Source of the DNA: Shigella phage S2_02
Length of the DNA: 50,597 nucleotides
Reading direction: 5' to 3' (one strand)
Sequence record: OQ223306
Positions within the stretch are counted from its first letter, which is position 1. Each line of letters begins with the position of its first letter. Below, piece after piece: positions 1-50,597 of the stretch. A model generated the notes under the pieces. It did not search any database and was not told the DNA's origin. It was given only the letters and a program-made list of their open reading frames with translations. The translations under genes were made by a program, and so were the position numbers.

Positions 1-127
1 GGGGGGGGAATTGGTGTTACCCAGTTCACCTGGTAGTCATCTCCATTTTTAGCAAAAAGTGCTATCCATTACGATTACGCTTGATTGTGTGTTAATCCAT
101 GTATATGATTTGCCTAAATCGCAATCG
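1..127. repeat. Terminal direct repeat copy 1 (identical to 50471-50597); probable circular-assembly overlap
   Basis: Bases 1-127 (starting with a G8 run) are repeated exactly at the window end; 127 bp is a typical assembler k-mer overlap. Confidence 0.9.
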
Positions 128-342
128 TAGACAAAATTACACCAAATTACGACTTATAATATACATATAGATATATGTATATATATAATATATAAGTGTT
201 TTTTTTATTTATATATATAGATACTATTATTTGTAATATGGCTGTATAGCGTGTCTACTATGTTAATCGTTGGATGCTCTGGTTATGATATTCATGTTTA
301 TATATACAGTAGTTTTATCGGCTCATATTTATATGGGAAAAG

Positions 343-369
343 CGATTAACACGATTAACACGATTAACC
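343..369. repeat. 3 x 9-bp tandem repeat CGATTAACA in early control region
   Basis: cgattaaca cgattaaca cgattaacc read directly; upstream of first rightward gene. Confidence 0.8.
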
Positions 370-413
370 ACACTTAAAATAGGCTCGCAAGCCTTGACGC
401 AAGAGGGTCGCCG

Positions 414-445
414 TGTAACACTATGATTAGAGACATAGTGTTACA
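414..445. promoter_or_regulatory. Perfect 12-bp inverted repeat TGTAACACTATG-N8-CATAGTGTTACA abutting first early gene; candidate operator
   Basis: Palindrome read directly; shares GTGTAACA core with motifs in 30596-30950; a TTGACG -35-like hexamer lies at 394-399. Confidence 0.45.
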
Positions 446-483
446 TGTTAATCATGGTGTATATTGAAAATGAGGAGAAAGAT

Positions 484-1059
484 ATGAGTTCTTACCAATC
501 AGACGCAGTACAGGCAGCAATTCAGGCGGCTTACGAGAAATCTGGCGTGACCGTTGAGAAGCGCCAGGAGGCAAAAGTGACCGATGTTATCCGTGCCGCT
601 TGCGATCAGCTTTATGGTGATGGCGAGAGTGTCGAGTTCTCATTCGACGCTACTCAGATGGCTGAGGCAGCAGTGAGAAAGTCAGTCCCTGACGCTGATG
701 ATGATGCTGTTAGCGGATATGCCGAGTCCTGGTTGCTCGGGAAGACGGAAGAGATTAACGAGAAGTTTAAATCATCATTCATCACCCCGATCGTATCGCG
801 ACACTTCTCCAAAATCGGCAAGTCGGTCAAGGTGAGCGTAACCATGAACGATGAGAAGTTGCGAGTCGTTACTATCTCAGTGAGCGACGAAGAAGTTCCA
901 GTGAAGAAGCGCCGCAGTCGGAAAAAAGTTAGCCTGGCTGATTGCCTGGATTCGTTTGTGGTTGATGTGGGTAAACTGGCTGATAGCGAATTGATGACTC
1001 GCGATGTAAATGAGATCGTGCGCCAGATGAAAGCGCATATCGAAAAATGTGGATTATAA
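484..1059 (+). CDS. hypothetical early protein (191 aa)
   Basis: ORF-track frame 445..1059; ATG 484 preceded by GAGGAG SD at 472-477; first gene of rightward early region. Confidence 0.6.
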   Translation: MSSYQSDAVQAAIQAAYEKSGVTVEKRQEAKVTDVIRAACDQLYGDGESVEFSFDATQMAEAAVRKSVPDADDDAVSGYAESWLLGKTEEINEKFKSSFITPIVSRHFSKIGKSVKVSVTMNDEKLRVVTISVSDEEVPVKKRRSRKKVSLADCLDSFVVDVGKLADSELMTRDVNEIVRQMKAHIEKCGL

Positions 1060-1065
1060 GGAGAG

Positions 1066-1401
1066 GTGACTATGTTTACTAATATGTTTGATCCGAAGGT
1101 GATGGAAAGACGAAAACTGGAAAGCGAGAAGCAGGAAGAGAACATCAAGAAGATAGCTGATGCCGTGACTGGTAAAAAATTAATCAAAGTAAACCTTAAT
1201 ACCATTGGCCCAGCTTACGACTTAAGAGGTCTTGGCAAGAAAGAGGCGTCAGTGAAGGTTCTTAGACTTATTCACGAAATCAAGAATCAGTACAAGATAG
1301 CCCTCAAGATGAAGAGCCTTAATGTTCCGCATTGCGAGCTTGAGAACATTACTGAGCCGGACTGGTGGGAAATCACCGACGTCGAGTTTACCGTAGAATA
1401 G
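1066..1401 (+). CDS. hypothetical protein (111 aa)
   Basis: ORF track; SD AAGGAGAGG before ATG; stop TAG lies inside conserved box 1397-1417. Confidence 0.6.
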   Translation: MTMFTNMFDPKVMERRKLESEKQEENIKKIADAVTGKKLIKVNLNTIGPAYDLRGLGKKEASVKVLRLIHEIKNQYKIALKMKSLNVPHCELENITEPDWWEITDVEFTVE

Positions 1402-1441
1402 CACTTTTTGTTAAAACCGGATCGGGATAACGCGGTATAGT
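1397..1441 (+). promoter_or_regulatory. Early promoter module: 21-bp box (AATAGCACTTTTTGTTAAAAC) + 18 bp + TATAGT
   Basis: Box 1397-1417, -10-like TATAGT 1436-1441 embedded in hairpin GGGATAAC/GTTATCCC; CATCGA start-like motif follows; gene ATG at 1473. Confidence 0.5.
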
Positions 1442-1472
1442 TATCCCATCGACAACGAATGAGGAAACGAAG

Positions 1473-1667
1473 ATGGAAACGAAAATTGACGTAGTGGTTG
1501 TTCAGCGCGATTCAACTCACGAGAAGGGTCTGTTCAAGAAAGGAACCGAAATCACGATCGACCTTGAGGATATGGTTTCGTATCACTCTAGCCTTACCTG
1601 GAATGTTGTGCGCGTAGGTAGCGACTACAAACTCAAAGGCTTTAACACTTACTTTGCGGAGGCTTAA
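1473..1667 (+). CDS. hypothetical protein (64 aa)
   Basis: ORF track; SD GAGGAAACG; about 25 nt downstream of predicted start of module 1397-1441. Confidence 0.55.
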   Translation: METKIDVVVVQRDSTHEKGLFKKGTEITIDLEDMVSYHSSLTWNVVRVGSDYKLKGFNTYFAEA

Positions 1668-1669
1668 TC

Positions 1670-2140
1670 ATGGCGACAATTACCGTATTCCTGGCTAAAG
1701 ATGAGATTGATGGCGAAATGTCATTCTTCGCGTTTGAGCACAAAACCGGATCGCACTGGCACACTTACAGCCATTACACGGTTATCTCAATCGAAGCGTA
1801 CGACGGCGAACTGCTCACTGATAAACTGAGTAATTTCATTGAAGCCGTTAAAGCTAGCGGCGGCTGCGAGTGGAAGGAAGATCACGAAGTTATGCGAATG
1901 TTTGAGATGGTCAATCCGGTTCGCCTTGAGTCGTTCGAGCTTGATGCTAATGTGACTATCAAGGTGAGAAAGTCGGGTGAGTTATTGCCAGGGATGCGTG
2001 TGCTGACTGGTTACTCTGGCCGTAAGGTGTGGCGCACTGTATCCAAGATTCGCCAGCGCTCGGCAACATGCTATAGCGTATTCTTTGATGATGGTTGGAA
2101 TATGATGTCCGGTAGTGAGGTAAAGTATCTCACCAAATAG
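1670..2140 (+). CDS. hypothetical protein (156 aa)
   Basis: ORF track; GAGG SD; stop TAG inside box 2136-2156. Confidence 0.6.
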   Translation: MATITVFLAKDEIDGEMSFFAFEHKTGSHWHTYSHYTVISIEAYDGELLTDKLSNFIEAVKASGGCEWKEDHEVMRMFEMVNPVRLESFELDANVTIKVRKSGELLPGMRVLTGYSGRKVWRTVSKIRQRSATCYSVFFDDGWNMMSGSEVKYLTK

Positions 2141-2180
2141 CACGAATTGCTAAAACCGGATCGGGGTATCTTGCTATAGT
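2136..2180 (+). promoter_or_regulatory. Early promoter module: box AATAGCACGAATTGCTAAAAC + 18 bp + TATAGT
   Basis: Box 2136-2156; TATAGT 2175-2180 in hairpin GGGGTA/TACCCC; CATCGA follows; gene at 2219. Confidence 0.5.
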
Positions 2181-2218
2181 TACCCCATCGAGACGAGATA
2201 CCAATCAGAGGATTCACC

Positions 2219-2449
2219 ATGTCAATCGTAAAAAACCAGCAAGCCATCGATTCAACCAATAACAACCGCTTTGCTATTTTCATCACTCGCGACAACAAGC
2301 GTTTTGCGGTCAAGGTAGTACCGGGTGGATACAATACATACATGGAAGATAACGGAAAATGGGTTCGGTGTGACAACCTCTCAAACTTCCTGGTCTGGAA
2401 TGCAGAACTCCAGGGATTTGATGATATCAGCACTTTAATTGAGGAGTAA
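2219..2449 (+). CDS. hypothetical protein (76 aa)
   Basis: ORF track; SD CAGAGGA in conserved CCAATCAGAGGA context. Confidence 0.55.
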   Translation: MSIVKNQQAIDSTNNNRFAIFITRDNKRFAVKVVPGGYNTYMEDNGKWVRCDNLSNFLVWNAELQGFDDISTLIEE

Positions 2450-2454
2450 TAATC

Positions 2455-2682
2455 ATGCCACGTTACAGCAACCTAACTCAACTGACCCGCGTTAACGGGC
2501 ACATGATTCCAGCAAAATCCACTCACTACGCTATTGGCGCAAAACACGGAGTCTATTTCAAGTGGCGCGGTCAATGGAACTTCACGGCGGTGAGTAATTT
2601 CTACATGCGCGTTCCAGGTGACGACCCGCAATCGGTAGTCGAGAACTCAATCGGCGACCACAAGATCGAGGTACTGAAATGA
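2455..2682 (+). CDS. hypothetical protein (75 aa)
   Basis: ORF track; SD GAGGAG. Confidence 0.55.
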   Translation: MPRYSNLTQLTRVNGHMIPAKSTHYAIGAKHGVYFKWRGQWNFTAVSNFYMRVPGDDPQSVVENSIGDHKIEVLK

Positions 2683-2789
2683 ACTTCAACACGATTGCAT
2701 TATGGTCTGCCGTCTGGTTCTTCTGCATGGGTCACGCCATTGTTGGGATCGTAATCATGTTACTACTGTGTGCCGGAGCGTTTGAATGA
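2679..2789 (+). CDS. small hydrophobic peptide (36 aa), putative membrane micro-protein
   Basis: ATGA overlap with upstream stop; hydrophobic translation MNFNTIALWSAVWFFCMGHAIVGIVIMLLLCAGAFE; below ORF-track size cutoff. Confidence 0.3.
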   Translation: MNFNTIALWSAVWFFCMGHAIVGIVIMLLLCAGAFE

Positions 2790-2959
2790 TGCGCATTCTA
2801 ATTTGCATGATGGCGGCAGTCGCCATAACTATCCTGGTAGTGTCCGGCTGCGGAGAGGTCAAAGAGAGATGCCATGAAACCGGAAACCAGGTTACTACTT
2901 TCGTGATGGTTGGAAACGTATTGCTACCAATCACATCAAATGAAATCACTTGCGAATAA
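2786..2959 (+). CDS. putative small lipoprotein (57 aa)
   Basis: ATGA overlap with previous micro-ORF; N-terminal signal-like segment with lipobox-like VVSGC; stop TAA falls inside box variant 2955-2975. Confidence 0.4.
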   Translation: MMRILICMMAAVAITILVVSGCGEVKERCHETGNQVTTFVMVGNVLLPITSNEITCE

Positions 2960-2999
2960 CACTTTTTGTTAAAACTCAATTCCGGGGTTGCGATATAGT
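2955..2999 (+). promoter_or_regulatory. Early promoter module (variant box AATAACACTTTTTGTTAAAAC + 18 bp + TATAGT) with no sizeable ORF downstream
   Basis: Box shows symmetric half-site change TAACA/TGTTA; TATAGT 2994-2999; only a 24-codon ORF (3069-3143) before next module. Confidence 0.45.
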
Positions 3000-3139
3000 T
3001 ACCCCATCGACAACAACCTGGTCTGCGTCAGCAATGAGCATCTCAAGGCTGTAGGATTCACTGGCGGTATGCATAAAGAGGATTTGTGCTTCGTTCTCGA
3101 AGAAATGCACGGTTACTATCCTGAGTGCGAGTTAGTTTA

Positions 3140-3184
3140 CTAAGCACGAATTGTTAAAAGGGGATTTGTCCTGACTGGTATAAT
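3140..3184 (+). promoter_or_regulatory. Early promoter module: box CTAAGCACGAATTGTTAAAAG + 18 bp + TATAAT
   Basis: TATAAT 3179-3184 in hairpin GGGGATT/AATCCCC; box contains stop TAA of 24-codon ORF; gene at 3215. Confidence 0.5.
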
Positions 3185-3214
3185 CCCCACATCAACCACT
3201 AAGAGGAAATCATT

Positions 3215-3700
3215 ATGTTGAAATTAAACGAGATTAAATTCCCTGTAGTTTTTAACACTATTAGCTGCGGAAAAATAACCTGCCATAGCAAAGATCGCGC
3301 AACTGACTCATCACTTAATGAGTGTCACCCGTCTATTATTTGCAACTTGATTGATTTACACAATAAGCATAATCCTGACAATATCTCATCACTCCCTTAT
3401 TACGTTGAGTATTTTGGTTCTGGCTGGAAAACTGGTCGAGCCATCTTTCATAGCGCAAAGCCAGAAATCAAGCCAATGCTACAGTGTACTCAGATCGAGA
3501 ACATGCCATTGAGCGCCACGATAAAAGGCGTTCAGATTAGCGATGAATCATGGATCGAGATTACCGCCACGCCTAAAACTATTGAGGTACATGATGATGT
3601 GGTGATTCTCCTGTTGCATTACGGCAGCTTTAAGCACAAGACTGTATCAGGAGAAATCAGCATTAAGCGCGGAACGCTTGTACGCTACGAGGTGAAATAA
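3215..3700 (+). CDS. hypothetical protein (161 aa)
   Basis: ORF track; SD AAGAGGAAA. Confidence 0.6.
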   Translation: MLKLNEIKFPVVFNTISCGKITCHSKDRATDSSLNECHPSIICNLIDLHNKHNPDNISSLPYYVEYFGSGWKTGRAIFHSAKPEIKPMLQCTQIENMPLSATIKGVQISDESWIEITATPKTIEVHDDVVILLLHYGSFKHKTVSGEISIKRGTLVRYEVK

Positions 3701-3762
3701 TGAGCAACTGGTATAACGAACATGTAATGCAGTTTTACCGCAATCGCATCAAGAAAGTTTTA

Positions 3763-3807
3763 AATAGCACGAATTGCTAAACCTTCCGCAAGGCCATTTG
3801 ATATAGT
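3763..3807 (+). promoter_or_regulatory. Early promoter module: box AATAGCACGAATTGCTAAACC + 18 bp + TATAGT
   Basis: TATAGT 3802-3807 in hairpin AAGGCCA/TGGCCTT; predicted start about 3814 supports ATG 3848 as gene start. Confidence 0.5.
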
Positions 3808-3847
3808 GGCCTTATTGAAGCATGGCAACCAATCAGAGGAATCAGCT

Positions 3848-4147
3848 ATGAAAATCAGATTAACCAGCAACTACTTTAACCGTGAATCTTTCAAACAATA
3901 CATAATCACAGACGGAATGAATCCTGGCATCATCCTTGATGTGTCCTACAACATTGGCGACGTTATGTTTGTATCAGCAACTGAGCTTGCAAAGTACGCA
4001 AAGCCAGAACATTGTCACCTGGCAGAGCCTCACTTGATCGATGGAAAGGTTACAGATTACGCATTCACCAAAGGTGAGTATGAAATCGTGAGATCTGGAC
4101 CTTTCAGCTTCTGGAACAAACTTAAATCAGGGGAGTTATTCAAATGA
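3848..4147 (+). CDS. hypothetical protein (99 aa)
   Basis: ORF-track frame (track start is GTG 3806); ATG 3848 has SD CAGAGGA and lies downstream of predicted start of module 3763-3807. Confidence 0.55.
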   Translation: MKIRLTSNYFNRESFKQYIITDGMNPGIILDVSYNIGDVMFVSATELAKYAKPEHCHLAEPHLIDGKVTDYAFTKGEYEIVRSGPFSFWNKLKSGELFK

Positions 4148-4431
4148 GCAAAACTCATAAGTTAAAAATTGCCCCGATACATTTCATTGGTGTAATGAAC
4201 GGAGCCAAAACGGCAGAGTTCCGCATCAATGACCGCAACTTCCAGGTTGGTGATATCCTTGAGCTACGCGAGTTCGATCGTGACGAGTTTACCGGGTGGG
4301 AAGTTCACGCCAGGGTGTCCGATGTTACAGACGTGACGCCATACATCAATCGCGGTTATGACGAGCAAGAATGCGACTTCACGCAATACGTGATGTTATC
4401 AATCAAGCCTTACAGGAAGGTTAGACCATGA
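4144..4431 (+). CDS. putative ASCH/PUA-like (DUF3850-like) domain protein (95 aa)
   Basis: ORF track; N-terminal pattern KLKIAPIHF...GAKTAEFRINDRNFQVGDILELRE recalls ASCH-type small phage proteins (from memory, unverified). Confidence 0.4.
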   Translation: MSKTHKLKIAPIHFIGVMNGAKTAEFRINDRNFQVGDILELREFDRDEFTGWEVHARVSDVTDVTPYINRGYDEQECDFTQYVMLSIKPYRKVRP

Positions 4432-5066
4432 AATTTGAGTGCGTATCAAGTAGCGGATCTGGTTTTAAGTGGGGAAAAACTTACAAAGGTGTTCGCGTAA
4501 ATGATGACAGCTTCATCATTACTGATGAGAACGATTGCAACGTGAACGTTGTACGGCGTCACGAATATCAGGAAATTTTCCTGCCTTATGGCGGTAGCTC
4601 AAAATATATCTTCCATCGAATCGTGGATGGTGTTAAATTTAAAGACGTAATCGAAGCAATCAACCAACTGCATAATAAAGAGGTCAAATTTATGAAATTC
4701 GAATGTATCAGTGATAACACCAAAAAATTTACCGTTGGCAAAATCTACGACGTGCCTACTGAGCACGCAAAGCACACTGTAGCACTGACCGACGACACGG
4801 GTCGCCACCGCATTGCAACCGTAACGCACAACTGTGAAGGTCTTCGCTGGAATAGCGGCGGAACTAAGTTCGCAACGTTCGGCAAGAAGCGCAAGCGTAC
4901 TTTCTGCGTTAATGGAAAGGTTACAGCGAACAAGATCCACAACGTCAAGCCGTCAGAAGTTGACCGTAAGCCAGCGACGAAGTTTGAAGAAAAGGCAGAT
5001 TTGTCTGGTCTGGCTATCGCTCTTGTTCTCCTGGTTGCTTCGATTTCGCTGCTATTCATCATGTAA
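4428..5066 (+). CDS. membrane-anchored protein with internally duplicated N-terminal domain (212 aa)
   Basis: ORF track; two segments each starting MKFEC(V/I)S; C-terminal hydrophobic helix LSGLAIALVLLVASISLLFIM. Confidence 0.6.
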   Translation: MKFECVSSSGSGFKWGKTYKGVRVNDDSFIITDENDCNVNVVRRHEYQEIFLPYGGSSKYIFHRIVDGVKFKDVIEAINQLHNKEVKFMKFECISDNTKKFTVGKIYDVPTEHAKHTVALTDDTGRHRIATVTHNCEGLRWNSGGTKFATFGKKRKRTFCVNGKVTANKIHNVKPSEVDRKPATKFEEKADLSGLAIALVLLVASISLLFIM

Positions 5067-5073
5067 TGCTAAT

Positions 5074-5107
5074 GGGGAATCGGCTCTGAACGGTTCCCCT
5101 TTCTTTT
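5074..5107 (+). terminator. Rho-independent terminator
   Basis: GGGGAA...TTCCCC hairpin followed by TTTCTTTT directly after stop of 4428..5066. Confidence 0.6.
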
Positions 5108-5214
5108 GGAGAAAACACTATGCCAGACTTTTCTAATTGGAATAACGAGCCGCCATCATTTCAGGAGTTGCTATTTTGCCTCCTGATCCTGACACTATCT
5201 CTTAAGGGTGTTTT

Positions 5215-5433
5215 ATGGCTACTATCATGACAGCAGAAGATGCAGCACGCGAAGCAGTGGAAGGAATGCGCCCAAATAGCTCCAGAATCGCCCACTACTA
5301 CAAATTTGAGGTGTCGGCAGTGCAATTGGTCCATGAAATTTTAAGGCTCCCACAAGTCGATTCAGCGCGCGTGGTGACGTGCTTAAAAAATTATTTTTGC
5401 ATCACTATTAAAACGAATAGCACGAATTGCTAA
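5215..5433 (+). CDS. hypothetical protein (72 aa)
   Basis: ORF track; weak SD; C-terminus NSTNC and stop are encoded by box 5416-5436; an alternative 36-codon hydrophobic ORF 5120-5230 has a better SD. Confidence 0.4.
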   Translation: MATIMTAEDAAREAVEGMRPNSSRIAHYYKFEVSAVQLVHEILRLPQVDSARVVTCLKNYFCITIKTNSTNC

Positions 5434-5460
5434 AACTTGCTCAAGGGCATTTGTTAGAAT
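5416..5460 (+). promoter_or_regulatory. Early promoter module: box AATAGCACGAATTGCTAAAAC + 18 bp + TGtTAGAAT
   Basis: -10-like TAGAAT 5455-5460 in hairpin AAGGGCAT/ATGCCCTT; gene at 5501. Confidence 0.5.
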
Positions 5461-5500
5461 GCCCTTCGTTGAGTTAAGCAACTAATCAGAGGAATAAATC

Positions 5501-6034
5501 ATGGATAAAATCACAATTTGGGGCCAGACAATCAACCTGTTTCTCGGCACTCGCCGCGTGGCAATCTTTGACTTCGACGGAACACTGAGTGACGGCTCAA
5601 AACGTCTTCACCTGCTACCGACGAAAGATTTGCACTTAACGGAAAGCTGGTCTGAGTTCAACCGCGCGGCAATATTTGACAATCCTATACGTAGTACGAT
5701 TGATGTGATGAACTCCATGTTTGCAGCTGGGTATCATGTGATCATTTTAACCGGGCGAAGCGATGAGGTGCGTTACGCATCTGAGTTATGGCTTAAGCAT
5801 CACGGCGCGCGATATGATTACTTAATCATGAGGCCGCATACCGACAACCGCAAAGACACGGTAATGAAAGAAGAGGCAGTGCGCGCTATCGGCATTGAGA
5901 ACATCCTGGCGGCTTGGGAAGACTCACCGCAAATTATTCCATTATTCCGGTCGCTTGGGATAACCACTTACGCTGTAGTTGACTATGGCGATAAAGTCCA
6001 CGATCATTTAAAATCTCACGGGGTAGAGAAATGA
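5501..6034 (+). CDS. HAD-superfamily phosphatase-like protein (177 aa)
   Basis: ORF track; N-terminal IFDFDGTLSD (DxDGT) motif and downstream ILTGR motif typical of HAD phosphatases. Confidence 0.65.
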   Translation: MDKITIWGQTINLFLGTRRVAIFDFDGTLSDGSKRLHLLPTKDLHLTESWSEFNRAAIFDNPIRSTIDVMNSMFAAGYHVIILTGRSDEVRYASELWLKHHGARYDYLIMRPHTDNRKDTVMKEEAVRAIGIENILAAWEDSPQIIPLFRSLGITTYAVVDYGDKVHDHLKSHGVEK

Positions 6035-6141
6035 ACCTATACGAATTTATTGCAGAACATCCGGTATTGACGGTTATCATCCTGCTAATCATCAATCACA
6101 CTATCATCAATGTAGCAAAATTATTTTTAGGGAGATACTGA
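6031..6141 (+). CDS. small hydrophobic peptide (36 aa)
   Basis: ATGA overlap with phosphatase stop; translation MNLYEFIAEHPVLTVIILLIINHTIINVAKLFLGRY; ends 1 nt before kinase ATG. Confidence 0.3.
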   Translation: MNLYEFIAEHPVLTVIILLIINHTIINVAKLFLGRY

Positions 6142-6142
6142 C

Positions 6143-6715
6143 ATGAAAACAGCTATCGTTTTAAACGGCGCGCCTGGAGCGGGAAAAGACACTATCGGAT
6201 GCATCCTGGCTGACACTTACGATCACGTAGCCTTGCGCAGCTTCAAAGCGCCAATGTTTGAGATTGCCCGGGCAATCCTGGGTGAAGCTAACTACGAGTA
6301 TTTCATGTTCTTGTATGAGGACCGTCGATATAAAGAAGAGCCAGCATCCATCCTGAACGGTAAAAGCCCACGCCAGTTTATGATCTGGATTAGCGAAGAA
6401 GTCATCAAGCCGCAGTTCGGAAATCGCTTCTTCGGTATGCGAGCGGAAAGCAAGGTGAAAGAGTCGCACTCCCTTTCGGTATTTACTGACGGTGGATTCA
6501 AAGATGAGATCTTGCAAATGATTGAAGGCGATATCCAAGTCAAGCTATGCCGCATACATCGCAACGGCTGCAACTTCGATAACGACAGTCGAGATTATAT
6601 CTACCTGGATAATATGATCGGTGTCAACGGTTATCAGGAATGTGACTTCTTCTCTGTCGAAGGTCATCCAGAAATTACCGCTCAGCACATAGCCGCCACG
6701 TTCATCAATAAATAG
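6143..6715 (+). CDS. P-loop nucleotide/nucleoside kinase-like protein (190 aa)
   Basis: ORF track; Walker A GAPGAGKDT at N-terminus; stop TAG inside box 6711-6731. Confidence 0.65.
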   Translation: MKTAIVLNGAPGAGKDTIGCILADTYDHVALRSFKAPMFEIARAILGEANYEYFMFLYEDRRYKEEPASILNGKSPRQFMIWISEEVIKPQFGNRFFGMRAESKVKESHSLSVFTDGGFKDEILQMIEGDIQVKLCRIHRNGCNFDNDSRDYIYLDNMIGVNGYQECDFFSVEGHPEITAQHIAATFINK

Positions 6716-6755
6716 CACGAATTGCTAAAACGTCGATGGGGTGATTTGATATAGT
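6711..6755 (+). promoter_or_regulatory. Early promoter module: box AATAGCACGAATTGCTAAAAC + 18 bp + TATAGT
   Basis: TATAGT 6750-6755; flanking 9-bp stem CGATGGGGT/ACCTCATCG has one G-T (G.U) pair; gene at 6788. Confidence 0.5.
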
Positions 6756-6787
6756 TACCTCATCGACAACGAAGAGAGAAAATCGAA

Positions 6788-6997
6788 ATGATGGTATCAA
6801 CTGATAAGTTTTTCACTTGCACTAAAACCTCTGAAGTATTCGAACTCGTTCATACTGATAACGGTGATTTCATGCATGACGGTTGCGACGTTTTTATCGA
6901 AGTGAAAGAAAGCGACTATGATGACGGAGTTTATTATAACCCGGCAGTGAACACTCAGTTCTTTACACCGATCGAAGAAGAAGGAGAAGAGGCATGA
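6788..6997 (+). CDS. small acidic protein (69 aa)
   Basis: ORF track; strongly acidic C-terminus (ESDYDDGVYY...EEEGEEA). Confidence 0.5.
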   Translation: MMVSTDKFFTCTKTSEVFELVHTDNGDFMHDGCDVFIEVKESDYDDGVYYNPAVNTQFFTPIEEEGEEA

Positions 6998-7338
6998 TTA
7001 CGATTAACTTGTCAGATAAACAAGCGCGCGAACTCCTGGGCACGATTGGTGAACAGCTTCACGTAAAAGGTGCTACGGCTGAATTGCTTAACCAGATCGA
7101 CAGGAAGCTTACACCAGTGTCGACGAATCAAGCTGAGTTTGCAGCATGGAAAAGCGAACGCATTACGCCAAACATTATCAGGGCGTGGAAGAGTAAGCAC
7201 AAAAAAGAAATCAATGTTGAGGATTTATTTACCGATGAATTAAGCCCTTCAAAGGTTGCTCAATATCAGTTGCGATACATGGAGTCGGTTTGCAATCAGG
7301 TTTTAGATGTTAACTTCTCATTTGGTGGAGGTAAATAA
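6994..7338 (+). CDS. hypothetical protein (114 aa)
   Basis: ORF track; ATGA overlap with upstream gene. Confidence 0.55.
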   Translation: MITINLSDKQARELLGTIGEQLHVKGATAELLNQIDRKLTPVSTNQAEFAAWKSERITPNIIRAWKSKHKKEINVEDLFTDELSPSKVAQYQLRYMESVCNQVLDVNFSFGGGK

Positions 7339-7568
7339 TGTTCGGTTTAAGTGAAGTGGAATGGAACGTAGTAAAGCGCGCGGCGAAGGAATTAAATAAA
7401 TTCGTTAGCGGCATGAAGAAGGAAGATCGTAAAAACGACAAGATTATGATTGACGTAATCTCAACTCACCACAAAAAGGTCGAGCCACTCATCGACCGCT
7501 ACAAATTTGTCTGGACTGCCGGGTATATTGCCGGTCGCGTAGGTAACAAAGAATGGGATTACGAATAA
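7338..7568 (+). CDS. hypothetical protein (76 aa)
   Basis: ORF track; TAATG overlap with upstream stop. Confidence 0.5.
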   Translation: MFGLSEVEWNVVKRAAKELNKFVSGMKKEDRKNDKIMIDVISTHHKKVEPLIDRYKFVWTAGYIAGRVGNKEWDYE

Positions 7569-7771
7569 TGGCTAATTTACCGAAGAAAGGCGATCAGGTT
7601 CGATGCATCACGTCACGCAATAGCGATGCTTTCTCGGCGGGATGCGCGTACGACGTTGAAAAAGTCAGTAAATCAAAGAAAATTGTATTCGTGTACGGGG
7701 ATGATGGAAATCTGCATGAGATTGACTACCCGCAGGATGTGACTAATGGTCAATTCGAAATTAATGATTGA
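7568..7771 (+). CDS. hypothetical protein (67 aa)
   Basis: ORF-track frame 7553..7771; ATG 7568 overlaps upstream TAA (TAATG) so preferred over 7553. Confidence 0.45.
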   Translation: MANLPKKGDQVRCITSRNSDAFSAGCAYDVEKVSKSKKIVFVYGDDGNLHEIDYPQDVTNGQFEIND

Positions 7772-7935
7772 CCTACGCCACTGAGCGGTGATAGCATTAA
7801 TCCCGTAGACAGACTAGGCGCAATTAAGCGCAACGCGTGAGACGACTCTCACACTCCCAGCTAACAAGCTCGGTTGCATAGTGGTTAAGCAACGCCGCAG
7901 ACCCGTAAGCGGCAATAATTCAAGAGGATTGCATA

Positions 7936-8097
7936 ATGCAAAACACTAAAGATGAATCAGTCAAAATTGAAATTAAAGTAACTCGCAACGGTGAAACCAC
8001 TAGTTATAAAAAACGATTAAATCCTGGCGAGGCTGTTATTGGTCGAATTGCTGGCGTTATGATTAAGGCGCAGGAAGATGAAGCGATTCAAAGTTAA
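7936..8097 (+). CDS. hypothetical small protein (53 aa)
   Basis: ATG with SD AAGAGGA; below ORF-track cutoff; follows a 164-bp non-coding gap. Confidence 0.35.
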   Translation: MQNTKDESVKIEIKVTRNGETTSYKKRLNPGEAVIGRIAGVMIKAQEDEAIQS

Positions 8098-8264
8098 ATT
8101 AATCATTCGAAAGATGGGAATGTTTTGCCAGTCGTGCAAGCAATCTTTCGAAACTGAATTATCAGCAACCAGTCAGGCAGAAGCCATCACGAAAGCAAAA
8201 AAACTTTCCGGCGCTAATCTTGACACTCACAAAATAAACATTGAATTAATCAAGGAGATTTAAC

Positions 8265-8492
8265 ATGACCATTTTTTTATTGATTCTTGCTGGTATCGTT
8301 ATTTTTGGTGCTGGTTTGTTTGCTGGATTCGCACTTGTGGCGGCAGCAATTGCGATGGACGCGAAGAATAAAACTGGTGTATGGCTGACCTACTCGCCTA
8401 AGAAGGACCAATGGGAAATGACTGGCGACCTTGCTCACTGCTACTCTAAAGCACAGACCCACCCAAAAGGCATTAAACGACGATTATCGTGA
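8265..8492 (+). CDS. small membrane protein (75 aa)
   Basis: ORF track; SD AAGGAG; N-terminal hydrophobic segment IFLLILAGIVIFGAGLFAGFALVAAAIA. Confidence 0.55.
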   Translation: MTIFLLILAGIVIFGAGLFAGFALVAAAIAMDAKNKTGVWLTYSPKKDQWEMTGDLAHCYSKAQTHPKGIKRRLS

Positions 8493-8501
8493 TAAATACT
8501 A

Positions 8502-8524
8502 ACCCGCTTCGGCGGGTTTTTTTA
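8502..8524 (+). terminator. Rho-independent terminator closing the rightward early region
   Basis: CCCGC-TTCG-GCGGG hairpin followed by T7. Confidence 0.7.
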
Positions 8525-8535
8525 TGCCTGCAATA

Positions 8536-8561
8536 TGGTAAAATAACACTAAATGTTAAAC
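8536..8561 (+). promoter_or_regulatory. Putative late promoter (extended -10 TGgTAAAAT) overlapped by box copy AATAACACTAAATGTTAAAC
   Basis: TGGTAAAAT 8536-8544; box 8542-8561 spans predicted start and abuts TerS SD. Confidence 0.4.
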
Positions 8562-8576
8562 AAAGAGGATGGATTT

Positions 8577-9101
8577 ATGAGTGAACCTAAGAACGTTCCC
8601 GTTGTTCAGGGGGGTAATTTCAAAGAGCTATACAAGAAAAAGTTCGGCACTGTTCTTGCGAAGAACCGGGCAATGACACCAGAGCAACTATTCGATCTGT
8701 CAGTGAAGTATTTCGAATGGGCCGAGGACAACGCAATCAAGGCGTCAGAATCAGCCAGCTTTCAGGGTGGCGTTTATGAATCGCTTGTCCATAAGCCGCG
8801 CGTCTTCACCTGGACCGGATACCGACTATTTATCGGTGCAAGCGAGGCTGCAATCATTAAGTGGAAGCGAGAGGAAGAGTACAGTGAGGTTATGGAGTTT
8901 GTGGAATCGGTAATCAACGAGCAAAAATTCCAGCTTGCCGCCAACGGTGTTATTAATGCCTCCTTTATCGGTAAGGATCTCGGAATCGATAAGCCAACCT
9001 CAATAAATATCGAAAACTCGTCAGCCTCCGCATCGACAGTAGTCGCCACTACTGAGGATGCAATGAAGGACGCGGTAGACAAGGTTATTGGATTGCTGTA
9101 G
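8577..9101 (+). CDS. terS: terminase small subunit (174 aa)
   Basis: ORF-track frame 8553..9101; ATG 8577 has SD AGAGGA; position immediately upstream of TerL in packaging module. Confidence 0.55.
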   Translation: MSEPKNVPVVQGGNFKELYKKKFGTVLAKNRAMTPEQLFDLSVKYFEWAEDNAIKASESASFQGGVYESLVHKPRVFTWTGYRLFIGASEAAIIKWKREEEYSEVMEFVESVINEQKFQLAANGVINASFIGKDLGIDKPTSINIENSSASASTVVATTEDAMKDAVDKVIGLL

Positions 9102-9129
9102 TATCTTACCCACGGATGGGTAACATTTT

Positions 9130-9705
9130 ATGGGTTTGACTATGAACACAGGATTAGCAAGAGAAGTAAGTTCAGATGATGAGGCGTGGTTGTTGGAGCA
9201 CGTATATTACGACGAATCATCACCTACATCGTTGAGATTTAAGAACATGTTTCATAGGAATAAGGAAAACTCCGCCGCATTCAGGGAGGTTACTAAAGAC
9301 GGTTATTTTAGAGGTCAGCGCGGTAGTAGGGGTAGGAGGTTTTTTGCTCATCGCGTGGTGTGGTTCCTTCATTATGGGGTATGGCCTGAAAAAATAGATC
9401 ACATTGATGGTGACAGACAAAACAATGCAGTAAAAAACCTGCAAGAAACTGACGCGATGAGGAATCAGCAGAATAGAGATTGCAATGATATTGCTGGTGG
9501 ATATTTTGAGAAAAGGGTTGGTCGATGGCATTGCAGGATTAAGAGGAAAGGCAAGGTAACATTCATTGGTTATTTTGACACTCCGGAAGAATGTAGAGCA
9601 GCATACGCGAAAGCGAAATTAGAAATTCATGAAAACTTGTGTGAAAGGTCATTTAATGAAGGGGAGTTGAAAAATGTTGCAATGGGAAGAGTTAAACAAT
9701 CTTGA
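9130..9705 (+). CDS. HNH endonuclease with AP2-like domain (191 aa)
   Basis: ORF track; HNH motif region HRVVWFLHYG...IDHIDGDRQNN; paralog of 38762..39241 and 49475..50002; overlaps TerL start by 32 nt. Confidence 0.75.
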   Translation: MGLTMNTGLAREVSSDDEAWLLEHVYYDESSPTSLRFKNMFHRNKENSAAFREVTKDGYFRGQRGSRGRRFFAHRVVWFLHYGVWPEKIDHIDGDRQNNAVKNLQETDAMRNQQNRDCNDIAGGYFEKRVGRWHCRIKRKGKVTFIGYFDTPEECRAAYAKAKLEIHENLCERSFNEGELKNVAMGRVKQS

Positions 9706-11242
9706 GAAGCTGGCTATAAAGAAAATATCTGAGGCAAGCTTCTCTGGAATGATTAGGGCATGGTTCCAGATTATGCAGGCGCAAAAATACTCAATGAACT
9801 GGCATCACATTTACTTGTGTCATGAGGCTGAAGAGATTGTTGCGGGTCGTCGCGGTAACACCATCTTTAACGTAACGCCAGGATCATCAAAAACTGAGAT
9901 ATTCTCAATCCACCTCCCGGTGTACGCAATGCTTAAGTGTAAAAAGATTCGTAACCTTAACGTGTCGTTTGCCGACAGCCTGGTGAAGCGTAACAGTAAG
10001 CGAGTTCGTGAGATTATCAGCAGCAACGAATTCCAGGAGCTATGGCCCTGCAAGTTCGGCACATCTAAAGACGAAGAGATTCAGGTTCTGAATAGTGACG
10101 GAAAGGTTTGGTTTGAGCTAATCTCCGCAGCGGCTGGCGGTCGTATTACAGGTTCTCGTGGTGGCTACATGATGCCGGGATTCTCAGGGATGGTAATGCT
10201 CGACGACATCGACAAGCCTGATGATATGTTCTCAAAGGTTAAGCGTGAGCGTACGCACATGCTATTGAAAAACACCATCCGTTCCCGTCGTATGCATAAC
10301 GAGACTCCTATTATTGCAATTCAGCAACGACTACATGCTCAGGATTCAACATGGTTCATGATGAATGGCGGGATGGGTATTGAGTTTGACCAAATATCAA
10401 TACCGGCACTGGTGACGGAAGAATACGGAAAGACACTTCCTGATTGGTTGCAGCCTTACTTTGAGCGTGATGTTTTATCGTCTGAGTATGTAGAATTGGA
10501 TGGCGTTAAGCATTACTCTTTTTGGCCCAGCAAGGAAAGCGTTCACGACCTGTTAGCGTTACGAGAAGCAGATCAGTATACCTTTGATTCTCAGTATCAG
10601 CAGAAACCGATCGCGCTGGGTGGCTCCGTGTTTAACTCAGAGTGGTGGACTTATTACGGCAGCAGCCTTGACGCTGATGAGCCAGATCCGGGTAAATATG
10701 ATTACAGATTCATCACTGCCGATACCGCTCAGAAGACAGGTGAGCTAAACGACTACACAGTCTTTTGCTTGTGGGGTAAGAAGAACGATAAGGTTTACTT
10801 TATTGACGGCATTCGCGGTAAGTGGGAAGCGCCGGATATGGAGAAACAATTTACCGCTTTCGTTAATCAGGCATGGAGACACAATAAATCAATGGGCGTG
10901 CTTCGAAAAATCTACGTGGAAGATAAAGCGAGCGGTACGGGCCTTATCCAGAACCTCAGGAAAAAGACTCCGATCTCTATCACTCCGTTGCAGCGTAACA
11001 AAGACAAAGTTACCCGCGCTATGGATGCTCAGCCAGTTATTAAAGCCGGGCGTGTGGTTCTGCCAGAAGAGCACCCTATGCTTGCTGAAATTATCACTGA
11101 ACACAGCGCCTTCACTTACGATGACACCCATCCGCATGATGATATCGTCGATAACTTCATGGATGCGGCGAACATCGAATTGCTGACCATTGATGATCCT
11201 ATCGAGAGAATGAAGCGGCTCGCCGGGATGGTTAAGCGGTAA
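9674..11242 (+). CDS. terL: terminase large subunit (522 aa)
   Basis: ORF track; ATPase Walker-A-like PGSSKT and Walker-B-like VMLDDID; size and position typical of TerL. Confidence 0.9.
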   Translation: MLQWEELNNLEKLAIKKISEASFSGMIRAWFQIMQAQKYSMNWHHIYLCHEAEEIVAGRRGNTIFNVTPGSSKTEIFSIHLPVYAMLKCKKIRNLNVSFADSLVKRNSKRVREIISSNEFQELWPCKFGTSKDEEIQVLNSDGKVWFELISAAAGGRITGSRGGYMMPGFSGMVMLDDIDKPDDMFSKVKRERTHMLLKNTIRSRRMHNETPIIAIQQRLHAQDSTWFMMNGGMGIEFDQISIPALVTEEYGKTLPDWLQPYFERDVLSSEYVELDGVKHYSFWPSKESVHDLLALREADQYTFDSQYQQKPIALGGSVFNSEWWTYYGSSLDADEPDPGKYDYRFITADTAQKTGELNDYTVFCLWGKKNDKVYFIDGIRGKWEAPDMEKQFTAFVNQAWRHNKSMGVLRKIYVEDKASGTGLIQNLRKKTPISITPLQRNKDKVTRAMDAQPVIKAGRVVLPEEHPMLAEIITEHSAFTYDDTHPHDDIVDNFMDAANIELLTIDDPIERMKRLAGMVKR

Positions 11243-11260
11243 TAAATGAGATATAATCAA

Positions 11261-11287
11261 GGCTGTCAATTGACGGCCTTTTTTATT
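11261..11287 (+). terminator. Hairpin + T-run between TerL and portal (attenuator-like)
   Basis: GGCTGTCAATTGACGGCC palindrome followed by TTTTTTATT, then SD GGAGGA of portal. Confidence 0.45.
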
Positions 11288-11296
11288 GGAGGAAAC

Positions 11297-12580
11297 ATGA
11301 AAATTGTTAAGCATGATGGATATAACGATATCTTTAACGGCGGTGCAGACGGATCGCCTAAGCCATTCTTTATGTCTGATGCATCATATCACGTAGGATC
11401 TTTCTACAACGACAACGCAACCGCGAAGCGAATTGTGGATGTTATCCCGGAAGAGATGGTGACGGCTGGATTTAAAATGTCAGGCGTCAAGGATGAAAAA
11501 GAGTTCAAGTCTCTGTGGGATAGTTACAAAATTGATTCTAGCTTGGTTGACGTTCTTTGCTGGGCGAGACTATACGGTGGGGCTGCTATTGTGGCAATCA
11601 TCAAAGACAACAGAATGCTAACCAGCCCCGTTAAACCTGGCGCTAAACTTGAGGGCGTGCGTGTTTACGATCGATTTGCAATCACCGTTGAAAAGAGAGT
11701 AACCAATGCTCGATCGCCTCGCTATGGTGAGCCTGAGATATACAAGGTATCTCCTGGCGATAATCTTCAACCTTACTTAATCCACCACACAAGAATTTTT
11801 ATTGCTGATGGTGAGCGAGTAACCCCTCAGATTCGCAAGCAGAATCAGGGGTGGGGTGCTTCAGTTTTGAATAAGTCACTGATTGATGCAATCTGCGACT
11901 ACGACTATTGCGAATCACTTGCGACTCAGATCCTGCGGCGTAAGCAACAGGCGGTATGGAAGGTCAAAGGTCTTGCCGAAATGTGCGATGATGACGATGC
12001 TCAGTATGCTGCGCGCCTGCGACTTGCTCAGGTTGATGACAACTCCGGAGTAGGCCGTGCGATCGGTATCGATGCTGAGACGGAAGAATACGATGTTCTA
12101 AACTCTGATATCAGCGGAGTGCCTGAGTTCTTATCGAGCAAGATGGATCGTATTGTTTCCCTTTCAGGGATTCATGAGATTATCATCAAAAATAAGAACG
12201 TAGGCGGCGTATCAGCGAGCCAAAACACAGCGCTTGAGACTTTCTATAAGCTGGTAGATCGTAAGCGTGAGGAAGATTACAGGCCTCTTCTTGAGTTCTT
12301 GCTGCCGTTCATTGTTGACGAGCAAGAGTGGTCGATCGAGTTTGAGCCTTTGTCTGTTCCGAGTAAGAAAGAGGAATCAGAGATCACGAAGAATAACGTT
12401 GAGTCAGTCACGAAAGCTATCACTGAGCAAATCATCGATCTGGAAGAAGCTCGAGACACGTTGCGATCCATTGCCCCTGAGTTCAAACTCAAGGATGGTA
12501 ATAACATCAACATTCGCGAACAGGAAGAAACAACCGAACCGGAACCGGGATTAGGGGAGAAGTTAGAAGATGAAAATTAA
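11297..12580 (+). CDS. portal protein (427 aa)
   Basis: ORF-track frame 11246..12580; ATG 11297 has SD GGAGGA; size and position after TerL. Confidence 0.85.
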   Translation: MKIVKHDGYNDIFNGGADGSPKPFFMSDASYHVGSFYNDNATAKRIVDVIPEEMVTAGFKMSGVKDEKEFKSLWDSYKIDSSLVDVLCWARLYGGAAIVAIIKDNRMLTSPVKPGAKLEGVRVYDRFAITVEKRVTNARSPRYGEPEIYKVSPGDNLQPYLIHHTRIFIADGERVTPQIRKQNQGWGASVLNKSLIDAICDYDYCESLATQILRRKQQAVWKVKGLAEMCDDDDAQYAARLRLAQVDDNSGVGRAIGIDAETEEYDVLNSDISGVPEFLSSKMDRIVSLSGIHEIIIKNKNVGGVSASQNTALETFYKLVDRKREEDYRPLLEFLLPFIVDEQEWSIEFEPLSVPSKKEESEITKNNVESVTKAITEQIIDLEEARDTLRSIAPEFKLKDGNNINIREQEETTEPEPGLGEKLEDEN

Positions 12581-13331
12581 TGGCGTTGCAACACAGTGGC
12601 GCTATCCTGAAATGAGCGAGCGCGCAATGTCGCGCTCCCTACAGGATGTTGCAGCCAAACTAACTGAAAAAATGCGTGACGAATTAAAGCCGATGAAATT
12701 TGATGCTACCGACGAAGAGATAGATCAGACAGAAAGGTCATTGCTTGATTACGTTGAATCACTCATCGCTCCGATTATTGGTTCTCTATCATCCGTTGCG
12801 CTCACGATCTATAAATTCAACTCTAAGCAGTGGCTGCGTATCGCTCGCAATGCTGGAGGTAAGAAGAATCAAGCCGTGATGCTACTTGCCCTGATTGGTC
12901 CTGCCGCTGCCGAAAGCTGGTACTCAGGACAATATAATCTGTGGCGATCGCAGGTGACTACTTCTATCAGGAAATTTGCTGCCAACATGGTTACTGATTT
13001 CACTGATAAACTTCGTGCGGCATCCGGTCAGGGTAAAAGCAAGGATTTTGTTGTTGAACTTGCTAATGAGCGATTTGGTGTTTACCGGAATTGGGCCAAA
13101 AATAGAGCATCGGGAATTGTTGGAACCTGGAACAGTAGACTAATGCGTCAGCGCATAAAAGACGCTGGAGTCTCTTACTATTTCTGGCGTGGGGTGATGG
13201 ATTTACGTGAACGTGAAAAACATGTAAGATGGGAAGGAAAACGCATAGCGGTAGATTCCGATCACGTATTCCCAGGTGAAGAATACAACTGCCGTTGTTG
13301 GGCTGTTCCAGACTTTTCTACAGGAGATTAA
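12570..13331 (+). CDS. head morphogenesis protein (Mu F / SPP1 gp7-like) (253 aa)
   Basis: ORF track; position after portal; assignment by synteny and composition. Confidence 0.55.
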   Translation: MKINGVATQWRYPEMSERAMSRSLQDVAAKLTEKMRDELKPMKFDATDEEIDQTERSLLDYVESLIAPIIGSLSSVALTIYKFNSKQWLRIARNAGGKKNQAVMLLALIGPAAAESWYSGQYNLWRSQVTTSIRKFAANMVTDFTDKLRAASGQGKSKDFVVELANERFGVYRNWAKNRASGIVGTWNSRLMRQRIKDAGVSYYFWRGVMDLREREKHVRWEGKRIAVDSDHVFPGEEYNCRCWAVPDFSTGD

Positions 13332-13333
13332 AA

Positions 13334-14446
13334 ATGAAGGCAAAGCAAAGATTCGATTCAGTAAAAATCAAGGCTCACTTTGATGATAACGGTTTTTTAG
13401 TTGACCGCCCAATCGTGGCGCGAATCGGCGCTCAGGTTTACAAAACGCCGCACGGCGATCGAGTTGAGTTCCGTCCGGCGTCCGAAGTTTTCAAGCAAGA
13501 TTCCTTGCAAAGTTTTGCAGGCAAGCCGATCACAGTCGGTCACGTAACGGTGACACCCCAAAATGCTAAGGATGTTGTTGTCGGATCGTGTGCTGGCGCT
13601 GGTATTGCTTCAGGGGTTGGCGTTGAAGTTCCTTTAAGTATTTACAGCGACTACGCGATCAGTAAAGCTAAAGCGAAGGAGGCCGGGGAATTATCTGTAG
13701 GGTATACGTCGGTAGATATTGATAAGCCAGGCTGGGGTTCAAATGAGACTGGAGAATATATCTTCGAAGAGGATATGAAACAGGACGAAGCGCCGCCTGA
13801 AGGTTGGGTGAAATTCGACGCGGTACAAACTAATATCAAGGTCAACCATATCGCCCTAGTTTTTAAAGGTCGTGCTGGAATTGCTAAATTAAACCTTGAT
13901 GCCGAACAGGAGTTCCCGTATGATAATAACGTTCAATTAACTAACGAGGACAAGCAAATGAAAAAAATTAAGATCGACTCAGTTGATGTGGAAGTAACCG
14001 AAGACGTTGCGAACCATATCGAAAAATTAACCGCGCAGATTGCCACCATTCAGGGGAAAGCTGATGGCTTTGAAGCTGAGCGCGATGCGCTGAAGGTTAA
14101 GGTTGACTCTCTGCCGGAACTTGTGAAGGCCGAGGTAGAGAAGCAAAAAGCCGATGCCGCCGCACGCGCAGAAGTTACCGCAGTAGCAGAAACCGCAGGC
14201 GTCAAACATGATGGTCTTGATATCAAAGACGTCAAGATTGCCGTAGTTAAAGCCATGCTTGATAAAGATGTTAGTGAAAAATCAGACGCATATATCGACG
14301 CTATGTTTGATGTTGCTAAAGATTCTGATATCATGGCTATTCAGCGTAAAGCAGTAAAAGGCGACTCTATCGAAGGCGGTAAGCCGGAAGAGAAAAACGA
14401 CGCCGCGCCTGTTACGCCAAATTCACGTTTAAGCAAAGTAATGTAA
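13334..14446 (+). CDS. putative capsid scaffolding / prohead-protease-like protein (370 aa)
   Basis: ORF-track frame 13295..14446; ATG 13334 has SD AGGAGA; C-terminal half is Ala/Glu/Lys-rich coiled-coil-like. Confidence 0.45.
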   Translation: MKAKQRFDSVKIKAHFDDNGFLVDRPIVARIGAQVYKTPHGDRVEFRPASEVFKQDSLQSFAGKPITVGHVTVTPQNAKDVVVGSCAGAGIASGVGVEVPLSIYSDYAISKAKAKEAGELSVGYTSVDIDKPGWGSNETGEYIFEEDMKQDEAPPEGWVKFDAVQTNIKVNHIALVFKGRAGIAKLNLDAEQEFPYDNNVQLTNEDKQMKKIKIDSVDVEVTEDVANHIEKLTAQIATIQGKADGFEAERDALKVKVDSLPELVKAEVEKQKADAAARAEVTAVAETAGVKHDGLDIKDVKIAVVKAMLDKDVSEKSDAYIDAMFDVAKDSDIMAIQRKAVKGDSIEGGKPEEKNDAAPVTPNSRLSKVM

Positions 14447-14457
14447 GGGGAAATATC

Positions 14458-14934
14458 ATGGCACAAATTAATGCATCTTATCAGCGAGATATGGCGATTG
14501 CGCTTCCGGGTATGGTTGCGGATACTTCAAAGTACAATATTGACGGCGCTTGTGTCGTTAATGAAGGTGATGTTCTTGTTGGCGCTGCCGTACAGGTCGT
14601 TCAAGCTCAGGCGGTTGATGGTCATAAGTTGGTTAAGGCTCTTACTACCGGAGCAACTCCTTACGGCGTGGCAATCCGATCTCACTGGCAGACTGTTAAC
14701 GCTCAAAATCAGATGATTTACGAAGATGGCGGCGCTATCAACGTGATGACTTCAGGTCGAGTATGGATGCTTTCCAAATCCACCGAAGCACCAACTTTCG
14801 GCTCTGCCGTTAAACTTGATGTTGATGGTCAGGAAAAATCTGATGGCACGATCGAAACAACCTGGACCTACGCTGGCGGTTGGACTAAATACAAAGATAT
14901 TCAGCTTGTTGAGGTTCAGTTGCATCAACTGTAA
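14458..14934 (+). CDS. capsid-associated protein, paralog A (158 aa)
   Basis: ORF track; shares N-terminal motif TSKYNIDGACV...GAAVQVV...TPYG with 14996..15763. Confidence 0.5.
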   Translation: MAQINASYQRDMAIALPGMVADTSKYNIDGACVVNEGDVLVGAAVQVVQAQAVDGHKLVKALTTGATPYGVAIRSHWQTVNAQNQMIYEDGGAINVMTSGRVWMLSKSTEAPTFGSAVKLDVDGQEKSDGTIETTWTYAGGWTKYKDIQLVEVQLHQL

Positions 14935-14948
14935 TTAGCGTTTAATAT

Positions 14949-14982
14949 GGGGACTATCCTTTTTTGGATAGTCCTTTTTTTA
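14949..14982 (+). terminator. Rho-independent terminator between capsid paralogs
   Basis: 9-bp stem GGACTATCC/GGATAGTCC, T6 loop, T7 tail. Confidence 0.65.
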
Positions 14983-14995
14983 TGGAGAAATCATT

Positions 14996-15763
14996 ATGGC
15001 TTACGAAAATTTAATGTTGCGCCCAGCGTGTCCGGGAAATCTTTCTGATACTTCAACCTACAATATTGATGGCGCTTGCGTGGCTCAAGGTGACATTGAG
15101 TTCGGCGCGGCGGTTCAGGTTGTCGGCATCGTTGATGGTGTAAAAGTCGTCAAAGTACTTTCTGATGGCGGGACTCCTTACGGTATCGCTTTCCGTTCTC
15201 AATATGAACACCTGAGCGGTAAAATTCTCGACGGCGAAGTTTGCAACGTCGTTTCTCACGGTCGCATGTGGGCGCTTACTTCTCTTGATGAGGCTCCCGG
15301 CTTGTTCTCAAAGTTGCAGTTTGGATCTGGTGGAGTTGTTACTGGTGGGTCTGGTTCCGCAGGATGGACCTTTGCTGGCGGCTTTGTTAAGCATGAAGAT
15401 GGCTACATTATTGAGGTTCAGGTGAAACAAAATGCTTTCATTGTTCCACCGCCGCCGCCCCCTGTCGTTCTTGTTGAATCCGCTACAATCACCACTGACA
15501 AGGAAAGCCCTCAGCCAAACAACGTTACGATCCAGTGTGTAGCTAATGTTATTCCAGCTAATGCAACTGATAAGACTGGCAAGTGGTCAATAGACGCTAC
15601 CAATATCGCTACTATCGATCCTGACTCAGGTCTTGTAACTCCTGCTGGTGGAGAATCGGTCGGTGATTTCAATATCACATGGACGGCTAACGATGCCAGC
15701 AAGACGACGGCAACCATTGCTTATCGCGTAGAAGCAGTGCCAGAGCCAGAGGTTGATGCATAA
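14996..15763 (+). CDS. capsid-associated protein, paralog B, with poly-Pro linker and Ig-like C-terminal domain (255 aa)
   Basis: ORF track; N-terminus paralogous to 14458..14934; PPPPPP linker; C-terminal beta-rich segment resembling Big_2-type Ig domain. Confidence 0.5.
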   Translation: MAYENLMLRPACPGNLSDTSTYNIDGACVAQGDIEFGAAVQVVGIVDGVKVVKVLSDGGTPYGIAFRSQYEHLSGKILDGEVCNVVSHGRMWALTSLDEAPGLFSKLQFGSGGVVTGGSGSAGWTFAGGFVKHEDGYIIEVQVKQNAFIVPPPPPPVVLVESATITTDKESPQPNNVTIQCVANVIPANATDKTGKWSIDATNIATIDPDSGLVTPAGGESVGDFNITWTANDASKTTATIAYRVEAVPEPEVDA

Positions 15764-15775
15764 CATAAAAACACT

Positions 15776-15803
15776 TTGACGCTTTAACAAAAAGTGCTAT
15801 TAT
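15776..15803 (+). promoter_or_regulatory. Putative sigma70-type promoter for major capsid gene (TTGACG-16-TATTAT) with box copy in the spacer
   Basis: TTGACG 15776-15781, TATTAT 15798-15803; reverse-orientation box 15781-15801 fills the spacer. Confidence 0.45.
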
Positions 15804-15806
15804 TGA

Positions 15807-15836
15807 AGCCGTGAACATAATCACGGCTTTTTTATT
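15807..15836 (+). terminator. Hairpin + T-run upstream of major capsid gene
   Basis: GCCGTGA-acataa-TCACGGC followed by T6. Confidence 0.5.
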
Positions 15837-15854
15837 AACTACGGAGAAGTAATC

Positions 15855-16814
15855 ATGACTACTAAAAAATTTGATGAAGCAGATAAAAGCAATGTTGAAA
15901 TGTATCTGATCCAGGCTGGCGTAAAACAGGATGCAGCCGCAACAATGGGTATCTGGACCGCTCAGGAACTACACCGCATCAAAAGCCAATCTTACGAAGA
16001 AGACTATCCGGTAGGGTCAGCACTACGAGTATTCCCGGTTACAACCGAACTCTCTCCTACCGACAAGACGTTTGAGTACATGACCTTTGATAAGGTTGGT
16101 ACTGCTCAGATTATCGCTGACTATACCGATGACCTGCCTCTGGTTGATGCACTTGGTACTTCTGAATTTGGTAAGGTGTTCCGTTTGGGTAACGCGTATC
16201 TGATCTCAATTGATGAAATCAAAGCAGGTCAGGCAACTGGTCGCCCACTGTCAACTCGCAAGGCAAGCGCTTGTCAGTTAGCACACGACCAACTGGTTAA
16301 CCGCCTGGTGTTCAAAGGTTCTGCTCCGCACAAGATCGTGTCTGTGTTCAATCATCCGAACATCACCAAAATCACCTCGGGTAAGTGGATGAATGCAGCA
16401 ACTCCGAAGCCGGAAACTGCTGAAGCGGAATTGACTCAGGCGATCGAAACCATCGAGACGATTACACGCGGCCAGCATCGTGCAACCAACATCCTGATCC
16501 CTCCGTCCATGCGTAAGGTTCTGGCGATCCGTATGCCTGAAACTACCATGTCTTACCTGGACTATTTCAAGTCTCAGAATGCGGGTATCGAAATCGACTC
16601 CATCGCAGAGCTTGAAGATATCGACGGTGCGGGTACTAAAGGCGTGCTGGTGTACGAAAAAAATCCGATGAACATGTCCATCGAGATCCCGGAAGCATTT
16701 AACATGCTGCCAGCGCAGCCGAAAGACTTGCACTTCAAAGTGCCTTGCACCTCTAAGTGTACTGGTCTTACAATTTATCGCCCGATGACTATTGTCTTAA
16801 TTACTGGCGTGTAA
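15855..16814 (+). CDS. major capsid protein (319 aa)
   Basis: ORF track; size, position in head module, own promoter and terminator; not verified by homology. Confidence 0.65.
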   Translation: MTTKKFDEADKSNVEMYLIQAGVKQDAAATMGIWTAQELHRIKSQSYEEDYPVGSALRVFPVTTELSPTDKTFEYMTFDKVGTAQIIADYTDDLPLVDALGTSEFGKVFRLGNAYLISIDEIKAGQATGRPLSTRKASACQLAHDQLVNRLVFKGSAPHKIVSVFNHPNITKITSGKWMNAATPKPETAEAELTQAIETIETITRGQHRATNILIPPSMRKVLAIRMPETTMSYLDYFKSQNAGIEIDSIAELEDIDGAGTKGVLVYEKNPMNMSIEIPEAFNMLPAQPKDLHFKVPCTSKCTGLTIYRPMTIVLITGV

Positions 16815-16821
16815 TATTATA

Positions 16822-16848
16822 GGGGCTAACTTAGTTAGTCCCTTTTTT
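16822..16848 (+). terminator. Rho-independent terminator after major capsid gene
   Basis: GGGGCTAA/TTAGTCCC stem (one G-T) followed by T6. Confidence 0.6.
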
Positions 16849-16863
16849 ATTGGAGAAATCAAA

Positions 16864-17151
16864 ATGGCTAAAGAAAAAACTGTTGTTATCGTAAACGTTG
16901 GTGTAGCTCTTCAGATGTTCCGTCTTGAAGATGGCTCCTTTGCTAAAGTTCTTCCAGATGAAGAGGTCACGCTTCCGGCGTCCGTTCTTGATTTACCTGG
17001 CCTGCGTTGCTTAATTGCTCGCGAAGAAATCGAAGTTAAAGACGACAGTGCAACCAACCGCGAAATCCGCGATGAAATGGCAAAGATCACGAAACCAGAT
17101 CCGTGGGATAGCAAAAGCGTTAAAGAGCTTGAGGACGGCGGCGAATATTAA
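16864..17151 (+). CDS. hypothetical head-associated protein (95 aa)
   Basis: ORF track; SD GGAGAAA in recurrent TTTTTTATTGGAGAAATCA context. Confidence 0.5.
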   Translation: MAKEKTVVIVNVGVALQMFRLEDGSFAKVLPDEEVTLPASVLDLPGLRCLIAREEIEVKDDSATNREIRDEMAKITKPDPWDSKSVKELEDGGEY

Positions 17152-17156
17152 TCATC

Positions 17157-17183
17157 AAGGCGCTCACGTAGCGCCTTTTTTTA
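17157..17183 (+). terminator. Rho-independent terminator
   Basis: AAGGCGC-tcacgta-GCGCCTT followed by T7. Confidence 0.6.
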
Positions 17184-17195
17184 TGGGGGTAAATT

Positions 17196-17606
17196 ATGAA
17201 TCAAGAAACTTTAATTGCAGTTATCGAGCAAATGAGAAAGCTGGTTCCGGCACTTCGCAAGGTTCCAGACGAAACGCTTTATTCTTGGGTAGAAATGGCT
17301 GAGCTATTTGTATGCCAGAAGACCTTTAAAGATGCATACATCAAGGCGCTTGCTCTTTATGCATTACACCTTGCTTTCCTTGATGGGGCGCTAAAAGGTG
17401 AAGATGAGGATCTTGAATCTTACTCACGACGCGTTACGTCATTCTCCCTGAGCGGTGAATTTAGCCAGACTTTCGGAGAGGTGACGAAGAACCAGTCAGG
17501 AAACATGATGCTTTCGACGCCGTGGGGTAAGATGTTCGAACAGCTTAAAGCGAGACGCCGTGGTCGATTCGCATTAATGACAGGACTCCGTGGAGGATGC
17601 CACTAA
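17196..17606 (+). CDS. putative head-tail connector / head completion protein (136 aa)
   Basis: ORF track; synteny between capsid and tail genes. Confidence 0.4.
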   Translation: MNQETLIAVIEQMRKLVPALRKVPDETLYSWVEMAELFVCQKTFKDAYIKALALYALHLAFLDGALKGEDEDLESYSRRVTSFSLSGEFSQTFGEVTKNQSGNMMLSTPWGKMFEQLKARRRGRFALMTGLRGGCH

Positions 17607-17977
17607 TGAACTACTCACAGATTGAAAGGATGGCTCGCAAAGGCGTGGCTTTCTTCACCGATCCGTCAAGACCTATGAACCTGATAAAACAAGGTGAATA
17701 CGGATATGATGAAAACGGATTCGAGATCCCACCAATGGAAAAGGTTATTCCAATATCCGGCGCGACGCGAAGACCGAACGCGCGTGAGGTTGACGGTGAA
17801 ACTATCCGCGCCTCAGATATTTTGGGGATCTTCAATAATGATCATGAAATAAACGAAGGTGACTATATAGAGATTGATGGCATTCGTCATGTTGTCGTTG
17901 ATGCTCGCCCGGTTCAGGCGTCACTGGAACCAATCGCCTATCGTCCAGTATTGCGGAGGGTATCAGTCGGTGGCTAA
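17597..17977 (+). CDS. putative head-tail joining protein (126 aa)
   Basis: ORF track; synteny. Confidence 0.4.
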   Translation: MPLMNYSQIERMARKGVAFFTDPSRPMNLIKQGEYGYDENGFEIPPMEKVIPISGATRRPNAREVDGETIRASDILGIFNNDHEINEGDYIEIDGIRHVVVDARPVQASLEPIAYRPVLRRVSVGG

Positions 17978-18413
17978 TTATCAAATTCGTAGATTTCAAG
18001 GTGAGATTGATGCGTGGATTAAGGCCGCAGAAAGCACGTTAGAACATGCTATTGAGATATTCGTAAGGGATGTTCACAACGCTCTTGTTAGTCGCTCTCC
18101 GGTCGATACAGGTCGTTTCAAGGGCAACTGGCAGATAACCTTTAACGAGATACCTAACCACGCATTAAACCGATACGATAAAACTGGCGGTGTCGTCAGA
18201 GGTGAGGAGCAAGCCAAAACTTATGGCATGTTCAGCCGTGGCGGCGCGATAACATCAGTTCACTTTTCAAACATGTTGATTTATGCAAACGCTCTTGAGT
18301 ACGGTCATTCACAGCAAGCACCGAGCGGCGTTGTCGGTCTTGTGGCATTAAGGCTGAGATCATATATGGCTGACGCAATCAAGCAGGCAAGGAGACAGCA
18401 AAATGCACTATGA
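17970..18413 (+). CDS. putative neck / tail-completion protein (147 aa)
   Basis: ORF-track frame 17874..18413; GTG 17970 preferred (SD GGAGGG 9 nt upstream, 8-nt overlap with upstream gene). Confidence 0.4.
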   Translation: MANYQIRRFQGEIDAWIKAAESTLEHAIEIFVRDVHNALVSRSPVDTGRFKGNWQITFNEIPNHALNRYDKTGGVVRGEEQAKTYGMFSRGGAITSVHFSNMLIYANALEYGHSQQAPSGVVGLVALRLRSYMADAIKQARRQQNAL

Positions 18414-18801
18414 GTTATCAGCGGCGGCGCGAGCCGCTTTTCTATCAAAGTACAGGGACTTTCCTCACTACATGGAAAACAGAAATTTCACACCGCCTAA
18501 GGATGGCGGTATGTGGCTGAGGTTCAACTACATTGAAGGGGATACGCTTTATCTATCCATTGACAGAAAGTGTAAATCTTACATCGCAATCGTTCAGATC
18601 GGCGTAGTGTTCCCGCCAGGATCAGGAGTTGATGAAGCAAGATTGAAAGCAAAAGAGATTGCTGATTTTTTCAAAGATGGTAAAATGCTTAACGTTGGTT
18701 ATATTTTCGAGGGTGCAATTGTGCATCAAATTGTTAAACACGAAAGCGGATGGATGATTCCGGTTCGCTTTACAGTACGAGTAGATACAAAGGAGACTTA
18801 A
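18403..18801 (+). CDS. putative tail terminator protein (132 aa)
   Basis: ORF track; synteny immediately before major tail protein. Confidence 0.4.
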   Translation: MHYELSAAARAAFLSKYRDFPHYMENRNFTPPKDGGMWLRFNYIEGDTLYLSIDRKCKSYIAIVQIGVVFPPGSGVDEARLKAKEIADFFKDGKMLNVGYIFEGAIVHQIVKHESGWMIPVRFTVRVDTKET

Positions 18802-18803
18802 TT

Positions 18804-19472
18804 ATGCACTTACCAAATGGCGCACAAATTTTCGTGGAAACCTCTCGCGGAGAAGAGATTGAGGCAACCGCTATTACTAACGCAGCAAATCCTGTTGCTA
18901 CAGTTGCATCTAAGGGGGACTTAGTAAAAGGTGATTACGTTATTGTAACTCAGTCAACCTGGGCAAAGATGGTTAGTCGAGTGCTAATTGTTACTGACGC
19001 TAAGGAAACAAGCATCACTCTTGCTGGGATTGACACCTCTGATACTCTTGTTTTCCCGGCTGGCGGTACGATGAGCTTTGCAAAAATTACTGGCTGGACT
19101 GAGATTCCTTGCGTACAGGAGATTGGTCAGGACGGCGGCGAGCAGCAGTATTATACTTATCAGTGCTTGTCCGACGATAAAGAACAGCAGATCCCAACGT
19201 TTAAATCTGCAGTCTCGCTAACGTACACTTTCGCGCACGAATTTGATAACCCGATCTACCCGATTCTGCGTAAGCTTGATTCGTCTGGTCAGGTGACAGC
19301 GGTTCGAATGTACGTTCCGAAAGCGAGCGAAATGCGTATGTGGGCTGGCATCTTGTCGTTTAACGATATCCCATCCACGCAGGTTAACGAAATGGAAACG
19401 GTGGAACTCGACGTATCCCTGAAAGGTGACTTTACTTTCATTTCCTCCACTCTGGCATCTCCTGGTGCTTAA
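18804..19472 (+). CDS. major tail protein (222 aa)
   Basis: ORF-track frame 18750..19472; ATG 18804 has SD AAGGAGA; position before chaperone and tape measure. Confidence 0.6.
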   Translation: MHLPNGAQIFVETSRGEEIEATAITNAANPVATVASKGDLVKGDYVIVTQSTWAKMVSRVLIVTDAKETSITLAGIDTSDTLVFPAGGTMSFAKITGWTEIPCVQEIGQDGGEQQYYTYQCLSDDKEQQIPTFKSAVSLTYTFAHEFDNPIYPILRKLDSSGQVTAVRMYVPKASEMRMWAGILSFNDIPSTQVNEMETVELDVSLKGDFTFISSTLASPGA

Positions 19473-19484
19473 ATCATATCCATA

Positions 19485-19510
19485 GGGGGCTTGCGCCCCC
19501 TTGTTCATTT
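19485..19510 (+). terminator. Hairpin after major tail gene (weak U tract)
   Basis: GGGGGC-ttgc-GCCCCC followed by TTGTTCATTT. Confidence 0.45.
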
Positions 19511-19565
19511 CTGTAAAATCATCCTATCAACTTTATTCAATTAACTTTTAACAAAAAGTGCTATC
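19491..19565 (+). promoter_or_regulatory. Putative promoter for tail chaperone (TTGCGC-17-TAAAAT) with box copy in 5' UTR
   Basis: -35 TTGCGC 19491-19496 inside hairpin, -10 TAAAAT 19514-19519, reverse-orientation box 19545-19565 just before SD. Confidence 0.4.
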
Positions 19566-19585
19566 AACCAATCAGGAGAAACATC

Positions 19586-19903
19586 ATGGCTAAATTCAAT
19601 TTCGTGTTGGGCCAGCTTCCAGACTTCAAACTTCCGGTGACGTTCACCATGCCAAACGGCGAGGATGCGACTATTATTTTTACAGTACGCCACCTTTCCA
19701 GTAAAGAAGTGCAAGATATGTATGCAAAGCAGGGCGAAATGAATGATAGCGATTTCATCACTAAGATCGCGTCAGGCTGGAATCTGGAAGAAGAATTTAA
19801 CGAAGAGAATGCGCGTAAACTGGTGCAGTATTATCCTTCCGCAGCATACAATCTGACGGCAACTTACATCAAGGCGCTCGCCGGACACCGCGCAAAAAAC
19901 TAA
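19586..19903 (+). CDS. tail assembly chaperone (G-like) (105 aa)
   Basis: ORF track; position before tape measure; ends at TAA directly after slippery heptamer. Confidence 0.7.
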   Translation: MAKFNFVLGQLPDFKLPVTFTMPNGEDATIIFTVRHLSSKEVQDMYAKQGEMNDSDFITKIASGWNLEEEFNEENARKLVQYYPSAAYNLTATYIKALAGHRAKN

Positions 19904-20220
19904 AAAGGGCGGTTTATCTGTTATATCAGAAACCGCCAACAGAAGAGCAATTAAGATCGGTTGGCCTCAGTCTTTCTGACTATGAAGACGAGGAACCGGA
20001 AACGATAATCGGCGATGCTGAAATGGTGAAGGCGTGGAATGTTTTTACGTCAATGCTCACTCAGTGGAGAAGTTCAGGCGCTGGAGCTTATGGTCTTGAC
20101 TATAATGTTTTGCCTATGTTGTTCAAAATCTATAAAATAGAAGATGAAGAACTGGCATTGCAGGACGTTAGGATCATGGAAGCGAAAGCGCTTGAAATGA
20201 TTGCTAAGCAAAACAACTAA
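19586..20220 (+). CDS. tail assembly chaperone frameshift fusion product (G-T-like)
   Basis: -1 shift at 19894-19900 joins 19586 frame to frame of ORF 20023..20220 with no intervening stop. Confidence 0.6.
19894..19900 (+). other. -1 programmed ribosomal frameshift slippery heptamer A_AAA_AAC
   Basis: X_XXY_YYZ heptamer in chaperone frame immediately before its stop; -1 frame is open to 20220. Confidence 0.65.
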
Positions 20221-20242
20221 GCCGCCGTTTGGCGGTTTTTTC
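20221..20242 (+). terminator. Hairpin + T-run between chaperone and tape measure genes
   Basis: CCGCC-gttt-GGCGG followed by T6. Confidence 0.45.
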
Positions 20243-20258
20243 GTATATAGGGGGTTAT

Positions 20259-23225
20259 ATGGTTGATAAGGTAGCAGGTCTATCTCTTGACGTTGACGTG
20301 TCAACAGTTCAGCGCGCGGTCAAGTCACTGAAAGAGTTTTCAAGGGCCAACGACCAGGCCGCTGATTCTATGGGTTCTTTAATCAATGAGGCCGAGGTTG
20401 CAAAACAGAAGGCTAAAGAACACGCAGAGCAACTCAAGCGACAGAGAAAAGAGTACGAAGCGGTAGAGAAAGCAATCGATCCTACAGTTGCAAAAATGGA
20501 GAGGTTAAAAGTTACTTCCCAGCAGCTTGATAAACTCTGGCAGCAAGGCGTTATTCCAGATGACACGTTTTTCCGTTTAGGTGAAATGCTTGAGACGCAG
20601 AATAACGCGCTCATCAAGTCACGCTCTATGTTGACAGTGGAGGGGCGTGCTGCGGCGGAGAATGCCAAGCAGAAAGCCAGGGCCAAAGTTGATGCTGATA
20701 ACTTCATTCGAAGCCTTGAGCGTCAAGCTCAAGCGGCTACGATGACGAAGCAAGAAATGCTTGAGCTTAGGGCGGCTGAGTTGGGCGTATCGGACAAAGC
20801 GTCTCCTTTGATTTCTAAGTTAAATCAGCAAACGGAAGCATTCAAACTCAGCGGAATCTCAGCGGGTCAATACCGAAACGCAATGAAGATGCTACCTGCG
20901 CAGATTACTGATGTTGTAACATCAATGGCGACTGGGATGCCGATATGGATGGTTGCCATCCAGCAGGGCGGACAGATCAGCGATTCATTCGGCGGAATTG
21001 GTAACGCGATGCAGTTAGCGAAGGATGGCGTGATTGATTATATATCATCTATTACAGAGCTTAAATCAGCATTCGCAGATGTAAGAACCTTGGGTCAAGA
21101 TGCGATTGCCAGATTCGGACGTGCGGCAACGATTTTCGGCGGCGGCATTTTCACAGCGGTTGCTGCTATTGGTTATGCGGCTTACTCCTCATACTCTGAG
21201 CTGAGTGAGCTTCAAAGAGCTATCGTTCTGAGCGGTGGATATGCGGTTCAATCAGCGGCTGAAATGGATACATTGACCGATTCGATCACCAAAAACAGCA
21301 AGGGAAGCGGAGGAGCGGTTAAGGATATCGCTGCATCCATGGCTAAGTCTGGCAAGTACACATCCGATCAAATCAAAATCATCACCGCATCCACTGCGGA
21401 TTGGGCGACAGTAACAGGAACAAGCGCAGATAAGATCATTGCGGAGTTCGATAAGATTGCAAAAGATCCGGTTAGCGGACTGGCGGAGTTAAACAAGACA
21501 TATAACTTCCTAGAGAAAGGCCAGTTAACATACATCAACAATCTTAAGAAAACGGAAGGTCAAACTGCGGCGGTTACTGCTGCGACGAAAATTTTCGCCG
21601 ATGTAATGGATGATCGAATTGAAAAGCTTGCGGAATCAGCAAACCCACTAGAGAAAATGTGGTGGAATATCAAGAAATGGTCTAGCGACGCGTGGGATTC
21701 CGTTTCCGACAGGACGCTAGGGGCGCTAAATCTGATCACCGATGTAGTTGCTGGCACGCTTGAGCAGGTCAAGGTTATCCTCAACTATGGCGATCAGTAC
21801 ATTGGGGAGTTCGTCATTTCAGCTACAAAGGCGATGCAAGGGATTCCTGGTATGGGAACTTTCGGTCAATCGGTGATCGACGAGCAGCAGAAAATTGTTG
21901 ACGCAGCCAAAAAACAAAACGATGAGTTGTCAAAATCCATCGCAGAGCGAGACGCTAGGATCAGAAAGGGGGAAATGGGCTACTCGGAAGCGAGCAAGAA
22001 TGAGAAGGTAGGAGACGGTTATTCGTCAAAAACAAAAGACGCTGTAGACAAAGAGGCCGAGGCTCTAAAAAAAGTAAACAAGGAAAAGAAATATTCAGTA
22101 GATCAGGGGAATAAAATCACCGATCAGTACGAAATGGATATTGTCGCCTTGCAGTCTCAGCTAAAAGTACTGCAGGAGCATAAGACCATCAACGACAGCA
22201 TCAGCCATCAGCGCAAAACGCAATGGAACGAGCAAGCGCGGATACTGATTCTGGAGGGTATCGCGGCGGATCAGAAAAGTAGAGCGCTGACGCAGGAAGA
22301 GAAATCAATCCTTTTAAACAAGGCCAAGATTCTAGACCTTGCGGAACAGAAAGCGGTGTTGGGGGATCAGATTGTTAAGCAGCAGCAGTTGAACGATCTT
22401 ACCGATAAATCACTGAAATTTGTTAATGATTTTACGGCAGCTACAGAGCGGCTAAACGCGTCTCGCGGGATGAGCACCCGAGAAATGGAACGGCAAGCTG
22501 AGTTGGCTAAGATCACCACTGATTATATTAATGCAGGTGGCAGCGAAGGAGACGAGAAACTTCAGAACATGATTAAGGCGCAAAATGATTACTACGCTGC
22601 GGAAGATGCCAAGCGAGCTGACTGGTTGGCAGGTGCTGAAAGTGCTTTTGCTGATTACGGTGATGCAGCAATGGATATGTACGGCAATGTTAACGAGATC
22701 GCGTCAAGTGCCCTTAACGGAATGTCAGATATGATGGTTCAATTTCTAACCACAGGAAAAGCGAACTTTGAGGACTTTGCGAAAAATATCATCGGCATGA
22801 TTATAAAGATGATTGCTCAGATGGTAATCTTCAATACGATCTCAGGCATGATGGGCGGTAAGACGTGGAGCTTTGCTGGAGGGGCGTCGTCTGGTGCTTC
22901 TGCGGCATCACAGGCAACCCCTACGCCTGCTGCTTCTGTTTTTAGATCTGTATCTTCCGGCGGGGCCGCTGTATCACTTGCTGCCGCAGCGGGTAGCGTG
23001 GCAACCTCTGGATTCAACGCATCAAACTCGGCGCCAAAGGTGGTAAACCATTCAGGAGGTGGAACAGTCGTTGATGTAAGTGGCATGGAGGTGAGAGTTG
23101 ACAACGGTTCAGATCCGAGGGGGATTTCTCAGGGTGTAGAAATGATGTTCAAAAAAATGATTCGTGAGTCTTGTTCGCAGGGCGGCGAGGTTTATAATTA
23201 CATTCAGGAAAAAACAGGAGGTTAA
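20259..23225 (+). CDS. tail tape measure protein (988 aa)
   Basis: ORF-track frame 20229..23225; ATG 20259; long Ala/Gln/Lys-rich protein with C-terminal Gly/Ala/Ser-rich hydrophobic region, downstream of G/GT. Confidence 0.85.
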
Positions 23226-23227
23226 TA

Positions 23228-23581
23228 ATGGCGACACTTGACACTTTCGGTTGGTGTACGCAGGTTCAAGGGGGCGGTGGCTCCCTTACCACTACCAATA
23301 ATGACCGCTCAATCCAGTTTGGTAACGGCTACATGCAGCTTGCATCGTCTGGATTTAACACCACTCGACGAGAGTATTCAGTTGTCTATGCTGGGGAAGA
23401 TTTCATGTCTGTTTACGACTTCTGTGACTCTCACCGCATTAAGCCGTTCGCATGGACGCCGCCGGACGGTAAGGTCGGGATATGGGTAGTAAAGCCTAAC
23501 AGTTTGGGAGCGAAGCCAGTATCACGCGACGTGATGGAGATTAACGTCACGTTTATGGAGCAGTTTACATCTATGGATTAA
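23228..23581 (+). CDS. minor tail protein (lambda M-like) (117 aa)
   Basis: ORF track; size and position after tape measure. Confidence 0.6.
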   Translation: MATLDTFGWCTQVQGGGGSLTTTNNDRSIQFGNGYMQLASSGFNTTRREYSVVYAGEDFMSVYDFCDSHRIKPFAWTPPDGKVGIWVVKPNSLGAKPVSRDVMEINVTFMEQFTSMD

Positions 23582-23596
23582 CGCTACATAACAAAA

Positions 23597-23619
23597 GCCC
23601 GCCTTGCGCGGGTTTTTTT
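23597..23619 (+). terminator. Rho-independent terminator (hairpin CCCGCCTTGCGCGGG + T7), copy 1
   Basis: Same 15-nt hairpin recurs at 25777-25791. Confidence 0.65.
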
Positions 23620-23632
23620 GTAGCTGTAGAAT
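23604..23632 (+). promoter_or_regulatory. Putative promoter TTGCGC-17-TAGAAT overlapping terminator
   Basis: -35-like hexamer lies inside the terminator hairpin; -10 at 23627-23632. Confidence 0.35.
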
Positions 23633-23660
23633 GGTTGCAGGTAAACAAGAGGAAAAATCA

Positions 23661-24443
23661 ATGAGCGAAAACAAAAAACTTTATGATGAAGAAAGCGGAA
23701 GAAGCCTGTTTCACAACTGCCTTCAATCACTGTATCCTGGAGAGATAATCACTCTGATCGAAGTGGATGGCAGCAAGTTCGGCGCTCAGGTGTACCGATT
23801 CCACGGTGAGAATATCCAGTACACTCCAGAAGAAATCATGCAGGCCCAGCAAACTGGAACGCTACCGCCGAAAGAAATTACATTCCGTGGCGAGAAATAC
23901 GGGGCGCGACCGTTCGGTATATCCGGGATCTCGTTTGACAGTTCCGGGAAGGCAACAAAACCACAATTAACGGTGGCAAACATTGATAGTCGCGTATCTG
24001 CGATGATTCGTGCATATAACGGACTAATGCAAGCTAAGGTGACTATCTGGATAACTCAGCGTGATCTTATTAACTCCGATGGCTCAATCGCTGATGGAGC
24101 TTACCGTAAACTGGTATACTATATCGAGCGCCCTAACTATGTTGATAAAAGCGTTGCGCGGTTCGATCTCACATCACCTTACGATATGGACGGCATCATG
24201 ATCCCATCTCGACTCACGCAAAGCGCTTGCTATTGGGCACAGAGGGGATGGTATAAAACCGGAAAAGGGTGCGGATACAACGGGCAAAATGGTTACTTCG
24301 ATAAAGACAATAATCCTGTAGACGATCCATCGCTGGATTTTTGCCCAGGAACGGTAACGGCCTGCCGCCTGAGATTCGGCGCAAACAATGAATTGGATTT
24401 TGGCGGTTGCGCTGTCGCTTCACTACAGAGGAAAAATCAATGA
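23661..24443 (+). CDS. minor tail protein (lambda L-like) (260 aa)
   Basis: ORF-track frame 23604..24443; ATG 23661 has SD GAGGAAAAA; Cys-rich C-terminus. Confidence 0.7.
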   Translation: MSENKKLYDEESGRSLFHNCLQSLYPGEIITLIEVDGSKFGAQVYRFHGENIQYTPEEIMQAQQTGTLPPKEITFRGEKYGARPFGISGISFDSSGKATKPQLTVANIDSRVSAMIRAYNGLMQAKVTIWITQRDLINSDGSIADGAYRKLVYYIERPNYVDKSVARFDLTSPYDMDGIMIPSRLTQSACYWAQRGWYKTGKGCGYNGQNGYFDKDNNPVDDPSLDFCPGTVTACRLRFGANNELDFGGCAVASLQRKNQ

Positions 24444-25174
24444 TTAGTGCAAAAATTAAACTTGAAATTATGACTCACGCTCAGGAAGAATACCCCCGCG
24501 AATGCTGCGGGGTAGTCACCCAAAAGGGCCGCGTGCAAAAATACCATCGCATTGATAATGTGCATCGTGATCCCGAGAATCATTTCATGATGGATGCTGT
24601 ACAATACGCTTGCATTGAGGACGATGCGGAATCAACAACAATAGCAATTGTTCACAGCCACACAGGAGACGGGGCTACAACCCTACCAAGCGCTCACGAT
24701 ACGTGCATGTGCAACGAGATGGAAGTTACCTGGATTATTGTTAGCGTGCCGGAAGGGGATATGCGATTTGTGAAGCCGGAGAAATTGCCTCTGATTGGTC
24801 GTCCGTGGTCATTAGGATCATTCGACTGTTACGGTCTTGTTATGGCGTGGCACAAAGAGCACGGCGTAGAATTGCGCGATCGCCGATTGAATTTTGAATG
24901 GTGGAAACCTGAGTACGGAATTAATCTCTATCAGGATTATTACAAGCAGGATGGCTTCGTTGAGATTCCAGATCAGAATAATCCGTCATTCGGTGATATG
25001 GTAATCATGCAGATAGGGCAAAACGTTCCGGTATGGAACCATGCAGGGATTTACCTGGGAGATAATCAGATCTTGCATCATGCCTTCGGTAAGTTATCGC
25101 GACGTGATATTTATTCAGGCTGGTATCAGGATCACACCGTTTTGATTGTTCGCCATAAGGATCTCAAATTATGA
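24440..25174 (+). CDS. tail assembly protein (lambda K-like; JAMM/MPN + NlpC/P60-like) (244 aa)
   Basis: ORF-track frame 24407..25174; ATGA overlap; HSHTGDG...SAHD metal-binding motif and Cys-containing second domain. Confidence 0.8.
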   Translation: MISAKIKLEIMTHAQEEYPRECCGVVTQKGRVQKYHRIDNVHRDPENHFMMDAVQYACIEDDAESTTIAIVHSHTGDGATTLPSAHDTCMCNEMEVTWIIVSVPEGDMRFVKPEKLPLIGRPWSLGSFDCYGLVMAWHKEHGVELRDRRLNFEWWKPEYGINLYQDYYKQDGFVEIPDQNNPSFGDMVIMQIGQNVPVWNHAGIYLGDNQILHHAFGKLSRRDIYSGWYQDHTVLIVRHKDLKL

Positions 25175-25770
25175 ACGATGTAAAAGTAATCAAATTATCC
25201 GGTTCACTTGGGAGACGCTTCGGCGTCTTTCACCGATTTGCTGTTGACTCTTACCCGGAAGCTATCCGGGCGCTATCCAGTCAGGTGGACGGATTTAAAG
25301 AATACATGCAAAGCGAGGTAGGATCTCGTAGCAAGTTTGCAATATTTGTGGATGGCGTTAACGTGGGCCACCATGAAGAGGAAAAATTCAAGTGCGCGAA
25401 AGAGATAAGAATCGTACCTATCCCTACTGGCTCTAAGACAGGAGGTCTATTCCAGGTTGTATTGGGCGCGGCAATAATGGTTGCAGCATTCTATACTGGC
25501 GGCGCGTCTCTAGCTTTAATGGGAACAATGTCCTCGTCTCTGTTTATGATGGGCGGCGCTATGGTGCTTGGCGGTGTGATGCAGATGATTTCACCTCAGC
25601 CTGGTGGCGCAAACTTTGAAGTTCAATCAAGCAAGAATAAACCTTCGTACGCGTTCGGCGGTGCTGTCAATACGACGGCGGCGGGATACCCTCTCCCGGT
25701 CCCGTATGGATATCGCGCCGGAGGTGGCGCAACTTTCTCAGCAGGTTCTTATGCCGAGGATATGAGTTAA
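25171..25770 (+). CDS. tail assembly protein (lambda I-like) (199 aa)
   Basis: ORF track; hydrophobic Gly/Ala-rich central segment; position between K-like and J-like genes. Confidence 0.7.
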   Translation: MNDVKVIKLSGSLGRRFGVFHRFAVDSYPEAIRALSSQVDGFKEYMQSEVGSRSKFAIFVDGVNVGHHEEEKFKCAKEIRIVPIPTGSKTGGLFQVVLGAAIMVAAFYTGGASLALMGTMSSSLFMMGGAMVLGGVMQMISPQPGGANFEVQSSKNKPSYAFGGAVNTTAAGYPLPVPYGYRAGGGATFSAGSYAEDMS

Positions 25771-25775
25771 AATTA

Positions 25776-25799
25776 ACCCGCCTTGCGCGGGTTTTTTTT
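25776..25799 (+). terminator. Rho-independent terminator (hairpin CCCGCCTTGCGCGGG + T8), copy 2
   Basis: Hairpin sequence identical to 23598-23612. Confidence 0.65.
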
Positions 25800-25839
25800 C
25801 GCCTGTATAATGGGTTCACCGATAAATAGCACAAAAAGG
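25783..25839 (+). promoter_or_regulatory. Putative promoter for J (TTGCGC-17-TATAAT) with box-like AATAGCACAAAAAGG in 5' UTR
   Basis: -35 inside terminator hairpin, TATAAT 25806-25811, box-like sequence 25825-25839 adjoining SD. Confidence 0.4.
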
Positions 25840-25847
25840 TAAACATC

Positions 25848-28800
25848 ATGATTCAAAAAGTGATAAGCGGATCTAAAGGTGGGTCACAGAAGCCTCATAA
25901 CCCAGTTGAGATGGAAGACAATCTAATCTCAATCAACAAAATCAAGATCCTGTTAGCTGTGTCTGATGGTGAAATTGACGAAACATTCAGCCTAAAGCAG
26001 TTGATGTTTAACTCAGTTCCGGTGCAAAACGAGGATGGATCGTTCAACTTCGAAGGGGTAAAGGCTGAGTTCAGACCGGGAACTCAGACGCAGGAATACA
26101 TCAAGGGCATGGAAGATAGCTCCAGTGAGGTAACTGTAAATCGTGAGGTTACTACCGATAACCCATACACGATCTCAGTAACCAACAAAACGCTGTCGGC
26201 AATCCGTATCAAAATGTTCATGCCTCGCGGCGTACGAATTGAAAGTAACGGAGATAAAAACGGCGTTCGCGTTGAGTACGAAGTGCAACAAGCGGTTGAT
26301 GGCGGTTCGTTTGAGACTGTTCTTACTGACGTAATCGAAGGCAAAACAATGTCAGGTTATGATCGAAGCCGTCGCGTAAACCTTCCTAACTTCAACAATC
26401 AGGTAATATTCAGAGTTGTTCGAAAGACTCCTGACTCCAGTGATTCGAATGTCGTTGATGCAATTCAGGTGAAAAGCTATGCCGAGGTGATTGATGCCAA
26501 ATTCCGTTATCCTCTGACTGGTCTTCTTTTCGTGGAGTTCGATTCGAAGATGTTCCCCAACCAGTTACCTACGATTTCAATTCGTAAGCGCTGGAAGATT
26601 GTAAACGTTCCGTCGAACTACGATCCAGAATCGCGAACATACAACGGCAATTGGGATGGCACTTTCAAAAAAGCATGGACGAATAATCCGGCGTGGGTTC
26701 TTTATGACCTGATGATTAATCAGCGTTACGGCTTGGATCAGAAAGAGCTTGGTATCGCTGTCGATAAATGGGCGCTCTACGAGGCTGCGCAATATTGCGA
26801 TCAGATGGTTCCTGATGGGAAGGGCGGGACGGAACCTCGATACCTTTGCGATGTGATAATCCAGTCTCAAACTGACGCTTACAAGGTTATTCGAGATATT
26901 TGCTCAATCTTTCGAGGTATGAGCTTTTGGAATGGCGAAAGCATTTCGGTAATCATCGACAGGCCGCGTGAGCCTGCGTACATCTTCACTAACGACAACG
27001 TGGTTAATGGTGACTTCTCCTACACGTTTGCAAGCGAAAAGAGCATGTACACGACGTGTAATGTGATGTTTGACGACGAGCAAAACATGTATCAGCAGGA
27101 CGTTGAGCCAGTATTCGATCGTGAGGCTACTCTACGGTTCGGGAACAACGTAACGAGCATTACAGCGATCGGCTGCACACGTCGAAGTGAGGCCAACCGA
27201 CGCGGGAGATGGATTCTGAAAACTAACCTCCGCAGCACTACGGTAAACTTCGCTACCGGGCTTGAAGGTATGATCCCGACAATCGGAGATGTTGTGGCAA
27301 TAGCTGATAACTTCTGGTCAAGCAACTTGACTATGAACCTGTCAGGGCGCTTGCTTGAAGTGTCTGGAAGCCAGATTTTCTTACCGTTCCGAGTGGATGC
27401 GCGCGCAGGTGACTTTATTATCGTAAATAAGCCCGATGGCAAGCCCGTGAAGCGCACAATCTCAAGTGTTAGTGCGGATGGTAAGACTATAGAGATTAAC
27501 ATCGGCTTTGGCTTTCCTGTGAAGCCTAACACGGTATTCGCTATCGACCGCACCGACATTGCGTTACAACAGTACGTCGTGACAAAAATCGACAAGGGAG
27601 ATGATGATGATGAATTTACCTACAAAATCACGGCGGTGGAGTACGATCCTAACAAGTACGATGAGATTGATTACGGAGTTAACATCGACGACAGGCCGAC
27701 GAGCATCGTTGAACCAGATCAGATCCCTAGACCGGAAAACGTGCAAGTGTCCTCAGAGTCACGAATCGTCCAGGGTATGAGCGTAGAAACGATGATCGTT
27801 AGCTGGGATAAAGTGCCGTACGCAGTTTTCTATGATGTCCAGTGGCGAAAGGATAACGGCAACTGGCAAAATGTACCGCAGACGGCAAATAAAGAGGTAT
27901 ACGTTGAAGGTATTTACGCTGGCAACTATCAGGTTCGTGTTCGCTCCGTCGCTGGTTCCGGTACGACTTCAGGATGGTCAAATATCGTAGCTGCGACGCT
28001 GACGGGTAAACAAGGTGAGCCGGGTCGACCGATTAACCTTGCAGCTACGGATGATGTTGTTTTTGGTATCCGTACAAAATGGGGGTTCTCTGATGGTTCT
28101 GGAGATACAGCCTATACGGAGTTGCAACAGTCACCGGATGGAACAGTGGATAACGCAAGTTTGCTTTCTTTGATTCCGTATCCGCAGCATGAGTATTATC
28201 ACTCACCGATGCCTGGAGGGAATATTGTGTGGTATAGGGTAAGGACGGTTGACAGGATCGGTAACGTATCTCAGTGGACTGATTTTGTCAGAGGCATGGC
28301 ATCAACAAACGTTGACGATATCATCGGAGAGATTTCTGTCGATATCGAAAACTCGCCGGGTTACGAGTGGCTTGTTGATAACGCAACCGACAACGCGGCG
28401 CAGAACTCAGCGAACGCAGAGGCAGCAATTGAGAACGCTCTAGCTAATGACAAAGACGCGATCTACATGAAGAAGGAGAACGGAAAACGAAAAGCAGAGT
28501 ACACCAAATCACTGCAACTTATTGCTGATGAGACTCAGGCGAGAGTAACAGCAGTTGAGCAGTTAAGGGCAAGTTTTGGTGATCAGATTAGTGCAAGCAA
28601 TAGCGAATTGCGTGAGGTTATCGCAACCGAGACTGGAGCACTATCGCGTGAGATTGACCAGCTTAAGGCTCAGATTGGTGACGACATTCAGGCAAGTCTG
28701 ACTGATATTCGGGAGGCTATCGCGAACGAGACTGAGGCGAGAACGCAAGCTGACTTGTCGTTAAGCGCGAGGCTTGGAGATAACGAGGCAGCGCTTGCTC

Positions 28801-29297
28801 AAAAATTAGACTCCTGGAGTAATGCTAGTTCGACCGGGGCAATGTACGGCGTCAAGCTGGGTCTGAAATATAACGGTCAGGAATACAGTGCAGGCATGGC
28901 TATGTCTCTGATTGGTTCCGGCGCAGCGGTTAAGGCGCAAATTCTATTCGAAGCGTCACGATTTGCAATCATGACAGGGATGAAAGGCCAGACTCAGTAT
29001 CCTTTCGTGGTTGAGAATGGTCAAGTTATCCTGAGTAGCGCGATCATTAAGGATGGCTTTATTACTAATGCCATGATTGGAAACTGGATTCAATCTAACA
29101 ATTGGGATGGGAATAATGGATGGGCCATAAACAAGAATGGCGACGCTTCATTCATGAATGCAACAGTGAGGGGTAGAATTTACGCAAATAACGGAGAGTT
29201 TGCATTTAACGGAACAAATAACACGGTTCAGATAAACAATAACGGTATCACGGTCAACCTACCTAACGGGGGCCGAGTGGTTGTTGGTGTCTGGTAA
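25848..29297 (+). CDS. central tail fibre / host specificity protein (lambda J-like) (1149 aa)
   Basis: ORF track; size and position at end of tail module. Confidence 0.85.
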   Translation: MIQKVISGSKGGSQKPHNPVEMEDNLISINKIKILLAVSDGEIDETFSLKQLMFNSVPVQNEDGSFNFEGVKAEFRPGTQTQEYIKGMEDSSSEVTVNREVTTDNPYTISVTNKTLSAIRIKMFMPRGVRIESNGDKNGVRVEYEVQQAVDGGSFETVLTDVIEGKTMSGYDRSRRVNLPNFNNQVIFRVVRKTPDSSDSNVVDAIQVKSYAEVIDAKFRYPLTGLLFVEFDSKMFPNQLPTISIRKRWKIVNVPSNYDPESRTYNGNWDGTFKKAWTNNPAWVLYDLMINQRYGLDQKELGIAVDKWALYEAAQYCDQMVPDGKGGTEPRYLCDVIIQSQTDAYKVIRDICSIFRGMSFWNGESISVIIDRPREPAYIFTNDNVVNGDFSYTFASEKSMYTTCNVMFDDEQNMYQQDVEPVFDREATLRFGNNVTSITAIGCTRRSEANRRGRWILKTNLRSTTVNFATGLEGMIPTIGDVVAIADNFWSSNLTMNLSGRLLEVSGSQIFLPFRVDARAGDFIIVNKPDGKPVKRTISSVSADGKTIEINIGFGFPVKPNTVFAIDRTDIALQQYVVTKIDKGDDDDEFTYKITAVEYDPNKYDEIDYGVNIDDRPTSIVEPDQIPRPENVQVSSESRIVQGMSVETMIVSWDKVPYAVFYDVQWRKDNGNWQNVPQTANKEVYVEGIYAGNYQVRVRSVAGSGTTSGWSNIVAATLTGKQGEPGRPINLAATDDVVFGIRTKWGFSDGSGDTAYTELQQSPDGTVDNASLLSLIPYPQHEYYHSPMPGGNIVWYRVRTVDRIGNVSQWTDFVRGMASTNVDDIIGEISVDIENSPGYEWLVDNATDNAAQNSANAEAAIENALANDKDAIYMKKENGKRKAEYTKSLQLIADETQARVTAVEQLRASFGDQISASNSELREVIATETGALSREIDQLKAQIGDDIQASLTDIREAIANETEARTQADLSLSARLGDNEAALAQKLDSWSNASSTGAMYGVKLGLKYNGQEYSAGMAMSLIGSGAAVKAQILFEASRFAIMTGMKGQTQYPFVVENGQVILSSAIIKDGFITNAMIGNWIQSNNWDGNNGWAINKNGDASFMNATVRGRIYANNGEFAFNGTNNTVQINNNGITVNLPNGGRVVVGVW

Positions 29298-29300
29298 CAG

Positions 29301-29330
29301 AAAGGGGCCGATTGGCCCCCTTTTTTTTAA
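29301..29330. terminator. Bidirectional Rho-independent terminator
   Basis: GGGGCC-gatt-GGCCCC flanked by A3 upstream and T8 downstream; sits between convergent genes. Confidence 0.7.
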
Positions 29331-30292
29331 TACATGTTCGGAGTGAAAGGAATTGGCATTGAAATGTTTATATTGAAGGGGAATCGCGCTCCGCTTTGGG
29401 TGGAATAATTACCTACTCTTGTTCCTGGGGCGCTTCTAACGTTACCGCCGCTCATGCAAACGCCCTTGTATCGAATGTTATTATATCCACCTGTAACTCT
29501 GCATATCGTACCTGTTCTCAGTATTGGGAAAAATCCACCGCACCACTGCCAACCATCATTTATCGCCATAGTCCCGCCAAGAACGAAGGGGCGTCTAACG
29601 CTTGAGAAAACGATCTGGCCAGCAGGGTTACTCATAGTTATTCCCGGCCCAGGAGGTGGTGGGGTGTTATTAAATATTACGAGTTGAACGTATACGCTCG
29701 CGCCAACGTCATCAATCCCGTTATAGTTTGCATCCCTGCACCATATTGTATTGCCGTCAGATTCAAGTGTTACGTTTGGATTATCCCACATACCGAAAGG
29801 AACGCCCTGTACTGGCAACTGAGCCTGACCGTTAACCTGAATCCCCCCAACAAATGCAGCGCTCATCAATCTGGCGTTATTCGGTATCGCTGCGAAGTTC
29901 GTTGAATCGTTAACAAGTACCCCCTGATTTCCAGCTTGAGCGGGGAGGATTTCGTAGCAGTTTCCATAAAATCTCATCCTCCTTCCACCGTGCCCGTTAA
30001 AATTACCTACCGTTATTCGTCCGGTTGAATCATTGACCTTCTGAAAACTAGTCAAATAATACACCTCCGGGATGTAATCCATATCGTCTATGTAGATAGC
30101 CTGAGATGGAAGGCAAAAAGCGGTAGATCCTGGACTCATTTGCAGACCAAAATCAAAAACCGATCCAGATGAATCAACTCCGTCAGCCTGTATAGGTCCA
30201 CACCATGACGGGGCGCGAAGCCCTGAAGTTATCTCCATTGCCGGGCGACCGTCGTTTAGGTTTATATATATTCCTTGCCCCATAATTACCAC
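29327..30292 (-). CDS. hypothetical protein co-transcribed with cor-like gene; possible receptor-recognition / tail-fibre-associated protein (321 aa)
   Basis: ORF track; Gly/Asn/Ser-rich with PPPPGPG linker; start overlaps stop of cor-like gene; product assignment speculative. Confidence 0.45.
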   Translation of the reverse strand: MVIMGQGIYINLNDGRPAMEITSGLRAPSWCGPIQADGVDSSGSVFDFGLQMSPGSTAFCLPSQAIYIDDMDYIPEVYYLTSFQKVNDSTGRITVGNFNGHGGRRMRFYGNCYEILPAQAGNQGVLVNDSTNFAAIPNNARLMSAAFVGGIQVNGQAQLPVQGVPFGMWDNPNVTLESDGNTIWCRDANYNGIDDVGASVYVQLVIFNNTPPPPGPGITMSNPAGQIVFSSVRRPFVLGGTMAINDGWQWCGGFFPILRTGTICRVTGGYNNIRYKGVCMSGGNVRSAPGTRVGNYSTQSGARFPFNINISMPIPFTPNMY

Positions 30293-30516
30293 TCTTTAGT
30301 TTTGATTGACACTTTGCCGCTAAAGTTGCCCTGATCGTCGTCGGATGACAGACCTTTGAATCGCATATCAATTTCGCCAGCAGGAACCTTTTGACCATCA
30401 ACGAATCGCATCATGCAAGAACCGTATGCGTAAGTAACGCAGTCGCCATTTTTAAGATTCTGAGCACAACCAGTCAGGATGAATGCCGCAGCAATAATGG
30501 TGATTAACTTTTTCAT
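30286..30516 (-). CDS. cor: Cor-like outer-membrane lipoprotein (superinfection exclusion candidate) (76 aa)
   Basis: ORF track; signal peptide with lipobox LTGC; size and position next to tail-fibre genes as in T1/phi80-type phages (from memory). Confidence 0.55.
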   Translation of the reverse strand: MKKLITIIAAAFILTGCAQNLKNGDCVTYAYGSCMMRFVDGQKVPAGEIDMRFKGLSSDDDQGNFSGKVSIKTKEW

Positions 30517-30545
30517 TCGTGTGTCCTCGTCGTTAGTGTGATTGC

Positions 30546-30574
30546 ATTGTATGTCGCATTTACTTTTATTGCAA
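30546..30574 (-). promoter_or_regulatory. Putative sigma70 promoter for cor operon (TTGCAA-17-TACAAT on minus strand)
   Basis: Minus-strand -35 at 30569-30574 and -10 at 30546-30551, 17-bp spacer; SD GAGGA before cor ATG. Confidence 0.5.
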
Positions 30575-30595
30575 TAGCACGATTACAATTTTTTA

Positions 30596-30950
30596 GTGTA
30601 ACAGGTGTCTATTTTTGTAACCGGAACGGGTGTTACAAAATCCACCACATCCGATCGCAGAGGGATATGATAAAAACTCTATATAATATATATAGATAGA
30701 TAATATTTAATTTTAGCTTTATATATATAATTATTGCTGTGTAACAGTTGTCTATCGTGTAACAGGTGATTTTATTGATTCGTCAAATTTCTATCATATA
30801 TGTTCAAAATTTAATCAATATTGATTCTATTCATGGATATCTGTGTATTTCTAAGAAAATGCTGTTACAAGTATTACACAATAGACACCACATAAAAACA
30901 GCTCTAAGCTATTGATTACGTTGACACTGGTTGTAACTTGAGCGATATAG
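30596..30950. repeat. Array of GTGTAACAG / GTGTCTAT motifs (direct and inverted) with AT-rich tracts in divergent control region
   Basis: Copies read at about 30596-30613, 30616-30637 (palindrome TGTAACC...GTGTTACA), 30736-30768, 30861-30889 (inverted), 30930-30950. Confidence 0.6.
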
Positions 30951-30983
30951 ACACGCAATTACACACCAATTACATGTATTCGA

Positions 30984-31011
30984 TTGACTAAACTCTGTTA
31001 ATGGCTATAAT
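30984..31011 (+). promoter_or_regulatory. Putative strong sigma70 promoter for exonuclease operon (TTGACT-16-TATAAT)
   Basis: TTGACT 30984-30989, TATAAT 31006-31011; about 30 nt upstream of ATG 31043. Confidence 0.6.
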
Positions 31012-31042
31012 GGATTCATCGTAAACGAGGGAGATAAACGAA

Positions 31043-32107
31043 ATGTTCCAGGTATTCACATCAAGTCAGCTTTCTAATGACGAGTATCATAGCAACGAAG
31101 GTTGGGCGGCAGAGTATGTAAGCGGTTCGAGCCTTGCAGAAATTTATCAGACTTGCCCGGCTAACTGGCGATTCAAGAAGAACGAGACTACTAAAGCGCT
31201 GGAGTTCGGCACTCAGTCGCACACTAACTTTGAGAGTCGAGATCTGTTTACTGCAACGTATGCGCGTTGTCCTGCTCCGTCAGAGTTTAAAGATCTTATT
31301 ACTTCGCAAACGGCACTGGCAGCAAAATTAAAATCTTTTGGCCTGAAAGGTACATCCGGTAAGCAGTACCCTGACCTCATCAAAATGATGGTTGATTGCG
31401 GTGAAGATCTCAATGTTCAATATCTTATTGAACTGATTGCTGAAGCTGAGGCGCGCGCTGAAGGAAAGCAACTGGTTGACGCTGATAAATATGATGCCTG
31501 CATGAAGATGAGGGCCATTCTTGAGCAAAACCCAGATCATGAATCGTGCATCAATAGCGAAACTGCGCAGCGTGAGATCTCAATTTTCGGTGAGATATCC
31601 GGCGTCAAGGTTAAGGTTCGACTTGACCATTTGGACTACAAAGAGAATGTACCAGGTCGTGTACTGACTGGTTATGATGAGAATGGTGATCCGGTATTTG
31701 AAGACGTAATTTTCCCGGAAGCACTGATTATCACAGATTTCAAAACTACGATGAGCGCCAACCCGTTAGAGTTCCCGAGACTGGCATACAATCACGGCTA
31801 TTACCTGAAGATGGCATTGCAGCATGACCTGCTACGTCGCGCAATCCAGGCTGGCGCTTTTGAAGGAAACTTCCCGGAAGATATTCCGATCGTAGTTCGA
31901 TTGCTTGCGCAGGAGAAAAAAGAGCCTTATATCGCACTGGCTTACCGTATGACTATGGAGCAAATCAGGATCGGTCGTAACCAGTACATTAGCGTAGTCC
32001 ACACTTACAAGGCTTGCTCTGAAATGGATGTTTGGCCTGGGTACGCTGGCGACGCAAGCGAGATCGAACTTGAAACGCCATCATGGGTGCGTTACCAAAA
32101 TAAGTAA
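31043..32107 (+). CDS. putative recombination exonuclease (PD-(D/E)XK-type) (354 aa)
   Basis: ORF track; motif region IITDFKTT...YNHGYYLKMALQ resembles D..E.K nuclease core; adjacent to Erf and SSB. Confidence 0.55.
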   Translation: MFQVFTSSQLSNDEYHSNEGWAAEYVSGSSLAEIYQTCPANWRFKKNETTKALEFGTQSHTNFESRDLFTATYARCPAPSEFKDLITSQTALAAKLKSFGLKGTSGKQYPDLIKMMVDCGEDLNVQYLIELIAEAEARAEGKQLVDADKYDACMKMRAILEQNPDHESCINSETAQREISIFGEISGVKVKVRLDHLDYKENVPGRVLTGYDENGDPVFEDVIFPEALIITDFKTTMSANPLEFPRLAYNHGYYLKMALQHDLLRRAIQAGAFEGNFPEDIPIVVRLLAQEKKEPYIALAYRMTMEQIRIGRNQYISVVHTYKACSEMDVWPGYAGDASEIELETPSWVRYQNK

Positions 32108-32115
32108 ACGGCACA

Positions 32116-32150
32116 AATAGCTAAACAAATAATTAATGAGGTGTTATAAT
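32116..32150 (+). promoter_or_regulatory. Degenerate box + hairpin carrying TATAAT upstream of erf
   Basis: AATAGCTAAAC at 32116-32126; hairpin ATGAGGTG-ttataatg-CACCTCAT with TATAAT 32145-32150. Confidence 0.4.
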
Positions 32151-32181
32151 GCACCTCATACACCAATCAGGAGAAGTTAAG

Positions 32182-32829
32182 ATGCAATTATCACCAGAAA
32201 CAAACGAAATCCTTCCTGCACTGTTCAATGCTCGCAACAAATTCGCGAAAGCAAAGAAGGACGCTAAAAACAATCACCTGAAAAATTCATACGCAACTCT
32301 TGATGCAATGATGGCGGCAGTAAGCCCGGCGCTAACCGACAACGATATTATGATCCTGCAATCAATGCTGGACACCAGCACGGAAACAACCTTCCATCTT
32401 GAAACGATGCTGATTCACAAATCCGGGCAGTGGGCCAAATTCTTCATGATGATGCCTATTGCAAAGCGCGATCCTCAAGGTGTAGGATCCGCAATGACTT
32501 ACGCTCGGCGCTACTCACTCGCTGCGGCGCTGGGGATTAGTCAGAGTGATGACGATGCTCAGCTTGCAGTGAAATCTGTCAAGGACTGGAAAAAAGAACT
32601 TGATGCGTGTGAAGATATCGAATCACTGAAAGAGGTATGGGCCAGCGCATATCGTCAGACTGACACGGCGAGCAAATCAATCATTCAGGATCATTACAAC
32701 GCACTTAAGGCGAAGTTTGAGGTCGGAAAGGCTCGCGGCATTCGCCCGGCGCAACCGGAACAGAAAAAACAGGTTGAAGCAACGAGCGCGAAACCTGTAC
32801 AATCACAATCAATAACCAACTTTGAATAA
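32182..32829 (+). CDS. Erf-like single-strand annealing protein (215 aa)
   Basis: ORF-track frame 32149..32829; ATG 32182 has SD CAGGAGAAG; central region typical of Erf-family recombinases; followed by SSB. Confidence 0.65.
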   Translation: MQLSPETNEILPALFNARNKFAKAKKDAKNNHLKNSYATLDAMMAAVSPALTDNDIMILQSMLDTSTETTFHLETMLIHKSGQWAKFFMMMPIAKRDPQGVGSAMTYARRYSLAAALGISQSDDDAQLAVKSVKDWKKELDACEDIESLKEVWASAYRQTDTASKSIIQDHYNALKAKFEVGKARGIRPAQPEQKKQVEATSAKPVQSQSITNFE

Positions 32830-32875
32830 CAACTCGGGCGGCTTCGGTCGCCCATAAATTTTAGGAGAGAAAATC

Positions 32876-33289
32876 ATGCATATTATCACTGGCGAGATCC
32901 GAAAAGAACCTAAGATTCTTGAACGTAATGGCGGGAATACTTATATAATCGAACTGGCAGAAAGCTACAAGCCTCGTGATGGCGATCGCGAATACACAAA
33001 CTACACATTCTTTTTTAGCGATGGTGGAAAGCCTGGTCTTGCTGACTGGTATCGTGAGGCATTCCAGGTTGGTCGCGTAGTGTCAGTATCGTGCGAGACG
33101 TTGAAGATCTCATCCCGTGAGCACAACGGAAATGTTTACAATTCATTGCAGGCTGCTGATTTTCCGAAACTGGTATTCAGTCAACGAGGTCAAGGTAATC
33201 AACAACGAGCACCGCAGCAACAACAACGAACGCAATCACAGCCACAGCCAAATCCTCAATCAACTTTCGATGATGATATCCCGTTCTAA
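32876..33289 (+). CDS. ssb: single-stranded DNA-binding protein (137 aa)
   Basis: ORF track; Gln/Pro-rich linker and acidic C-terminal tail DDDIPF typical of SSB. Confidence 0.8.
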   Translation: MHIITGEIRKEPKILERNGGNTYIIELAESYKPRDGDREYTNYTFFFSDGGKPGLADWYREAFQVGRVVSVSCETLKISSREHNGNVYNSLQAADFPKLVFSQRGQGNQQRAPQQQQRTQSQPQPNPQSTFDDDIPF

Positions 33290-33317
33290 CAAAAATCCCC
33301 GCAATGCGGGGATTTTA
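33290..33317. terminator. Bidirectional Rho-independent terminator
   Basis: AAAAATCCCCGC-aat-GCGGGGATTTT between convergent ssb and tail-fibre genes. Confidence 0.7.
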
Positions 33318-35102
33318 TCATTTGGACTTCAACATTTTTATCTCTTCTTGTAACTCTTCAACTTTCTTTATTGTATCCTGCAAAGCTCTCATAGTGTCAA
33401 GCAATAAAGGAGTTGTATCAAGCTCAAGCCTTTCAACTTTTGGCCCGTTTAGCTCGTGGCTCTCATACATCCTTCTCTTAACATATAGATTGTCGATCTC
33501 TTCTATCTCCTGAGCTATAACACCTCGCCTTACCCTTTCTTGCTCATCATCGTTAAATATAAAGTTCCTAAATCTCATTGATTTTATATTGTTGTATGCA
33601 ATGCTTGATTCATCATCCTTTATGCTGTGCTTTATATTTCTGTCAGATGCCGGAACTTGTTGGAAACTTCCAGTCTCTTGTGGTCCAGCGTAAGATATTT
33701 GCCCTGAAGCCATAAACCTGAAATGCATTTGCAGACCAATATTGCCTGCTCCATCCCTATCTTGAGTGCCTACTGATATTTGTGCTCTGGGCCATTCAGC
33801 ATTACCCGTAGTCATCATGCCAAATGCTACGCCGCCAACATACCCTTGCCCCCTTGTATCACACGATCCAGCAACAAGTGATTGATAGTTTTCAGCGCCA
33901 CTATCGGCGGTGTAAGAATTACCCTGGAAGCATGAAGCAGACCACATCTGGTTGTAACCCATAGATGTTTTCTGGCATAAAAACTGATTGGCTCTAAATC
34001 TATTGTTAGTCTCGAAGTAGTTTGCCCCTTCAGAAAATAATAAAGTCCCAGCATAACCATTATCGCTACGTTCTTTTCTGACGTAAATACCTGGCGTAGA
34101 CATTCCATCAGGTGACATAATCATCAATGATGACAATATGGACTTACTACCCCAGCTAGAACCGTCCCATGAATTCCTTCCTGCACCTATAGCGCCAGTG
34201 GTGTTAATAGTAAGAAAGTTAACAGCATCATTTTCACCTAACCCAATATTTTTTCTTGACTCTTTTTTATCCTCAAGACCAGCTAGATTGCCATCCTTAG
34301 TTAAAAGATTTTCAGCATTGATGCTGTTAGCTGCGTCTTTTGCTTCTTGAGCACTTACCGCAGCCGCATCTTTTGAGCTTACCGCATCGTCACGCGCTGC
34401 CTGAGCGTCGTTTTTTGCAGAGGTCGCTGTTTGTGCCGCTGTTTGAGCGTCATTAACGTAACCTGACAGATCGCCTTTTGCGTCATTAATTGCCTGAATC
34501 GCCGCCGCTTCTTCTGAGTCAATGTGAGTGATGGATGAATTTTCTTTTTGCTGCACATCGGTTATAGCCTGATCCTTCGCCGCATTGATGCTACCGACAG
34601 CACCGTCAACAATCTGTTGCGTCTGATTCTTGATTGAGTTAGTTTCATCGCGTGCAGCGTTGGCTGCGTCACGCGCTAATTCAGCCTGATTTTGCGCAGC
34701 TTGAGAATCAGATTTCGCCTGATTCACATCAGCAACTATTTGCTCAAGTTTATTCATATCAAGCTGATTTATCAGATCTATAGCTGCCGCGATCTCAGTC
34801 TCTTTGCTTTGATAGTATCGAAGCGTCTCAGCAACGTTTTGAGCTAATCCGTTAACAGTCAACGAATCGTTAAGCAGGATCACATACTTACCGTCAGCGG
34901 CAGTCTGACCATCCGTAGAGATAGCCTTTAACTCTGTGTCGCTAACGATATCGCTAATCACCGCCAGCTTAATTGGTTGCTCCAGGAATACGATAGTTGC
35001 ACCGACTCGAATCAGAGCAAGTTGATCTTTCCATTTTGTATCGGTTCCGTGAACCGTGCCGTCTGCATCCATTGATGCAGTGCCGCGTCTATATAAAGCC
35101 AT
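33318..35102 (-). CDS. tail fibre protein with C-terminal intramolecular-chaperone (peptidase S74-like) domain (594 aa)
   Basis: ORF track; Ala/Gln/Asp-rich repeats in N-terminal half; C-terminal segment ...SDRNIKHSIKDDESSIAYNNIKSMRFRNFIF... followed by coiled-coil tail, as in auto-cleaving fibre chaperone domains. Confidence 0.7.
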   Translation of the reverse strand: MALYRRGTASMDADGTVHGTDTKWKDQLALIRVGATIVFLEQPIKLAVISDIVSDTELKAISTDGQTAADGKYVILLNDSLTVNGLAQNVAETLRYYQSKETEIAAAIDLINQLDMNKLEQIVADVNQAKSDSQAAQNQAELARDAANAARDETNSIKNQTQQIVDGAVGSINAAKDQAITDVQQKENSSITHIDSEEAAAIQAINDAKGDLSGYVNDAQTAAQTATSAKNDAQAARDDAVSSKDAAAVSAQEAKDAANSINAENLLTKDGNLAGLEDKKESRKNIGLGENDAVNFLTINTTGAIGAGRNSWDGSSWGSKSILSSLMIMSPDGMSTPGIYVRKERSDNGYAGTLLFSEGANYFETNNRFRANQFLCQKTSMGYNQMWSASCFQGNSYTADSGAENYQSLVAGSCDTRGQGYVGGVAFGMMTTGNAEWPRAQISVGTQDRDGAGNIGLQMHFRFMASGQISYAGPQETGSFQQVPASDRNIKHSIKDDESSIAYNNIKSMRFRNFIFNDDEQERVRRGVIAQEIEEIDNLYVKRRMYESHELNGPKVERLELDTTPLLLDTMRALQDTIKKVEELQEEIKMLKSK

Positions 35103-35121
35103 AGTATAAACTCCTTAAGTA

Positions 35122-35174
35122 AATAGCACGAATTGCTAAGCACAGATTTTATCATTGTGCCACCTGCCTTGCAA
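35122..35174 (-). promoter_or_regulatory. Putative sigma70 promoter for tail-fibre gene (TTGCAA-17-TAAAAT, minus strand) with box copy at the start site
   Basis: Minus-strand -35 at 35169-35174, -10 at 35146-35151; box AATAGCACGAATTGCTAAG 35122-35140 between start site and SD AAGGAG. Confidence 0.45.
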
Positions 35175-35182
35175 TGGGCAAT

Positions 35183-35204
35183 AAAAAACCGCCCGAAGGC
35201 GGTT
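35183..35204 (-). terminator. Rho-independent terminator after primase gene (minus strand)
   Basis: AACCGCC-cgaa-GGCGGTT preceded on plus strand by A6 (U-run on minus transcript). Confidence 0.6.
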
Positions 35205-36138
35205 AGAGTAGGTCACTTGCTGAGAATAATTTGGCTTGCATTCCTGAGCGGTATCCTCCAGGATTCGGGATGATTATTTTTAATTGTCTGTCGTCTGCCA
35301 TGTATAAAGTTTCTTTATCAGATGGTTCGCACGCAACCCTTACCTCCCGCTCTCCCTTGTATCTGTACGCAACCATTTCTAGGTTTTCAGGAGTGAAGCA
35401 GGCCCACACTTCCTGTTTTGTGTGAAAGGCTATGTGCTGAGCGTCAATCCAGTTTAGACACAAGTAGATCGCCTTCTCAGTTTTACCAGTCACGGCAACC
35501 GAGCAACTTGTGTATTTCTTAGCGTAAAATGACTCCCTTCCTTCCTCGTCAATAATCAAAATATTGCAAAACTCGTCATCAAGCCCGTCCTCATGCACAA
35601 GTTGACACGGGATAGTGTGAAATACGCTCTCCCCGCCATCGTCGCGACGTTTTACGCCAACGTCGAATGATTCAGTAGGTAGCGACTCAAACATGCTTAG
35701 TGGTGTGTTTACGCGCTTCTCTGTGCGCTCCATGACTTTCATCACCGCTTCATGATCTGCCATCATGACATTGACGCCAGCTACCGGAGTCCGGCGCGCT
35801 TTCTTGTTCGCCTTGACGATATATTCCTGCGGAACTTTTCCGAGAAATCTCCCCAGGATGTTTATACATTCACTGTACGGCATACCAGTTAATTTCATTA
35901 GCCACCCGATCCCGGAGTCGTTCCCGCATGAGTTGCAGATCGCGCCGCCGTCGCCCGGAGTGTTTAAGTTATCGGTCCATCGAAAGCGGTCTTTACCGCC
36001 GCAGTTTGGGCAAGGTTGGTGCTTCTTATTAAACACCTCATTCTGCAACCCGCAGATTGATTGGAAAGCCTCGCGCCATAACCCCTTCATGTACGGCAAA
36101 ACGTCCTCTTTCTGAAACATCATAAATTCTTCGTTCAC
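35203..36138 (-). CDS. putative DNA primase (N-terminal zinc-binding domain) (311 aa)
   Basis: ORF track (GTG start with SD GGAGAT); CPNCGG...CNSCG zinc-finger-like motifs typical of phage primases. Confidence 0.6.
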   Translation of the reverse strand: MNEEFMMFQKEDVLPYMKGLWREAFQSICGLQNEVFNKKHQPCPNCGGKDRFRWTDNLNTPGDGGAICNSCGNDSGIGWLMKLTGMPYSECINILGRFLGKVPQEYIVKANKKARRTPVAGVNVMMADHEAVMKVMERTEKRVNTPLSMFESLPTESFDVGVKRRDDGGESVFHTIPCQLVHEDGLDDEFCNILIIDEEGRESFYAKKYTSCSVAVTGKTEKAIYLCLNWIDAQHIAFHTKQEVWACFTPENLEMVAYRYKGEREVRVACEPSDKETLYMADDRQLKIIIPNPGGYRSGMQAKLFSASDLL

Positions 36139-36150
36139 TTCCAGATCTCC

Positions 36151-36217
36151 AAAATAAAAAACGCGTAGAAGGATGTTAACCCGCTACGCGTCGTTTGTTT
36201 TAACTAAAAATGCTATT
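36151..36217 (-). promoter_or_regulatory. Minus-strand module: box + 18 bp + TAACAT overlapping hairpin/T-run terminator, upstream of primase
   Basis: Box (revcomp AATAGCATTTTTAGTTAAAAC) 36197-36217 contains stop of upstream gene; -10-like at 36173-36178; hairpin ACGCGTAG/CTACGCGT 36161-36191 then U-run. Confidence 0.45.
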
Positions 36218-36652
36218 GGTCGTTCCGATATCTTCCTTCTTCACGACGCGCATAAATTTCTTGTTCTTGCATCTCTTCTCTAGGCACTTGCCGTTACCGT
36301 CAAACTTGAGGTCGAATCGCAACCATGCGGCGCGGAATCCTTTACAACCCTGACGACGGTAAGCACGATGTGCAGCTTCAGCACCTTGCCACGAAATCAT
36401 GTTGCGCTCCTTCCATCCCTGCACGGTCTGATTGCTAACTTTCAGAGCCTTTGCGCAAGCCGCCGGACCACCATAATATTCAATAAGAGCATCCAATCGC
36501 GCTCTCAGTCCTGCGCGCGTTTCTTCTTTATGGATATAAAATCCGCAGCGCTGGCGAGGCTTTTTATCTTTACCGCGTCGTGTTCCGTTGTTACCATTGA
36601 TGTGACGTTTATCGATTTCACCAGTAGACTCTGCGATACGTTTCATATTCAT
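36200..36652 (-). CDS. putative helix-turn-helix DNA-binding protein (150 aa); candidate regulator
   Basis: ORF-track frame 36200..36724; ATG 36652 has SD AGGAG; basic N-terminus and HTH-like segment PAACAKALKVSNQTVQGWKER; function unverified. Confidence 0.5.
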   Translation of the reverse strand: MNMKRIAESTGEIDKRHINGNNGTRRGKDKKPRQRCGFYIHKEETRAGLRARLDALIEYYGGPAACAKALKVSNQTVQGWKERNMISWQGAEAAHRAYRRQGCKGFRAAWLRFDLKFDGNGKCLEKRCKNKKFMRVVKKEDIGTTNSIFS

Positions 36653-36663
36653 CTTAATTCTCC

Positions 36664-36732
36664 TGTAGCACTTTTTGCTAAAAACGTTTACTGTATGCCG
36701 TGTATTATATCGTAAACGATACAACGATTCAA
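36664..36732. promoter_or_regulatory. Overlapping divergent promoters: box + 18 bp + TATTAT (plus, helicase) and TTGAAT-17-TATAAT (minus, HTH gene)
   Basis: Box 36664-36684; plus -10 at 36703-36708; minus -35 at 36727-36732 and -10 at 36704-36709; box lies in 5' UTR of the minus transcript. Confidence 0.45.
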
Positions 36733-36746
36733 AGGATTAAATAGCC

Positions 36747-38765
36747 GTGACAATTAACATCAAAAAGCAAATCGCATTACTTGGCGAGGACTATATAAAA
36801 CGCACTCAAGAACGATTCACTGTCGGTGAGGTCGTTCCTTATCCGTATCAGGTTGTTGCTTATGCCGAGATCGCAAAACGCCTTTCAAATTACGAGCATC
36901 CATTCTTTGTTAAAGCGTCAGTATCTGCTGGTAAAACAATCATATTCGCTATGGTGGCAAAGCAGTGTCAAAAAATGGGATTGAAAATGCTTGTGCTTGC
37001 GAGGCAGGGTGAGATTGTCGATCAGGATAGTGAGGAGATCGATAACTTCGGGGTAACGAACTCCATCTTCTCAGCGTCGCTTGGAATCAAGTCCTGCTAC
37101 TTCCCGATCGTGGTTGGCTCTGAGGGTACTGTTGCAAATGGCCTAAACAATGAGTTGGCTGATTTTGTCCCGCATGTAATTGGGATCGACGAATGTCACC
37201 AGGTGGATTGGGAAGACCTTGCTCAAGCCATTGAAGGAAAGGAAACGATGGAGCAGATGAAGGGGGAGAAAGGGAAAGTTATTATGGACGGGGAGATTCC
37301 TCTGATTGGTAATGATGGGAAACCTTTACTTGGAACTAAGCGAAGCCAGTACACTATCGTAATCATGGAGATGATGCGTCGCTGTAAAGAGATTCACGGG
37401 CATGACCTCAGAATATTTGGCATGACAGGATCTGAATTTAGGGGCGTTGTTCCGATTCTGGTGGAGAATACAAAGGCGTTAGGATTCTGGCGTGAGCGCG
37501 TAACTGATATCGATACAAACTATCTGATTGAGTTCGGCTCTGTTGTGCCGACGATATTCGGTTCAACTGACGGAGTACACTACGATCTGGATAAGTTCAA
37601 GGCGTCAAGCGAGGACGGCGTACAGGACTTTACAGAGAAAGATATGAAGGCTATGGAAGATGAGATCCTTCATGATAAATCCCTGACTCAGCGAATCATG
37701 CAAATGGTCGCCAAAAAGGCAGAAGAACGCAATGCGGTCCTGATTACATGTGCCGGGGTGCGTCACTGTAAAGAGGCGGCGGCGGCACTTCCACCTGGAA
37801 GTACCTATGCAATTATCACTGGCGAAACAGACACCAAAACGCGCAAGAAGATTCTTGATGATGTGAGGGCCGGGAAAATTAAATACACCTTTCAGGTAAT
37901 GGCGCTCACTACTGGCGTTAACGTTCCAAATTGGGATTTCAGTGTCATACTCCGCAAGATAGGGTCGCTCACACTGTTGATTCAACTTTTGGGTAGGGGT
38001 ATGCGTCTGCTTAAACCCTGGCAGGTTGCTGAGGGAATGGTTAAGCAGGACCATCTGGTATGGGATTTCGCAGGTACGATGGATGAATTGGGTCAGCTTT
38101 ATTTCGATCCGATACTTGAGCAGGCACAATTCCAAAAGCGTTTTGAAAACGGCAAAGATCCGAAAACATGTCCGAAATGCGGTTGCGTAAATAGCTTCTA
38201 TGCTCGACGATGCGTTAACGTTATCGACGGCGAGCGCTGCGATCACTTCTGGACTTCTCAGATTTGCGAGGACCAGGTTGATGAACGTACCGGGAAAATT
38301 CTTGTTAAAGGGTGTGGTGCTGAGAATGACGTTGTGGCACGAGTCTGTCGTTGCTGTGATGTTTCTCTCGTCGATCCGAACCTGAAGTTGTCCGGTAAGG
38401 CGTACACTAAGAATGACTGGTACGAGGTCAAGAATTTTGAGGTTACGCTAACCAAAAACCAAAAGGGCGTGATATACAAATATACGCTGATTAATGATGA
38501 CGGCGATGAGTTCAAGGCGTATGAAAAATTCTTCCCTGAGTCCGACTCTAAGATTTGCGGTACGCTATGGAAAACGAAAGGTGTATTACCTCATGTGTCA
38601 GATCCTAAAATGCGTCGCTACTTTATTGGAATGAAGAACGCTATCAAGATCGTGCAATACTCGCATCATATAGCGCATCCGGTGCGCGTAACTCATCGCC
38701 GCAACCAGAAGAAAGAAGATATTATCTCACGCAAAGACTTCGGTATGGAGGATATCCCGGAATGA
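36747..38765 (+). CDS. superfamily-2 DNA helicase (DEAH-type) with C-terminal zinc-finger region (672 aa)
   Basis: ORF track (GTG start); Walker A SAGKT and motif II DECH; C-terminal Cys clusters. Confidence 0.8.
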   Translation: MTINIKKQIALLGEDYIKRTQERFTVGEVVPYPYQVVAYAEIAKRLSNYEHPFFVKASVSAGKTIIFAMVAKQCQKMGLKMLVLARQGEIVDQDSEEIDNFGVTNSIFSASLGIKSCYFPIVVGSEGTVANGLNNELADFVPHVIGIDECHQVDWEDLAQAIEGKETMEQMKGEKGKVIMDGEIPLIGNDGKPLLGTKRSQYTIVIMEMMRRCKEIHGHDLRIFGMTGSEFRGVVPILVENTKALGFWRERVTDIDTNYLIEFGSVVPTIFGSTDGVHYDLDKFKASSEDGVQDFTEKDMKAMEDEILHDKSLTQRIMQMVAKKAEERNAVLITCAGVRHCKEAAAALPPGSTYAIITGETDTKTRKKILDDVRAGKIKYTFQVMALTTGVNVPNWDFSVILRKIGSLTLLIQLLGRGMRLLKPWQVAEGMVKQDHLVWDFAGTMDELGQLYFDPILEQAQFQKRFENGKDPKTCPKCGCVNSFYARRCVNVIDGERCDHFWTSQICEDQVDERTGKILVKGCGAENDVVARVCRCCDVSLVDPNLKLSGKAYTKNDWYEVKNFEVTLTKNQKGVIYKYTLINDDGDEFKAYEKFFPESDSKICGTLWKTKGVLPHVSDPKMRRYFIGMKNAIKIVQYSHHIAHPVRVTHRRNQKKEDIISRKDFGMEDIPE

Positions 38766-39241
38766 TTGAATGGTCAAAATACCTTAAGTACAACTACGGT
38801 AATCTTTACTGGCTCGTCACTAGAAATAATAGAGTTCAAGCTGGAACGCTTGCTGGAACTATAAGTGATGAGGGTTACGTGAAAGTCATGATGCGCAAGA
38901 AGGCGTATCATGCTCATAGAATAATATGGGAGATGCACTACGGAAAAATACCCGAAGGGATGGAAGTAGACCATATAAATCACGACAGGACTGACAACAG
39001 AATAGAAAACCTTCGTCTTGTCACTAAGCAAGTTAACATGAAAAATAAATCATCATATTCAAATAACAAATCTGGCGTTACTGGAGTAAGCTGGCACTCA
39101 AAGAAAAAGAAATGGGTAGCTCAGATACAAAGCAACAAGAGGAAAAAGATGTTATATGAAGGGGATAGCTTTGATGATGCAGTGAAGGCGAGAAAGTCAG
39201 CAGAGATAGAGCTTGATTTTCATAAAAATCACGGGGTGTAA
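38762..39241 (+). CDS. HNH endonuclease with AP2-like domain (159 aa)
   Basis: ORF track; HRIIWEMHYGKIPEGMEVDHINHDRTDNRIENL HNH core; paralog of 9130 and 49475 genes. Confidence 0.8.
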   Translation: MIEWSKYLKYNYGNLYWLVTRNNRVQAGTLAGTISDEGYVKVMMRKKAYHAHRIIWEMHYGKIPEGMEVDHINHDRTDNRIENLRLVTKQVNMKNKSSYSNNKSGVTGVSWHSKKKKWVAQIQSNKRKKMLYEGDSFDDAVKARKSAEIELDFHKNHGV

Positions 39242-39242
39242 A

Positions 39243-39662
39243 ATGGCTGTACTAGATAAGGGTGATTATTTAGAATATTATGAACGAGATCCCAGCGATA
39301 CTCGAAAGGAGGTTGCTCATCAGATTGATAGCTTCCAGTGGCTAAAGCACAATCATCCGGAATTGCTTGCTTGGCATAGCGTTAATGAAAATAAGAAGAC
39401 AAAAGTTACCGCGATGATTGACCAGCAGTCAGGATTACTTAAGGGCGTATCAGACTTCGTTATCCTGATTGGTGTAAACTCACGTTACCCGTTCGCAGCT
39501 ATCGAACTCAAACGGGTTAATAAGTCCGGCAAAGGAAAAGCGTCACCAGTCAGCGATAAGCAAATTGAGTTTCTCAAAAAGGTTCGTGAACGCGGTGGAT
39601 TCTCTGCCGTTGCATACGGATTTGAGCAATTCAAGCTGGCAATATGCGATTTAACTAAATAG
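39243..39662 (+). CDS. putative VRR-NUC / PD-(D/E)XK nuclease (139 aa)
   Basis: ORF-track frame 39213..39662; ATG 39243 follows upstream stop; GVSDFVIL ... AIELKRVN resembles D...E.K nuclease motif. Confidence 0.5.
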   Translation: MAVLDKGDYLEYYERDPSDTRKEVAHQIDSFQWLKHNHPELLAWHSVNENKKTKVTAMIDQQSGLLKGVSDFVILIGVNSRYPFAAIELKRVNKSGKGKASPVSDKQIEFLKKVRERGGFSAVAYGFEQFKLAICDLTK

Positions 39663-39702
39663 CACTTTTTGCCAAACACGCCGGAATGGAATCTGGCATT
39701 AT
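39658..39702 (+). promoter_or_regulatory. Early-type promoter module upstream of dam (box + 18 bp + CATTAT)
   Basis: Box AATAGCACTTTTTGCCAAACA 39658-39678 includes upstream stop TAG; weak -10-like at 39697-39702. Confidence 0.4.
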
Positions 39703-39729
39703 TACCTCACCAAAACGAGAGGAATAAAA

Positions 39730-40443
39730 ATGAAAGACTTTAATGATATCTAAACCATAGACTTTGCAGATACTGGGTGCTCATTCACTCGTGAAGCAAT
39801 AGCATCAGGCGGTTATTATCAGGCATTGAAAACGCCAACCTGCAAAGAGATTTCAGGCCGTCGATACAAGGGAACCAATACACCTGACGCCGTTCGTGAT
39901 TTATGGTCAACTCCACGCGAGGTTATTGCATACCTTGAGGGGCGTTATGGGAAATATGATCTCGACGCTGCTGCAAGCGAGGAAAATAAAGTTTGCGAGA
40001 AGTTTTACTCCCAGGAAACAAACTGCTTAAAGCGTTGGTGGGGAAAGAATAAGCACGTTTGGTTAAATCCTCCTTATAGCCGACCTGATATATTCGTCAA
40101 GAAAGCGATTGAGCAAATGGAGCACAACAACCAGATCGATATGCTTTTACCTGCTGATAATTCTACAGCTTGGTTTACTGAGGCGCGACAGCACGCGGCT
40201 GAGATTATCTGGATTGAAGCGGATTTGACTGAGGATATCGACGGGAACGAGTACGCACGATCAGGTCGACTGGCGTTCATATCCGGTGAAACCGGAAAGG
40301 CCGTAGATGGTAATAACAAAGGTTCGGTAATTTTTATCATGCGCGAACTTAAAGAGGGTGAGACACAGCAAACTCACTATATCCCAATCACAAGCATTTG
40401 CCCTTCGGTGAAAAACAAGCGAGCAAAAGTGAGGAAAGTATAA
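39730..40443 (+). pseudogene. dam: dam-like gene in its full-length frame, interrupted by in-frame TAA at 39751-39753
   Basis: ATG 39730 with SD GAGAGGAA is in frame with the methyltransferase ORF but separated by TAA after 7 codons; could be nonsense mutation, sequencing error or recoding. Confidence 0.4.
39826..40443 (+). CDS. dam: DNA N6-adenine methyltransferase (phage Dam family) (205 aa from TTG start)
   Basis: ORF track; catalytic NPPYS motif and DLDAAAS region; only TTG start available downstream of the in-frame stop. Confidence 0.6.
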   Translation: MKTPTCKEISGRRYKGTNTPDAVRDLWSTPREVIAYLEGRYGKYDLDAAASEENKVCEKFYSQETNCLKRWWGKNKHVWLNPPYSRPDIFVKKAIEQMEHNNQIDMLLPADNSTAWFTEARQHAAEIIWIEADLTEDIDGNEYARSGRLAFISGETGKAVDGNNKGSVIFIMRELKEGETQQTHYIPITSICPSVKNKRAKVRKV

Positions 40444-40691
40444 TGAACGAGAAAATGACTCCGGTTAAGTTAACTGATCAAGGTTTATGGCTACTTTATC
40501 GAGCTACATGCTGCGAAATTATGGAGCAAAACGGATTGACTCAGGATGTTATTGGTTGCGATCTGTGGGAGTTCACTAGTTCTCTTGATATGTCTTTTGA
40601 TGAGATAAAAAATGAATACATTGAGAATTGGCCCTCAATCATCCAAAAAGACGTAGAAGAACTTTCTTCTGAGATAATTACGCAGCACTAA
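40443..40691 (+). CDS. hypothetical protein (82 aa)
   Basis: ORF-track frame 40398..40691; ATG 40443 overlaps dam stop (TAATG) with SD GAGGAAAG. Confidence 0.5.
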   Translation: MNEKMTPVKLTDQGLWLLYRATCCEIMEQNGLTQDVIGCDLWEFTSSLDMSFDEIKNEYIENWPSIIQKDVEELSSEIITQH

Positions 40692-40725
40692 TTGCTAAAA
40701 CTACCCGGCGAAAGTCGGGTATAGT
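40681..40725 (+). promoter_or_regulatory. Early-type promoter module: box CGCAGCACTAATTGCTAAAAC + 18 bp + TATAGT
   Basis: TATAGT 40720-40725 after hairpin ACCCG/CGGGT; CATCGA follows; box contains upstream stop TAA. Confidence 0.5.
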
Positions 40726-40757
40726 TATTTCATCGAAACGAAATGAGGAATCAGAGG

Positions 40758-40967
40758 ATGGCACGCATTAACGCAAACTTTTTCAATATCGCTCAACAGT
40801 CAGCAAAAATGGCTGTTCATATCACTGACAAGAAAGGCGGCAACTTCGATTGGGATATTGCTATGAACTTCCTTAAAATGTCTTATTACCGTTGCTCGGT
40901 TGAAGAAGTCGAAGGCCTCATCTCTGACGTGGAGAAATTAACTAATGATGATAAAAAAACAAGGTAA
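40758..40967 (+). CDS. hypothetical protein (69 aa)
   Basis: ORF-track frame 40743..40967; ATG 40758 has SD AATCAGAGG and lies downstream of predicted start. Confidence 0.5.
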   Translation: MARINANFFNIAQQSAKMAVHITDKKGGNFDWDIAMNFLKMSYYRCSVEEVEGLISDVEKLTNDDKKTR

Positions 40968-41217
40968 ACGAGAGGTTTGGGAGCACGCGAAGGAATGCGG
41001 AATCTCAGAAGATATAGCACTAATAGCGAAATATTTCGATATAAAGGATGTTAGCATTATCTCAAATGGCAAGATTTCATTTATGGAAGATATGCCGAGA
41101 AAAATGCATAGAGTTCCAGCAACTCCATCACTTGAGTTTTATCGTGAAGAAGGAAAGAGAATTGAGCGAGAACGAAAAAACGCAAAGAACAACAAGACTT
41201 CCAGGCTTAAATATTAA
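40945..41217 (+). CDS. hypothetical protein (90 aa), overlaps next ORF
   Basis: ORF track; SD GGAGA; overlaps 41048..41449 by 170 nt in another frame. Confidence 0.35.
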   Translation: MMIKKQGKREVWEHAKECGISEDIALIAKYFDIKDVSIISNGKISFMEDMPRKMHRVPATPSLEFYREEGKRIERERKNAKNNKTSRLKY

Positions 41218-41449
41218 CGAAGAAGATTACCAGACTATATGGATCGGAAATAAGCAGGTTAAGCAAATCCCTTTCTCTAACTGGTTGCCACCTGACTTTG
41301 TTAATGTGCTTTGCACTATCGGTATTGAGCAGGAGTTGCATATAGGTTACTACTCACCAGGCCGAAACAGTATGATGCTTGAGGTTGACGGAAAACTGGT
41401 TGAGTTTAAATCTTCAGATCTAGGATTCTGGTTAAAGGCTGTGGCATGA
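41048..41449 (+). CDS. hypothetical protein (133 aa as drawn); true start unclear
   Basis: ORF track; region 41218-41449 is open only in this frame; no good start after 41217. Confidence 0.35.
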   Translation: MLALSQMARFHLWKICREKCIEFQQLHHLSFIVKKERELSENEKTQRTTRLPGLNINEEDYQTIWIGNKQVKQIPFSNWLPPDFVNVLCTIGIEQELHIGYYSPGRNSMMLEVDGKLVEFKSSDLGFWLKAVA

Positions 41450-41527
41450 AACTTTATTTTGCTGTAGTATTAACACCGCTAATTTCATTTTCAGTAATGT
41501 ATTTCATTATCATGTAAGGATTAAAAT

Positions 41528-42679
41528 ATGTCACAAGCTAAAATCACCACCGAGCAACTTATTGAAGAGCGCATGAGCGGCCTAACACTTCGCGAAATCG
41601 CGGAAAAATACGGTATGCACATTCGCACTGTTGAAGCGCGACATGCCAAGCTGGCAAAAGAAGGTCATTTTCACGGTAACGAGCATGTTGCTAAAAACGT
41701 GCCCGAGGGATTCATGGTAAAAGGCACGTCGACGATGATTCGCGGCGATGGGACCGAGGTAGTGCGCTGGGTAAAAACCGATCAGGACCGTGAGAAGATT
41801 GCGGCAATGATGGAAGCAGCGCGTATTGCATTCTGTGAAGACCTGCCGAGAGCGAAGCCAACCGAGCTACTAACCTCGCAAGGGCTTACGACAGCGATGG
41901 GTAAGCTGGCACTCTATCCGGTATTCGATCTTCATATTGGCGCGCTTGCTCACAAGCATGAATGCGGAGAGAACTACTCTACCGACGTAGCTGAAAAAGT
42001 GCTTGGCGACTTCTTCAATTACGCGATCGATATTGCCCCGAACGCAGAGAAAGCTGTTCTGTTAATCGGCGGTGACTTCCTTCACTCGGACGGTCTTGAT
42101 GCTGTTACCCCGGCAAGCGGTCACGTTCTGGATCAGGATTCACGATATGCAAAATTGGTGCATGTGGCTATTCGATCGGTGCGTCGCGCTATCGACAAAA
42201 TGCTACTGAAGCACAAAGAAGTCGAAGTCCAGGTTATCGAAGGGAACCACGACCAGGCCGGGATGATTTGGCTACGCGCTGCAATGGCTGCATACTATGA
42301 AGACGAGCCGCGAGTATTCGTTGACGTCAGTCCTATGATTCTGCATAAGACTCGCTGGGGAAATACCTTACTGGGATACACTCACGGTCACACGATGAAA
42401 AAGGCAGACACGCGACTTGCAGCGATGGCGGCAGACTTCCGCGCAGACTTTGGAGAAAGCAAATACGTGTATACTCACAGTGGGCACTGGCATCATCAGA
42501 CAATCACTGAACACTCACTCGGTATTGATGAAGTTCACGGTCAGCTTGGGGCGAAAGACGCATATGCGGCGCGCGGCGGGTGGCGCTCATATCGCCAGGC
42601 GGCGGTAATCATTTACGATAAGCAGTTTGGTGAAATCGGTCGATTCATCTATCGTCCAGAAATGACAGGATCGCACTAA
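41528..42679 (+). CDS. calcineurin-like metallophosphoesterase with N-terminal HTH-like domain (383 aa)
   Basis: ORF track; motifs DLHIG, GGDFLHSDG, GNHD, GHTM, HSGHWHH; N-terminal LTLREIAEKYGMHIRTV HTH-like segment. Confidence 0.65.
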   Translation: MSQAKITTEQLIEERMSGLTLREIAEKYGMHIRTVEARHAKLAKEGHFHGNEHVAKNVPEGFMVKGTSTMIRGDGTEVVRWVKTDQDREKIAAMMEAARIAFCEDLPRAKPTELLTSQGLTTAMGKLALYPVFDLHIGALAHKHECGENYSTDVAEKVLGDFFNYAIDIAPNAEKAVLLIGGDFLHSDGLDAVTPASGHVLDQDSRYAKLVHVAIRSVRRAIDKMLLKHKEVEVQVIEGNHDQAGMIWLRAAMAAYYEDEPRVFVDVSPMILHKTRWGNTLLGYTHGHTMKKADTRLAAMAADFRADFGESKYVYTHSGHWHHQTITEHSLGIDEVHGQLGAKDAYAARGGWRSYRQAAVIIYDKQFGEIGRFIYRPEMTGSH

Positions 42680-42713
42680 TTACTAAAAATACCCGAAGGG
42701 ATTCGGGTATAGT
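42669..42713 (+). promoter_or_regulatory. Early-type promoter module: degenerate box + 18 bp + TATAGT
   Basis: Box GATCGCACTAATTACTAAAAA contains upstream stop; TATAGT 42708-42713 after hairpin ACCCGAA/TTCGGGT. Confidence 0.45.
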
Positions 42714-42742
42714 AACCACATCGAAAACAAAGAGGATATATC

Positions 42743-42919
42743 ATGAAGCGAGTTAAGTGCATCCGAAATGACTCCAAAACACTTCCATTCCGCGTAAATC
42801 AGATCTATAGTGTTGGTTATGATTTCGGTGGTGGATTATTTGAGATTTACGACGGGCGAGATTCAGCAATCCAATCTCCCCTGAATGGTCATTATCTGGA
42901 ATTTATTGAGATAGATTAA
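42743..42919 (+). CDS. hypothetical small protein (58 aa)
   Basis: ATG with SD AAAGAGGA downstream of module 42669-42713; below ORF-track cutoff; followed by terminator. Confidence 0.45.
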   Translation: MKRVKCIRNDSKTLPFRVNQIYSVGYDFGGGLFEIYDGRDSAIQSPLNGHYLEFIEID

Positions 42920-42940
42920 CAATATCATTCATCACCTTAC

Positions 42941-42971
42941 GGGCTGGCATGATTTACATGCTGGCCTTTTT
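42941..42971 (+). terminator. Rho-independent terminator upstream of lysis cassette
   Basis: 10-bp stem GGCTGGCATG/CATGCTGGCC (two G-T pairs) followed by T5. Confidence 0.55.
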
Positions 42972-43037
42972 GCGTTGTATCGAGTAAATTTGAAGGTTAA
43001 AATCGACTCACTTGTTCAAAAAATATATGGTGAGATT

Positions 43038-43253
43038 ATGAAAGAATTTTTAACAGCGGCTACGTCCAGCACGGGCGGTGCTTCATTGGTGGGGGCGGCG
43101 ACCGGGCAGCTTTATATTGCTGGCGCTACATTCATTTGCTTTCTTCTTTTTGGTGTATGGGGCGCGTACTGGAAGTATCGCGATAGCAAGGCAATCCATG
43201 AGGCGCTGAACGATGGAGATCTCAATAAGGCACTTAAGATTAGGGGGCGGTAA
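43038..43253 (+). CDS. putative holin (71 aa)
   Basis: ORF-track frame 42975..43253; ATG 43038 has SD GGTGAG; hydrophobic core and charged C-terminus; directly upstream of endolysin. Confidence 0.55.
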
Positions 43254-43741
43254 TGGGATTAAAAAATAACGTTATAGGCGCATCGATCGGGGCAGCTTTG
43301 ACGTTGACACCAACGCTACTGGAGCGAATCGAAGGGATAGAATACGAAGTGTATTACGATATAGCCGGAGTCCCTACAGTATGCAGCGGAATAACCGGGA
43401 CGGACGTCATACCTGGAAAGAAATACACTAAGCGAGAGTGCGATGCGTTGCTGATAAAACATATCGGCGTCGCTCAGCGATACGTTGACAAAAAGGTTAA
43501 GGTTGACATTCCGGTAACGATGCGAGCCTCACTCTACAGCTTCACATTCAACGTTGGTACTGGCGCGTTCGGATCTTCTACAATGCTTAAGCTAATAAAT
43601 CAGAGTAAGCACAAGGAAGCGTGCAATCAGTTATGGCGATGGGTATACTACTACAACCCAAAAACCAAAAAGCGCGAAGTGTCTAGAGGACTCAAGAACC
43701 GACGCGCTGAAGAATACGCGTATTGCGTTAAGGAATTATGA
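43253..43741 (+). CDS. endolysin (T4-lysozyme-like) (162 aa)
   Basis: ORF track; N-terminal catalytic pattern E...D...T in [26 protein letters not shown]. Confidence 0.8.
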
Positions 43742-44142
43742 TGAGACTTAAGAAAACGTGCATTGCGATTGCAGTGGCTGTTGGTGTTATTTCTCTATCC
43801 GGTTGCTCGACAGCATCTGCCCTGAGCGGTTTAATCGGATCTAAACCGGAAGTTACAGCACAAATCGGAGAGGAGAATACAAAGCAATTAGCAGGAGTAA
43901 CCGCAAAATCCGAAGATAAGCGAGATGTTAAAGTTGAGAAGTCCAATGTAGGAAAGATTGACTCTTCCTTGAAGAAGTCAATTGAAGTGTCAACCATTAA
44001 GGCCAACACAGTTAACGCTGAAAGCATCACAGTAACAAAACCGGAAAACTGGTACGACGCTATCGTTGGCTGGATTCTCGTTTTTATTGGTCTATTGCTG
44101 GTTTATTTTTCACTTCGTAAGGACGAAAAAAAGGAGGCTTAG
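43738..44142 (+). CDS. unimolecular spanin (134 aa)
   Basis: ORF track; N-terminal lipoprotein signal with lipobox LSGC plus C-terminal transmembrane helix in one polypeptide, as in T1-type u-spanin. Confidence 0.7.
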
Positions 44143-44153
44143 CCTCCTTTGTT
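44125..44153. terminator. Bidirectional Rho-independent terminator
   Basis: AAGGAGGC-tta-GCCTCCTT with A-run upstream and T-rich downstream; between convergent gene ends. Confidence 0.6.
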
Positions 44154-44355
44154 ATTTGTACCTTTTGACATGGAGAAGCAACTCCACATCCTGATCGCAA
44201 AGATTATGCTCGCTGTCATTGTTGGCCCTCATTGAAGTAAGTAACAGGCTGAGTAACCCCTGTTCAAATTCTTCCTTTGTAAGCTGGAGTCTTGCGCACA
44301 ATTCGACGTTCCGATCTATCAATGTTTCTACGTTCGCCAAACAAATCCTCATCAC
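44152..44355 (-). CDS. hypothetical protein (67 aa), overlaps end of upstream gene
   Basis: ORF track; SD GGAGAG before ATGATG; overlaps 44264..44671 by 92 nt. Confidence 0.3.
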   Translation of the reverse strand: MMRICLANVETLIDRNVELCARLQLTKEEFEQGLLSLLLTSMRANNDSEHNLCDQDVELLLHVKRYK

Positions 44356-44671
44356 TCATCTCTCCAATATGCATCATTTCCCATGTATACCGATTGTTGT
44401 AACCATCAATACACATCAGCTTCATCATTACCGGGCGCTTAATCTTTCCCTTGCACCAGTAAACACCATCCTTGCGATCCAAGTAACCCTCAGTCACACA
44501 ACGAGCGCAAAACTCCTTAGATAGCGAGCTTGTAAATTCACGGTGAGTCATTCCAGCAGCCTTAGCAAATCGCTCACTTTCCTTGTGGGCGTATATAAAT
44601 TTCGCTATGTGCTGTCGGGTGTATTTGTCGTAACCTTCGCAGAACCTGAACAGATCTAAAAGAAGCAGCAT
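44264..44671 (-). CDS. hypothetical protein (135 aa)
   Basis: ORF track; Cys/His-containing, basic C-terminus. Confidence 0.45.
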   Translation of the reverse strand: MLLLLDLFRFCEGYDKYTRQHIAKFIYAHKESERFAKAAGMTHREFTSSLSKEFCARCVTEGYLDRKDGVYWCKGKIKRPVMMKLMCIDGYNNRYTWEMMHIGEMSDEDLFGERRNIDRSERRIVRKTPAYKGRI

Positions 44672-44675
44672 ATCA

Positions 44676-46244
44676 TTAACCCATCAGTCTAGGATTGATG
44701 AAAACAATATCATCAATGCGGCAAGTGTAGTTCATCTCTTCGAGCGTGATCAGCAGGCTATCGATTCGCTCAGATACTTTCTGTTGACCGCTGAACGGCG
44801 TAACGTTCCGGCACTTTGCAACAATGCTATGAATAGGTGCGCGGCCTTTGTTCTTCTTCGCGATCTCAGTGATAACATCAATCAGCTTACGAGATTCAGC
44901 CTCATCACCAGCATACCCGGCAGCGCTGGCAGACGACAGATAAGTCCTGGAAAGCTCATTGAAAATCATGATCGCTTCCTGCATTGTTTCAAGGTCAATC
45001 TCACGGTTGGCCCGGTTCGGTGATTCACCCTCCCAATTCTTGATCGTGTGGAGAACTGAAGCAATACGCAGGGCGTGCTTATCGAACTTACCGAGATGAC
45101 CGCGTAGCATTGAGTGAGAGTATTTTCCCCCTGCGGCGAAATCCGGTTCCATCGCCTGACGCGCAAGGTTTAATTCACGCATAGCATTACGGCTCACAGA
45201 TAGAACAACGTTATCCTCTTTCATGATGTTGTGGACGAGTCGATAGTATTTGCTAACCAATCCGCGATCGACTTCCTTATACAGTGCATCACCATTTTCA
45301 TCGCAAAGAATACGAGTACCTAAAAGCGGTTCCTCGCGAACCAATAGGAAACGCTCAGATACACCGATACCGCGCTGGCCTGCGTCCATGATACCCTTGA
45401 TTGTTTCATCCTGCGCAATGACGCAGATCGAACCGACCGGGCAAAGAGATAAGTTGTTGTCCTGATTTGAACGCGCGACCTCCATATGGTTTTTATCCCA
45501 CGCCTTAAGGATAAGCTCGCTGTTTGATTTCTTATCAGAACCGCCATAGGTCAGTCCCAGCAATGTATTTATTGCTGTTGCCTCATCAGAGATTACGGAG
45601 AAGTGACCTTGAACAGCCGCCACCTTCGCAAGACCTTCAGGTGTAGGATCTGATACCGCGAAAACAATATCAGCCATCTTCTTGATCTTCTCTTCCAGTT
45701 TTTCTTTGTCCTCGTACAGAGCAGCCGTCGTGTTGCCTTTAGGATCGTTTTTTATTTCCTTCTCGACCTGACGTAGCTGACTGGTTAAACGGATACGTTC
45801 CTTTTTACGCTCTTCATTCAGTCGCTGAATCTCCGCACGCATAGGTGTAATCGCCGCTGAGTTAATCGCTGATTTACCTGTTGACGGTGGCTGGCTAATC
45901 ACCATATAAAGAGCGGTCGGTTGTTCTTCTCCGTGATATTGCACCCAAAACTTCCCGAGCATCGCGGCTGAGATGCACCCAATGAAATGAGCGTACGCAG
46001 ACGAAACAGGAAACTGTACAGACTCAGCCTTTGCCTTTGCATATTCGAATACCAGGTTATCGCCACCTAACGAAATCAGAGGGAACTTATCGTTTCCACT
46101 GTTGATATCGATCGGATCTTGCCAAAACGAAACTGAATCCCCATAGCTGTTTTCACGAATTGCGATCGCCACCGGATTAACTCCAGTGCTATTTGCGATC
46201 TCAATAATCTGTTGGTAATTCAGTTTTGGCTTAATATTAAACAT
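44676..46244 (-). CDS. putative P-loop ATPase, replication/recombination-associated (522 aa)
   Basis: ORF-track frame 44676..46307; ATG 46244 has SD AAGGAG; Walker-A-like PPSTGKSA. Confidence 0.6.
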   Translation of the reverse strand: MFNIKPKLNYQQIIEIANSTGVNPVAIAIRENSYGDSVSFWQDPIDINSGNDKFPLISLGGDNLVFEYAKAKAESVQFPVSSAYAHFIGCISAAMLGKFWVQYHGEEQPTALYMVISQPPSTGKSAINSAAITPMRAEIQRLNEERKKERIRLTSQLRQVEKEIKNDPKGNTTAALYEDKEKLEEKIKKMADIVFAVSDPTPEGLAKVAAVQGHFSVISDEATAINTLLGLTYGGSDKKSNSELILKAWDKNHMEVARSNQDNNLSLCPVGSICVIAQDETIKGIMDAGQRGIGVSERFLLVREEPLLGTRILCDENGDALYKEVDRGLVSKYYRLVHNIMKEDNVVLSVSRNAMRELNLARQAMEPDFAAGGKYSHSMLRGHLGKFDKHALRIASVLHTIKNWEGESPNRANREIDLETMQEAIMIFNELSRTYLSSASAAGYAGDEAESRKLIDVITEIAKKNKGRAPIHSIVAKCRNVTPFSGQQKVSERIDSLLITLEEMNYTCRIDDIVFINPRLMG

Positions 46245-46273
46245 CACAATAAACTCCTTAGTTGACGGTGTGA

Positions 46274-46318
46274 ATGATACACCGCCAATGGTACACGCGT
46301 TTTGCAAAAAGTGCTATT
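46274..46318 (-). promoter_or_regulatory. Leftward early promoter module (box + 18 bp + TATCAT on minus strand)
   Basis: Box (revcomp AATAGCACTTTTTGCAAAACG) 46298-46318; minus-strand -10 at 46274-46279. Confidence 0.45.
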
Positions 46319-46320
46319 GG

Positions 46321-46737
46321 TTATAAGTATTTGGCCTCAAAGGTTGTGCCGTCTGCAATGATGAATCCGACATCCGCACGAAATAAGGTCCAGCGGCAAC
46401 CGTCCTCATCAAAGATGTAACCAGCCACAGCACCGAGAGCGCGACCGCTTTCTACCTGGTAACGCTTTCCAACCTTGAATGATTTTTTCATCGGGTTGCG
46501 ATGGTCAAGTCCGGTGCACTTGAGCGTCTTTGTTTTCAACTCAGTGAACTTCGCGAAGAAGATTTCATCAGATCCGTGAATATGTAATTCATCATGCTTT
46601 TCAAGTTTTAAATACTTCCCGCATTTTAACTTGATTTCACGAGTGCCATCATATCGCTCACGACCTTTGTATAGGTTGTTTACTTCAAATCCTGTGATTT
46701 TATCTGCGTGAGTACATTTCAGTTTGATGGATTTCAT
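46321..46737 (-). CDS. hypothetical protein (138 aa)
   Basis: ORF track; SD AATCAGGAG. Confidence 0.55.
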   Translation of the reverse strand: MKSIKLKCTHADKITGFEVNNLYKGRERYDGTREIKLKCGKYLKLEKHDELHIHGSDEIFFAKFTELKTKTLKCTGLDHRNPMKKSFKVGKRYQVESGRALGAVAGYIFDEDGCRWTLFRADVGFIIADGTTFEAKYL

Positions 46738-46773
46738 TTCGTTAACTCCTGATTGGTTATCTTGAATAAGGTC

Positions 46774-46818
46774 ACTTTATCAAATGACCTTACGGCAACA
46801 TTAACAAATCGTGCTATT
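46774..46818 (-). promoter_or_regulatory. Leftward early promoter module (box + 18 bp + TAAAGT)
   Basis: Box 46798-46818; -10 inside hairpin AAGGTCA/TGACCTT (46768-46792), which differs from the 3791-3817 hairpin by compensatory changes. Confidence 0.5.
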
Positions 46819-47027
46819 TACCAGGGAATATAATCGTCGTCGTCTTCATTAATATCATCACTATGTAATTCAAAGTTAGGATCGTATTCGCTTTCAGCAT
46901 CCATATCCATATCGCCAAGAGCCTCATCAAGTGTTATTTCTTTATATGCAACCTTGACGCACCATTCGGCACTAAGTCCAGCATCAAGCGCTGCGAAATA
47001 ACGGGTCCAAAAATTATCCTGCTCCAT
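46818..47027 (-). CDS. small highly acidic protein (69 aa)
   Basis: ORF track; Asp/Glu-rich (DMDMDAESEYDPNFELHSDDINEDDDDYIPW). Confidence 0.5.
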   Translation of the reverse strand: MEQDNFWTRYFAALDAGLSAEWCVKVAYKEITLDEALGDMDMDAESEYDPNFELHSDDINEDDDDYIPW

Positions 47028-47030
47028 TAA

Positions 47031-47255
47031 TTAACTCCATGAATTAATATAAATTGAGTTTGCTTCAAGCGTAGCACGAACATCGGCATCTGTTGCATTT
47101 ACTAAGCGCGAGCATGGCGTGCTTCCGATAACGTTATTACCGTTACGAGTCTTAGTTACCGTCATTGAAATAAAGCCGGAAGACTTATCCATTTTGATAA
47201 CTACACGGCCTTTCGCGTTCAGGTGCTTGATGATATTCTCAACTTTAATGCTCAT
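47031..47255 (-). CDS. hypothetical protein (74 aa)
   Basis: ORF track; SD AAGGAA. Confidence 0.5.
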   Translation of the reverse strand: MSIKVENIIKHLNAKGRVVIKMDKSSGFISMTVTKTRNGNNVIGSTPCSRLVNATDADVRATLEANSIYINSWS

Positions 47256-47287
47256 TTTTAATTCCTTTGTTTGTTTGGTGTGGGAGT

Positions 47288-47333
47288 AATATACCTTACT
47301 CCCTGCTGATTGTCTTTAGCTATTCGTGCTATC
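47288..47333 (-). promoter_or_regulatory. Leftward early promoter module (box + 19 bp + TATATT)
   Basis: Box 47313-47333; -10 within hairpin GGGAGTAA/TTACTCCC (47282-47303). Confidence 0.45.
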
Positions 47334-47475
47334 AGTACTCAGAAATTACTTTGCACTCTTTGATTGTGCCGCCTAGAACTACTTTCTGCATCATTGCTTT
47401 TTGGTGGCTATCGTAGACGCGAACATTTTTTACGCTGTTAAATTTGCCAGTATAGAAAGTGTGAATATAAATCAT
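47332..47475 (-). CDS. hypothetical small protein (47 aa)
   Basis: ATGA overlap with upstream gene stop; stop TGA adjoins box; below ORF-track cutoff. Confidence 0.3.
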   Translation of the reverse strand: MIYIHTFYTGKFNSVKNVRVYDSHQKAMMQKVVLGGTIKECKVISEY

Positions 47476-47858
47476 TTTTTACCGTCCCATGTTTGATATG
47501 CCGTAACCAGGTTAATGCTATGGTCGAACTCGTCAACGCTAAGCGATCCAATTCGAACAATCTCCTTGTTGTGCTTAATGTCAATCATCCGGCTGCATGG
47601 ATGACCTGGAACGTATTTAAATAGACGCTTGCTGTCGGCAATGTCTGCGTTAATTCCGTAGAATCGGCCTACTGCCGCCTTAACGCGCTCCATGATGTTT
47701 TTTTCGTGGATTGCTGCCGCGTTATTTAGTGCCGCAACCGTGCTTCCGTTAATCTTCGGTGACTTCGTTGTGATTTTGTAAGTGTGGTTCATTATTCCCC
47801 CTAACCAGTCAGGATAGCTTCCGCGCTTCATCAATGATAACAGGTTCGAGACGCTCAA
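47472..47858 (-). CDS. hypothetical protein (128 aa)
   Basis: ORF track. Confidence 0.55.
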   Translation of the reverse strand: MSVSNLLSLMKRGSYPDWLGGIMNHTYKITTKSPKINGSTVAALNNAAAIHEKNIMERVKAAVGRFYGINADIADSKRLFKYVPGHPCSRMIDIKHNKEIVRIGSLSVDEFDHSINLVTAYQTWDGKK

Positions 47859-48009
47859 GTCGAACGCGGAACGTGTTCATAAATCCCTCGTTATTCTTCA
47901 ATAACTCGAAGGCGTCCGTAGCTTCAATGGCGCTACTACCCATGTAAGCGATTACTTTTTTCTTAGTCTTGCGTGAGATCGCCACCACGCGGTAAATATT
48001 ATCACTCAT
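47809..48009 (-). CDS. hypothetical protein (66 aa)
   Basis: ORF-track frame 47809..48027; ATG 48009 preferred (SD AAGGAGG 7 nt upstream). Confidence 0.5.
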   Translation of the reverse strand: MSDNIYRVVAISRKTKKKVIAYMGSSAIEATDAFELLKNNEGFMNTFRVRLERLEPVIIDEARKLS

Positions 48010-48202
48010 ACAATGCCTCCTTAACACGATCCGCTACACATGAGTTAACGGTGATTGAATAGTTTGTCACGCCCCATAATGCAATATTGCCAAGCTCGGT
48101 ACGCATAGATGGATTGTTTAGCTGGATGATTGTCTCGCCAGTATCGTCATCGAAGAAACGAGACGCGCCAGAACGGTCCACCACGCGCGTTACGCGGTTC
48201 AC
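48002..48202 (-). CDS. hypothetical protein (66 aa)
   Basis: ORF track (GTG start); weak SD. Confidence 0.4.
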   Translation of the reverse strand: MNRVTRVVDRSGASRFFDDDTGETIIQLNNPSMRTELGNIALWGVTNYSITVNSCVADRVKEALYE

Positions 48203-48205
48203 GCA

Positions 48206-48373
48206 CTACATTACATCACTTACGCCGTAATAAGCGCTCAGAGCGGATCTCAAGGCCTTCTCTTGCTTGTTGTAAATATTGCGCGCGATGTTCTCGATCG
48301 CCACGCTTTCTTTCTCGTCAGTCTGGATTGCAGTGCTGGCTGAGAAGTCCAGATCTGTGAACTGATTAAACAT
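48206..48373 (-). CDS. hypothetical protein (55 aa)
   Basis: ORF-track frame 48206..48418; ATG 48373 (SD GAGGAAAG) is the first start downstream of predicted start of module 48405-48449. Confidence 0.45.
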   Translation of the reverse strand: MFNQFTDLDFSASTAIQTDEKESVAIENIARNIYNKQEKALRSALSAYYGVSDVM

Positions 48374-48404
48374 GATTCTTTCCTCGTTCTCTGTTGGTGG
48401 GATG

Positions 48405-48449
48405 ACTATACCAGCCATCCCGGATGCGCGTTTAGCAAAAAGTGCTATT
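48405..48449 (-). promoter_or_regulatory. Leftward early promoter module (box + 18 bp + TATAGT)
   Basis: Box 48429-48449; minus-strand TATAGT at 48405-48410; CATCC start-like motif. Confidence 0.5.
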
Positions 48450-48609
48450 CGATAACTTCCTTTGGAACGACCTTGATCTCATCAAAGAAGTTAGTCCTGT
48501 CATTCTCAGTGAGATTCTTGATCTCGTTAGCTTTGCTCTCGGTCGAGCATATCTCGATCAGTTCGTCACCTTCATAGTAGATGGTTCCAACCACGCAATA
48601 TACGATCAT
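48445..48609 (-). CDS. hypothetical small protein (54 aa)
   Basis: ATGA overlap with stop of 48606..48986; stop TAG inside box 48429-48449; below ORF-track cutoff. Confidence 0.35.
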   Translation of the reverse strand: MIVYCVVGTIYYEGDELIEICSTESKANEIKNLTENDRTNFFDEIKVVPKEVIE

Positions 48610-48986
48610 AATTTTTCCTCCAGCACTTCACGGATGCGGTTGATTGCATCCAACTTGTCGCAATCCCAACGAGTCGTTCCGTTATCCGGTCGCCCTTCAA
48701 ACGCGAGACTCACCTCTTCGAGAAGGTTGTCAATGATAGCCTCCTTCTCGTCGCCGTCCATCTTTCCGAACTCAACCGATCCGACGTAGCGATTGATATA
48801 AGCAATCATGCTTTTATGCTCTTCAATGGTAAAGATATCCGTGATACTGATCCCGGTATCGCGTTGAGTGATAATTACTCGATTGCTCGGGCGAATGATG
48901 CCGCCCACCAGGCGATTGCAAATCTCAACGGTAAAACCTTTCTCATTTGCGCGGTCAATTGCTGCCTGAAGTTTTGAATCTGTCAT
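48606..48986 (-). CDS. hypothetical protein (126 aa)
   Basis: ORF track; SD AATCAGGAGAA. Confidence 0.55.
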   Translation of the reverse strand: MTDSKLQAAIDRANEKGFTVEICNRLVGGIIRPSNRVIITQRDTGISITDIFTIEEHKSMIAYINRYVGSVEFGKMDGDEKEAIIDNLLEEVSLAFEGRPDNGTTRWDCDKLDAINRIREVLEEKL

Positions 48987-49016
48987 CTGGTGATTCTCCT
49001 GATTGGTTTATGTGTT

Positions 49017-49062
49017 CAATATACCCCGATTACCTTCGGGGCGTTTAGCAATTCGTGCTGTT
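49017..49062 (-). promoter_or_regulatory. Leftward box copy with hairpin; -10 weak
   Basis: Box (revcomp AACAGCACGAATTGCTAAACG) 49042-49062 with hairpin CCCCGA/TCGGGG; no good -10 at the expected spacing. Confidence 0.35.
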
Positions 49063-49396
49063 AATCAATATCGAACTCAGCGGCATACGCTTTCTTGAAG
49101 CCAGCTTCACGCATGGTACGCTTACTGATTTTTCGCGGGAACTTGTACTGGCTGTTAGGCTTAACCCACCAGAAGCAGGCAGTTTCGCGAACGATTTCAT
49201 ATTTACCATAGCGGGTGAAGGTGTCACGTTCAGCGTCCGGCTGGTTAACACAGGTCAGGAATTTAGCAGCTTTGTCTTCAGTTTTGATTTCTTCCCATAC
49301 GAAGGAATCCATACCGTTAACTTTGCAAGCTACCATGATGTACTCAACGCCGTTTTCGATTTTGATGATTTCGTTACCGCGATTTTCGTATTTCAT
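49061..49396 (-). CDS. hypothetical protein (111 aa)
   Basis: ORF track. Confidence 0.55.
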   Translation of the reverse strand: MKYENRGNEIIKIENGVEYIMVACKVNGMDSFVWEEIKTEDKAAKFLTCVNQPDAERDTFTRYGKYEIVRETACFWWVKPNSQYKFPRKISKRTMREAGFKKAYAAEFDID

Positions 49397-49434
49397 TTTC
49401 CTGCCCCTGATGTGTATCTCGTTTCGATGAAGTA

Positions 49435-49479
49435 ATTATGCCAAATCACACCGATCGAGTTTTAACAAAAAGTGCTATT
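49435..49479 (-). promoter_or_regulatory. Leftward early promoter module (box + 18 bp + CATAAT)
   Basis: Box 49459-49479 contains stop of HNH gene; minus-strand -10 at 49435-49440. Confidence 0.45.
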
Positions 49480-50002
49480 TGCCGTGGTTTTCATGGTATC
49501 CGTGTTCATATTCAGCGGCTTTCTTTGCGGAAATCGCATCATCAAAACTTGAGAAGCACCCTATGTAAATTCTCCTTCCTCGCTTTCCCCCTCCAATCCT
49601 TACAACCCATTTGCCATGTTTATTTTTATGCACACCTGGTATGCCACTTGTATTGTTTTTCTGTTTTGATGTGTTTCGCATATTTCCTTTGTGATCTTTT
49701 AGCTCAAAGTTTATTGCTCTGTTATCAGTCGTAATGTGATTTACGTGATCAACCTCCTTTCCTTCAGGTATAGTCCCATAGTGCATTTCATAGCATATTC
49801 TATGAACTTTTAGGTTATAACGTTTTCCGTTTATAGTAAGTGCGGTTTCTAAATATCTGCCACCACTACCCAAAGAGCCAACCTCATTACCAGCATTGCA
49901 AGCATTCCATTGTTTAACTCTTGATTTGTGGATATCTTTTCTTTCTTTCCAGAACAGCTTTCCAGTTTTCGGATTGTATGTAAAGTAATCATGCCAATTC
50001 AT
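49475..50002 (-). CDS. HNH endonuclease with AP2-like domain (175 aa)
   Basis: ORF track; HRICYEMHYGTIPEGKEVDHVNHITTDNR HNH core; paralog of 9130 and 38762 genes. Confidence 0.8.
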   Translation of the reverse strand: MNWHDYFTYNPKTGKLFWKERKDIHKSRVKQWNACNAGNEVGSLGSGGRYLETALTINGKRYNLKVHRICYEMHYGTIPEGKEVDHVNHITTDNRAINFELKDHKGNMRNTSKQKNNTSGIPGVHKNKHGKWVVRIGGGKRGRRIYIGCFSSFDDAISAKKAAEYEHGYHENHGK

Positions 50003-50114
50003 TCATCACCTCAAAACGGAAGATATCGCGCAAAGTTAAGTTCATGACCAGCAAGGCCGGAACCGTCAAATAGTGACCAGATTAATTTCACTTGTTGCAT
50101 TCTCCTGATTAACC

Positions 50115-50249
50115 TTATCGCTTACCCTGACCGTTGCAGGCCGGACACGTAATTCTCTGCATCATCCAGACTCCAGAGACTTCAGTGAATAACGGAACCA
50201 TAGTAAATCCACGACCAGCACACTGACTACAAATCTGTTTAACTCTCAT
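50115..50249 (-). CDS. small zinc-ribbon-like protein (44 aa)
   Basis: ATG with SD AGAGGAAG; two CxxC pairs (CSQC ... CPAC); below ORF-track cutoff. Confidence 0.4.
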   Translation of the reverse strand: MRVKQICSQCAGRGFTMVPLFTEVSGVWMMQRITCPACNGQGKR

Positions 50250-50283
50250 TTTTGCTTCCTCTTCTGATTGGTTGATGTGATGA

Positions 50284-50329
50284 ATCATACCCTGCCAACA
50301 TAGCTAAGTCGTTAGCAAAAAATGCTATT
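50284..50329 (-). promoter_or_regulatory. Leftward early promoter module (box + 19 bp + TATGAT), first of leftward early region
   Basis: Box (revcomp AATAGCATTTTTTGCTAACGA) 50309-50329; minus-strand -10 at 50284-50289; CATCA start-like motif. Confidence 0.45.
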
Positions 50330-50470
50330 CCAATAATTGCTCATTATTCCATCAATAGTGGAATATGTGGAATAATTTTGATTGTGATTGATTGCGAATG
50401 ATGAAACGTGATTATTGCATGGTGCGCAACAGTTGGTTGATTTGTTGCTGAGAATGCAATGATTGTGAGA
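50330..50470. repeat. Repeat-rich non-coding control region (TGGAAT/ATTCCA and GATTG repeats) ending in G8
   Basis: Short direct and inverted repeats read directly; continues across the assembly junction into 1-445. Confidence 0.5.
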
Positions 50471-50597
50471 GGGGGGGGAATTGGTGTTACCCAGTTCACC
50501 TGGTAGTCATCTCCATTTTTAGCAAAAAGTGCTATCCATTACGATTACGCTTGATTGTGTGTTAATCCATGTATATGATTTGCCTAAATCGCAATCG
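50471..50597. repeat. Terminal direct repeat copy 2 (identical to 1-127)
   Basis: Exact match to window start; repeat may continue beyond window end. Confidence 0.9.

Follow-up and report, generated by a model that had tools for sequence, protein, structure and literature searches.

The dam gene of Shigella phage S2_02 is interrupted at codon 8 by an in-frame ochre codon, which we consider probably to be a real, private and recent mutation (E8 ochre) giving rise to a null or strongly reduced allele in a phage that remains viable. The window analysed was the whole 50,597-bp record (OQ223306), a complete Tunavirus (Drexlerviridae) genome collinear with T1. The right 20 kb of this genome is ~92% identical to Shigella phage Shfl1 and other T1-like phages, and the 900 bp round the dam lesion exhibited 91 to 93% identity to ~50 tunavirus records. 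An earlier note on this DNA had reported a dam methyltransferase gene with a TAA seven codons after its probable start and had offered a nonsense allele, a sequencing error or recoding as possible explanations. The features of the locus relevant to this question are listed here.

~39680..39707, plus strand: intergenic hairpin with an AU-rich tail, 5′ of dam; equivalent to the rho-independent terminator predicted in the T1 RefSeq record (T1 38973-39001); fold z = -2.69
39717..39724, plus strand: Shine-Dalgarno sequence GAGAGGAA for the conserved ATG at 39730 (sequence; the T1 ribosome binding site is annotated at the equivalent GAGG; anti-SD duplex of -6.0 kcal/mol)
39730..39753, plus strand: remnant 7-codon ORF, MKDFNDI followed by a stop (sequence)
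39730..40443, plus strand: frame of dam (T1-type DNA N6-adenine methyltransferase), 237 codons plus a terminal TAA, broken at codon 8 (tblastn with T1 Dam; Pfam)
39751..39753, plus strand: premature ochre TAA; base 39751 is T versus G (GAA, Glu8) in 29/29 relatives (alignments and translations)
39826..40443, plus strand: residual 205-aa ORF opened by a TTG and equivalent to Dam residues 33-237; might be made at a low level by restart (ORF list)
40066..40077, plus strand: catalytic NPPY motif (AAT CCT CCT TAT, residues 113-116), intact (sequence and family alignment)
40441..40445, plus strand: TAATG overlap between the dam stop (40441-40443) and the start of the next gene (40443..40691, T1 orf19 homologue) (sequence)

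Identity of the interrupted gene

A tblastn search of S2_02 with T1 Dam (M.EcoT1Dam; AAP49979 / YP_003925), for which GATC methylation activity has been demonstrated (PMC10470545), detected a match in which 233 of 237 residues (98%) were identical and which contained one in-alignment stop. The read-through translation was 237 aa in length, as for T1 Dam and as had been estimated for a product without the stop. This translation matched Pfam family PF05869 over aa 49-236 with a score of 234.7 bits versus a gathering score of 28.1, and the best Dam homologues all bear PF05869, confirming the initial assignment of the gene as a T1-type dam. As in T1, the gene is located between a VRR-NUC resolvase gene and the orf19 homologue, and it has the same start, Shine-Dalgarno sequence, 237-codon frame, NPPY motif and TAATG overlap with the next gene. 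The difference from T1 lies in codon 8, which is GAA in T1 but TAA in S2_02, such that no full-length protein results from standard decoding.

In an alignment of 64 members of the Dam family, N113 and P114 were invariant and P115 and Y116 nearly so. Residues D79, R180 and F183 were also invariant in this alignment, and all of these invariant residues are present in the S2_02 dam. An AlphaFold2 model of a near-identical full-length Dam homologue had a mean pLDDT of 88.5 and a class I SAM-dependent methyltransferase fold. The best Foldseek matches of this model in the PDB were the N6-adenine methyltransferases PCIF1, CamA and TaqI, all of which were distant (E = 1e-5 to 3e-3; TM of 0.34 to 0.44), while a sequence search of the PDB with Dam, performed to obtain a structure for judging the N-terminus, produced no match. 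A full-length PF05869 enzyme requires an uninterrupted ORF, and that of the S2_02 dam is interrupted. Applying this test of ORF integrity, the S2_02 dam is, as read from its sequence, a disrupted allele or pseudogene of the Phage Dam family and not a functional member.

Position of the start and stop codons

The bases from 39730 to 39753 are ATG AAA GAC TTT AAT GAT ATC TAA, confirming that an ATG in frame with the Dam ORF is followed by an in-frame TAA at 39751-39753. Codon 8 was examined in a comparison set of 29 tunaviruses, which includes T1, ULIM2, LHE71, 13 IMG/VR genomes and 12 further GenBank records. This comparison with related T1-like dam genes, suggested as a check in the earlier note, detected GAA (Glu) at codon 8 in 29 of the 29 relatives, indicating that the S2_02 stop was due to one private G-to-T transversion at 39751 and supporting the nonsense allele among the explanations originally offered. 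An intact 237-aa dam ORF was present from the same ATG in 27 of these 29 genomes.

The ATG at 39730 aligned without a mismatch to the dam start annotated in T1, ULIM2, LHE71 and 11 further records. Homologues starting at the equivalent of 39826, whose existence had been proposed as grounds for doubting the upstream start, were not found, and every close homologue starts at the equivalent of 39730. This ATG precedes the in-frame TTG at 39826 by 96 nt (32 codons). No in-frame ATG, GTG or TTG is present between the stop at 39751-39753 and 39826, in agreement with the TTG having been described as the only downstream start; it opens the 205-aa ORF. A Shine-Dalgarno sequence does precede the ATG, as had been claimed, and is conserved, but its details were corrected to GAGAGGAA at 39717-39724. 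Among the dam genes of the relatives, pN/pS was 0.052 for codons 1-32 and 0.026 for codons 33-237. Codons 1-32 are, hence, under purifying selection in the relatives, indicating that the upstream ATG is the real start and that the N-terminal segment is translated and constrained. To judge from these alignments, the occurrence of the ATG at 39730 ahead of the 205-aa ORF is not a chance arrangement of ORFs.

Signals flanking dam

A promoter module had been proposed upstream of dam. This proposal was not sustained, as a scan detected no sigma-70-like site in 39353-39730 and the element concerned, the hairpin, matches the predicted terminator of the T1 RefSeq record; a promoter directly upstream of dam was, therefore, rejected. 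At the other end of the gene, the same overlap is annotated in T1, in which 39737 is both the last base of dam and the first of orf19. The TAATG arrangement suggests translational coupling, which would be broken by the early stop. As ~690 nt are left untranslated by this stop, expression of the orf19 homologue may be reduced due to lost coupling or to polarity. The orf19 homologue has a strong Shine-Dalgarno sequence of its own (GAGGAAAG, 40431-40438), and its expression may, hence, persist in spite of the upstream nonsense codon.

Age and distribution of the allele

A column-by-column comparison of dam with 14 tunavirus genomes detected two changes private to S2_02, the nonsense change and a synonymous change at 40170. 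Relative to the relatives compared, there were no indels in the S2_02 dam and no private amino-acid changes 3′ of the stop. For codons 33-237, dN/dS between S2_02 and each relative ranged from 0.004 to 0.04 at dS values of 0.2 to 0.56. The undamaged state of the remainder of dam is indicative of strong purifying selection for essentially all of the divergence and of a very recent lesion. This pattern of substitutions places the origin of the stop in the very recent past, provided that expression of the downstream ORF, and selection on it, have ceased.

Exact-pattern searches of IMG/VR, JGI metagenomes and GTDB genomes did not detect the TAA allele, while the wild-type pattern was detected 8 times in IMG/VR and 5 times in JGI metagenomes. 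An exact-protein look-up of the 205-aa ORF also produced no match. The TAA allele was, hence, found in no other public sequence, which leaves it without independent confirmation. The closest local relative is LHE71, which is 96.5% identical over 38700-39800 and has a G at the equivalent of 39751. This phage shares the local context of S2_02, namely, the HNH gene at 38762-39241 and a divergent variant of the VRR-NUC gene. Import of the stop together with the adjacent recombination tract was rejected because LHE71 has the tract yet keeps GAA.

Premature stops in dam and other genes of tunaviruses

Another tunavirus, Escherichia phage JMPW2 (KU194205), likewise has a dam that is conserved except for one premature stop; codon 99 has changed from TGC to TGA, and the gene is annotated as two CDSs. 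This phage is a laboratory contaminant isolate with E. coli JM110 as the recorded host and was sequenced by Ion Torrent. As the position and the codon differ from those of S2_02, the JMPW2 stop represents an independent event; it is located upstream of NPPY, and hence no restart product could be active. The split dam gene is not mentioned in the JMPW2 genome announcement. The dam gene of Shigella phage vB_SsoS_008 (MK335533; IMGVR_UViG_2974611450) has an ochre codon at E22 and a 7-aa insertion. Over the 16.5 kb compared, 260 private substitutions were counted in this record, of which 181 are non-synonymous and many are transversions, and 7 of 26 right-arm genes, dam included, have internal stops. 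It looks like a low-accuracy sequence and is not to serve as evidence of natural gene loss. In a more distant member of the Drexlerviridae (IMGVR_UViG_2974632794; 53,145 bp; ~66% Dam identity), dam has a frameshift at about residue 165 with loss of the C-terminal third.

Premature stops were not confined to dam. The T1 orf1 homologue of S2_02 (48005-48373, minus strand) has a GAG-to-TAG change at codon 56 (48208..48206) and is split into 70-aa and 66-aa ORFs. This codon is GAG in ULIM2, JMPW1 and T1, and the S2_02 change is, as in dam, a Glu-to-stop change due to G to T; four private G-to-T changes were observed in the 111-nt neighbourhood of this stop. An excess of G:C-to-T:A changes, as might arise from 8-oxoG damage, a mutY-type host or an oxidation artefact, was considered and rejected, since C>A changes accounted for 25% of the 106 private changes of S2_02 and this total was ordinary. 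The C>A share in 14 other tunavirus genomes was 13 to 34% (16 to 34% without vB_SsoS_008). At least one premature stop was present in 5 of 14 tunavirus genomes for the same 27 genes, such that these lesions are by no means rare in tunavirus records. The T1 orf14 homologue (58 aa; 42743-42916 in S2_02) has independent premature stops in ULIM2 and pSf-2, at codons 34 and 53, and may be another dispensable, often hit gene. With vB_SsoS_008 set aside, 2 of 6 nonsense events were in dam, which constitutes 4.4% of the surveyed coding length; an enrichment of nonsense events in dam is only suggestive.

Alternative explanations for the stop

The stop could have arisen through an error in sequencing or assembly, or by incorporation of a sub-population variant into the consensus, with the real phage having GAA and producing a normal 237-aa Dam. 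This explanation is prompted by the nature of the change, a single base unique in comparison to 29 relatives and absent from three public collections, and by the second private premature stop of S2_02 (GAG to TAG, 48208..48206); furthermore, vB_SsoS_008 (260 private changes; 7 genes with stops) demonstrates that error-rich tunavirus records exist. The S2_02 record, however, does not exhibit the general signs of such errors. A tblastn analysis of the 78 annotated T1 CDSs against S2_02 for frameshifts and stops detected in-alignment stops in two genes only, dam and the T1 orf1 homologue, and the conserved genes were without frameshifts (full-length matches were single HSPs). The private substitutions, 106 in 16.5 kb, were within the range of other genomes in both count and spectrum, and 39751 is outside the homopolymers and GATC/CCWGG motifs where long-read errors cluster. 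The assembly looks to be of good quality, and substitution errors are rare in a high-coverage consensus, which also counts against an error; we regard this explanation as unlikely. Much the least probable explanation was that full-length Dam is produced through programmed recoding of the TAA, be it by readthrough, code reassignment, a suppressor tRNA or bypass. The sole point in its favour is the conservation of an intact frame 3′ of the stop. A stop at codon 8 was found in 0 of 29 tunaviruses and, hence, is not a conserved feature, while the use of TAA to end dam itself (40441-40443) indicates that this codon has not been reassigned. No tRNA genes were detected in S2_02 by ARAGORN, and a suppressor tRNA or code change was rejected as there is no tRNA gene; ribosomal bypass or hopping was rejected as no matched take-off and landing codons were seen in 39740-39780. 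To our knowledge, no known readthrough or bypass signal is visible in this interval, and in E. coli UAA is the stop codon at which termination is most efficient. Recoding, as offered in the earlier note, is rejected on these features of the sequence, namely, the lack of conservation of the stop, the lack of tRNA genes and the use of TAA as a true terminator.

A further possibility is that the mutation is real but leaky, with translation restarting at the TTG at 39826 or nearby and generating a Dam product shortened to residues 33-237 and still capable of GATC methylation. E. coli lacI and T4 rIIB provide the classical examples of early nonsense codons followed by restarts at GUG, AUG or UUG. 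The 205-aa ORF retains the whole Pfam Dam core (aa 49-236), and most of the distant PF05869 members, obtained from a search of 1.8 billion cluster representatives, are 150-200 aa in length and align only from query residue ~46-57, indicating that the family works without the extension. In the AlphaFold2 model, pLDDT values were 50-59 for residues 1-30 and ≥90 from residue ~51, such that the N-terminus is not confidently placed in the predicted fold. An undamaged downstream ORF would also be expected if a restart product was still selected. The Shine-Dalgarno sequence before the TTG had been considered poor, which was correct for spacing but not for strength. The AGGCGG has a duplex energy of -6.5 kcal/mol, a value near the genome median for real starts and reached by 6% of plus-strand TTGs, but it is ~13 nt 5′ of the TTG, which is too far, while a second AGG is 2 nt 5′ and too close. 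The TTG is, moreover, a weak start at a distance of 72 nt from the stop, and the region round it is predicted to be base-paired (-13.7 kcal/mol). Lengths of 221-250 aa were observed throughout the best 120 Drexlerviridae homologue clusters, purifying selection acts on codons 1-32 (pN/pS of 0.052) and a restart would cut a conserved GG(Y/H)YQA(L/V)KP motif in the extension. The retention and constraint of the extension and the presence of this motif indicate that the extension matters in this lineage, and continued methylation by a restart product was considered improbable.

Expected consequences of the E8 ochre allele

The observations on the S2_02 genome are the gene identity, a stop that is unique in its location at codon 8, a remaining frame that is intact and strongly constrained, and the lack of a recoding apparatus. 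For a real E8 ochre allele, the private G-to-T change at 39751 would convert Glu8 (GAA) into an ochre stop, and ribosomes starting at the ATG at 39730 would release the heptapeptide MKDFNDI. Little or no full-length Dam would be made, and the allele would probably be null or strongly reduced in activity. The 242 GATC sites of S2_02, a count similar to those of its relatives, would then be methylated only partly, by the host Dam, and virion DNA would be under-methylated. The right end of the S2_02 genome does not contain a second methyltransferase gene as possible compensation, an HNH endonuclease ORF being present there instead; Shfl1 differs in encoding a 'site specific DNA methylase' in the equivalent region, which S2_02 is without.

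The phage would remain viable due to the dispensability of T1-type Dam. A CRISPR-made dam deletion of T1, CC20 (mBio 2023), was viable with a burst of ~60% of wild type (PMC10470545), and its DNA was only partly methylated by the host Dam (PMC10470545). The viability of this deletion indicates that a null allele is compatible with an isolable phage, and the S2_02 lesion is best read as resulting in a null or strongly reduced allele. Both CC20 and S2_02, the latter as known from sequence, are T1-type phages without a functional dam. They differ in that CC20 has a deliberate CRISPR deletion, whereas S2_02 has a spontaneous-looking point mutation in an ORF that is otherwise kept and that could revert or leak. 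The S2_02 lesion is another case of a known type of event, a single point mutation in a gene whose dispensability had been demonstrated in T1.

If the mutation is real, S2_02 would be a natural dam-deficient tunavirus, with DNA under-methylated at 242 GATC sites and a somewhat smaller burst, judged from the published T1 deletion; its sensitivity to defences responding to GATC methylation or to methyltransferases may also differ. Knowledge of dam status would, hence, be useful before this phage is utilized in host-range, restriction or defence-system assays. Gene callers would either miss dam or call a 205-aa protein from the TTG, while the locus should be annotated as a disrupted dam allele (E8 ochre).

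Possible selection for loss of dam

With S2_02, the small number of T1-like dam genes that have been broken independently increases by one, raising the possibility of selection against the methylase. A stronger proposal, that the dam knockout is a selected escape allele and that tunaviruses repeatedly lose dam by independent mutations, is speculative and, in our estimation, rather improbable. Under this proposal, T1-type Dam would be sensed by a host defence, e.g., a retron with GATC in its msDNA, or, alternatively, its product G6mATC would be targeted by a methylation-dependent nuclease; in a milder form, a leaky restart allele would bring the amount of Dam below the level at which the defence is triggered. 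Retron-Sen2 is triggered by GATC Dam enzymes, that of phage P1 included, which methylate the msDNA of this retron (bioRxiv 10.1101/2020.06.22.160242). The Drexlerviridae phage K42 escapes retron Ec86 by disruption of a Dcm-like methyltransferase gene (bioRxiv 10.1101/2023.08.16.553469), the escape lesions being a deletion, a frameshift and an upstream point mutation in this non-essential gene, which is the trigger of the defence (bioRxiv 10.1101/2023.08.16.553469). As phage DNA methyltransferases are known retron triggers, selection for dam loss is conceivable. The K42 gene differs in encoding a C5-cytosine methyltransferase and not a Dam, and by analogy provides only a possible rationale for dam loss in S2_02.

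Endonuclease genes and the region adjacent to dam

The HNH (AP2-type) homing-endonuclease ORF at 38762-39241 is located between the helicase and VRR-NUC resolvase genes and is absent from T1 and most tunaviruses. The VRR-NUC gene (39249-39659) contains 36 of the 106 private substitutions of S2_02 (36 in 411 nt, 88 per kb), and its protein is just 77% identical to that of T1. The HNH and VRR-NUC region looks like a co-conversion or recombination tract that came with the endonuclease. Two more HNH-endonuclease-like ORFs, at 9166-9603 and 49475-50002 (minus strand), have 29 to 42% identity to T1 HNH proteins; one of these is located between the small and large terminase genes and the other near the right end, at the position of the Shfl1 methylase.

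Follow-up and report, generated by a model that had tools for sequence, protein, structure and literature searches.

Two small overlapping reading frames of the T1-like Shigella phage S2_02, which share a slippery A_AAA_AAC heptamer, appear to be two separately translated genes of an ordinary kind, the second initiated at a TTG codon; we put the probability of this reading at about 0.82. The window is the whole stretch of DNA that was analysed, 50,597 nucleotides of sequence record OQ223306. Comparative evidence supports a 90-aa product of the first frame (ORF1) and a 95-aa, TTG-initiated product of the second (ORF2; Table 1), and recoding events of all kinds, taken together, are improbable. 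The two-gene layout as such is already known, being that of the orf17 region of phage T1 as annotated. The only mildly new point is an apparent move of the ORF2 start codon after the loss of an ancestral ATG.

Table 1 Features of the ORF1/ORF2 locus (positions in the window)
Feature	Positions	Strand	Description
ORF1	40945..41217	+	ATG 40945 to TAA 41217; small early protein, 90 aa; phrog_2817
Shine-Dalgarno (SD) AAGGA of ORF2	41150..41154	+	7-nt spacer to the TTG; within ORF1 codons E-G-K; RBS annotated in T1
TTG, proposed ORF2 start codon	41162..41164	+	TTG in 23 of 24 distinct Tunavirus sequences, ATG in one (ISF001)
ORF2	41162..41449	+	95 aa, T1 orf17 homologue; phrog_4596; TTG 41162 most likely start, TGA 41449 end
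ORF1/ORF2 overlap	41162..41217	+	56 nt; selection changes from the ORF1 to the ORF2 frame within it
Heptamer A_AAA_AAC	41175..41181	+	(R)KN in ORF1, (E)KT in ORF2; incidental
ACA, relic of the ancestral ORF2 ATG	41189..41191	+	matches the ATG of IME-JL8 and contig L026, counting from LPGL; ACG in T1
TAA ending the -1 frame	41208..41210	+	reached after a slip at the heptamer

The locus and its relatives

The locus belongs to a Tunavirus (T1-like) phage of the Drexlerviridae: over the 791 bases around the site, it shares 92-95% identity with some 60 Tunavirus genomes, T1, Shfl1, Lg3 and ADB-2 among them. ORF1 and ORF2 lie in a run of small genes with a Dam methylase on one side and an SbcD-like exonuclease on the other. 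The comparisons below rest on 24 distinct Tunavirus sequences, 22 of them intact, and on 16 sequences in a first comparison.

In the curated T1 record (AY216660.1), CPTT1_062 (273 nt) and CPTT1_063 (orf17, 288 nt; 40456..40743 in T1, protein AAP49982.1) are annotated as overlapping CDSs, each with its own RBS, and map exactly onto ORF1 and ORF2. The T1 locus has the same layout at 93% nucleotide identity, including the TTG start of the second gene and the 56-nt overlap, but reads GAAAATC at the position of the heptamer, has an in-phase A_AAA_AAC 9 nt downstream, and carries ACG in place of ACA at the start relic. The locus is annotated in the same way in SA32RD, Lg3 and XJA18. A literature search on T1 reannotation and Tunavirus frameshifting found nothing relevant.

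ORF1 is preceded by the SD sequence GGAG (anti-SD duplex energy -6.4 kcal/mol). Its core is conserved over residues 1 to ~75, whereas the Lys/Asn-rich tail (~41176-41214) is variable, and 40945-41161 has accumulated 39 synonymous and 9 non-synonymous substitutions in the ORF1 frame. The ISF001 record (NC_047863) has a premature TAG at ORF1 codon 5 (equivalent to 40957-40959) and leaves ORF1 unannotated; this record shows many non-synonymous differences from its relatives and is of uncertain sequence quality. The upstream small gene (40743-40967) overlaps ORF1 by 23 nt and probably starts at ATG 40758, as in T1, behind the SD sequence GAGGA (-6.3 kcal/mol); the first ATG in the ORF-finder listing, ATG 40743, reaches an anti-SD energy of only +0.1 kcal/mol. 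The overlap of this gene with the start of ORF1 contains an A7 run (40952-40958, ATAAAAAAAC) that holds another AAAAAAC copy (40954-40960). T1 has A6 followed by G at this site, and the frames of S2_02 agree here with those of the relatives.

No function could be assigned to either ORF: searches of Pfam and PHROGs returned no Pfam family above threshold, a sub-threshold match to DUF7334, and PHROG families of unknown function only, and a PDB profile search with both ORFs found no relative with an E-value below 0.08.

Initiation of ORF2

The first-pass annotation was right that the ORF2 frame has no good start after 41217. Upstream of this position, however, it weighed only ATG codons, and the overlap of 170 nt that it reported shrinks to 56 nt with the best start, TTG 41162, which it missed. 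The anti-SD duplex of this TTG, at -5.7 kcal/mol, is comparable to those of the neighbouring genes, namely, ORF1, the upstream gene from ATG 40758 (values above), and the exonuclease (-5.9 kcal/mol). The values for the other candidate ORF2 starts, in kcal/mol, are +0.3 for ATG 41048, -3.4 for ATG 41066, +1.2 for TTG 41132, -2.2 for GTG 41144, +0.1 for ACA 41189 and -2.5 for ATT 41213. The SD of ORF2 is kept in all 24 relatives, with A/G at 41151 as the sole variation, and the product is called as 95 aa in 14 of the 17 protein clusters found by search. The locus shows the sequence-level marks of an independently initiated overlapping gene: a start upstream of conserved coding sequence, an SD at 5-9 nt, and conservation of the start and the SD. 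A pattern scan of IMG/VR around the TTG returned the same 13 Tunavirus genomes and chance purine-rich matches only.

Within the SD and the TTG (41154-41163), four third positions of ORF1 codons are invariant. Their conservation does not significantly exceed that of ORF1 in general, in which 43% of the third positions vary and longer invariant runs are present, so the conservation of the SD and the TTG could reflect constraint on ORF1. The preference for TTG 41162 over ATG 41048 is accordingly based on the strength of the SD, the TTG-to-ATG change in ISF001, and parsimony, rather than on a test of selection. TTG is a weaker initiator than ATG. Given these comparisons, we infer that ribosomes start at TTG 41162.

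The substitution pattern among the 22 intact Tunavirus sequences bears on where the coding of ORF2 begins. In the body of ORF2 (41218-41449), there are 49 synonymous and 45 non-synonymous substitutions in the ORF2 frame (25 and 69, respectively, in the ORF1 frame). Between 41048 and 41161, all 20 substitutions are non-synonymous in the ORF2 frame (Fisher p = 6e-6 compared with the ORF2 body) and 17 of the 20 are synonymous in ORF1, so that nothing upstream of 41162 looks coding in the ORF2 frame. The leader, 41162-41197, varies in both frames (8 synonymous and 12 non-synonymous in ORF1, 4 and 16 in ORF2) and gives no sign of purifying selection on ORF2. Conservation of ORF2 sets in at LPGL (41198): in 41198-41217, the counts are 2 synonymous and 3 non-synonymous in ORF1, and 4 and 1 in ORF2. 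Because four of these five changes are synonymous in ORF2, the LPGLN codons (41198-41212) are translated, which places the start upstream of 41198. Reinitiation at ATT 41213, in an ATTAA that overlaps the ORF1 stop, was considered and rejected, given that the LPGLN codons upstream of this ATT are under ORF2-frame constraint and that proteins of the ORF2 family have LPGL as their conserved N-terminal motif.

An overlapping gene was among the options listed in the first-pass annotation, and this was the correct kind of answer; the starts proposed for it, ATG 41048 (133 aa) or ATG 41066, fare less well. All 16 Tunavirus sequences of the first comparison have ATG 41048 and an ORF2 frame that is open from 41045, and the 133-aa form is both represented among the protein clusters (P0002) and annotated in LeonhardEuler and ULIM2. 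Nevertheless, ATG 41048 has no SD, the AAGG nearby being just 1 nt from the ATG, whereas ATG 41066, also with a weak SD, is found in only 3 of the 16 sequences. In addition to the uniformly non-synonymous substitutions upstream of 41162, the N-terminal extension is absent from every homologue outside Tunavirus, and the records that use the 133-aa start leave out the well-conserved ORF1. Initiation at either ATG is therefore unlikely, although it is the best-surviving of the alternatives.

Ancestral arrangement and probable relocation of the start codon

More distant members of the Drexlerviridae suggest how the TTG start arose. Rogue1 (gp55/gp56), Ec_L1 (gp05/gp06), GaoY1-9D and LF82-19 encode homologues of the two proteins, arranged in the same order and likewise flanked by the Dam methylase and the SbcD-like exonuclease. 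In contrast to S2_02, the two genes in these phages overlap by only 4 nt (ATGA), the second starts with an ATG at M-x-LPGL (MNLPGL or MSLPGL), and both the ORF1 tail and the ORF2 leader are missing. These are two clearly separate genes, the pattern in homologues that the first-pass annotation had given as refuting its reading. The MNLPGL of HazelMika is likewise headed by an ATG, but the annotated start of this gene is a GTG further upstream. In IME-JL8 (Sertoctavirus) and the metagenomic contig L026, ORF1 is ~10 residues longer and the overlap is 29 nt, with ORF2 still started by ATG (MANLPGL and MLNLPGL, respectively). The ATG of these two sequences falls at the position of ACA 41189, which implies that Tunavirus lost the ancestral start. 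Upstream of LPGL, the only conserved canonical start with an SD is the TTG, 27 nt before the ACA.

The protein-level searches agree with this picture. An exhaustive HMMER search for ORF2 among 1.84 billion protein cluster representatives yielded 16 relatives: 15 stand alone, with lengths of 78-97 aa, and one is a weak, probably spurious match within a 1947-aa protein. Residues 1-5 of the relatives typically align with query residues 11-15, where the homology sets in. In none of the 16 is an ORF1-like domain fused to the ORF2 relative, and a synthetic ORF1-ORF2 fusion used as a database query retrieved no protein spanning both halves. One 132-aa cluster (P0017) is an error-ridden chimera that combines ORF1 with the upstream gene.

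The most likely scenario, judging from these alignments, is that the start codon moved once the ancestral ATG had been lost. In the ancestral state, which persists elsewhere in the Drexlerviridae, translation of ORF2 from M-x-LPGL was coupled to the ORF1 stop through the ATGA overlap. In the Tunavirinae, the ORF1 stop then shifted 29 nt downstream, and in Tunavirus, the old ORF2 ATG changed to ACR, with initiation probably moving to the TTG 27 nt upstream. Such a move would have given ORF2 its poorly conserved leader of ~10 residues and produced the 56-nt overlap. Under this scenario, ORF2 would be translated by ordinary SD-directed initiation at TTG 41162 and end at TGA 41449, giving the 95-aa protein.

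Could a frameshift replace the lost start?

A programmed slip (+1 or -2) that fuses ORF1 to ORF2 could also have made up for the loss of the ancestral ATG. It would take place in the A-rich stretch, with tRNA-Lys passing from AAA at 41176-78 to AAA at 41177-79, for instance. On the A6 run, tRNA-Lys can indeed re-pair perfectly in the +1 frame, and the frame of selection changes exactly within 41175-41197, which a fusion would produce as well. However, there is no shift site in 41175-41197 common to the 24 relatives, 9 of which lack the A6 run (e.g., CGAAAGAACGCAAAGAAC), and no +1 re-pairing is possible on the conserved AAG NCT TCC that precedes LPGL. Programmed +1 frameshifting of the prfB type relies on a conserved shift site that carries a stop or a slow codon in frame and is preceded by an SD at 3 nt. 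The locus resembles prfB only in its downstream frame, which is +1: it has no conserved shift site with such a codon, the run has neither a stop nor a rare codon in the A site, an SD at 3 nt is lacking, and the homologues are encoded by separate genes. No fused homologue is found among the 1.84 billion cluster representatives, the distant relatives all make two proteins, and a conserved canonical SD with a TTG is available for ORF2. The +1 event proposed in the first-pass annotation thus finds neither a conserved shift site nor a fused homologue, and we consider it quite improbable, decidedly more so than initiation at an upstream ATG.

A weaker version of this idea concerns only those Tunavirus phages, S2_02 among them, whose overlap contains an A6 run: occasional +1 slips of tRNA-Lys on A_AAA_AAC might yield a minor ORF1-ORF2 fusion of ~167 aa beside the two proteins. 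This version is if anything slightly less probable still. Were it to occur, it would be a lineage-specific, recently arisen case of recoding that followed the loss of the ancestral ATG.

The AAAAAAC heptamer

The sequence confirms that the heptamer AAAAAAC lies at 41175-41181, inside the frames 40945-41217 and 41048-41449, the second of which is in the +1 frame relative to the first. The stretch 41170-41185 is gaacgAAAAAACgcaa, where ORF1 reads CGA AAA AAC, giving the phase A_AAA_AAC. A -1 slip would append KRKEQQDFQA before the TAA at 41208-41210, that is, 10 codons; the early stop was recognized in the first-pass annotation, which counted 9 codons. It was also correct that simple -1 frameshifting does not join the two ORFs, given that the -1 frame ends at this TAA and ORF2 is in the +1 frame.

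A functional -1 site would accordingly provide ORF1 with an alternative C-terminus only. In favour of such a site, the in-phase heptamer matches that of the genuine tail assembly chaperone site exactly, and 15 of the 24 relatives have A_AAA_AAC in phase with ORF1, 4 of them at this site and 11 at a site 9 nt downstream. Against such a role, the motif is missing in the remaining 9, which read, for example, CGAAAGAACGC, CGAAAAGCAGC or CGAAAAACAGC, and an alignment of ORF1 homologues places the heptamer in the tail that is absent outside the Tunavirinae. The 89 nt downstream (41182-41270) fold like shuffled sequence (MFE -7.7 compared with a shuffle mean of -8.5 kcal/mol, z = 0.30), with no sign of a stimulatory RNA structure, and there is no SD at ~10 nt upstream of the heptamer, the nearest SD-like element ending 20 nt upstream. 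Of the attributes of a programmed -1 site, only the in-phase X_XXY_YYZ is present; a coding extension, a stimulator, and conservation in relatives are all lacking. Furthermore, Lys-Asn after a codon ending in A gives the motif trivially in A-rich sequence. A -1 function for this heptamer is very unlikely, somewhat more so than the +1 slip.

The first-pass annotation had pointed to a chaperone site with the same heptamer elsewhere in the window, and this site is real: AAAAAAC at 19894-19900 is in phase, one codon before the stop of the ORF at 19586-19903, and the -1 frame is open for 107 codons from there (to ~20217), up to the tape-measure ORF at 20229-23225. By its sequence, this is a textbook -1 frameshift site of a lambda-type tail assembly chaperone (G/GT). 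At 41175, the identical in-phase heptamer leads into a -1 frame of only 10 codons, at a site that relatives do not conserve.

Both strands of the window together contain 24 copies of AAAAAAC, 14 of them on the + strand, compared with 14.6 ± 3.7 expected from dinucleotide-preserving shuffles, none of which reached 24; this mild enrichment probably stems from a preference for AAA and AAC codons. About a third of the copies are expected to be in phase by chance. With 24 copies present and a tail that is A-rich and Lys/Asn-rich, the heptamer in ORF1 is unremarkable. It results by chance from the AAA AAC codons for Lys-Asn in the variable, basic tail of ORF1 and plays no part in recoding.

The last of the alternatives, in which an erroneous indel in the A6 run splits one real gene in this assembly, can be dismissed: dropping one A would fuse ORF1 and ORF2, and Sfin-2 and Sfin-6 do have 1-nt deletions in nearby A runs, but all 22 intact independent relatives share the length and the two-frame layout, many of them being non-homopolymeric at this position, the distant relatives have two genes, and the databases searched contain no fused protein, which together refute this suggestion of the first-pass annotation.

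Public annotations and implications

ORF2 has been annotated in at least six ways in GenBank records of T1-like phages, with products of 133, 95, 54, 47, 41 and 37 aa, and ORF1 is sometimes absent. The 95-aa form is found in T1, Lg3, SA32RD, XJA18, LHE71 and ISF001, and the 133-aa form, without ORF1, in LeonhardEuler and ULIM2. A 54-aa form is annotated in SH2 and phi2457T, a 47-aa form in a T1 isolate (MN153797), and the 41-aa and 37-aa forms in the deletion-bearing Sfin-6 and Sfin-2, respectively. In both Sfin-2 (MK972831) and Sfin-6 (MN393473), an A run within ORF2 has lost one nucleotide. Sfin-2 has a second such deletion, in the A6 run of the overlap, which results in an annotated 132-aa ORF1-ORF2 chimera. 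The sites affected in these two records are equivalent to ~41185-41190 and ~41248-41252, and the deletions disrupt the reading of both ORFs. From the sequences, these deletions are probably homopolymer sequencing errors.

The biological weight of the heptamer is small: an in-phase slippery sequence within a gene overlap can be pure coincidence, and a search for starts that is limited to ATG creates seemingly orphan reading frames. The apparent move of the ORF2 start codon after the loss of the ATG would account for the disagreement among the public annotations of this gene across the T1-like phages.

Follow-up and report, generated by a model that had tools for sequence, protein, structure and literature searches.

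Among the described enzymes that resemble the protein reported here are the metallophosphoesterases (MPEs) of Cluster A mycobacteriophages (A10ZJ24 gp48, Bxb1 gp47), which are also phage-encoded, stand-alone and host-toxic, and which some hosts allow the phage to do without. The toxic A10ZJ24 gp48 is a phosphodiesterase that breaks down the genomic DNA of the host both in vivo and in vitro. The Mre11/SbcD nucleases carry a C-terminal capping domain and have a partner, Rad50 or SbcC. In the group formed by the archaeal PolD small subunit DP1, a 3'-5' exonuclease, and the eukaryotic B-subunits, DP1 has an OB fold and is bound to the polymerase catalytic subunit. Lambda NinI is a phage enzyme of the MPE superfamily, often encoded between replication/nin and lysis genes, and the Pseudomonas putida nuclease MPE/PdeM (ligase-associated DNA damage response endonuclease) is a protein of about 200 aa tied to Lhr/ligase operons.

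For the T1-like phages themselves, a host-chromosome degradation function has been known genetically since 1981, when it was recognised through viable T1 mutants that transduce at higher frequency. A paper of 2024 that reannotates phage TLS describes degradation of the host genome by T1 and TLS and reuse of its nucleotides, and assigns no gene product to this function. A defence that senses m6-dAMP from chromosome degradation has been found to protect against a Tunavirinae phage. In addition, a 2026 preprint on the DRT7/UG10 reverse-transcriptase defence reports that escapers of phage Bas1 (AugustePiccard) were mutated in bas01_0050, by both missense and frameshift mutations; the gene was toxic in E. 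coli, so that co-expression was not possible, and its product is described in the preprint as a nucleic-acid-targeting phosphoesterase. The lambda escapers in the same screen had lost Gam. Preprints on Metis, PUA-Cal-HAD and ApeA report no T1-like escape mutants in the orthologous gene.

The window, that is, the whole 50.6-kb stretch of DNA that was analysed, is the complete genome of a T1-like siphophage (Tunavirus, Drexlerviridae), and its right third shows 92-94% DNA identity to Shigella phage Shfl1 and relatives. The gene order is as in T1: helicase, Dam methylase, small ORFs, a gene for a helix-turn-helix (HTH) domain joined to an MPE, an SH3 gene, holin, endolysin and spanin. The HTH-MPE gene starts at 41528 and the SH3 gene at 42743, followed by the holin, the endolysin (43253) and the spanin (43738), and this order is the same in Shfl1 and Bas1. 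The preliminary description had read 41528-42679 as an HTH-like segment fused to an MPE, and this fusion was borne out by the HTH matches of homologs, by the AF2 helices and by conservation. The full motif set DxH, GDxxH/D, GNHD, GH and GHxH was likewise recovered, all five motifs being present in order and conserved. The features of the gene are the following:

41515..41520, + strand: Shine-Dalgarno sequence TAAGGA, 7 nt 5' of the HTH-MPE ATG (read directly from the sequence)
41528..42679, + strand: HTH-MPE gene, 383 aa, ATG start (ORF list; ortholog of T1p16, Shfl1p67 and bas01_0050; phrog_704)
41540..41665, + strand: N-terminal HTH, residues ~5-46, probably of the sigma-70 region 4 / LuxR-GerE type (Pfam, PHROG, homolog matches, AF2)
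41702..41842, + strand: beta-hairpin VKGTST...G...WVKT (strands 62-71 and 77-86) and long helix 88-104, a family-specific connector
41894..42667, + strand: calcineurin-fold metallophosphoesterase domain, residues ~123-380
41927..41935, + strand: motif I, D134-L-H136, invariant or at least 90% conserved
42071..42085, + strand: motif II, G182-D183-F-L-H186 (GDxxH), D183 and H186 invariant
42095..42145, + strand: family-signature loop LDAVTPASGHVLDQDSR, residues 190-206, AVTPxSGHxLDxDxR (conservation and AF2)
42242..42253, + strand: motif III, G239-N240-H241-D242 (GNHD), N240 and H241 invariant
42383..42391, + strand: motif IV, H286-G287-H288, H286 invariant, H288 invariant in a 52-sequence alignment
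42482..42493, + strand: motif V, G319-H320-W-H322 (GHxH), H322 invariant, H320 at least 90% conserved
42677-42679, + strand: stop codon TAA of the HTH-MPE gene (read from the sequence)

The protein matched phrog_704 over its full length (E 2.7e-156, residues 4-380 against profile positions 2-389 of 390). It shares 99% identity with the protein of phage EF3-1, and bas01_0050 is a syntenic ortholog, 65% identical over the full length. The orthologs T1p16 and Shfl1p67 appear in RefSeq as 'DNA repair exonuclease', which is a predicted name; elsewhere the database names vary from hypothetical protein, phosphoesterase and metallophosphoesterase to winged helix-turn-helix domain-containing protein, oxidoreductase, Ser/Thr phosphatase and DNA polymerase II small subunit. 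NCBIfam and PADLOC scans of the protein gave no meaningful match. By tblastn the gene was found in 2,017 of 50,697 phage records, roughly 4%, the matches lying in Drexlerviridae, Jersey-like Salmonella phages, Sodalis phage SO-1, Vibrio siphophages and Rhodobacter/Ruegeria/Roseobacter phages. It is core to Drexlerviridae and also occurs in many proteobacterial prophages. When one genome per bacterial species was scanned with a 12-sequence alignment as the query, 74 loci were obtained, nearly all in Proteobacteria, and several of these carry integrases, lysis genes or nin-type genes and therefore look like prophages. We counted 708 close proteins, and 4,594 related clusters among 1.84 billion cluster representatives; nearly all of the 4,594 representatives are 370-420 aa long and were aligned over most or all of their length. 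The architecture of HTH, hairpin and MPE is found throughout the phrog_704/T1p16 family. It is clear that the S2_02 gene belongs to a large, already catalogued phage family in which the HTH-MPE fusion is the norm.

Taken alone, this sequence stayed below the Pfam gathering thresholds for the catalytic domain, with 15.1 bits against 21.5 for Metallophos and 16 against 27 for Metallophos_2 (E 0.013 and 0.032). The Metallophos threshold was passed by some homologs only (for example P0152, 25.1 bits), and Metallophos matched 8 of 40 family members scanned singly. Because the scores of the single sequence were sub-threshold for both the MPE and the HTH, family-level evidence was needed. Among 40 homologs (30-42% identity, one closer at 66%), residues D134, D183, H186, N240, H241, H286 and H322 were invariant, and H136 and H320 were conserved in at least 90%; a 52-sequence set showed the same conservation of the metal motifs. 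The five metal-binding motifs are also kept in canonical order in homologs of 32-45% identity, and such conservation reflects selection and not chance. In the AF2 model, the part from residue ~123 to the C-terminus forms a beta-alpha-beta-alpha-beta sandwich. The model used was calculated from the 52-sequence alignment (mean pLDDT 85.4) and replaced a run with 21 close homologs whose confidence was insufficient (mean pLDDT 67.7). Within the MPE superfamily the family forms a divergent branch without a close solved relative.

The HTH was supported in a similar way. The AF2 model has three N-terminal helices, at residues 8-16, 21-27 and 32-44, with pLDDT of 75-94. Pfam HTH families matched residues 9-50 below threshold (E 0.02-0.4; Sigma70_r4_2, E 0.023), phrog_3855, 'HTH DNA binding protein', matched with E 0.0018, and a profile search of the PDB gave weak GerE and FixJ matches to this segment (E 0.4-1.2). 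When the N-terminal regions of the 40 homologs were scanned singly, Sigma70_r4_2 was significant in 8 (best E 1.5e-9) and GerE in 4 (2.4e-8). The HTH residues are poorly conserved across the 40-homolog alignment, and the target of the domain could be a protein or a specific site instead of bulk DNA.

Some homologs have extra N-terminal modules, of which P0197, P0214 and P0230 are examples. In P0214 an additional N-terminal HTH exceeds the Pfam thresholds for HTH_11, Sigma70_r4 and HTH_24. P0197 (538 aa) has a 150-residue extension in which a ParB/Srx-like 'VDGHHR' motif was seen by eye; Pfam did not confirm it.

Two further elements are peculiar to the family. In the hairpin, residues G61, K65, G66, S68, T69, G75, W81, V82 and K83 are invariant or at least 90% conserved; the hairpin/helix connector was modelled with pLDDT of 80-87, and the linker between helix 88-104 and the MPE sandwich is poorly defined. 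The loop of residues 190-206 shows the strongest conservation apart from the metal ligands, T194, P195, D202, D204 and R206 being invariant and S197, H199 and L201 at least 90% conserved. Residues 190-202 had pLDDT below 50 in both AF2 runs and were modelled as disordered. The loop is probably a family-specific element that binds a substrate or a partner.

The nearest solved folds were SbcD, PolD-DP1 and Mre11. Mre11 was the top Foldseek match, a weak one (E 1.7e-7, TM 0.37-0.45), and among the neighbours of the modelled fold nucleic-acid enzymes have only a narrow lead. Motif II, GDxxH, and motif III, GNHD, follow the Mre11 pattern and not that of PPP. A single-sequence search of the PDB gave no match, the profile search gave only marginal matches to GerE, FixJ and SbcD (SbcD, E 1.3), and hhalign to E. 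coli SbcD covered 16 columns. SbcD belongs to phrog_100, the HTH-MPE protein to phrog_704. Unlike Mre11/SbcD, the HTH-MPE chain ends with the MPE sandwich in the AF2 model, and it has the N-terminal HTH and hairpin in place of the C-terminal Rad50-binding region. No Rad50/SbcC-like ORF was found in the 50.6-kb genome, and none was found beside the homologs in 69 loci. The nuclease that had been suggested at the outset is favoured by the fold neighbours, the motif pattern and a toxic ortholog; its likeness to SbcD/Mre11 extends to the fold and the presumed chemistry, and not to the capping domain, the Rad50/SbcC partner or the PHROG family. The protein is not a true Mre11 or SbcD; at most it works in the Mre11 manner.

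Of three reference proteins compared with the family profile, Bxb1 gp47 gave the best result, a weak match over motifs III-V (E 0.006). The Cluster A MPE differs from the HTH-MPE protein in its length of 255 aa, in having no HTH or hairpin module, in belonging to PHROG 221 and in its place in the actinophage replication module. Neither the OB fold nor the polymerase partner of DP1 was found in the HTH-MPE protein. Lambda NinI aligned with the profile over 16 columns (E 0.19); it is in another PHROG and has no HTH, whereas the HTH-MPE protein lacks the PPP motifs. PdeM, which also has no HTH, gave weak scores. The preliminary description had named homology to a standard Ser/Thr phosphatase without a DNA-binding domain as the finding that would speak against it; no such homology was found for the HTH-MPE protein.

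We then considered the surroundings of the gene. It lies directly upstream of the late lysis cassette, (HNH)/SH3-holin-endolysin-spanin, in 508 of 522 Drexlerviridae, and in Drexlerviridae without the SH3 gene the commonest genes immediately downstream are those of polynucleotide kinase and dNMP kinase. In S2_02, the 58-aa ORF at 42743-42919 (+), between the HTH-MPE gene and the holin, is a stand-alone SH3 (DUF7244) gene, recently described as belonging to the lysis module of Drexlerviridae. Downstream of it, at 42941-42967 (+), comes a strong hairpin resembling a terminator, with an 11 bp stem and a T-run, and a second hairpin, at 42689-42710, lies immediately 3' of the HTH-MPE stop codon.

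Outside this group the neighbours change. No conserved partner gene was found beside the homologs in 69 loci, either by BLAST clustering of the neighbours or by PHROG scans of two ORFs on each side, which removes a two-gene system like SbcCD. The neighbour sequences are not conserved across the 69 loci, and pooled PHROG scans showed three recurring classes of flanking genes: lysis, nin-type recombination (RusA, NinG, NinB) and nucleotide salvage. The last comprises dNMP or nucleotide kinases, a dNMP phosphatase and a deoxyribosyltransferase. About five kinase neighbours were recognised by PHROG profiles, distant prophages included, and jackhmmer with the window's own dNMP kinase found no relatives near the homologs; the kinase link is real but modest. 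Integrases flank the gene where it sits at the end of a prophage, and in one such locus (L076) it comes after the lysis genes and beside the integrase. In a Vibrio phage the gene follows an SSB-like gene. In Salmonella phage Jersey (L078, 5609-8170) it is part of a small inverted island within the tail module, where genes of DNA metabolism are not usually located. The Jersey-like island has four genes, including an anti-repressor-like gene, and is on the opposite strand to the enclosing tail-assembly genes. Overall, the context has the pattern of a self-contained accessory gene of a DNA/nucleotide-metabolism module and not of a multi-gene system.

A role in lysis was also considered. The gene adjoins lysis cassettes in the T1-like phages, in L076, in the Vibrio phage and in at least 9 of the 69 prophage loci. 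We ruled this role out, since nin-type genes are neighbours too and the Jersey copy lies within a tail module, so that the adjacency reflects modular gene order.

Two further ORFs of the window concern nucleotide salvage:

5501-6034, + strand: ORF of the 'polynucleotide kinase' PHROG family, 177 aa, with the HAD DxDxT motif FDFDGT
6143-6715, + strand: dNMP kinase (PHROG)

The ORF at 5501-6034 seems to correspond to the 3'-phosphatase half of a Pnkp-type protein and not to a kinase. The dNMP kinase is the next gene, which is consistent with salvage of nucleotides from degraded DNA; reuse of dNMPs requires this enzyme.

Taken together with the syntenic orthology at 65% identity, the Bas1 data indicate that plaque formation does not require the protein, that it harms the cell and that it has a connection to DNA metabolism. 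The only experimental data on the family, the toxicity and the DRT7 escape, come from one preprint on that ortholog. With a probability of roughly 0.55, we propose that the HTH keeps the enzyme on DNA, where a dinuclear metal centre cuts phosphodiester bonds and needs no ATPase partner. The sigma-70-r4/LuxR-type HTH at the N-terminus would hold the enzyme on duplex DNA, and the C-terminal MPE would hydrolyse DNA phosphodiester bonds by Mre11/SbcD-like chemistry, with no need for a Rad50/SbcC ATPase. The dinuclear metal site would consist of D134, H136, D183, N240, H286, H320 and H322, and H186 and H241 would be the phosphate-contacting or transition-state histidines. The gene would be an accessory one that the phage can lose under laboratory conditions, and action of its product on DNA in the infected cell would lead both to toxicity to E. 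coli and to visibility to the DRT7 defence. Its most likely role would be attack on or processing of host DNA, feeding the dNMP-kinase salvage of T1-like phages. Three elements of this proposal are inferred: that the substrate is DNA, that the HTH binds DNA and that the role lies in action on host DNA. A point against a nuclease is that the unmodified phage DNA would have to be spared.

It is also possible, although we consider it doubtful, that HTH-MPE is the very nuclease by which T1-like phages break down the host chromosome for nucleotide salvage, delivering dNMPs to the dNMP kinase. In that case its activity may also generate the DNA-damage or nucleotide signals sensed by DRT7, and possibly by m6-dAMP systems, in Drexlerviridae infections.

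The adjacency to kinases suggests another function, in which the MPE would remove a 3'-phosphate or a 2',3'-cyclic phosphate from broken RNA or DNA and act together with the phage polynucleotide kinase/phosphatase after the attack of host defence nucleases. The MPE domain of the bacterial Pnkp of Clostridium thermocellum performs such end-healing, polynucleotide kinase and dNMP kinase are the commonest downstream neighbours where SH3 is missing (examples H32 and H33), and the window has an ORF of the 'polynucleotide kinase' family. However, this ORF carries the HAD motif, so that the phage already has a 3'-phosphatase-type domain, and it lies 35 kb from the HTH-MPE gene in S2_02. The adjacency is limited to some lineages, and neither toxicity nor an HTH would be expected of an end-healing enzyme. 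We regard this function as unlikely.

The class of the HTH raises the question of regulation, as sigma-70 region 4 / LuxR domains are used by transcription factors. The HTH might bind a promoter or origin of the phage or the host, or a protein such as RNA polymerase, with the MPE as a sensor or scaffold in the control of transcription or replication, and the position directly upstream of the Drexlerviridae lysis cassette would fit such a regulator. The metal ligands, however, are invariant or at least 90% conserved, which argues for catalysis, and the position relative to the lysis genes varies between phage groups. The frameshift mutants of the Bas1 ortholog are viable, so the protein is not an essential late activator. 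A regulator appears improbable.

To a similar degree, we see little chance that the protein is an anti-defence phosphodiesterase destroying nucleotide second messengers (cyclic or linear oligonucleotides, cNMPs) or nucleotide alarm signals. Rv0805, GpdQ and MJ0936, which are phosphodiesterases, are near fold neighbours, and the gene is an accessory one at variable 'moron-like' positions, such as the Jersey tail-module island and the site beside the integrase in L076. On the other hand, one would not expect an enzyme acting on small molecules to be fused to an HTH, the toxicity to E. coli would be left unexplained, and loss of the gene helps the phage against DRT7 instead of hurting it. There was also no meaningful match to a PADLOC or anti-defence family.

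DNA cutting is more likely than protein dephosphorylation, and the protein phosphatase that the preliminary description had offered as its second reading, a Ser/Thr/Tyr enzyme like lambda NinI brought to DNA or the transcription machinery by the HTH, is very unlikely: it shares the superfamily of NinI, a gene position that is often nin-like, upstream of lysis genes, and records named 'putative serine/threonine protein phosphatase' (H58), but the PPP signatures GDxHG, GDxxDRG and GNHE are absent from the HTH-MPE sequence, which reads FDLHIG, GGDFLHSDG and EGNHDQ, the alignment with NinI is confined to the 16 columns given above, and in two prophage loci NinI-like phosphatase genes adjoin the HTH-MPE gene without replacing it.

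The T1 family is notorious for contaminating laboratories and fermenters and is often represented in therapy collections, and the HTH-MPE gene is core there. If the protein is a nuclease of host DNA, a gap of more than 40 years in T1 biology would be closed, the phage activity that triggers DRT7 would be identified, and it would be explained why T1 mutants can come to perform generalized transduction at high frequency, a matter of relevance to the safety of phages used in therapy. Thousands of siphophages and prophages would then rely for host takeover on one and the same stand-alone nuclease tethered by an HTH. If it is another kind of phosphoesterase, thousands of database annotations would be wrong.

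Several database records of the gene deserve mention. It is annotated as two to three fragments in phage Jk06 (DQ121662.1 / NC_007291.1, 33017-34140) and in the BFVD entries of Salmonella phage 36 and phiJLA23, and in some phages, PP180003.1 (mEp515) among the affected set, a homing endonuclease lies next to or within the gene. The fragmented or interrupted copies suggest that frameshifts or sequencing errors are present or that disruption is tolerated, as would fit a dispensable gene. In records named after Campylobacter (19-60 records) or Pseudomonas phages, the gene has ~96% protein identity to that of E. coli T1-like phages; such records include MG065688.1 (Campylobacter phage A110b) and PP134917.1 (Pseudomonas phage PsgS01F), the latter with a length of 44,679 bp, exactly that of an E. 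coli phage record. Wrong host labels or T1-like contaminants from the laboratory are the likely explanation.

S2_02 itself has an HNH homing-endonuclease gene at 38762-39241 (+; phrog_99, E 2.2e-63), between the helicase gene (36747-38765) and a T1p21-like ORF (39213-39662). In Shfl1 the helicase and T1p21-like genes abut without an HNH gene, so the HNH gene looks like an insertion specific to the S2_02 lineage.

Follow-up and report, generated by a model that had tools for sequence, protein, structure and literature searches.

Gene-oriented modules in the leftward early region of a T1-like phage as candidate extended -10 promoters with an upstream marbox-like site

The leftward early region of Shigella phage S2_02 (OQ223306) carries seven repeated modules, each of which would be a copy of a cassette used across T1-like phages as a general early/middle promoter. 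On balance, and with moderate confidence, we interpret them as extended -10 promoters that are read by the host RNA polymerase and activated through a class II marbox-like site, combined with a stem-loop in cassettes that act as recombination joints as well. The window analyzed is the whole 50,597-nt record, a complete T1-like phage genome (Tunavirus) with ~91% identity to SA30RD and Shfl1. In a module, 20 nt separate a box of 17-20 nt (aATAGCAC-N3-TTGYTAAAac) from a -10 hexamer of the TATAGT type (TATA(A/G)T), which is preceded by G at -14. C-rich sequence then leads to a conserved A at the predicted +1, after which comes a 20-32 nt leader bearing a Shine-Dalgarno (SD) sequence. At up to 3 mismatches, the TAGCACTTTTTGCTAAA box occurs 18 times in the window versus 0.2 expected (~90-fold excess), and in the leftward region it starts at 46316, 46816, 47331, 48447, 49060, 49477 and 50327 on the minus strand (Table 1).

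Table 1. Modules and associated features of the leftward early region (window positions; +1 positions and gene starts are predicted; MFE, minimum free energy).
Feature	Coordinates	Strand	Box	-10 hexamer	+1	Hairpin	Gene start and remarks
Module 1 (head of array)	50277..50328	-	50328-50309, 20-mer aTAGCATTTTTTGCTAACg	TATGAT 50289-50284	~50277	none (MFE -3.8, z +0.6)	ATG 50249
Module 2	49425..49478	-	49478-49459	CATAAT 49440-49435	A 49428 (ATCGAAACGA)	weak (MFE -6.7, z -1.5)	ATG 49396; box TAG 49477-49475 is stop of HNH gene
Module 3	49011..49061	-	49061-49042	TATATT 49023-49018	A 49011	type B, CCCCGA/TCGGGG 49042-49023, entirely inside spacer (MFE -12.4)	ATG 48986
Module 4	48398..48448	-	48448-48429	TATAGT 48410-48405	A 48398	arms 48421-48412 and 48408-48399 around -10, core GGGATG/CATCCC (MFE -14.9)	ATG 48373; box TAG 48447-48445 is stop of 54-aa gene
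Module 5	47281..47332	-	47332-47313	TATATT 47293-47288, spacing 21	A 47281	GGGAGTA/TACTCCC 47303-47296 and 47289-47282 (MFE -12.8, z -5.1)	ATG 47255
Module 6	46766..46817	-	46817-46798	TAAAGT 46779-46774, with TGn	A 46767	AAGGTCA/TGACCTT in 46793-46766 (MFE -14.6, z -5.4)	ATG 46737
Module 7	46264..46317	-	46317-46298, variant TTGCAAAA	TATCAT 46279-46274	~46267	GGTGT/ACACC in 46286-46264	ATG 46244 or GTG 46247, DUF3987/helicase-like gene
Orphan box	50516..50535	-	perfect TAGCACTTTTTGCTAAA (start 50534)	none at module spacing			no gene behind; recurs at 48-64 because of terminal overlap
Leftward array served by modules	44264..50249	-					50115-50249, HNH 49475-50002, 49061-49396, 48606-48986, 48445-48609, 48002-48373 (interrupted by TAG 48206-48208), 47809-48009, 47472-47792, 47332-47475, 47031-47255, 46818-47027, 46321-46737, 44676-46244, 44264-44671
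Terminator	44130..44150	bidirectional					T-run; region's only canonical terminator, at convergence with rightward genes

A sequence-only reading had placed six of these modules correctly, each interval beginning 2 nt ahead of the box and closing with the last base of the -10 hexamer, and had described them as lying in gene orientation upstream of gene starts. All seven copies do so, the box starting 72-81 nt before an SD-preceded start codon. The copy at 49017-49062, said to lack a good -10, has TATATT at the canonical 20-nt spacing (5/6 match, with A-11, T-7 and G-14) and is a full seventh member of the family. Each box was also said to overlap the stop codon of the preceding gene; this is the case for the boxes at 49477 and 48447, whose TAG is the stop, but not for the other five. 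The gap between the preceding stop and the box is 0-1 nt at 49060, 47331 and 46816 and 4 nt at 46316, and no credible gene was found upstream of the box at 50327. Family-wide, such a tendency does hold, as 250 of 364 upstream ORFs terminate within the box.

Start codons later than those of the ORF track had been proposed for several genes, and our analysis supports both of the examples given (48373, not 48418; 46244, not 46307), with GTG 46247 still an alternative to ATG 46244. A later start is likewise supported for the 44-aa gene (ATG 50249, not 50288), whose product has a sub-threshold Pfam match to a DnaJ-type CXXC zinc finger. The ORF-track starts lie inside modules: 48418 (ATG) in a hairpin arm, 46307 (TTG) in the box and 50288 (ATG) in the -10. 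In relatives, ATGs of the 48418 and 50288 type are absent and the downstream ATG is kept together with its ribosome binding site (RBS). Because the ORF track opens each frame at the first ATG/GTG/TTG that follows a stop, these corrections are a matter of ordinary start-codon choice. Given leaders of 20-32 nt, the true start codons would be the RBS-preceded ones of Table 1.

Spacing between box and -10 is nearly constant. In the window, nAnnnT lies at offset 37-38 in 20 of 23 boxes. A strong -10 lies at exactly offset 37 in 402 of 529 unique boxes from 120 related loci and the window, a statistic that is inflated for matched copies since the retrieval pattern for related loci demanded TATAGT 18-22 nt past the box. 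Positions outside this selection are also conserved (G-14, 90%; A+1, 87%; C-1, 73%), the C-1/A+1 pair lying 7 nt downstream of the hexamer. No -35 was found at 16-18 bp, and a canonical promoter scan returned 12 sites versus 13.5 expected. The box itself was rejected as a -35 element, since 22 bp separate its TTGCTA from the -10, 5 bp more than a -35 allows. The core of the earlier description, repeated, gene-oriented, promoter-like modules with predicted starts downstream of the ORF-track starts, holds, and the modules likely function as promoters. That description had not noted that they lack a -35 and are not of the standard sigma-70 type, nor had it noted the marbox match and the covarying hairpin over the -10. 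Host sigma-70 RNA polymerase would read the extended -10 (G-14, TATA(A/G)T) and start at the conserved A 7 nt on. A literature search on T1-like phages found no experimental 5'-end, binding or genetic evidence.

The upstream box resembles binding sites of the MarA/SoxS/Rob family. The published marbox consensus GCANNWWNTGNNAAA (PMC12052159) has 17 perfect matches in the window versus 0.9 in shuffles, and the phage box matches 13 of the 14 specified positions of a second consensus, AYNGCACNNWNNRYYAAAYN (PMC2064960); with the mar marbox it has 16 of 20 positions in common. At E. coli K-12 micF, read directly, the marbox ACAGCACTGAATGTCAAAAC is followed by 18 bp and the -10 TAGAAT, and the G of GCAC lies 35 nt from the first T of the -10; the phage module likewise has 18 bp and 35 nt. 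The phage GCAC occupies -47 to -44 and the site is centred at ~-41; Rob contacts micF at -47G and -45A, and RamA binds at about -41 (PMC9178005, PMC8811837). As in class II marbox promoters of E. coli such as micF, the phage site is an asymmetric 20-bp sequence with GCAC and YAAA, in forward, -35-overlapping orientation, and there is no functional -35. G-47 is 98% conserved, its palindromic partner at -37 is C in 64% and T in 32% of copies, C-44 and T-40 are non-complementary, and AAA is conserved on both flanks of the box, an asymmetry more in keeping with binding by a monomer with two HTHs than by a symmetric dimer.

We propose that ATAGCAC(TTT/GAA)TTG(C/T)TAAAAC at -50 to -31 would be bound in the class II register by a monomer of the host's MarA/SoxS/Rob type; Rob, which is present constitutively, is the most plausible candidate. 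The bound monomer would stand in for the contact between sigma region 4 and the -35 and recruit RNA polymerase. This would explain a repeat hitherto described as "function unknown". Both the binding of such a host protein and any dependence on it we infer from sequence, and consensus position 19 (Y), which is A in 77% of copies, counts against the marbox reading. Whereas host marbox promoters belong to a stress regulon and have degenerate sites, the virulent phage has ~20 near-identical copies at early/middle genes, where the -10 is extended and spanned by a hairpin. The box is much more conserved than host marboxes, even at the N positions of both consensuses (A-48, T-40), which could reflect a different, more specific binder or homogenization by recombination. 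Unstressed cells have little MarA or SoxS, and their Rob is mostly inactive. A strict need for these proteins would therefore be surprising in T1-like phages, which grow well in ordinary cultures; the extended -10 alone may be enough for basal activity.

Extended -10 promoters can function without a -35, and it is possible, if rather unlikely, that sigma-70 RNA polymerase alone suffices here, with the box an UP-like or DNA-bending element for the alpha C-terminal domains and its marbox likeness a coincidence. G-14 and the strong -10, the T- or A-tracts in the box, the UP-like role proposed for the repeat in phage TLS and the good growth of T1-like phages in unstressed hosts are all consistent with this. 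However, invariant GCAC and TTG(C/T)TAAA flanking a variable centre do not form the A/T-rich pattern of an UP element, and the box lies at -50 to -31 rather than -59 to -38. Nor would coincidence readily account for matches at 13/14 and 10/10 positions of two marbox consensuses in a register identical to that of micF, for which we estimate a chance of ~7e-6 per alignment.

A phage-encoded protein could instead bind the box as an activator, a repressor ("stoperator") or a timing switch, which we consider improbable. One candidate, perhaps acting on the palindromic core TAGCA-N5-TGCTA, is a Cro-like HTH regulator (36203-36652) that matches phrog_2856 "transcriptional regulator" (E = 2e-76) and has a sub-threshold P22_Cro HTH. 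The RBS of its gene abuts the box at 36666-36682, and a few symmetric double changes (A-47 with T-37, T-47 with A-37) and the tight conservation of the box also favor such a binder. The asymmetric conservation described above and the strict orientation of the box relative to the -10 argue against it, however. An obligatory phage activator would leave the regulator and the earliest genes in need of another promoter, yet the same box is present in both early arms, and the phage has no lysogeny functions to require a stoperator. A six-frame search of the phage found no MarA/SoxS/Rob homologue, and a scan of 40 early/middle proteins revealed no AraC, sigma, MotA or AsiA domain. T4 middle promoters similarly combine a TTGCT-containing upstream box in place of the -35 with a sigma-70 -10. 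The Mot box (TGCTT), however, requires phage MotA and AsiA and has its centre near -30, with ~12 bp between it and the -10; for TTGCTA in our modules this distance is 22 bp.

In most copies an inverted repeat, the sequence of which varies, surrounds or immediately precedes the -10. Real modules fold more stably than chimeric ones (MFE -10.4 vs -6.8, p = 1e-39), and an unselected register test gave 47.8% Watson-Crick pairs versus 32.9% (z = 16). Compensatory changes are present in orthologues, including stem variants of Module 6; Module 2 orthologues have stronger stems (GGGGTxx/xxACCCC). Hairpins are stronger where the upstream ORF abuts the box (-11.2 vs -8.8, p = 0.0009) and were not found at the head-of-array modules 50327 and 36666. 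The stem-loop, which encloses the -10 or fills the spacer between box and +1, with its pairing rather than its sequence conserved, most likely acts in RNA from upstream promoters. There it may mark the 3' end of the preceding unit before the next +1, as a partial terminator or an exonuclease barrier. The apparent sense-strand G-U excess vanishes without the -10 positions (GT 87 vs AC 80) and so does not bear out this RNA-level role.

The SA30RD record annotates such modules as terminators, WebGeSTer and TransTermHP having called five orthologous hairpins rho-independent. The hairpins are real and covary, and a U-rich UAUAGU follows those of type B. It is nonetheless the least probable of the readings considered here that the modules are mainly terminators and the -10-like hexamer incidental. 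The hairpins have no U-tracts, the modules no T-runs, and no module was picked up by a simple terminator scan. A terminator would need neither the A-11/T-7/G-14 hexamer conserved 20 nt from the box nor the conserved A+1, and two modules have box and -10 without a hairpin.

The proposed promoter cassettes may double as recombination joints for gene gain and loss. A hybrid module marks a 613-bp indel at one related locus (L039), homology breakpoints are 3.9-fold enriched in modules, the same module is carried by T4-like-sized contigs, and modules have built-in stop codons in all three frames. We think it very unlikely that the repeats exist mainly as recombination sites or boundaries for the exchange of gene cassettes, are kept alike through gene conversion and play no direct part in transcription: this would leave unexplained their fixed gene orientation, constant distance to the start codon, promoter-like conservation and restriction to early/middle regions. 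In the PeSLs (promoter-early stem-loops) of T4-type phages both roles coexist (PMC2839356), which makes recombination a second function more than a rival.

As a whole, the module would be a compact stop-codon/stem-loop/promoter cassette analogous to PeSLs. These also combine a small conserved promoter and a stem-loop, in gene orientation, between small non-essential genes, and their copies recombine to give indels comparable to that at L039. PeSLs have a near-consensus -35/N17/-10 promoter and, apart from it, a stem-loop whose terminator activity has been shown (PMC2839356, PMC4122927), whereas our modules have an activator-type box and no -35, and their U-tract-less stem-loop overlaps spacer, -10 and discriminator.

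The box itself has already been described, without an assigned function: Kropinski and colleagues (2024, PMC11447400) reported it in phage TLS as a direct repeat of 21 nt, aaATAGCACnnnTTGnTAAAA. Sequence and transcription orientation are alike, and the repeat lies ~76 nt from the start codon in TLS and 72-81 nt (mean ~76) here. Its function was left open (stoperator, enhancer site or UP-like element), and only three sigma-70-like promoters were reported in TLS (PMC11447400). That paper covers the repeat alone and describes neither a -10 at fixed distance and its +1 nor the hairpin that overlaps them or the marbox match. Its authors also noted the repeat in T1, Rtp and Rogue1 (PMC11447400), and by our count the first 7 kb of T1 contain 7 full modules.

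The 46000-50597 region matched 96 phage records at ~90% identity, with Escherichia phage SA30RD and Shigella phage Shfl1 (both Drexlerviridae, genus Tunavirus) as the best matches, and the window is a complete T1-like genome. Positions 50471-50597 exactly repeat positions 1-127, and the window starts with a run of eight Gs. This 127-base terminal repeat looks like a circular-assembly overlap, which would leave a unique genome of 50,470 bp; because of the overlap, one orphan box is counted twice (48-64 and 50518-50534). Between the two divergent early arms lies a non-coding, very AT-rich stretch (130-440) that contains ATATA-type repeats as well as CGATTAACA three times in tandem (~340-370) and may be an origin, a pac site or a regulatory region.

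The box, TAGCACTTTTTGCTAAA, was present in 18 copies with no more than 3 mismatches in the window, compared to 0.2 expected, and an nAnnnT hexamer was found 20-21 nt past the 17-mer in 20 of the 23 boxes of the whole window that had no more than 2 core mismatches. The window's modules are real and far beyond chance, and ~20 of them are full copies with a box and a correctly spaced -10. The element itself is already published as an unexplained repeat. The 2024 re-annotation of phage TLS described a direct repeat of 21 nt, aaATAGCACnnnTTGnTAAAA, which occurs at 21 places along the direction of transcription and ~76 nt before start codons, reported it in T1, Rtp and Rogue1 too, and left its function open between a stoperator, an enhancer site and an UP-like element (PMC11447400). 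The boxes examined here share that consensus, with many copies per genome and the same consensus in a logo of 393 unique copies, and the seven leftward boxes share that placement, lying along the direction of transcription 72-81 nt (mean ~76) before ATGs that have a Shine-Dalgarno sequence upstream.

Boxes of the leftward region, with the distance from the box start to the ATG
Feature	Box start	Strand	Box start to ATG (nt)	Basis
Module 50327	50327	minus	78	sequence match
Module 49477	49477	minus	81	sequence match
Module 49060	49060	minus	74	sequence match
Module 48447	48447	minus	74	sequence match
Module 47331	47331	minus	76	sequence match
Module 46816	46816	minus	79	sequence match
Module 46316	46316	minus	72	sequence match
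Orphan box	50534	minus		sequence match

The sequence-only reading had proposed that the leftward modules lie in gene orientation, and every leftward copy was indeed co-directional with the genes; its module intervals were exact, running from 2 bases before the box to the end of the -10 hexamer. It had also stated that each box overlaps the stop of the preceding gene. This is literally the case at 49477 and 48447, but three other stops end 0-1 nt before the box and one ends 4 nt before it, and module 50327 has no credible gene upstream. Family-wide the trend is strong: 250 of 364 upstream ORFs terminate within the box, and the box consensus carries stops in three frames (TAA at -4/-3, TAG at 0 and TAA at +13).

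Module anatomy was assessed in 529 unique segments that carry a box, drawn from the window and 120 related viral contigs. Counted from the box start, a strong -10 lay precisely at offset 37 in 402 of the 529 segments, a count in which the pattern-matched copies are biased, since the contigs were fetched by a pattern with TATAGT 18-22 nt past the box; the other copies in the fetched loci and those of the window itself are free of this bias. The logo of the 393 unique copies reads aaATAGCAC(TTT/GAA)TTG(C/T)TAAAAc, followed by 18 variable nt, G-14 and TATA(A/G)T. G-14, a position that played no part in selection, was present in 90% of the 393 copies, and downstream of the hexamer the discriminator was rich in C, C-1 was found in 73% and A+1 in 87% of copies, and the start, ATCGAAACGAA, was rich in A. 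As judged from sequence, the module has the hallmarks of an extended -10 promoter whose predicted purine start lies seven bases past the hexamer; it is the conserved C-1/A+1 that places the predicted transcription start ~7 nt after the -10. It is very probable that the modules function as promoters. The copy at 49017-49062, previously described as lacking a good -10, has TATATT at 49023-49018 together with G-14 and canonical spacing. The core of the earlier interpretation was right, and this -10 and the general stop overlap were the two details in which it was wrong.

The modules did not emerge as canonical sigma-70 promoters. A TTGACA-N16-18-TATAAT scan of 44000-50597 returned 12 sites compared to 13.5 expected, only one of which coincides with a module, and the box is ruled out as a -35 element by the position of its TTGCTA, 22 bp from the -10. 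A sigma-54 promoter (TGGCAC-N5-TTGC, with GG and GC 10 nt apart) was rejected, since the box sequence TAGCAC-N3-TTGC has AG for GG and its spacing is 2 nt short; a conserved sigma-70 -10 lies downstream of the box. A T4-type Mot box was ruled out by position and by the lack of a detected MotA or AsiA domain in the 40 early and middle proteins scanned. The 2024 TLS re-annotation contains just three sigma-70-like promoters (PMC11447400), and T1 has seven full modules within its first 7 kb, none of them annotated as a promoter; our literature search found no transcriptome of a T1-like phage. Most module transcripts would start with ATCGA(A/C)AACGA, and a leader/RBS motif, ACCAATCAG(A)GGA, recurs before many module-driven genes (e.g., 46750-46760, 48993-49003, 50262-50272, 2190-2205 and 3815-3830). 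Both are conserved 5' UTR elements.

The box resembles the 20-bp asymmetric marbox, the binding site of the host activators MarA, SoxS and Rob. It matches all 10 specified positions of the marbox consensus GCANNWWNTGNNAAA (PMC12052159) and 13 of the 14 of AYNGCACNNWNNRYYAAAYN (PMC2064960), and the window contains 17 perfect matches to GCANNWWNTGNNAAA compared to 0.9 in shuffles. At class II marbox promoters the site is in forward orientation and lies over the -35 (PMC12052159); RamA is positioned on micF at about -41 (PMC8811837), and Rob contacts -47G and -45A, with sigma region 4 kept off the -35 (PMC9178005). With the hexamer set at -12 to -7, the phage GCAC falls at -47 to -44 and the centre of the 20-mer at ~-41. 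In E. coli K-12 micF, which we read directly, the marbox ACAGCACTGAATGTCAAAAC is followed by 18 bp and TAGAAT, and the first T of the -10 lies 35 nt from the G of GCAC. The phage geometry is identical to this: the site is forward and over the -35, 18 bp separate the 20-mer from the -10, and the distance from GCAC is the same 35 nt. The phage box has the AAAAC end in common with micF and, against the K-12 sites, agrees with the mar operon marbox at 16 of 20 positions and with that of micF at 14-15 of 20. The box thus fits a MarA/SoxS/Rob binding site and is a candidate class II marbox-type site. Whether the modules would depend on these host proteins is a separate matter, to which we assign a chance just short of even.

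The box core, TAGCA-N5-TGCTA, is palindromic, as would suit a dimer. A symmetric dimer operator, or an RNA hairpin of UAGCA/UGCUA, was nevertheless rejected: a few compensatory cases did occur, but conservation was strongly asymmetric and 16 copies had non-pairing purines at -37. G-47 is 98% conserved, but its palindromic partner at -37 is C in 64% and T in 32% of copies, which is precisely the marbox Y; C-44 and T-40, which are non-complementary, are each ~99% conserved, and AAA is conserved on both flanks of the box. This asymmetry is consistent with a monomer with two HTH motifs such as MarA. Our literature search found no link between marboxes and phage promoters, and the combination of an extended -10 promoter lacking a -35 with a site of the class II marbox type and a covarying, overlapping hairpin appears to be new in the literature searched.

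A binder encoded by the phage was also considered. Neither tblastn nor hmmsearch, with approximate query sequences of MarA, SoxS and Rob, found a MarA/SoxS/Rob homologue in the phage, and a Pfam scan of 40 early and middle proteins found no AraC, sigma, MotA or AsiA domain; on these searches a phage-encoded AraC-like protein was rejected. The main alternative candidate is a putative transcriptional regulator of phrog_2856 (36203-36652, minus strand), with a sub-threshold Cro-like HTH. The RBS of its gene directly adjoins the box at 36666-36682, in a region divergent with a helicase-like gene at 36747, and this box is a candidate site of autoregulation.

Some boxes lie outside a module context (8544-8560, 15783-15799, 19547-19563 and 35124-35140, and 8363 in T1). 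Two reverse-oriented boxes adjoin T-run terminators between late genes, one forward box directly precedes the RBS of a small-terminase-like gene, as it does in T1, and one is antisense, between two minus-strand genes. The reverse box at 19563, which is followed at module spacing by TAGGAT, might give rise to a short antisense RNA. The reverse late-region boxes were rejected as class I marboxes, as their geometry is a misfit and the start site would land on the start codon.

Most modules also contain an inverted repeat whose sequence varies between copies. Among the seven leftward copies, five have folding energies of -10.5 to -14.9 kcal/mol, the hairpin of 49477 is weak and 50327 has none; at 49060 the hairpin (CCCCGA/TCGGGG) lies wholly in the spacer. 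Across 385 unique copies the mean MFE was -10.4, compared to -6.8 for chimeras that combine left and right halves of different copies (p = 1e-39), and the stem was placed around the -10 in 204 copies and fully in the spacer in 125, with none in 56. Pairing of the discriminator (-6 to -1) with -24 to -19 was seen in 47.8% of cells compared to 32.9% when permuted (z = 16, with no selection for pairing), and orthologous copies show compensatory changes (AAGGTCA/TGACCTT, AACGTCA/TGGCGTT, AAGGCCA/TGGCCTT and GAGGGCA/TGTCCTC).

The SA30RD record annotates these hairpins as rho-independent terminators. None, however, has a T-run behind it or passed a scan for a G+C-rich hairpin with an immediate U-tract; what comes next is ATCGA or the -10 itself, and the only hairpin and T-run match of the region is at 44130-44150. 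The window contained no known RNA family (Rfam). Sense folds were 2.6 kcal/mol more stable, with 398 compared to 147 G-U pairs, but we rejected this asymmetry as evidence on the level, RNA or DNA, at which the hairpin acts, since it vanishes once pairs involving the conserved -10 hexamer are removed (GT 87 vs AC 80). A role of the hairpin in RNA, within upstream read-through transcripts, is favoured because both placements end ahead of the +1, the head-of-array modules 50327 and 36666 have no hairpin, and hairpins are stronger where an ORF adjoins the box; we put the chance of an RNA-level role at slightly under even. A DNA-level role is also conceivable. MarA distorts the pairing of bases that lie 5 bp to the side of its site (PMC12781870); speculatively, a distortion of this type would here fall near the base of the upstream hairpin arm.

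The modules behave as cassettes. One relative (L039, 49,372 bp) lacks 613 bp between modules 49060 and 48447, which removes the genes 48606-48986 and 48445-48609. Compared with window positions 48398-49061, its hybrid module matches 49060 up to the -10 and 48447 from ~+1, placing the crossover between the -10 and ~+5. Homology breakpoints between the window and related loci were 3.9x enriched in modules, with endpoints that are non-independent. T1-type full modules were also present in three contigs of 174-180 kb, which is T4-like in size (L011:10042-10085, L059:82-126 and L069:11478-11522), each with the box, a GGGGTA/TACCCC hairpin, TATAGT, ATCGAAAC and an RBS. This suggests cassette transfer between phage families. 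In T4-type phages, PeSL cassettes pair a promoter with a terminator stem-loop and bring about modular shuffling (PMC2839356, PMC4122927). Like these, the module combines a conserved promoter, predicted here, with a stem-loop, lies between small genes in gene orientation, and recombines between copies to yield indels of the enclosed genes, as seen in L039 and in the breakpoints. A PeSL, however, has a normal -35 in a near-consensus -35/N17/-10 promoter and a separate terminator stem-loop, whereas the module has no -35 and its stem-loop has no U-tract in sequence. This cassette behavior offers a concrete mechanism for early-region mosaicism.

Should the repeat prove to be the activator site of promoters lacking a -35, it would yield a promoter map for the whole family, many small-gene starts could be fixed and deposited "terminator" features could be re-read. 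With host Rob, MarA or SoxS as the activator, a lytic phage would couple its program to the host stress regulon. A broader reading is that the virulent enterobacterial phages of this family (T1, TLS, Rtp and their relatives) use ~20 class II marbox promoters to drive their early and middle transcription through host MarA/SoxS/Rob, with a cassette that is mobile within the family and into T4-like phages; we advance it tentatively, as a minority possibility. Expression would then be driven by the host stress and bile response, and tuned to it, in place of -35 recognition or a phage-encoded factor. The MarA/SoxS/Rob regulon controls phage receptors (TolC, and OmpF via micF) and antibiotic tolerance. 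The idea bears on phage therapy combined with antibiotics or bile.

The modules also bear on gene starts. The ORF list takes the first ATG, GTG or TTG past a stop, and its starts at 48418 (in a hairpin arm), 46307 (inside the box) and 50288 (within the -10) are all upstream of the predicted transcription starts. In L039 a different module precedes the orthologue of the 48373 gene and there is no 48418-type ATG, while GAGGAAAGAATCATG is kept; SA30RD has no 50288-type ATG and carries an in-frame TAG ahead of the conserved ATG. As these relatives lack the upstream ATGs, starts at 48373 and 50249 are supported, and the earlier preference for 48373 over 48418 is borne out. The proposed move from 46307 to 46244 in the DUF3987/helicase-like gene is correct in discarding a start that lies in the box, but GTG 46247, 6 nt past AAGGAG, is possible as well as ATG 46244, 9 nt past it. 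These corrections are ordinary start-codon choice and are already in the annotations of relatives.

Several genes near the modules had features of their own. On the minus strand, an in-frame TAG at 48206-48208 splits the 123-codon gene 48002-48373 at a codon that is GAG in three relatives; this TAG could reflect a nonsense mutation or a sequencing error, or mark a gene that depends on a suppressor. An HNH_3 endonuclease gene (175 aa, in 49475-50114) lies between the small gene of module 50327 and module 49477, after a 112-nt untranslated gap and without a module of its own, and looks like a homing-endonuclease insertion; a second HNH gene, HNH-AP2, is at 38762-39241 in the rightward block. The first leftward gene (50115-50249) has a 44-aa product with a below-threshold likeness to a DnaJ-type CXXCXGXG zinc finger, and 1473-1664 encodes a 64-aa protein that matches Pfam Gp54, "phage antiviral trigger protein" (E = 6e-33).

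What the first reader, a model, noticed from the sequence alone, without database searches (positions are those of the whole stretch)
50330..50470. Repeat-dense junction region between the two divergent early regions: candidate origin or pac-related region
The interval from 50330 across the junction to about 445 contains TGGAAT/ATTCCA repeats, GATTG repeats, a G8 run, a box copy lacking a -10 (46-66), AT-rich ATATAG-type repeats (150-240), a 3 x 9-bp tandem repeat (343-369) and the 12-bp palindrome (414-445). Similar AT-rich ATATATAG tracts occur in the other divergent region (30660-30730).
Basis: seen in the sequence. Interest (0 to 1): 0.45.

Follow-up and report, generated by a model that had tools for sequence, protein, structure and literature searches.

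The report
T1-type phage packaging start (pac) region
This is the non-coding control region of a T1-like coliphage where DNA packaging starts and from which the two early gene sets are read in opposite directions; the packaging role is already known from close relatives, and an origin of replication is not shown.

Summary
The repeats are real and non-random. The window is a circular assembly of a T1-like phage (Tunavirus). Bases 1-127 duplicate 50471-50597 exactly, which is an assembler overlap, so the true non-coding junction is about 703 bp (50250..50470 + 1..483).

It has three parts:
- **Block A (about 50264..66):** 86-96% conserved in 14 Tunavirus genomes, against 57-63% in most flanking non-coding segments. 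T1's genome coordinate 1 aligns to 50414. The published pac cut of phage Chapo (68|69) aligns to window 13|14, 5 nt past the G-run. Phage SH2's record opens at window 14; three other records (IME167, Henu5_2, IME347) open at or near 33|34.
- **Block B (150-235):** a conserved AT tract.
- **Block C (67-149 and 236-483):** group-specific. It carries two rightward promoters and six copies of GATTAACA. Sister phage groups have different 8-mers at the same positions, and the adjacent gene diverges in parallel.

The small terminase (P22 gp3 type, 8553-9101) is at least 90% identical in 59 phage records, including sampled T1- and JMPW1-group members. This fits pac recognition in Block A, not Block C.

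Verdict: the pac-related reading is supported by homology. The origin reading is untested and only architecturally plausible. The element is already known in kind.

The parts
50471..50597 (.). Assembler overlap: exact duplicate of window 1-127. The unique circle is 50470 bp.
   Evidence: One search shows an exact 127-nt terminal overlap. The same 127-bp artefact is described for Sfin-1 (PMC6714547).
50121..50249 (-). First leftward early gene: a 43-aa mini-protein with a DnaJ-type CXXCXGXG zinc-finger motif.
   Evidence: PF00684, 27.3 bits, below the 32.7 cutoff. LHE71 annotates a 126-nt CDS at the same place.
50283..50328 (-). Leftward early promoter. Box-L (TTAGCAAAAAATGCTAT, 50312-50328) lies about 23 nt upstream of the -10 TATGAT (50283-50288 on the + strand).
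   Evidence: The box matches the published 21-nt Drexlerviridae intergenic repeat aaATAGCACnnnTTGnTAAAA (PMC11447400).
50326..50374 (.). Nested inverted repeats: TATTCCA, TATTCCA, then TGGAATA, TGGAATA.
   Evidence: 4 of 14 genome copies, P 1.5e-5. Mean pairwise identity 0.90 across 14 Tunavirus. Also present in Badaguanvirus IME347.
50379..50463 (+). Candidate pac recognition zone. It contains TGATTG repeats (50379-50394) and two GATTRTTGC units 29-30 bp apart (50410, 50439), each inside a TTGCN-N5-NGCAA dyad (50415-29, 50445-59), followed by GCAATGAT (50456-63). T1, JMPW1, JMPW2, Chapo and FCWL1 coordinate 1 aligns to 50414.
   Evidence: The same units recur at the same spacing in T1 and IME347, and in Braunvirinae phage MSK just left of its PhageTerm start. 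That the terminase binds here is inferred, not shown.
1..8 (.). G8 run (same DNA as 50471-50478). Its length varies among relatives: G6, G7, G8 or GGGAGG.
   Evidence: Shfl1's record and this contig both open here, so it is probably a technical break point (inference). The length variation also argues against the mechanical ORF 50344-50499 being a gene.
13..14 (+). Position homologous to the mapped pac cut of phage Chapo (record 68|69, ATTTA|GTGTTACC). Packaging is expected to run rightward from here.
   Evidence: PMC7471380 and alignment A4. SH2's record starts exactly at the base aligned to window 14. Direction comes from T1's repeat_region 1..2800.
14..35 (.). Imperfect palindrome GTGTTACCCAGTTCACCTGGTA, flanked by the two record-opening positions 13|14 and 33|34.
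   Evidence: identity 0.92. The single-strand fold is not significant (z -1.1). IME167 and Henu5_2 open at 33|34, and IME347 opens at about the homologous position.
49..65 (-). Box-R (TTAGCAAAAAGTGCTAT). It is oriented leftward, has no -10 or gene downstream, and lies in the most conserved segment of the junction.
   Evidence: identity 0.96 for 36-66. Its role is unknown.
81..109 (+). Rightward promoter candidate P_R1 (TTGATT-17-TATGAT), with iteron copy O1 (GTGTTAATC, 89-97) in its spacer.
   Evidence: A promoter is kept at the same place in the JMPW1 group (TTGTCA-17-TAGAAT), with that group's own 8-mer over it.
150..235 (.). AT tract of ATATA/ATATAG repeats and a T8 run. It is nearly identical in the T1 and JMPW1 groups although its flanks differ.
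   Evidence: identity 0.83 against about 0.62 in the flanks. A paralogous tract lies at 30660-30760. [quoted passage not shown]
260..269 (-). Iteron copy O2 (CGATTAACAT on the minus strand).
343..369 (+). Iteron copies O3-O5: CGATTAACA, CGATTAACA, CGATTAACC in tandem, 9-bp period.
   Evidence: At the same place the JMPW1 group has CTAGACAG/CTAGACAA and the phiL group has CGGTTGCAT/CGGTTGCAC/TGGTTACAA.
394..453 (+). Rightward promoter P_R2 (-35 TTGACG 394-399; extended -10 TGTAACACT 414-422). It is overlapped by the 12-bp inverted repeat 414-425 / 434-445, whose half-site GTAACAC resembles the iteron TTAACAC. Iteron copy O6 (TGTTAATC) lies at 446-453.
   Evidence: Read from the sequence. SA30RD, SA12KD and SA32RD annotate a promoter at the homologous place.
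484..1059 (+). First rightward gene (T1 ST77 homologue, phrog_11083). It is the candidate binder of the iterons, and its N-terminal two-thirds is group-specific.
8553..9101 (+). Small terminase (TerS), P22 gp3 type. It is the protein expected to recognise pac, and it lies about 8.5 kb from the cut.
   Evidence: PF16677, 39.2 bits against a cutoff of 29.4; 59 phage records at 90% identity or more (T1 94.5%, phiD2-2 94.0%, Sfin-1 92.3%), IME347 67%, Rtp-like about 50%.
9674..11242 (+). Large terminase (TerL), the nuclease and motor expected to make the pac cut.
   Evidence: Terminase_6C; phrog_38, E 8e-114.

Best explanation
[quoted passage not shown] The interval is the roughly 700-bp non-coding region between its two divergently transcribed early arms. 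I read it as three blocks.

**Block A (about 50264..50470 + 1..66): the packaging-initiation (pac) region.**
- Inferred mechanism: the P22-gp3-type small terminase binds the phased GATTRTTGC / GCAATGAT units at 50409-50463. The TGGAATA repeats may also be involved.
- The large terminase then cuts 20-50 bp to the right, at or near 13|14 and possibly 33|34.
- Packaging proceeds rightward by headfuls.
- This block also carries the leftward early promoter (box-L).

**Block B (150-235):** a conserved AT tract. It most likely serves promoter architecture or DNA bending or melting.

**Block C (67-149 and 236-483):** two rightward promoters plus six copies of a group-specific 8-mer and a related palindrome. 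I read these as operator sites for a group-specific DNA-binding protein, most likely the product of the adjacent gene (484-1059).

**Shown:** homology, conservation, motif statistics, and the positions of published ends.
**Inferred:** which motifs the terminase binds, and who binds the iterons.
For: **Identity**
- 88-97% nucleotide identity to T1, ULIM2 and Lg3 across the junction.
- TerS and TerL are present.

**Location of pac**
- T1's record starts at window 50414 and annotates its terminal redundancy as 1..2800.
- Chapo's read-end-mapped pac cut (68|69) aligns to window 13|14.
- SH2's record opens at 14. IME167 and Henu5_2 open at 33|34, and IME347 (a different genus) opens at about the homologous position.
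- In Braunvirinae phage MSK, the PhageTerm start (36,862) also lies in the intergenic region between the divergent arms. It sits about 50 bp right of the same GATTRTTGC / GCAATGAT units.

**Conservation**
- Block A is 86-96% identical among 14 genomes, against 57-63% in the neighbouring non-coding segments apart from the AT tract.
- TerS is at least 90% identical in 59 phage records, about as many as the 65 records that carry Block A, including T1 and two JMPW1-group phages. It is 67% in IME347, where Block A is 73% identical.

**Block C**
- The 8-mers differ by group but occupy the same positions, both direct and inverted copies.
- They associate perfectly with the N-terminal type of the adjacent protein in 25 loci.
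- They overlap both rightward promoters.
Against: - No reads of this phage were available, so the cut is placed by homology only.
- The Chapo mapping is a one-sentence statement in a genome announcement.
- Most other records do not say how their start was chosen. T1-aligned starts (JMPW1, JMPW2, Chapo, FCWL1) are copies of a convention, not independent data.
- How T1's position 1 was fixed could not be checked, because Roberts 2004 and Wietzorrek 2006 are not held.
- P22-type small terminases usually recognise a pac site inside or next to their own gene. Here it would be 8.5 kb away, and no P22-like pac sequence is present.
- Terminase binding to the named motifs is untested. The palindrome at the cut is not conserved in IME347.
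- The association between iterons and the adjacent protein could reflect linkage alone.
Confidence: 0.8

Rival explanations
1. Origin of replication. The AT tract (150-235) would be a DNA-unwinding element flanked by iterons (89-97, 260-269, 343-369, 446-453). These would be bound by an initiator encoded next door (484-1059). The palindrome at 414-445, related to the iterons, would serve as an autoregulatory operator, as in iteron plasmids such as mini-F RepE.
For: - The layout resembles an iteron origin: direct plus inverted copies of one 8-mer around an AT tract, a palindrome sharing the iteron core (TAACAC) over the promoter of the adjacent gene, and group-specific co-variation.
- The phage has its own primase and helicase but no recognised initiator, and no origin is known for the family.
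Against: - There is no direct evidence.
- There is no DnaA or IHF site cluster.
- GC skew tracks transcription only.
- The repeats are 8-9 bp tandem units with no spacer, and they overlap promoters. That fits repressor operators at least as well.
- A similar AT tract sits in the second divergent promoter region, which points to a promoter-linked role.
Confidence: 0.2
2. The junction is purely a transcriptional control region. All the repeats would be promoter, operator and upstream elements for the divergent early promoters. Packaging would start elsewhere, for example within or near terS as in P22, Sf6 and SPP1.
For: - The region demonstrably carries promoter-like elements on both strands and two copies of the genome-wide box.
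- TerS is of the P22 gp3 family, whose members typically use a pac site in or beside their own gene.
Against: - The Chapo read-end mapping, the MSK PhageTerm start and the T1 terminal-redundancy annotation all place the packaging start in this intergenic region.
- Several records open within about 20 bp of each other here.
- No P22-like pac motif is enriched anywhere in the window.
- Box-R has no promoter or gene to serve, yet lies in the most conserved segment.
Confidence: 0.08
3. The apparent repeat density is an artefact of the assembly. The 127-bp terminal duplication and a homopolymer break would inflate the repeats.
For: - Window 1-127 equals 50471-50597 exactly.
- The contig starts at the G-run, where Shfl1's record also opens.
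Against: - All enrichment statistics were computed on the de-duplicated 50470-bp circle.
- The same elements are present, internal and uninterrupted, in dozens of independent genomes.
Confidence: 0.02

Closest known systems
pac region of coliphage T1 and of Tunavirus vB_EcoS_Chapo
   Same: - Homologous sequence: 87-92% identity over the core.
- Same position between the divergent early arms.
- T1's coordinate 1 and terminal redundancy start here.
- Chapo's mapped cut (68|69) aligns to window 13|14.
   Different: - This phage has G8 instead of G6, and several point changes: TGCAA to CGCAA in the first dyad, and a weaker palindrome at the cut.
- The recognition sequence itself has not been defined in any of these phages, as far as the held literature shows.
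P22 / Sf6-type pac sites recognised by gp3-family small terminases
   Same: - The TerS belongs to the same Pfam family (PF16677).
- Headful packaging from a unique site.
- The two candidate end positions lie 20 bp apart. From my own knowledge, P22 has a series of end sites spaced about 20 bp apart.
   Different: - P22's pac is a 22-bp asymmetric site inside gene 3. Here the site is about 8.5 kb from terS, in a non-coding region.
- No match to the P22 pac sequence is found.
- The candidate recognition elements here are phased short repeats.
Iteron-type plasmid origins with an autoregulated Rep (mini-F RepE, pSC101, P1)
   Same: - Direct repeats, an inverted copy and an iteron-related palindrome over the promoter of the adjacent gene, next to an AT tract.
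- Faint fold resemblance to RepE.
   Different: - Repeat units are 8-9 bp and abut each other, rather than about 19-22 bp units.
- There are no DnaA boxes.
- The structural match is not significant.
- No replication function is shown.
21-nt intergenic repeat of Drexlerviridae (aaATAGCACnnnTTGnTAAAA; German et al. 2024, PMC11447400)
   Same: Box-L and box-R match the consensus and belong to an 18-site family in this genome.
   Different: Box-R is not followed by a -10 or a gene, unlike the other copies. The function of the family is still unknown.

Membership tests
pac site of a headful-packaging phage | The phage encodes a small and a large terminase of a headful type. | tested here: met
   TerS is PF16677 GP3_package at 39.2 bits, above the 29.4 cutoff. 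TerL is Terminase_6C / phrog_38.
pac site of a headful-packaging phage | A defined physical DNA end (the first cut of a packaging series) maps to the site. | not testable with these tools
   No reads or virion DNA of this phage were available. By homology, Chapo's cut 68|69 aligns to window 13|14. The MSK PhageTerm start lies in the equivalent intergenic region.
pac site of a headful-packaging phage | Terminal redundancy begins at the site, with a unidirectional packaging series. | tested here: inconclusive
   The T1 RefSeq record annotates repeat_region 1..2800, starting at the base aligned to window 50414. How that was measured could not be read.
pac site of a headful-packaging phage | The site is conserved in step with the terminase that recognises it. 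| tested here: met
   Block A is 84-94% identical in 65 records, and 59 records carry TerS at 90% identity or more. In IME347 Block A is 73% and TerS 67% identical. Rtp-like TerS is about 50% identical, and only the short units are shared there. This pattern is also what plain phylogenetic distance would give.
pac site of a headful-packaging phage | The small terminase binds the site, and the site alone confers packaging or transduction. | not testable with these tools
   This needs EMSA or footprinting and a plasmid transduction assay.
Iteron-type replication origin | Several copies of one short sequence are clustered in a non-coding region. | tested here: met
   GATTAACA: 5 exact copies plus 1 degenerate copy in 370 bp, out of 9 in the genome; P about 5e-9.
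Iteron-type replication origin | An adjacent AT-rich unwinding element. | tested here: met
   The AT tract 150-235 lies between O1 and O2. Actual unwinding is not tested.
Iteron-type replication origin | An adjacent gene encodes an initiator of a known Rep fold. | tested here: inconclusive
Iteron-type replication origin | Host initiator or architectural sites (DnaA boxes, IHF sites). | tested here: not met
   Two one-mismatch DnaA boxes against 1.3 expected by chance; no IHF site.
Iteron-type replication origin | Replication initiates here. | not testable with these tools
   This needs marker-frequency or nascent-strand mapping.
Drexlerviridae 21-nt intergenic repeat ('box') | Match to aaATAGCACnnnTTGnTAAAA. 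| tested here: met
   50312-50328 and 49-65 match the window-derived 17-nt box core TTAGCAAAAARTGCTAT with 0 mismatches. That core corresponds to the published consensus.
Drexlerviridae 21-nt intergenic repeat ('box') | Lies in the direction of transcription, about 76 nt upstream of a start codon. | tested here: met
   This result applies to box-L only, which lies 63 nt upstream of the ATG at 50249, with a -10 about 23 nt downstream. Box-R does not meet the feature: it has no -10 and no gene downstream.

The most novel reading that the evidence does not exclude
Right of the pac cut, Tunavirus genomes carry a swappable specificity module. It comprises six copies of an 8-mer, a related palindrome over the promoter, and the N-terminal two-thirds of the adjacent protein (T1 ST77 family, function unknown).

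The module exists in at least three mutually exclusive versions: GATTAACA, CTAGACAA and CGGTTGCA. The protein would be a previously unrecognised sequence-specific DNA-binding protein.

It could be either of two things:
- the long-missing replication initiator and origin of T1-like phages, built like an iteron plasmid replicon; or
- a heteroimmunity-like early repressor in a virulent phage.
Probability: 0.3. Interest if true: 0.55.

Novelty: already known. Interest (0 to 1): 0.3.

Why it matters
- **For annotation.** The contig should be trimmed by 127 bp. It can be opened at the pac cut (window 14) in line with T1-type convention. The mechanical ORFs inside 50289-483 should not be called genes.
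- **For biology.** The pac location is not new, but the recognition sequence of T1-type terminases has never been defined. The comparison narrows it to an 85-bp stretch (50379-50463) containing phased GATTRTTGC / GCAATGAT units shared across two subfamilies. This is directly testable and relevant to T1-mediated transduction and to engineering of these phages.
- **The group-specific iteron module.** Together with its adjacent gene, it gives a concrete candidate for an unknown early regulator or initiator in a classic but poorly understood phage family.

Tried and rejected
- **P22 pac sequence.** AAGATTTATCTG with up to 3 mismatches gave 54 matches against 64 expected, with no meaningful hit in the junction. 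The TLS authors' approach of guessing pac by P22 similarity does not help here.
- **GC skew as an origin indicator.** The cumulative minimum is at the junction, but skew simply follows gene orientation, so I did not use it as evidence.
- **Rfam.** No hit in the whole window at gathering thresholds, and none in 1-600 at E up to 1.
- **Single-strand hairpins.** Only the 414-445 palindrome (z -4.2) and the 50411-50463 inverted repeat (z -2.9) stand out. The cut-site palindrome and the AT tract do not. The cut-site stem is not maintained by compensatory changes.
- **DnaA and IHF sites.** At chance level or absent.
- **Terminator-like hairpin at 381-403 on the minus strand**. It is not conserved in T1 or LHE71, so I dropped it.
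- **Key papers not held.** Roberts 2004 and Wietzorrek 2006 could not be read. What I say about classical T1 pac mapping beyond the database annotation rests on my own knowledge.
- **IMG/VR scan for more diverse relatives.** The iteron/protein association therefore could not be tested on recombinants.

Full report
**What the window is.**
- The two ends of the window are the same DNA. Bases 1-127 equal 50471-50597 exactly. This is a 127-bp assembler overlap of a circular contig, of the kind also described for the related phage Sfin-1 (PMC6714547). The unique genome is therefore 50470 bp.
- The junction is 88-97% identical to coliphage T1 and other Tunavirus genomes of the family Drexlerviridae.
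- Genes run leftward from 50249 and rightward from 484. The real start codons were read from the sequence and agree with the annotation of relatives. This leaves about 703 bp of non-coding DNA: 50250..50470 plus 1..483.
- Mechanical ORFs inside it are not credible. For example, 50344-50499 contains a G-run whose length differs among relatives.

**Checking the observation.**
- Statistics were computed on the de-duplicated circle and are strong for several motifs:
  - GATTAACA: 5 of its 9 genome copies lie in the 703 bp, against 0.06 expected.
  - TGGAATA: 4 of 14 copies.
  - TATATA: 9 of 24 copies.
- GATTG alone is only weakly enriched.
- The 'box' matches 18 distinct sites genome-wide (19 matches, one in the duplicated overlap), against 0.6 expected.
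- The AT tract in the second divergent region (30660-30760) is similar beyond composition: alignment score 51 against 26 +/- 5.5 in block shuffles.
- The G-run and the 'box copy at 46-66' each exist once. Their apparent second copies near 50471-50536 are the overlap.

**Three blocks, not one element.** I aligned the junction from 14 Tunavirus genomes and measured pairwise identity by segment.
- **Block A**, from about 50264 through the junction to 66, is 86-96% identical in all 14. The exception is the 13-nt G-run segment, at 76%, where G-run length varies. The flanks are 57-63% identical.
- **Block B**, the AT tract 150-235, is 83% identical. It is nearly invariant between the T1 and JMPW1 groups.
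- **Block C**, 67-149 and 236-483, is group-specific.

**Block A is the pac region.**
- T1's sequence record begins at the base aligned to window 50414. RefSeq annotates its terminal redundancy as 1..2800.
- The one read-end mapping I found for a Tunavirus is a genome announcement for phage Chapo. It places the pac cut between record positions 68 and 69, from identical ends in about 20% of reads (PMC7471380).
- In alignment A4 that is ATTTA|GTGTTACC, which corresponds to window 13|14. This is 5 nt to the right of the G-run.
- Phage SH2's record starts exactly at the base aligned to window 14.
- The IME167 and Henu5_2 records open 20 bp further on, at 33|34. The record of IME347, a different genus (Badaguanvirus), opens at about the homologous position.
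- The two positions flank an imperfect palindrome (14-35).
- In the more distant Braunvirinae phage MSK, the published PhageTerm start (36,862; PMC8421802) also falls in the intergenic region between the divergent arms.
- The T1-aligned starts of JMPW1, JMPW2, Chapo and FCWL1 merely follow T1's convention, so I do not count them as independent.

**What the terminase may recognise (inferred).**
- The small terminase is at 8553-9101 and belongs to the P22 gp3 family (PF16677).
- It is at least 90% identical in 59 phage records, including T1 (94.5%) and the JMPW1-group phages phiD2-2 (94.0%) and Sfin-1 (92.3%). It is 67% identical in IME347 and about 50% in Rtp-like phages.
- A terminase this conserved cannot be reading the group-specific Block C, which leaves Block A.
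- Within Block A, the elements shared by T1, this phage, IME347 and MSK are two or three GATTRTTGC units about 30 bp apart, followed by GCAATGAT. In this window they lie at 50410, 50439 and 50456.
- Each unit sits in a TTGCN-N5-NGCAA dyad. The mapped or presumed ends lie 20-50 bp to their right.
- The TGGAATA inverted repeats are conserved in Tunavirinae but absent in MSK.
- None of this binding is tested.
- No P22-like pac sequence is present. Unlike P22, the site is about 8.5 kb from terS.

**The boxes.**
- The box equals the published 21-nt Drexlerviridae intergenic repeat, whose function is unknown (PMC11447400).
- Box-L (50312-50328) sits about 23 nt upstream of a -10 (TATGAT) for the leftward arm, like the other copies.
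- Box-R (49-65) points leftward and has no -10 or gene downstream. It nevertheless lies in the most conserved segment (0.96 identity for 36-66), 15-35 bp from the presumed cut positions. I cannot explain it.

**Block C is a group-specific operator- or iteron-like module.**
- In the T1 group, GATTAACA occurs at 89-97 (-), 260-269 (-), three times in tandem at 343-369 (+), and at 446-453 (-).
- At the same positions the JMPW1 group has CTAGACAA.
- The phiL group has CGGTTGCA at the tandem-array position and at one upstream inverted position. Direct and inverted copies change together.
- The first copy lies in the spacer of a positionally conserved rightward promoter (81-109).
- The palindrome 414-445 overlaps the extended -10 of a second rightward promoter (-35 at 394-399). 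Its half-site GTAACAC resembles the iteron TTAACAC.
- The adjacent gene (484-1059, T1 ST77 family, phrog_11083) diverges in parallel: 61% identity to the JMPW1 type, 47% to IME347, and 22% to the phiL and MSK types. The C-terminal 50 residues can be identical.
- In 25 loci the protein type and the 8-mer type are perfectly associated. No recombinants were available, so linkage alone could explain this.
- An AlphaFold model (pLDDT 78) has no significant structural neighbour. The recurring weak hits are the iteron-binding initiator RepE and winged-helix proteins.
- I read these sites as operators for an autoregulated early protein. An iteron-type origin is the main alternative.

**Origin of replication.**
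- Nothing here tests it.
- GC skew follows transcription, and DnaA and IHF sites are at chance level or absent.
- The literature I could search reports no origin for this family.
- The AT tract with flanking iterons has an origin-like layout. However, a paralogous AT tract in the other divergent promoter region points to a promoter-linked role.

**Comparison and verdict.**
- The element is the homologue of the T1 and Chapo pac region and is already known in kind.
- New here, and testable:
  - the narrowing of the likely recognition zone to 50379-50463;
  - the 20-bp pair of end positions around a palindrome;
  - the specificity-swapped iteron module next to the ST77-family gene.
- Statements about classical T1 pac mapping (Ramsay and Ritchie; Roberts et al. 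2004) beyond the database annotation rest on my own knowledge. Those papers could not be read.

Noticed in passing
window 1398, 2137, 2956, 3764, 5417, 6712, 46801, 48432, 49462 (box copies) and about 60 nt downstream of each: In most box copies the box ends about 22 nt upstream of an extended -10 (TGnTATAGT). That -10 sits inside a hairpin whose stem sequence differs from copy to copy but stays complementary, for example GGGATAAC..GTTATCCC, AAGGCCA..TGGCCTT and AAGGGCAT..ATGCCCTT. A 22-nt gap is too long for a normal -35, so the box may be an activator site.
   Followed up: partly
window 292-311: TCATGTTTATATATACAGTA matches the E. coli LexA box consensus at 17 of 20 positions, with CTGT changed to ATGT in one half. 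It is the only such site in the genome and is conserved in the T1 and JMPW1 groups.
   Followed up: partly
window 30540-30900: The second divergent intergenic region has an AT tract paralogous to 165-255. It is flanked by repeated GTGTAACAG / CTGTTACA and TGTCTAT motifs, an arrangement like Block B plus Block C of the junction.
   Followed up: partly
window 50121-50249 (-): The first leftward gene encodes a 43-aa protein with two CXXCXGXG motifs of the DnaJ zinc-finger type (PF00684, 27.3 bits, below the cutoff).
   Followed up: partly
window 9130-9705: An HNH endonuclease gene (PF13392; phrog_99) lies between terS and terL and overlaps the start of terL.
   Followed up: no
window 50250..483: There is no GATC in the 703-bp intergenic region (3.4 expected), although the phage family methylates GATC and relatives carry two GATC where this phage has GATT.
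   Followed up: no
window 484-1059 and alignment A1: The C-terminal tail of the ST77-family protein has two allelic forms, VVDVGKLADSELMTRDVNEIV and VPDVDDLEKGDVTVSTVRDLV. They assort independently of the N-terminal type, which implies a recombination point inside the gene.
   Followed up: no
L012 (Shigella phage vB_SsoS_008), about 1230-1320: This JMPW1-type junction carries an inserted fragment of the T1-type 5' UTR (TGTTAATCATGGTGTATATTGAAACTAAGGAGAAAGC). It also lacks part of Block A around the G-run.
   Followed up: no
window 1-8 / 50471-50478: The contig starts exactly at the G8 run, and Shfl1's record opens at the same place. Homopolymer length varies among relatives (G6-G8, GGGAGG), so this may be a technical break point rather than a biological end.
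   Followed up: partly
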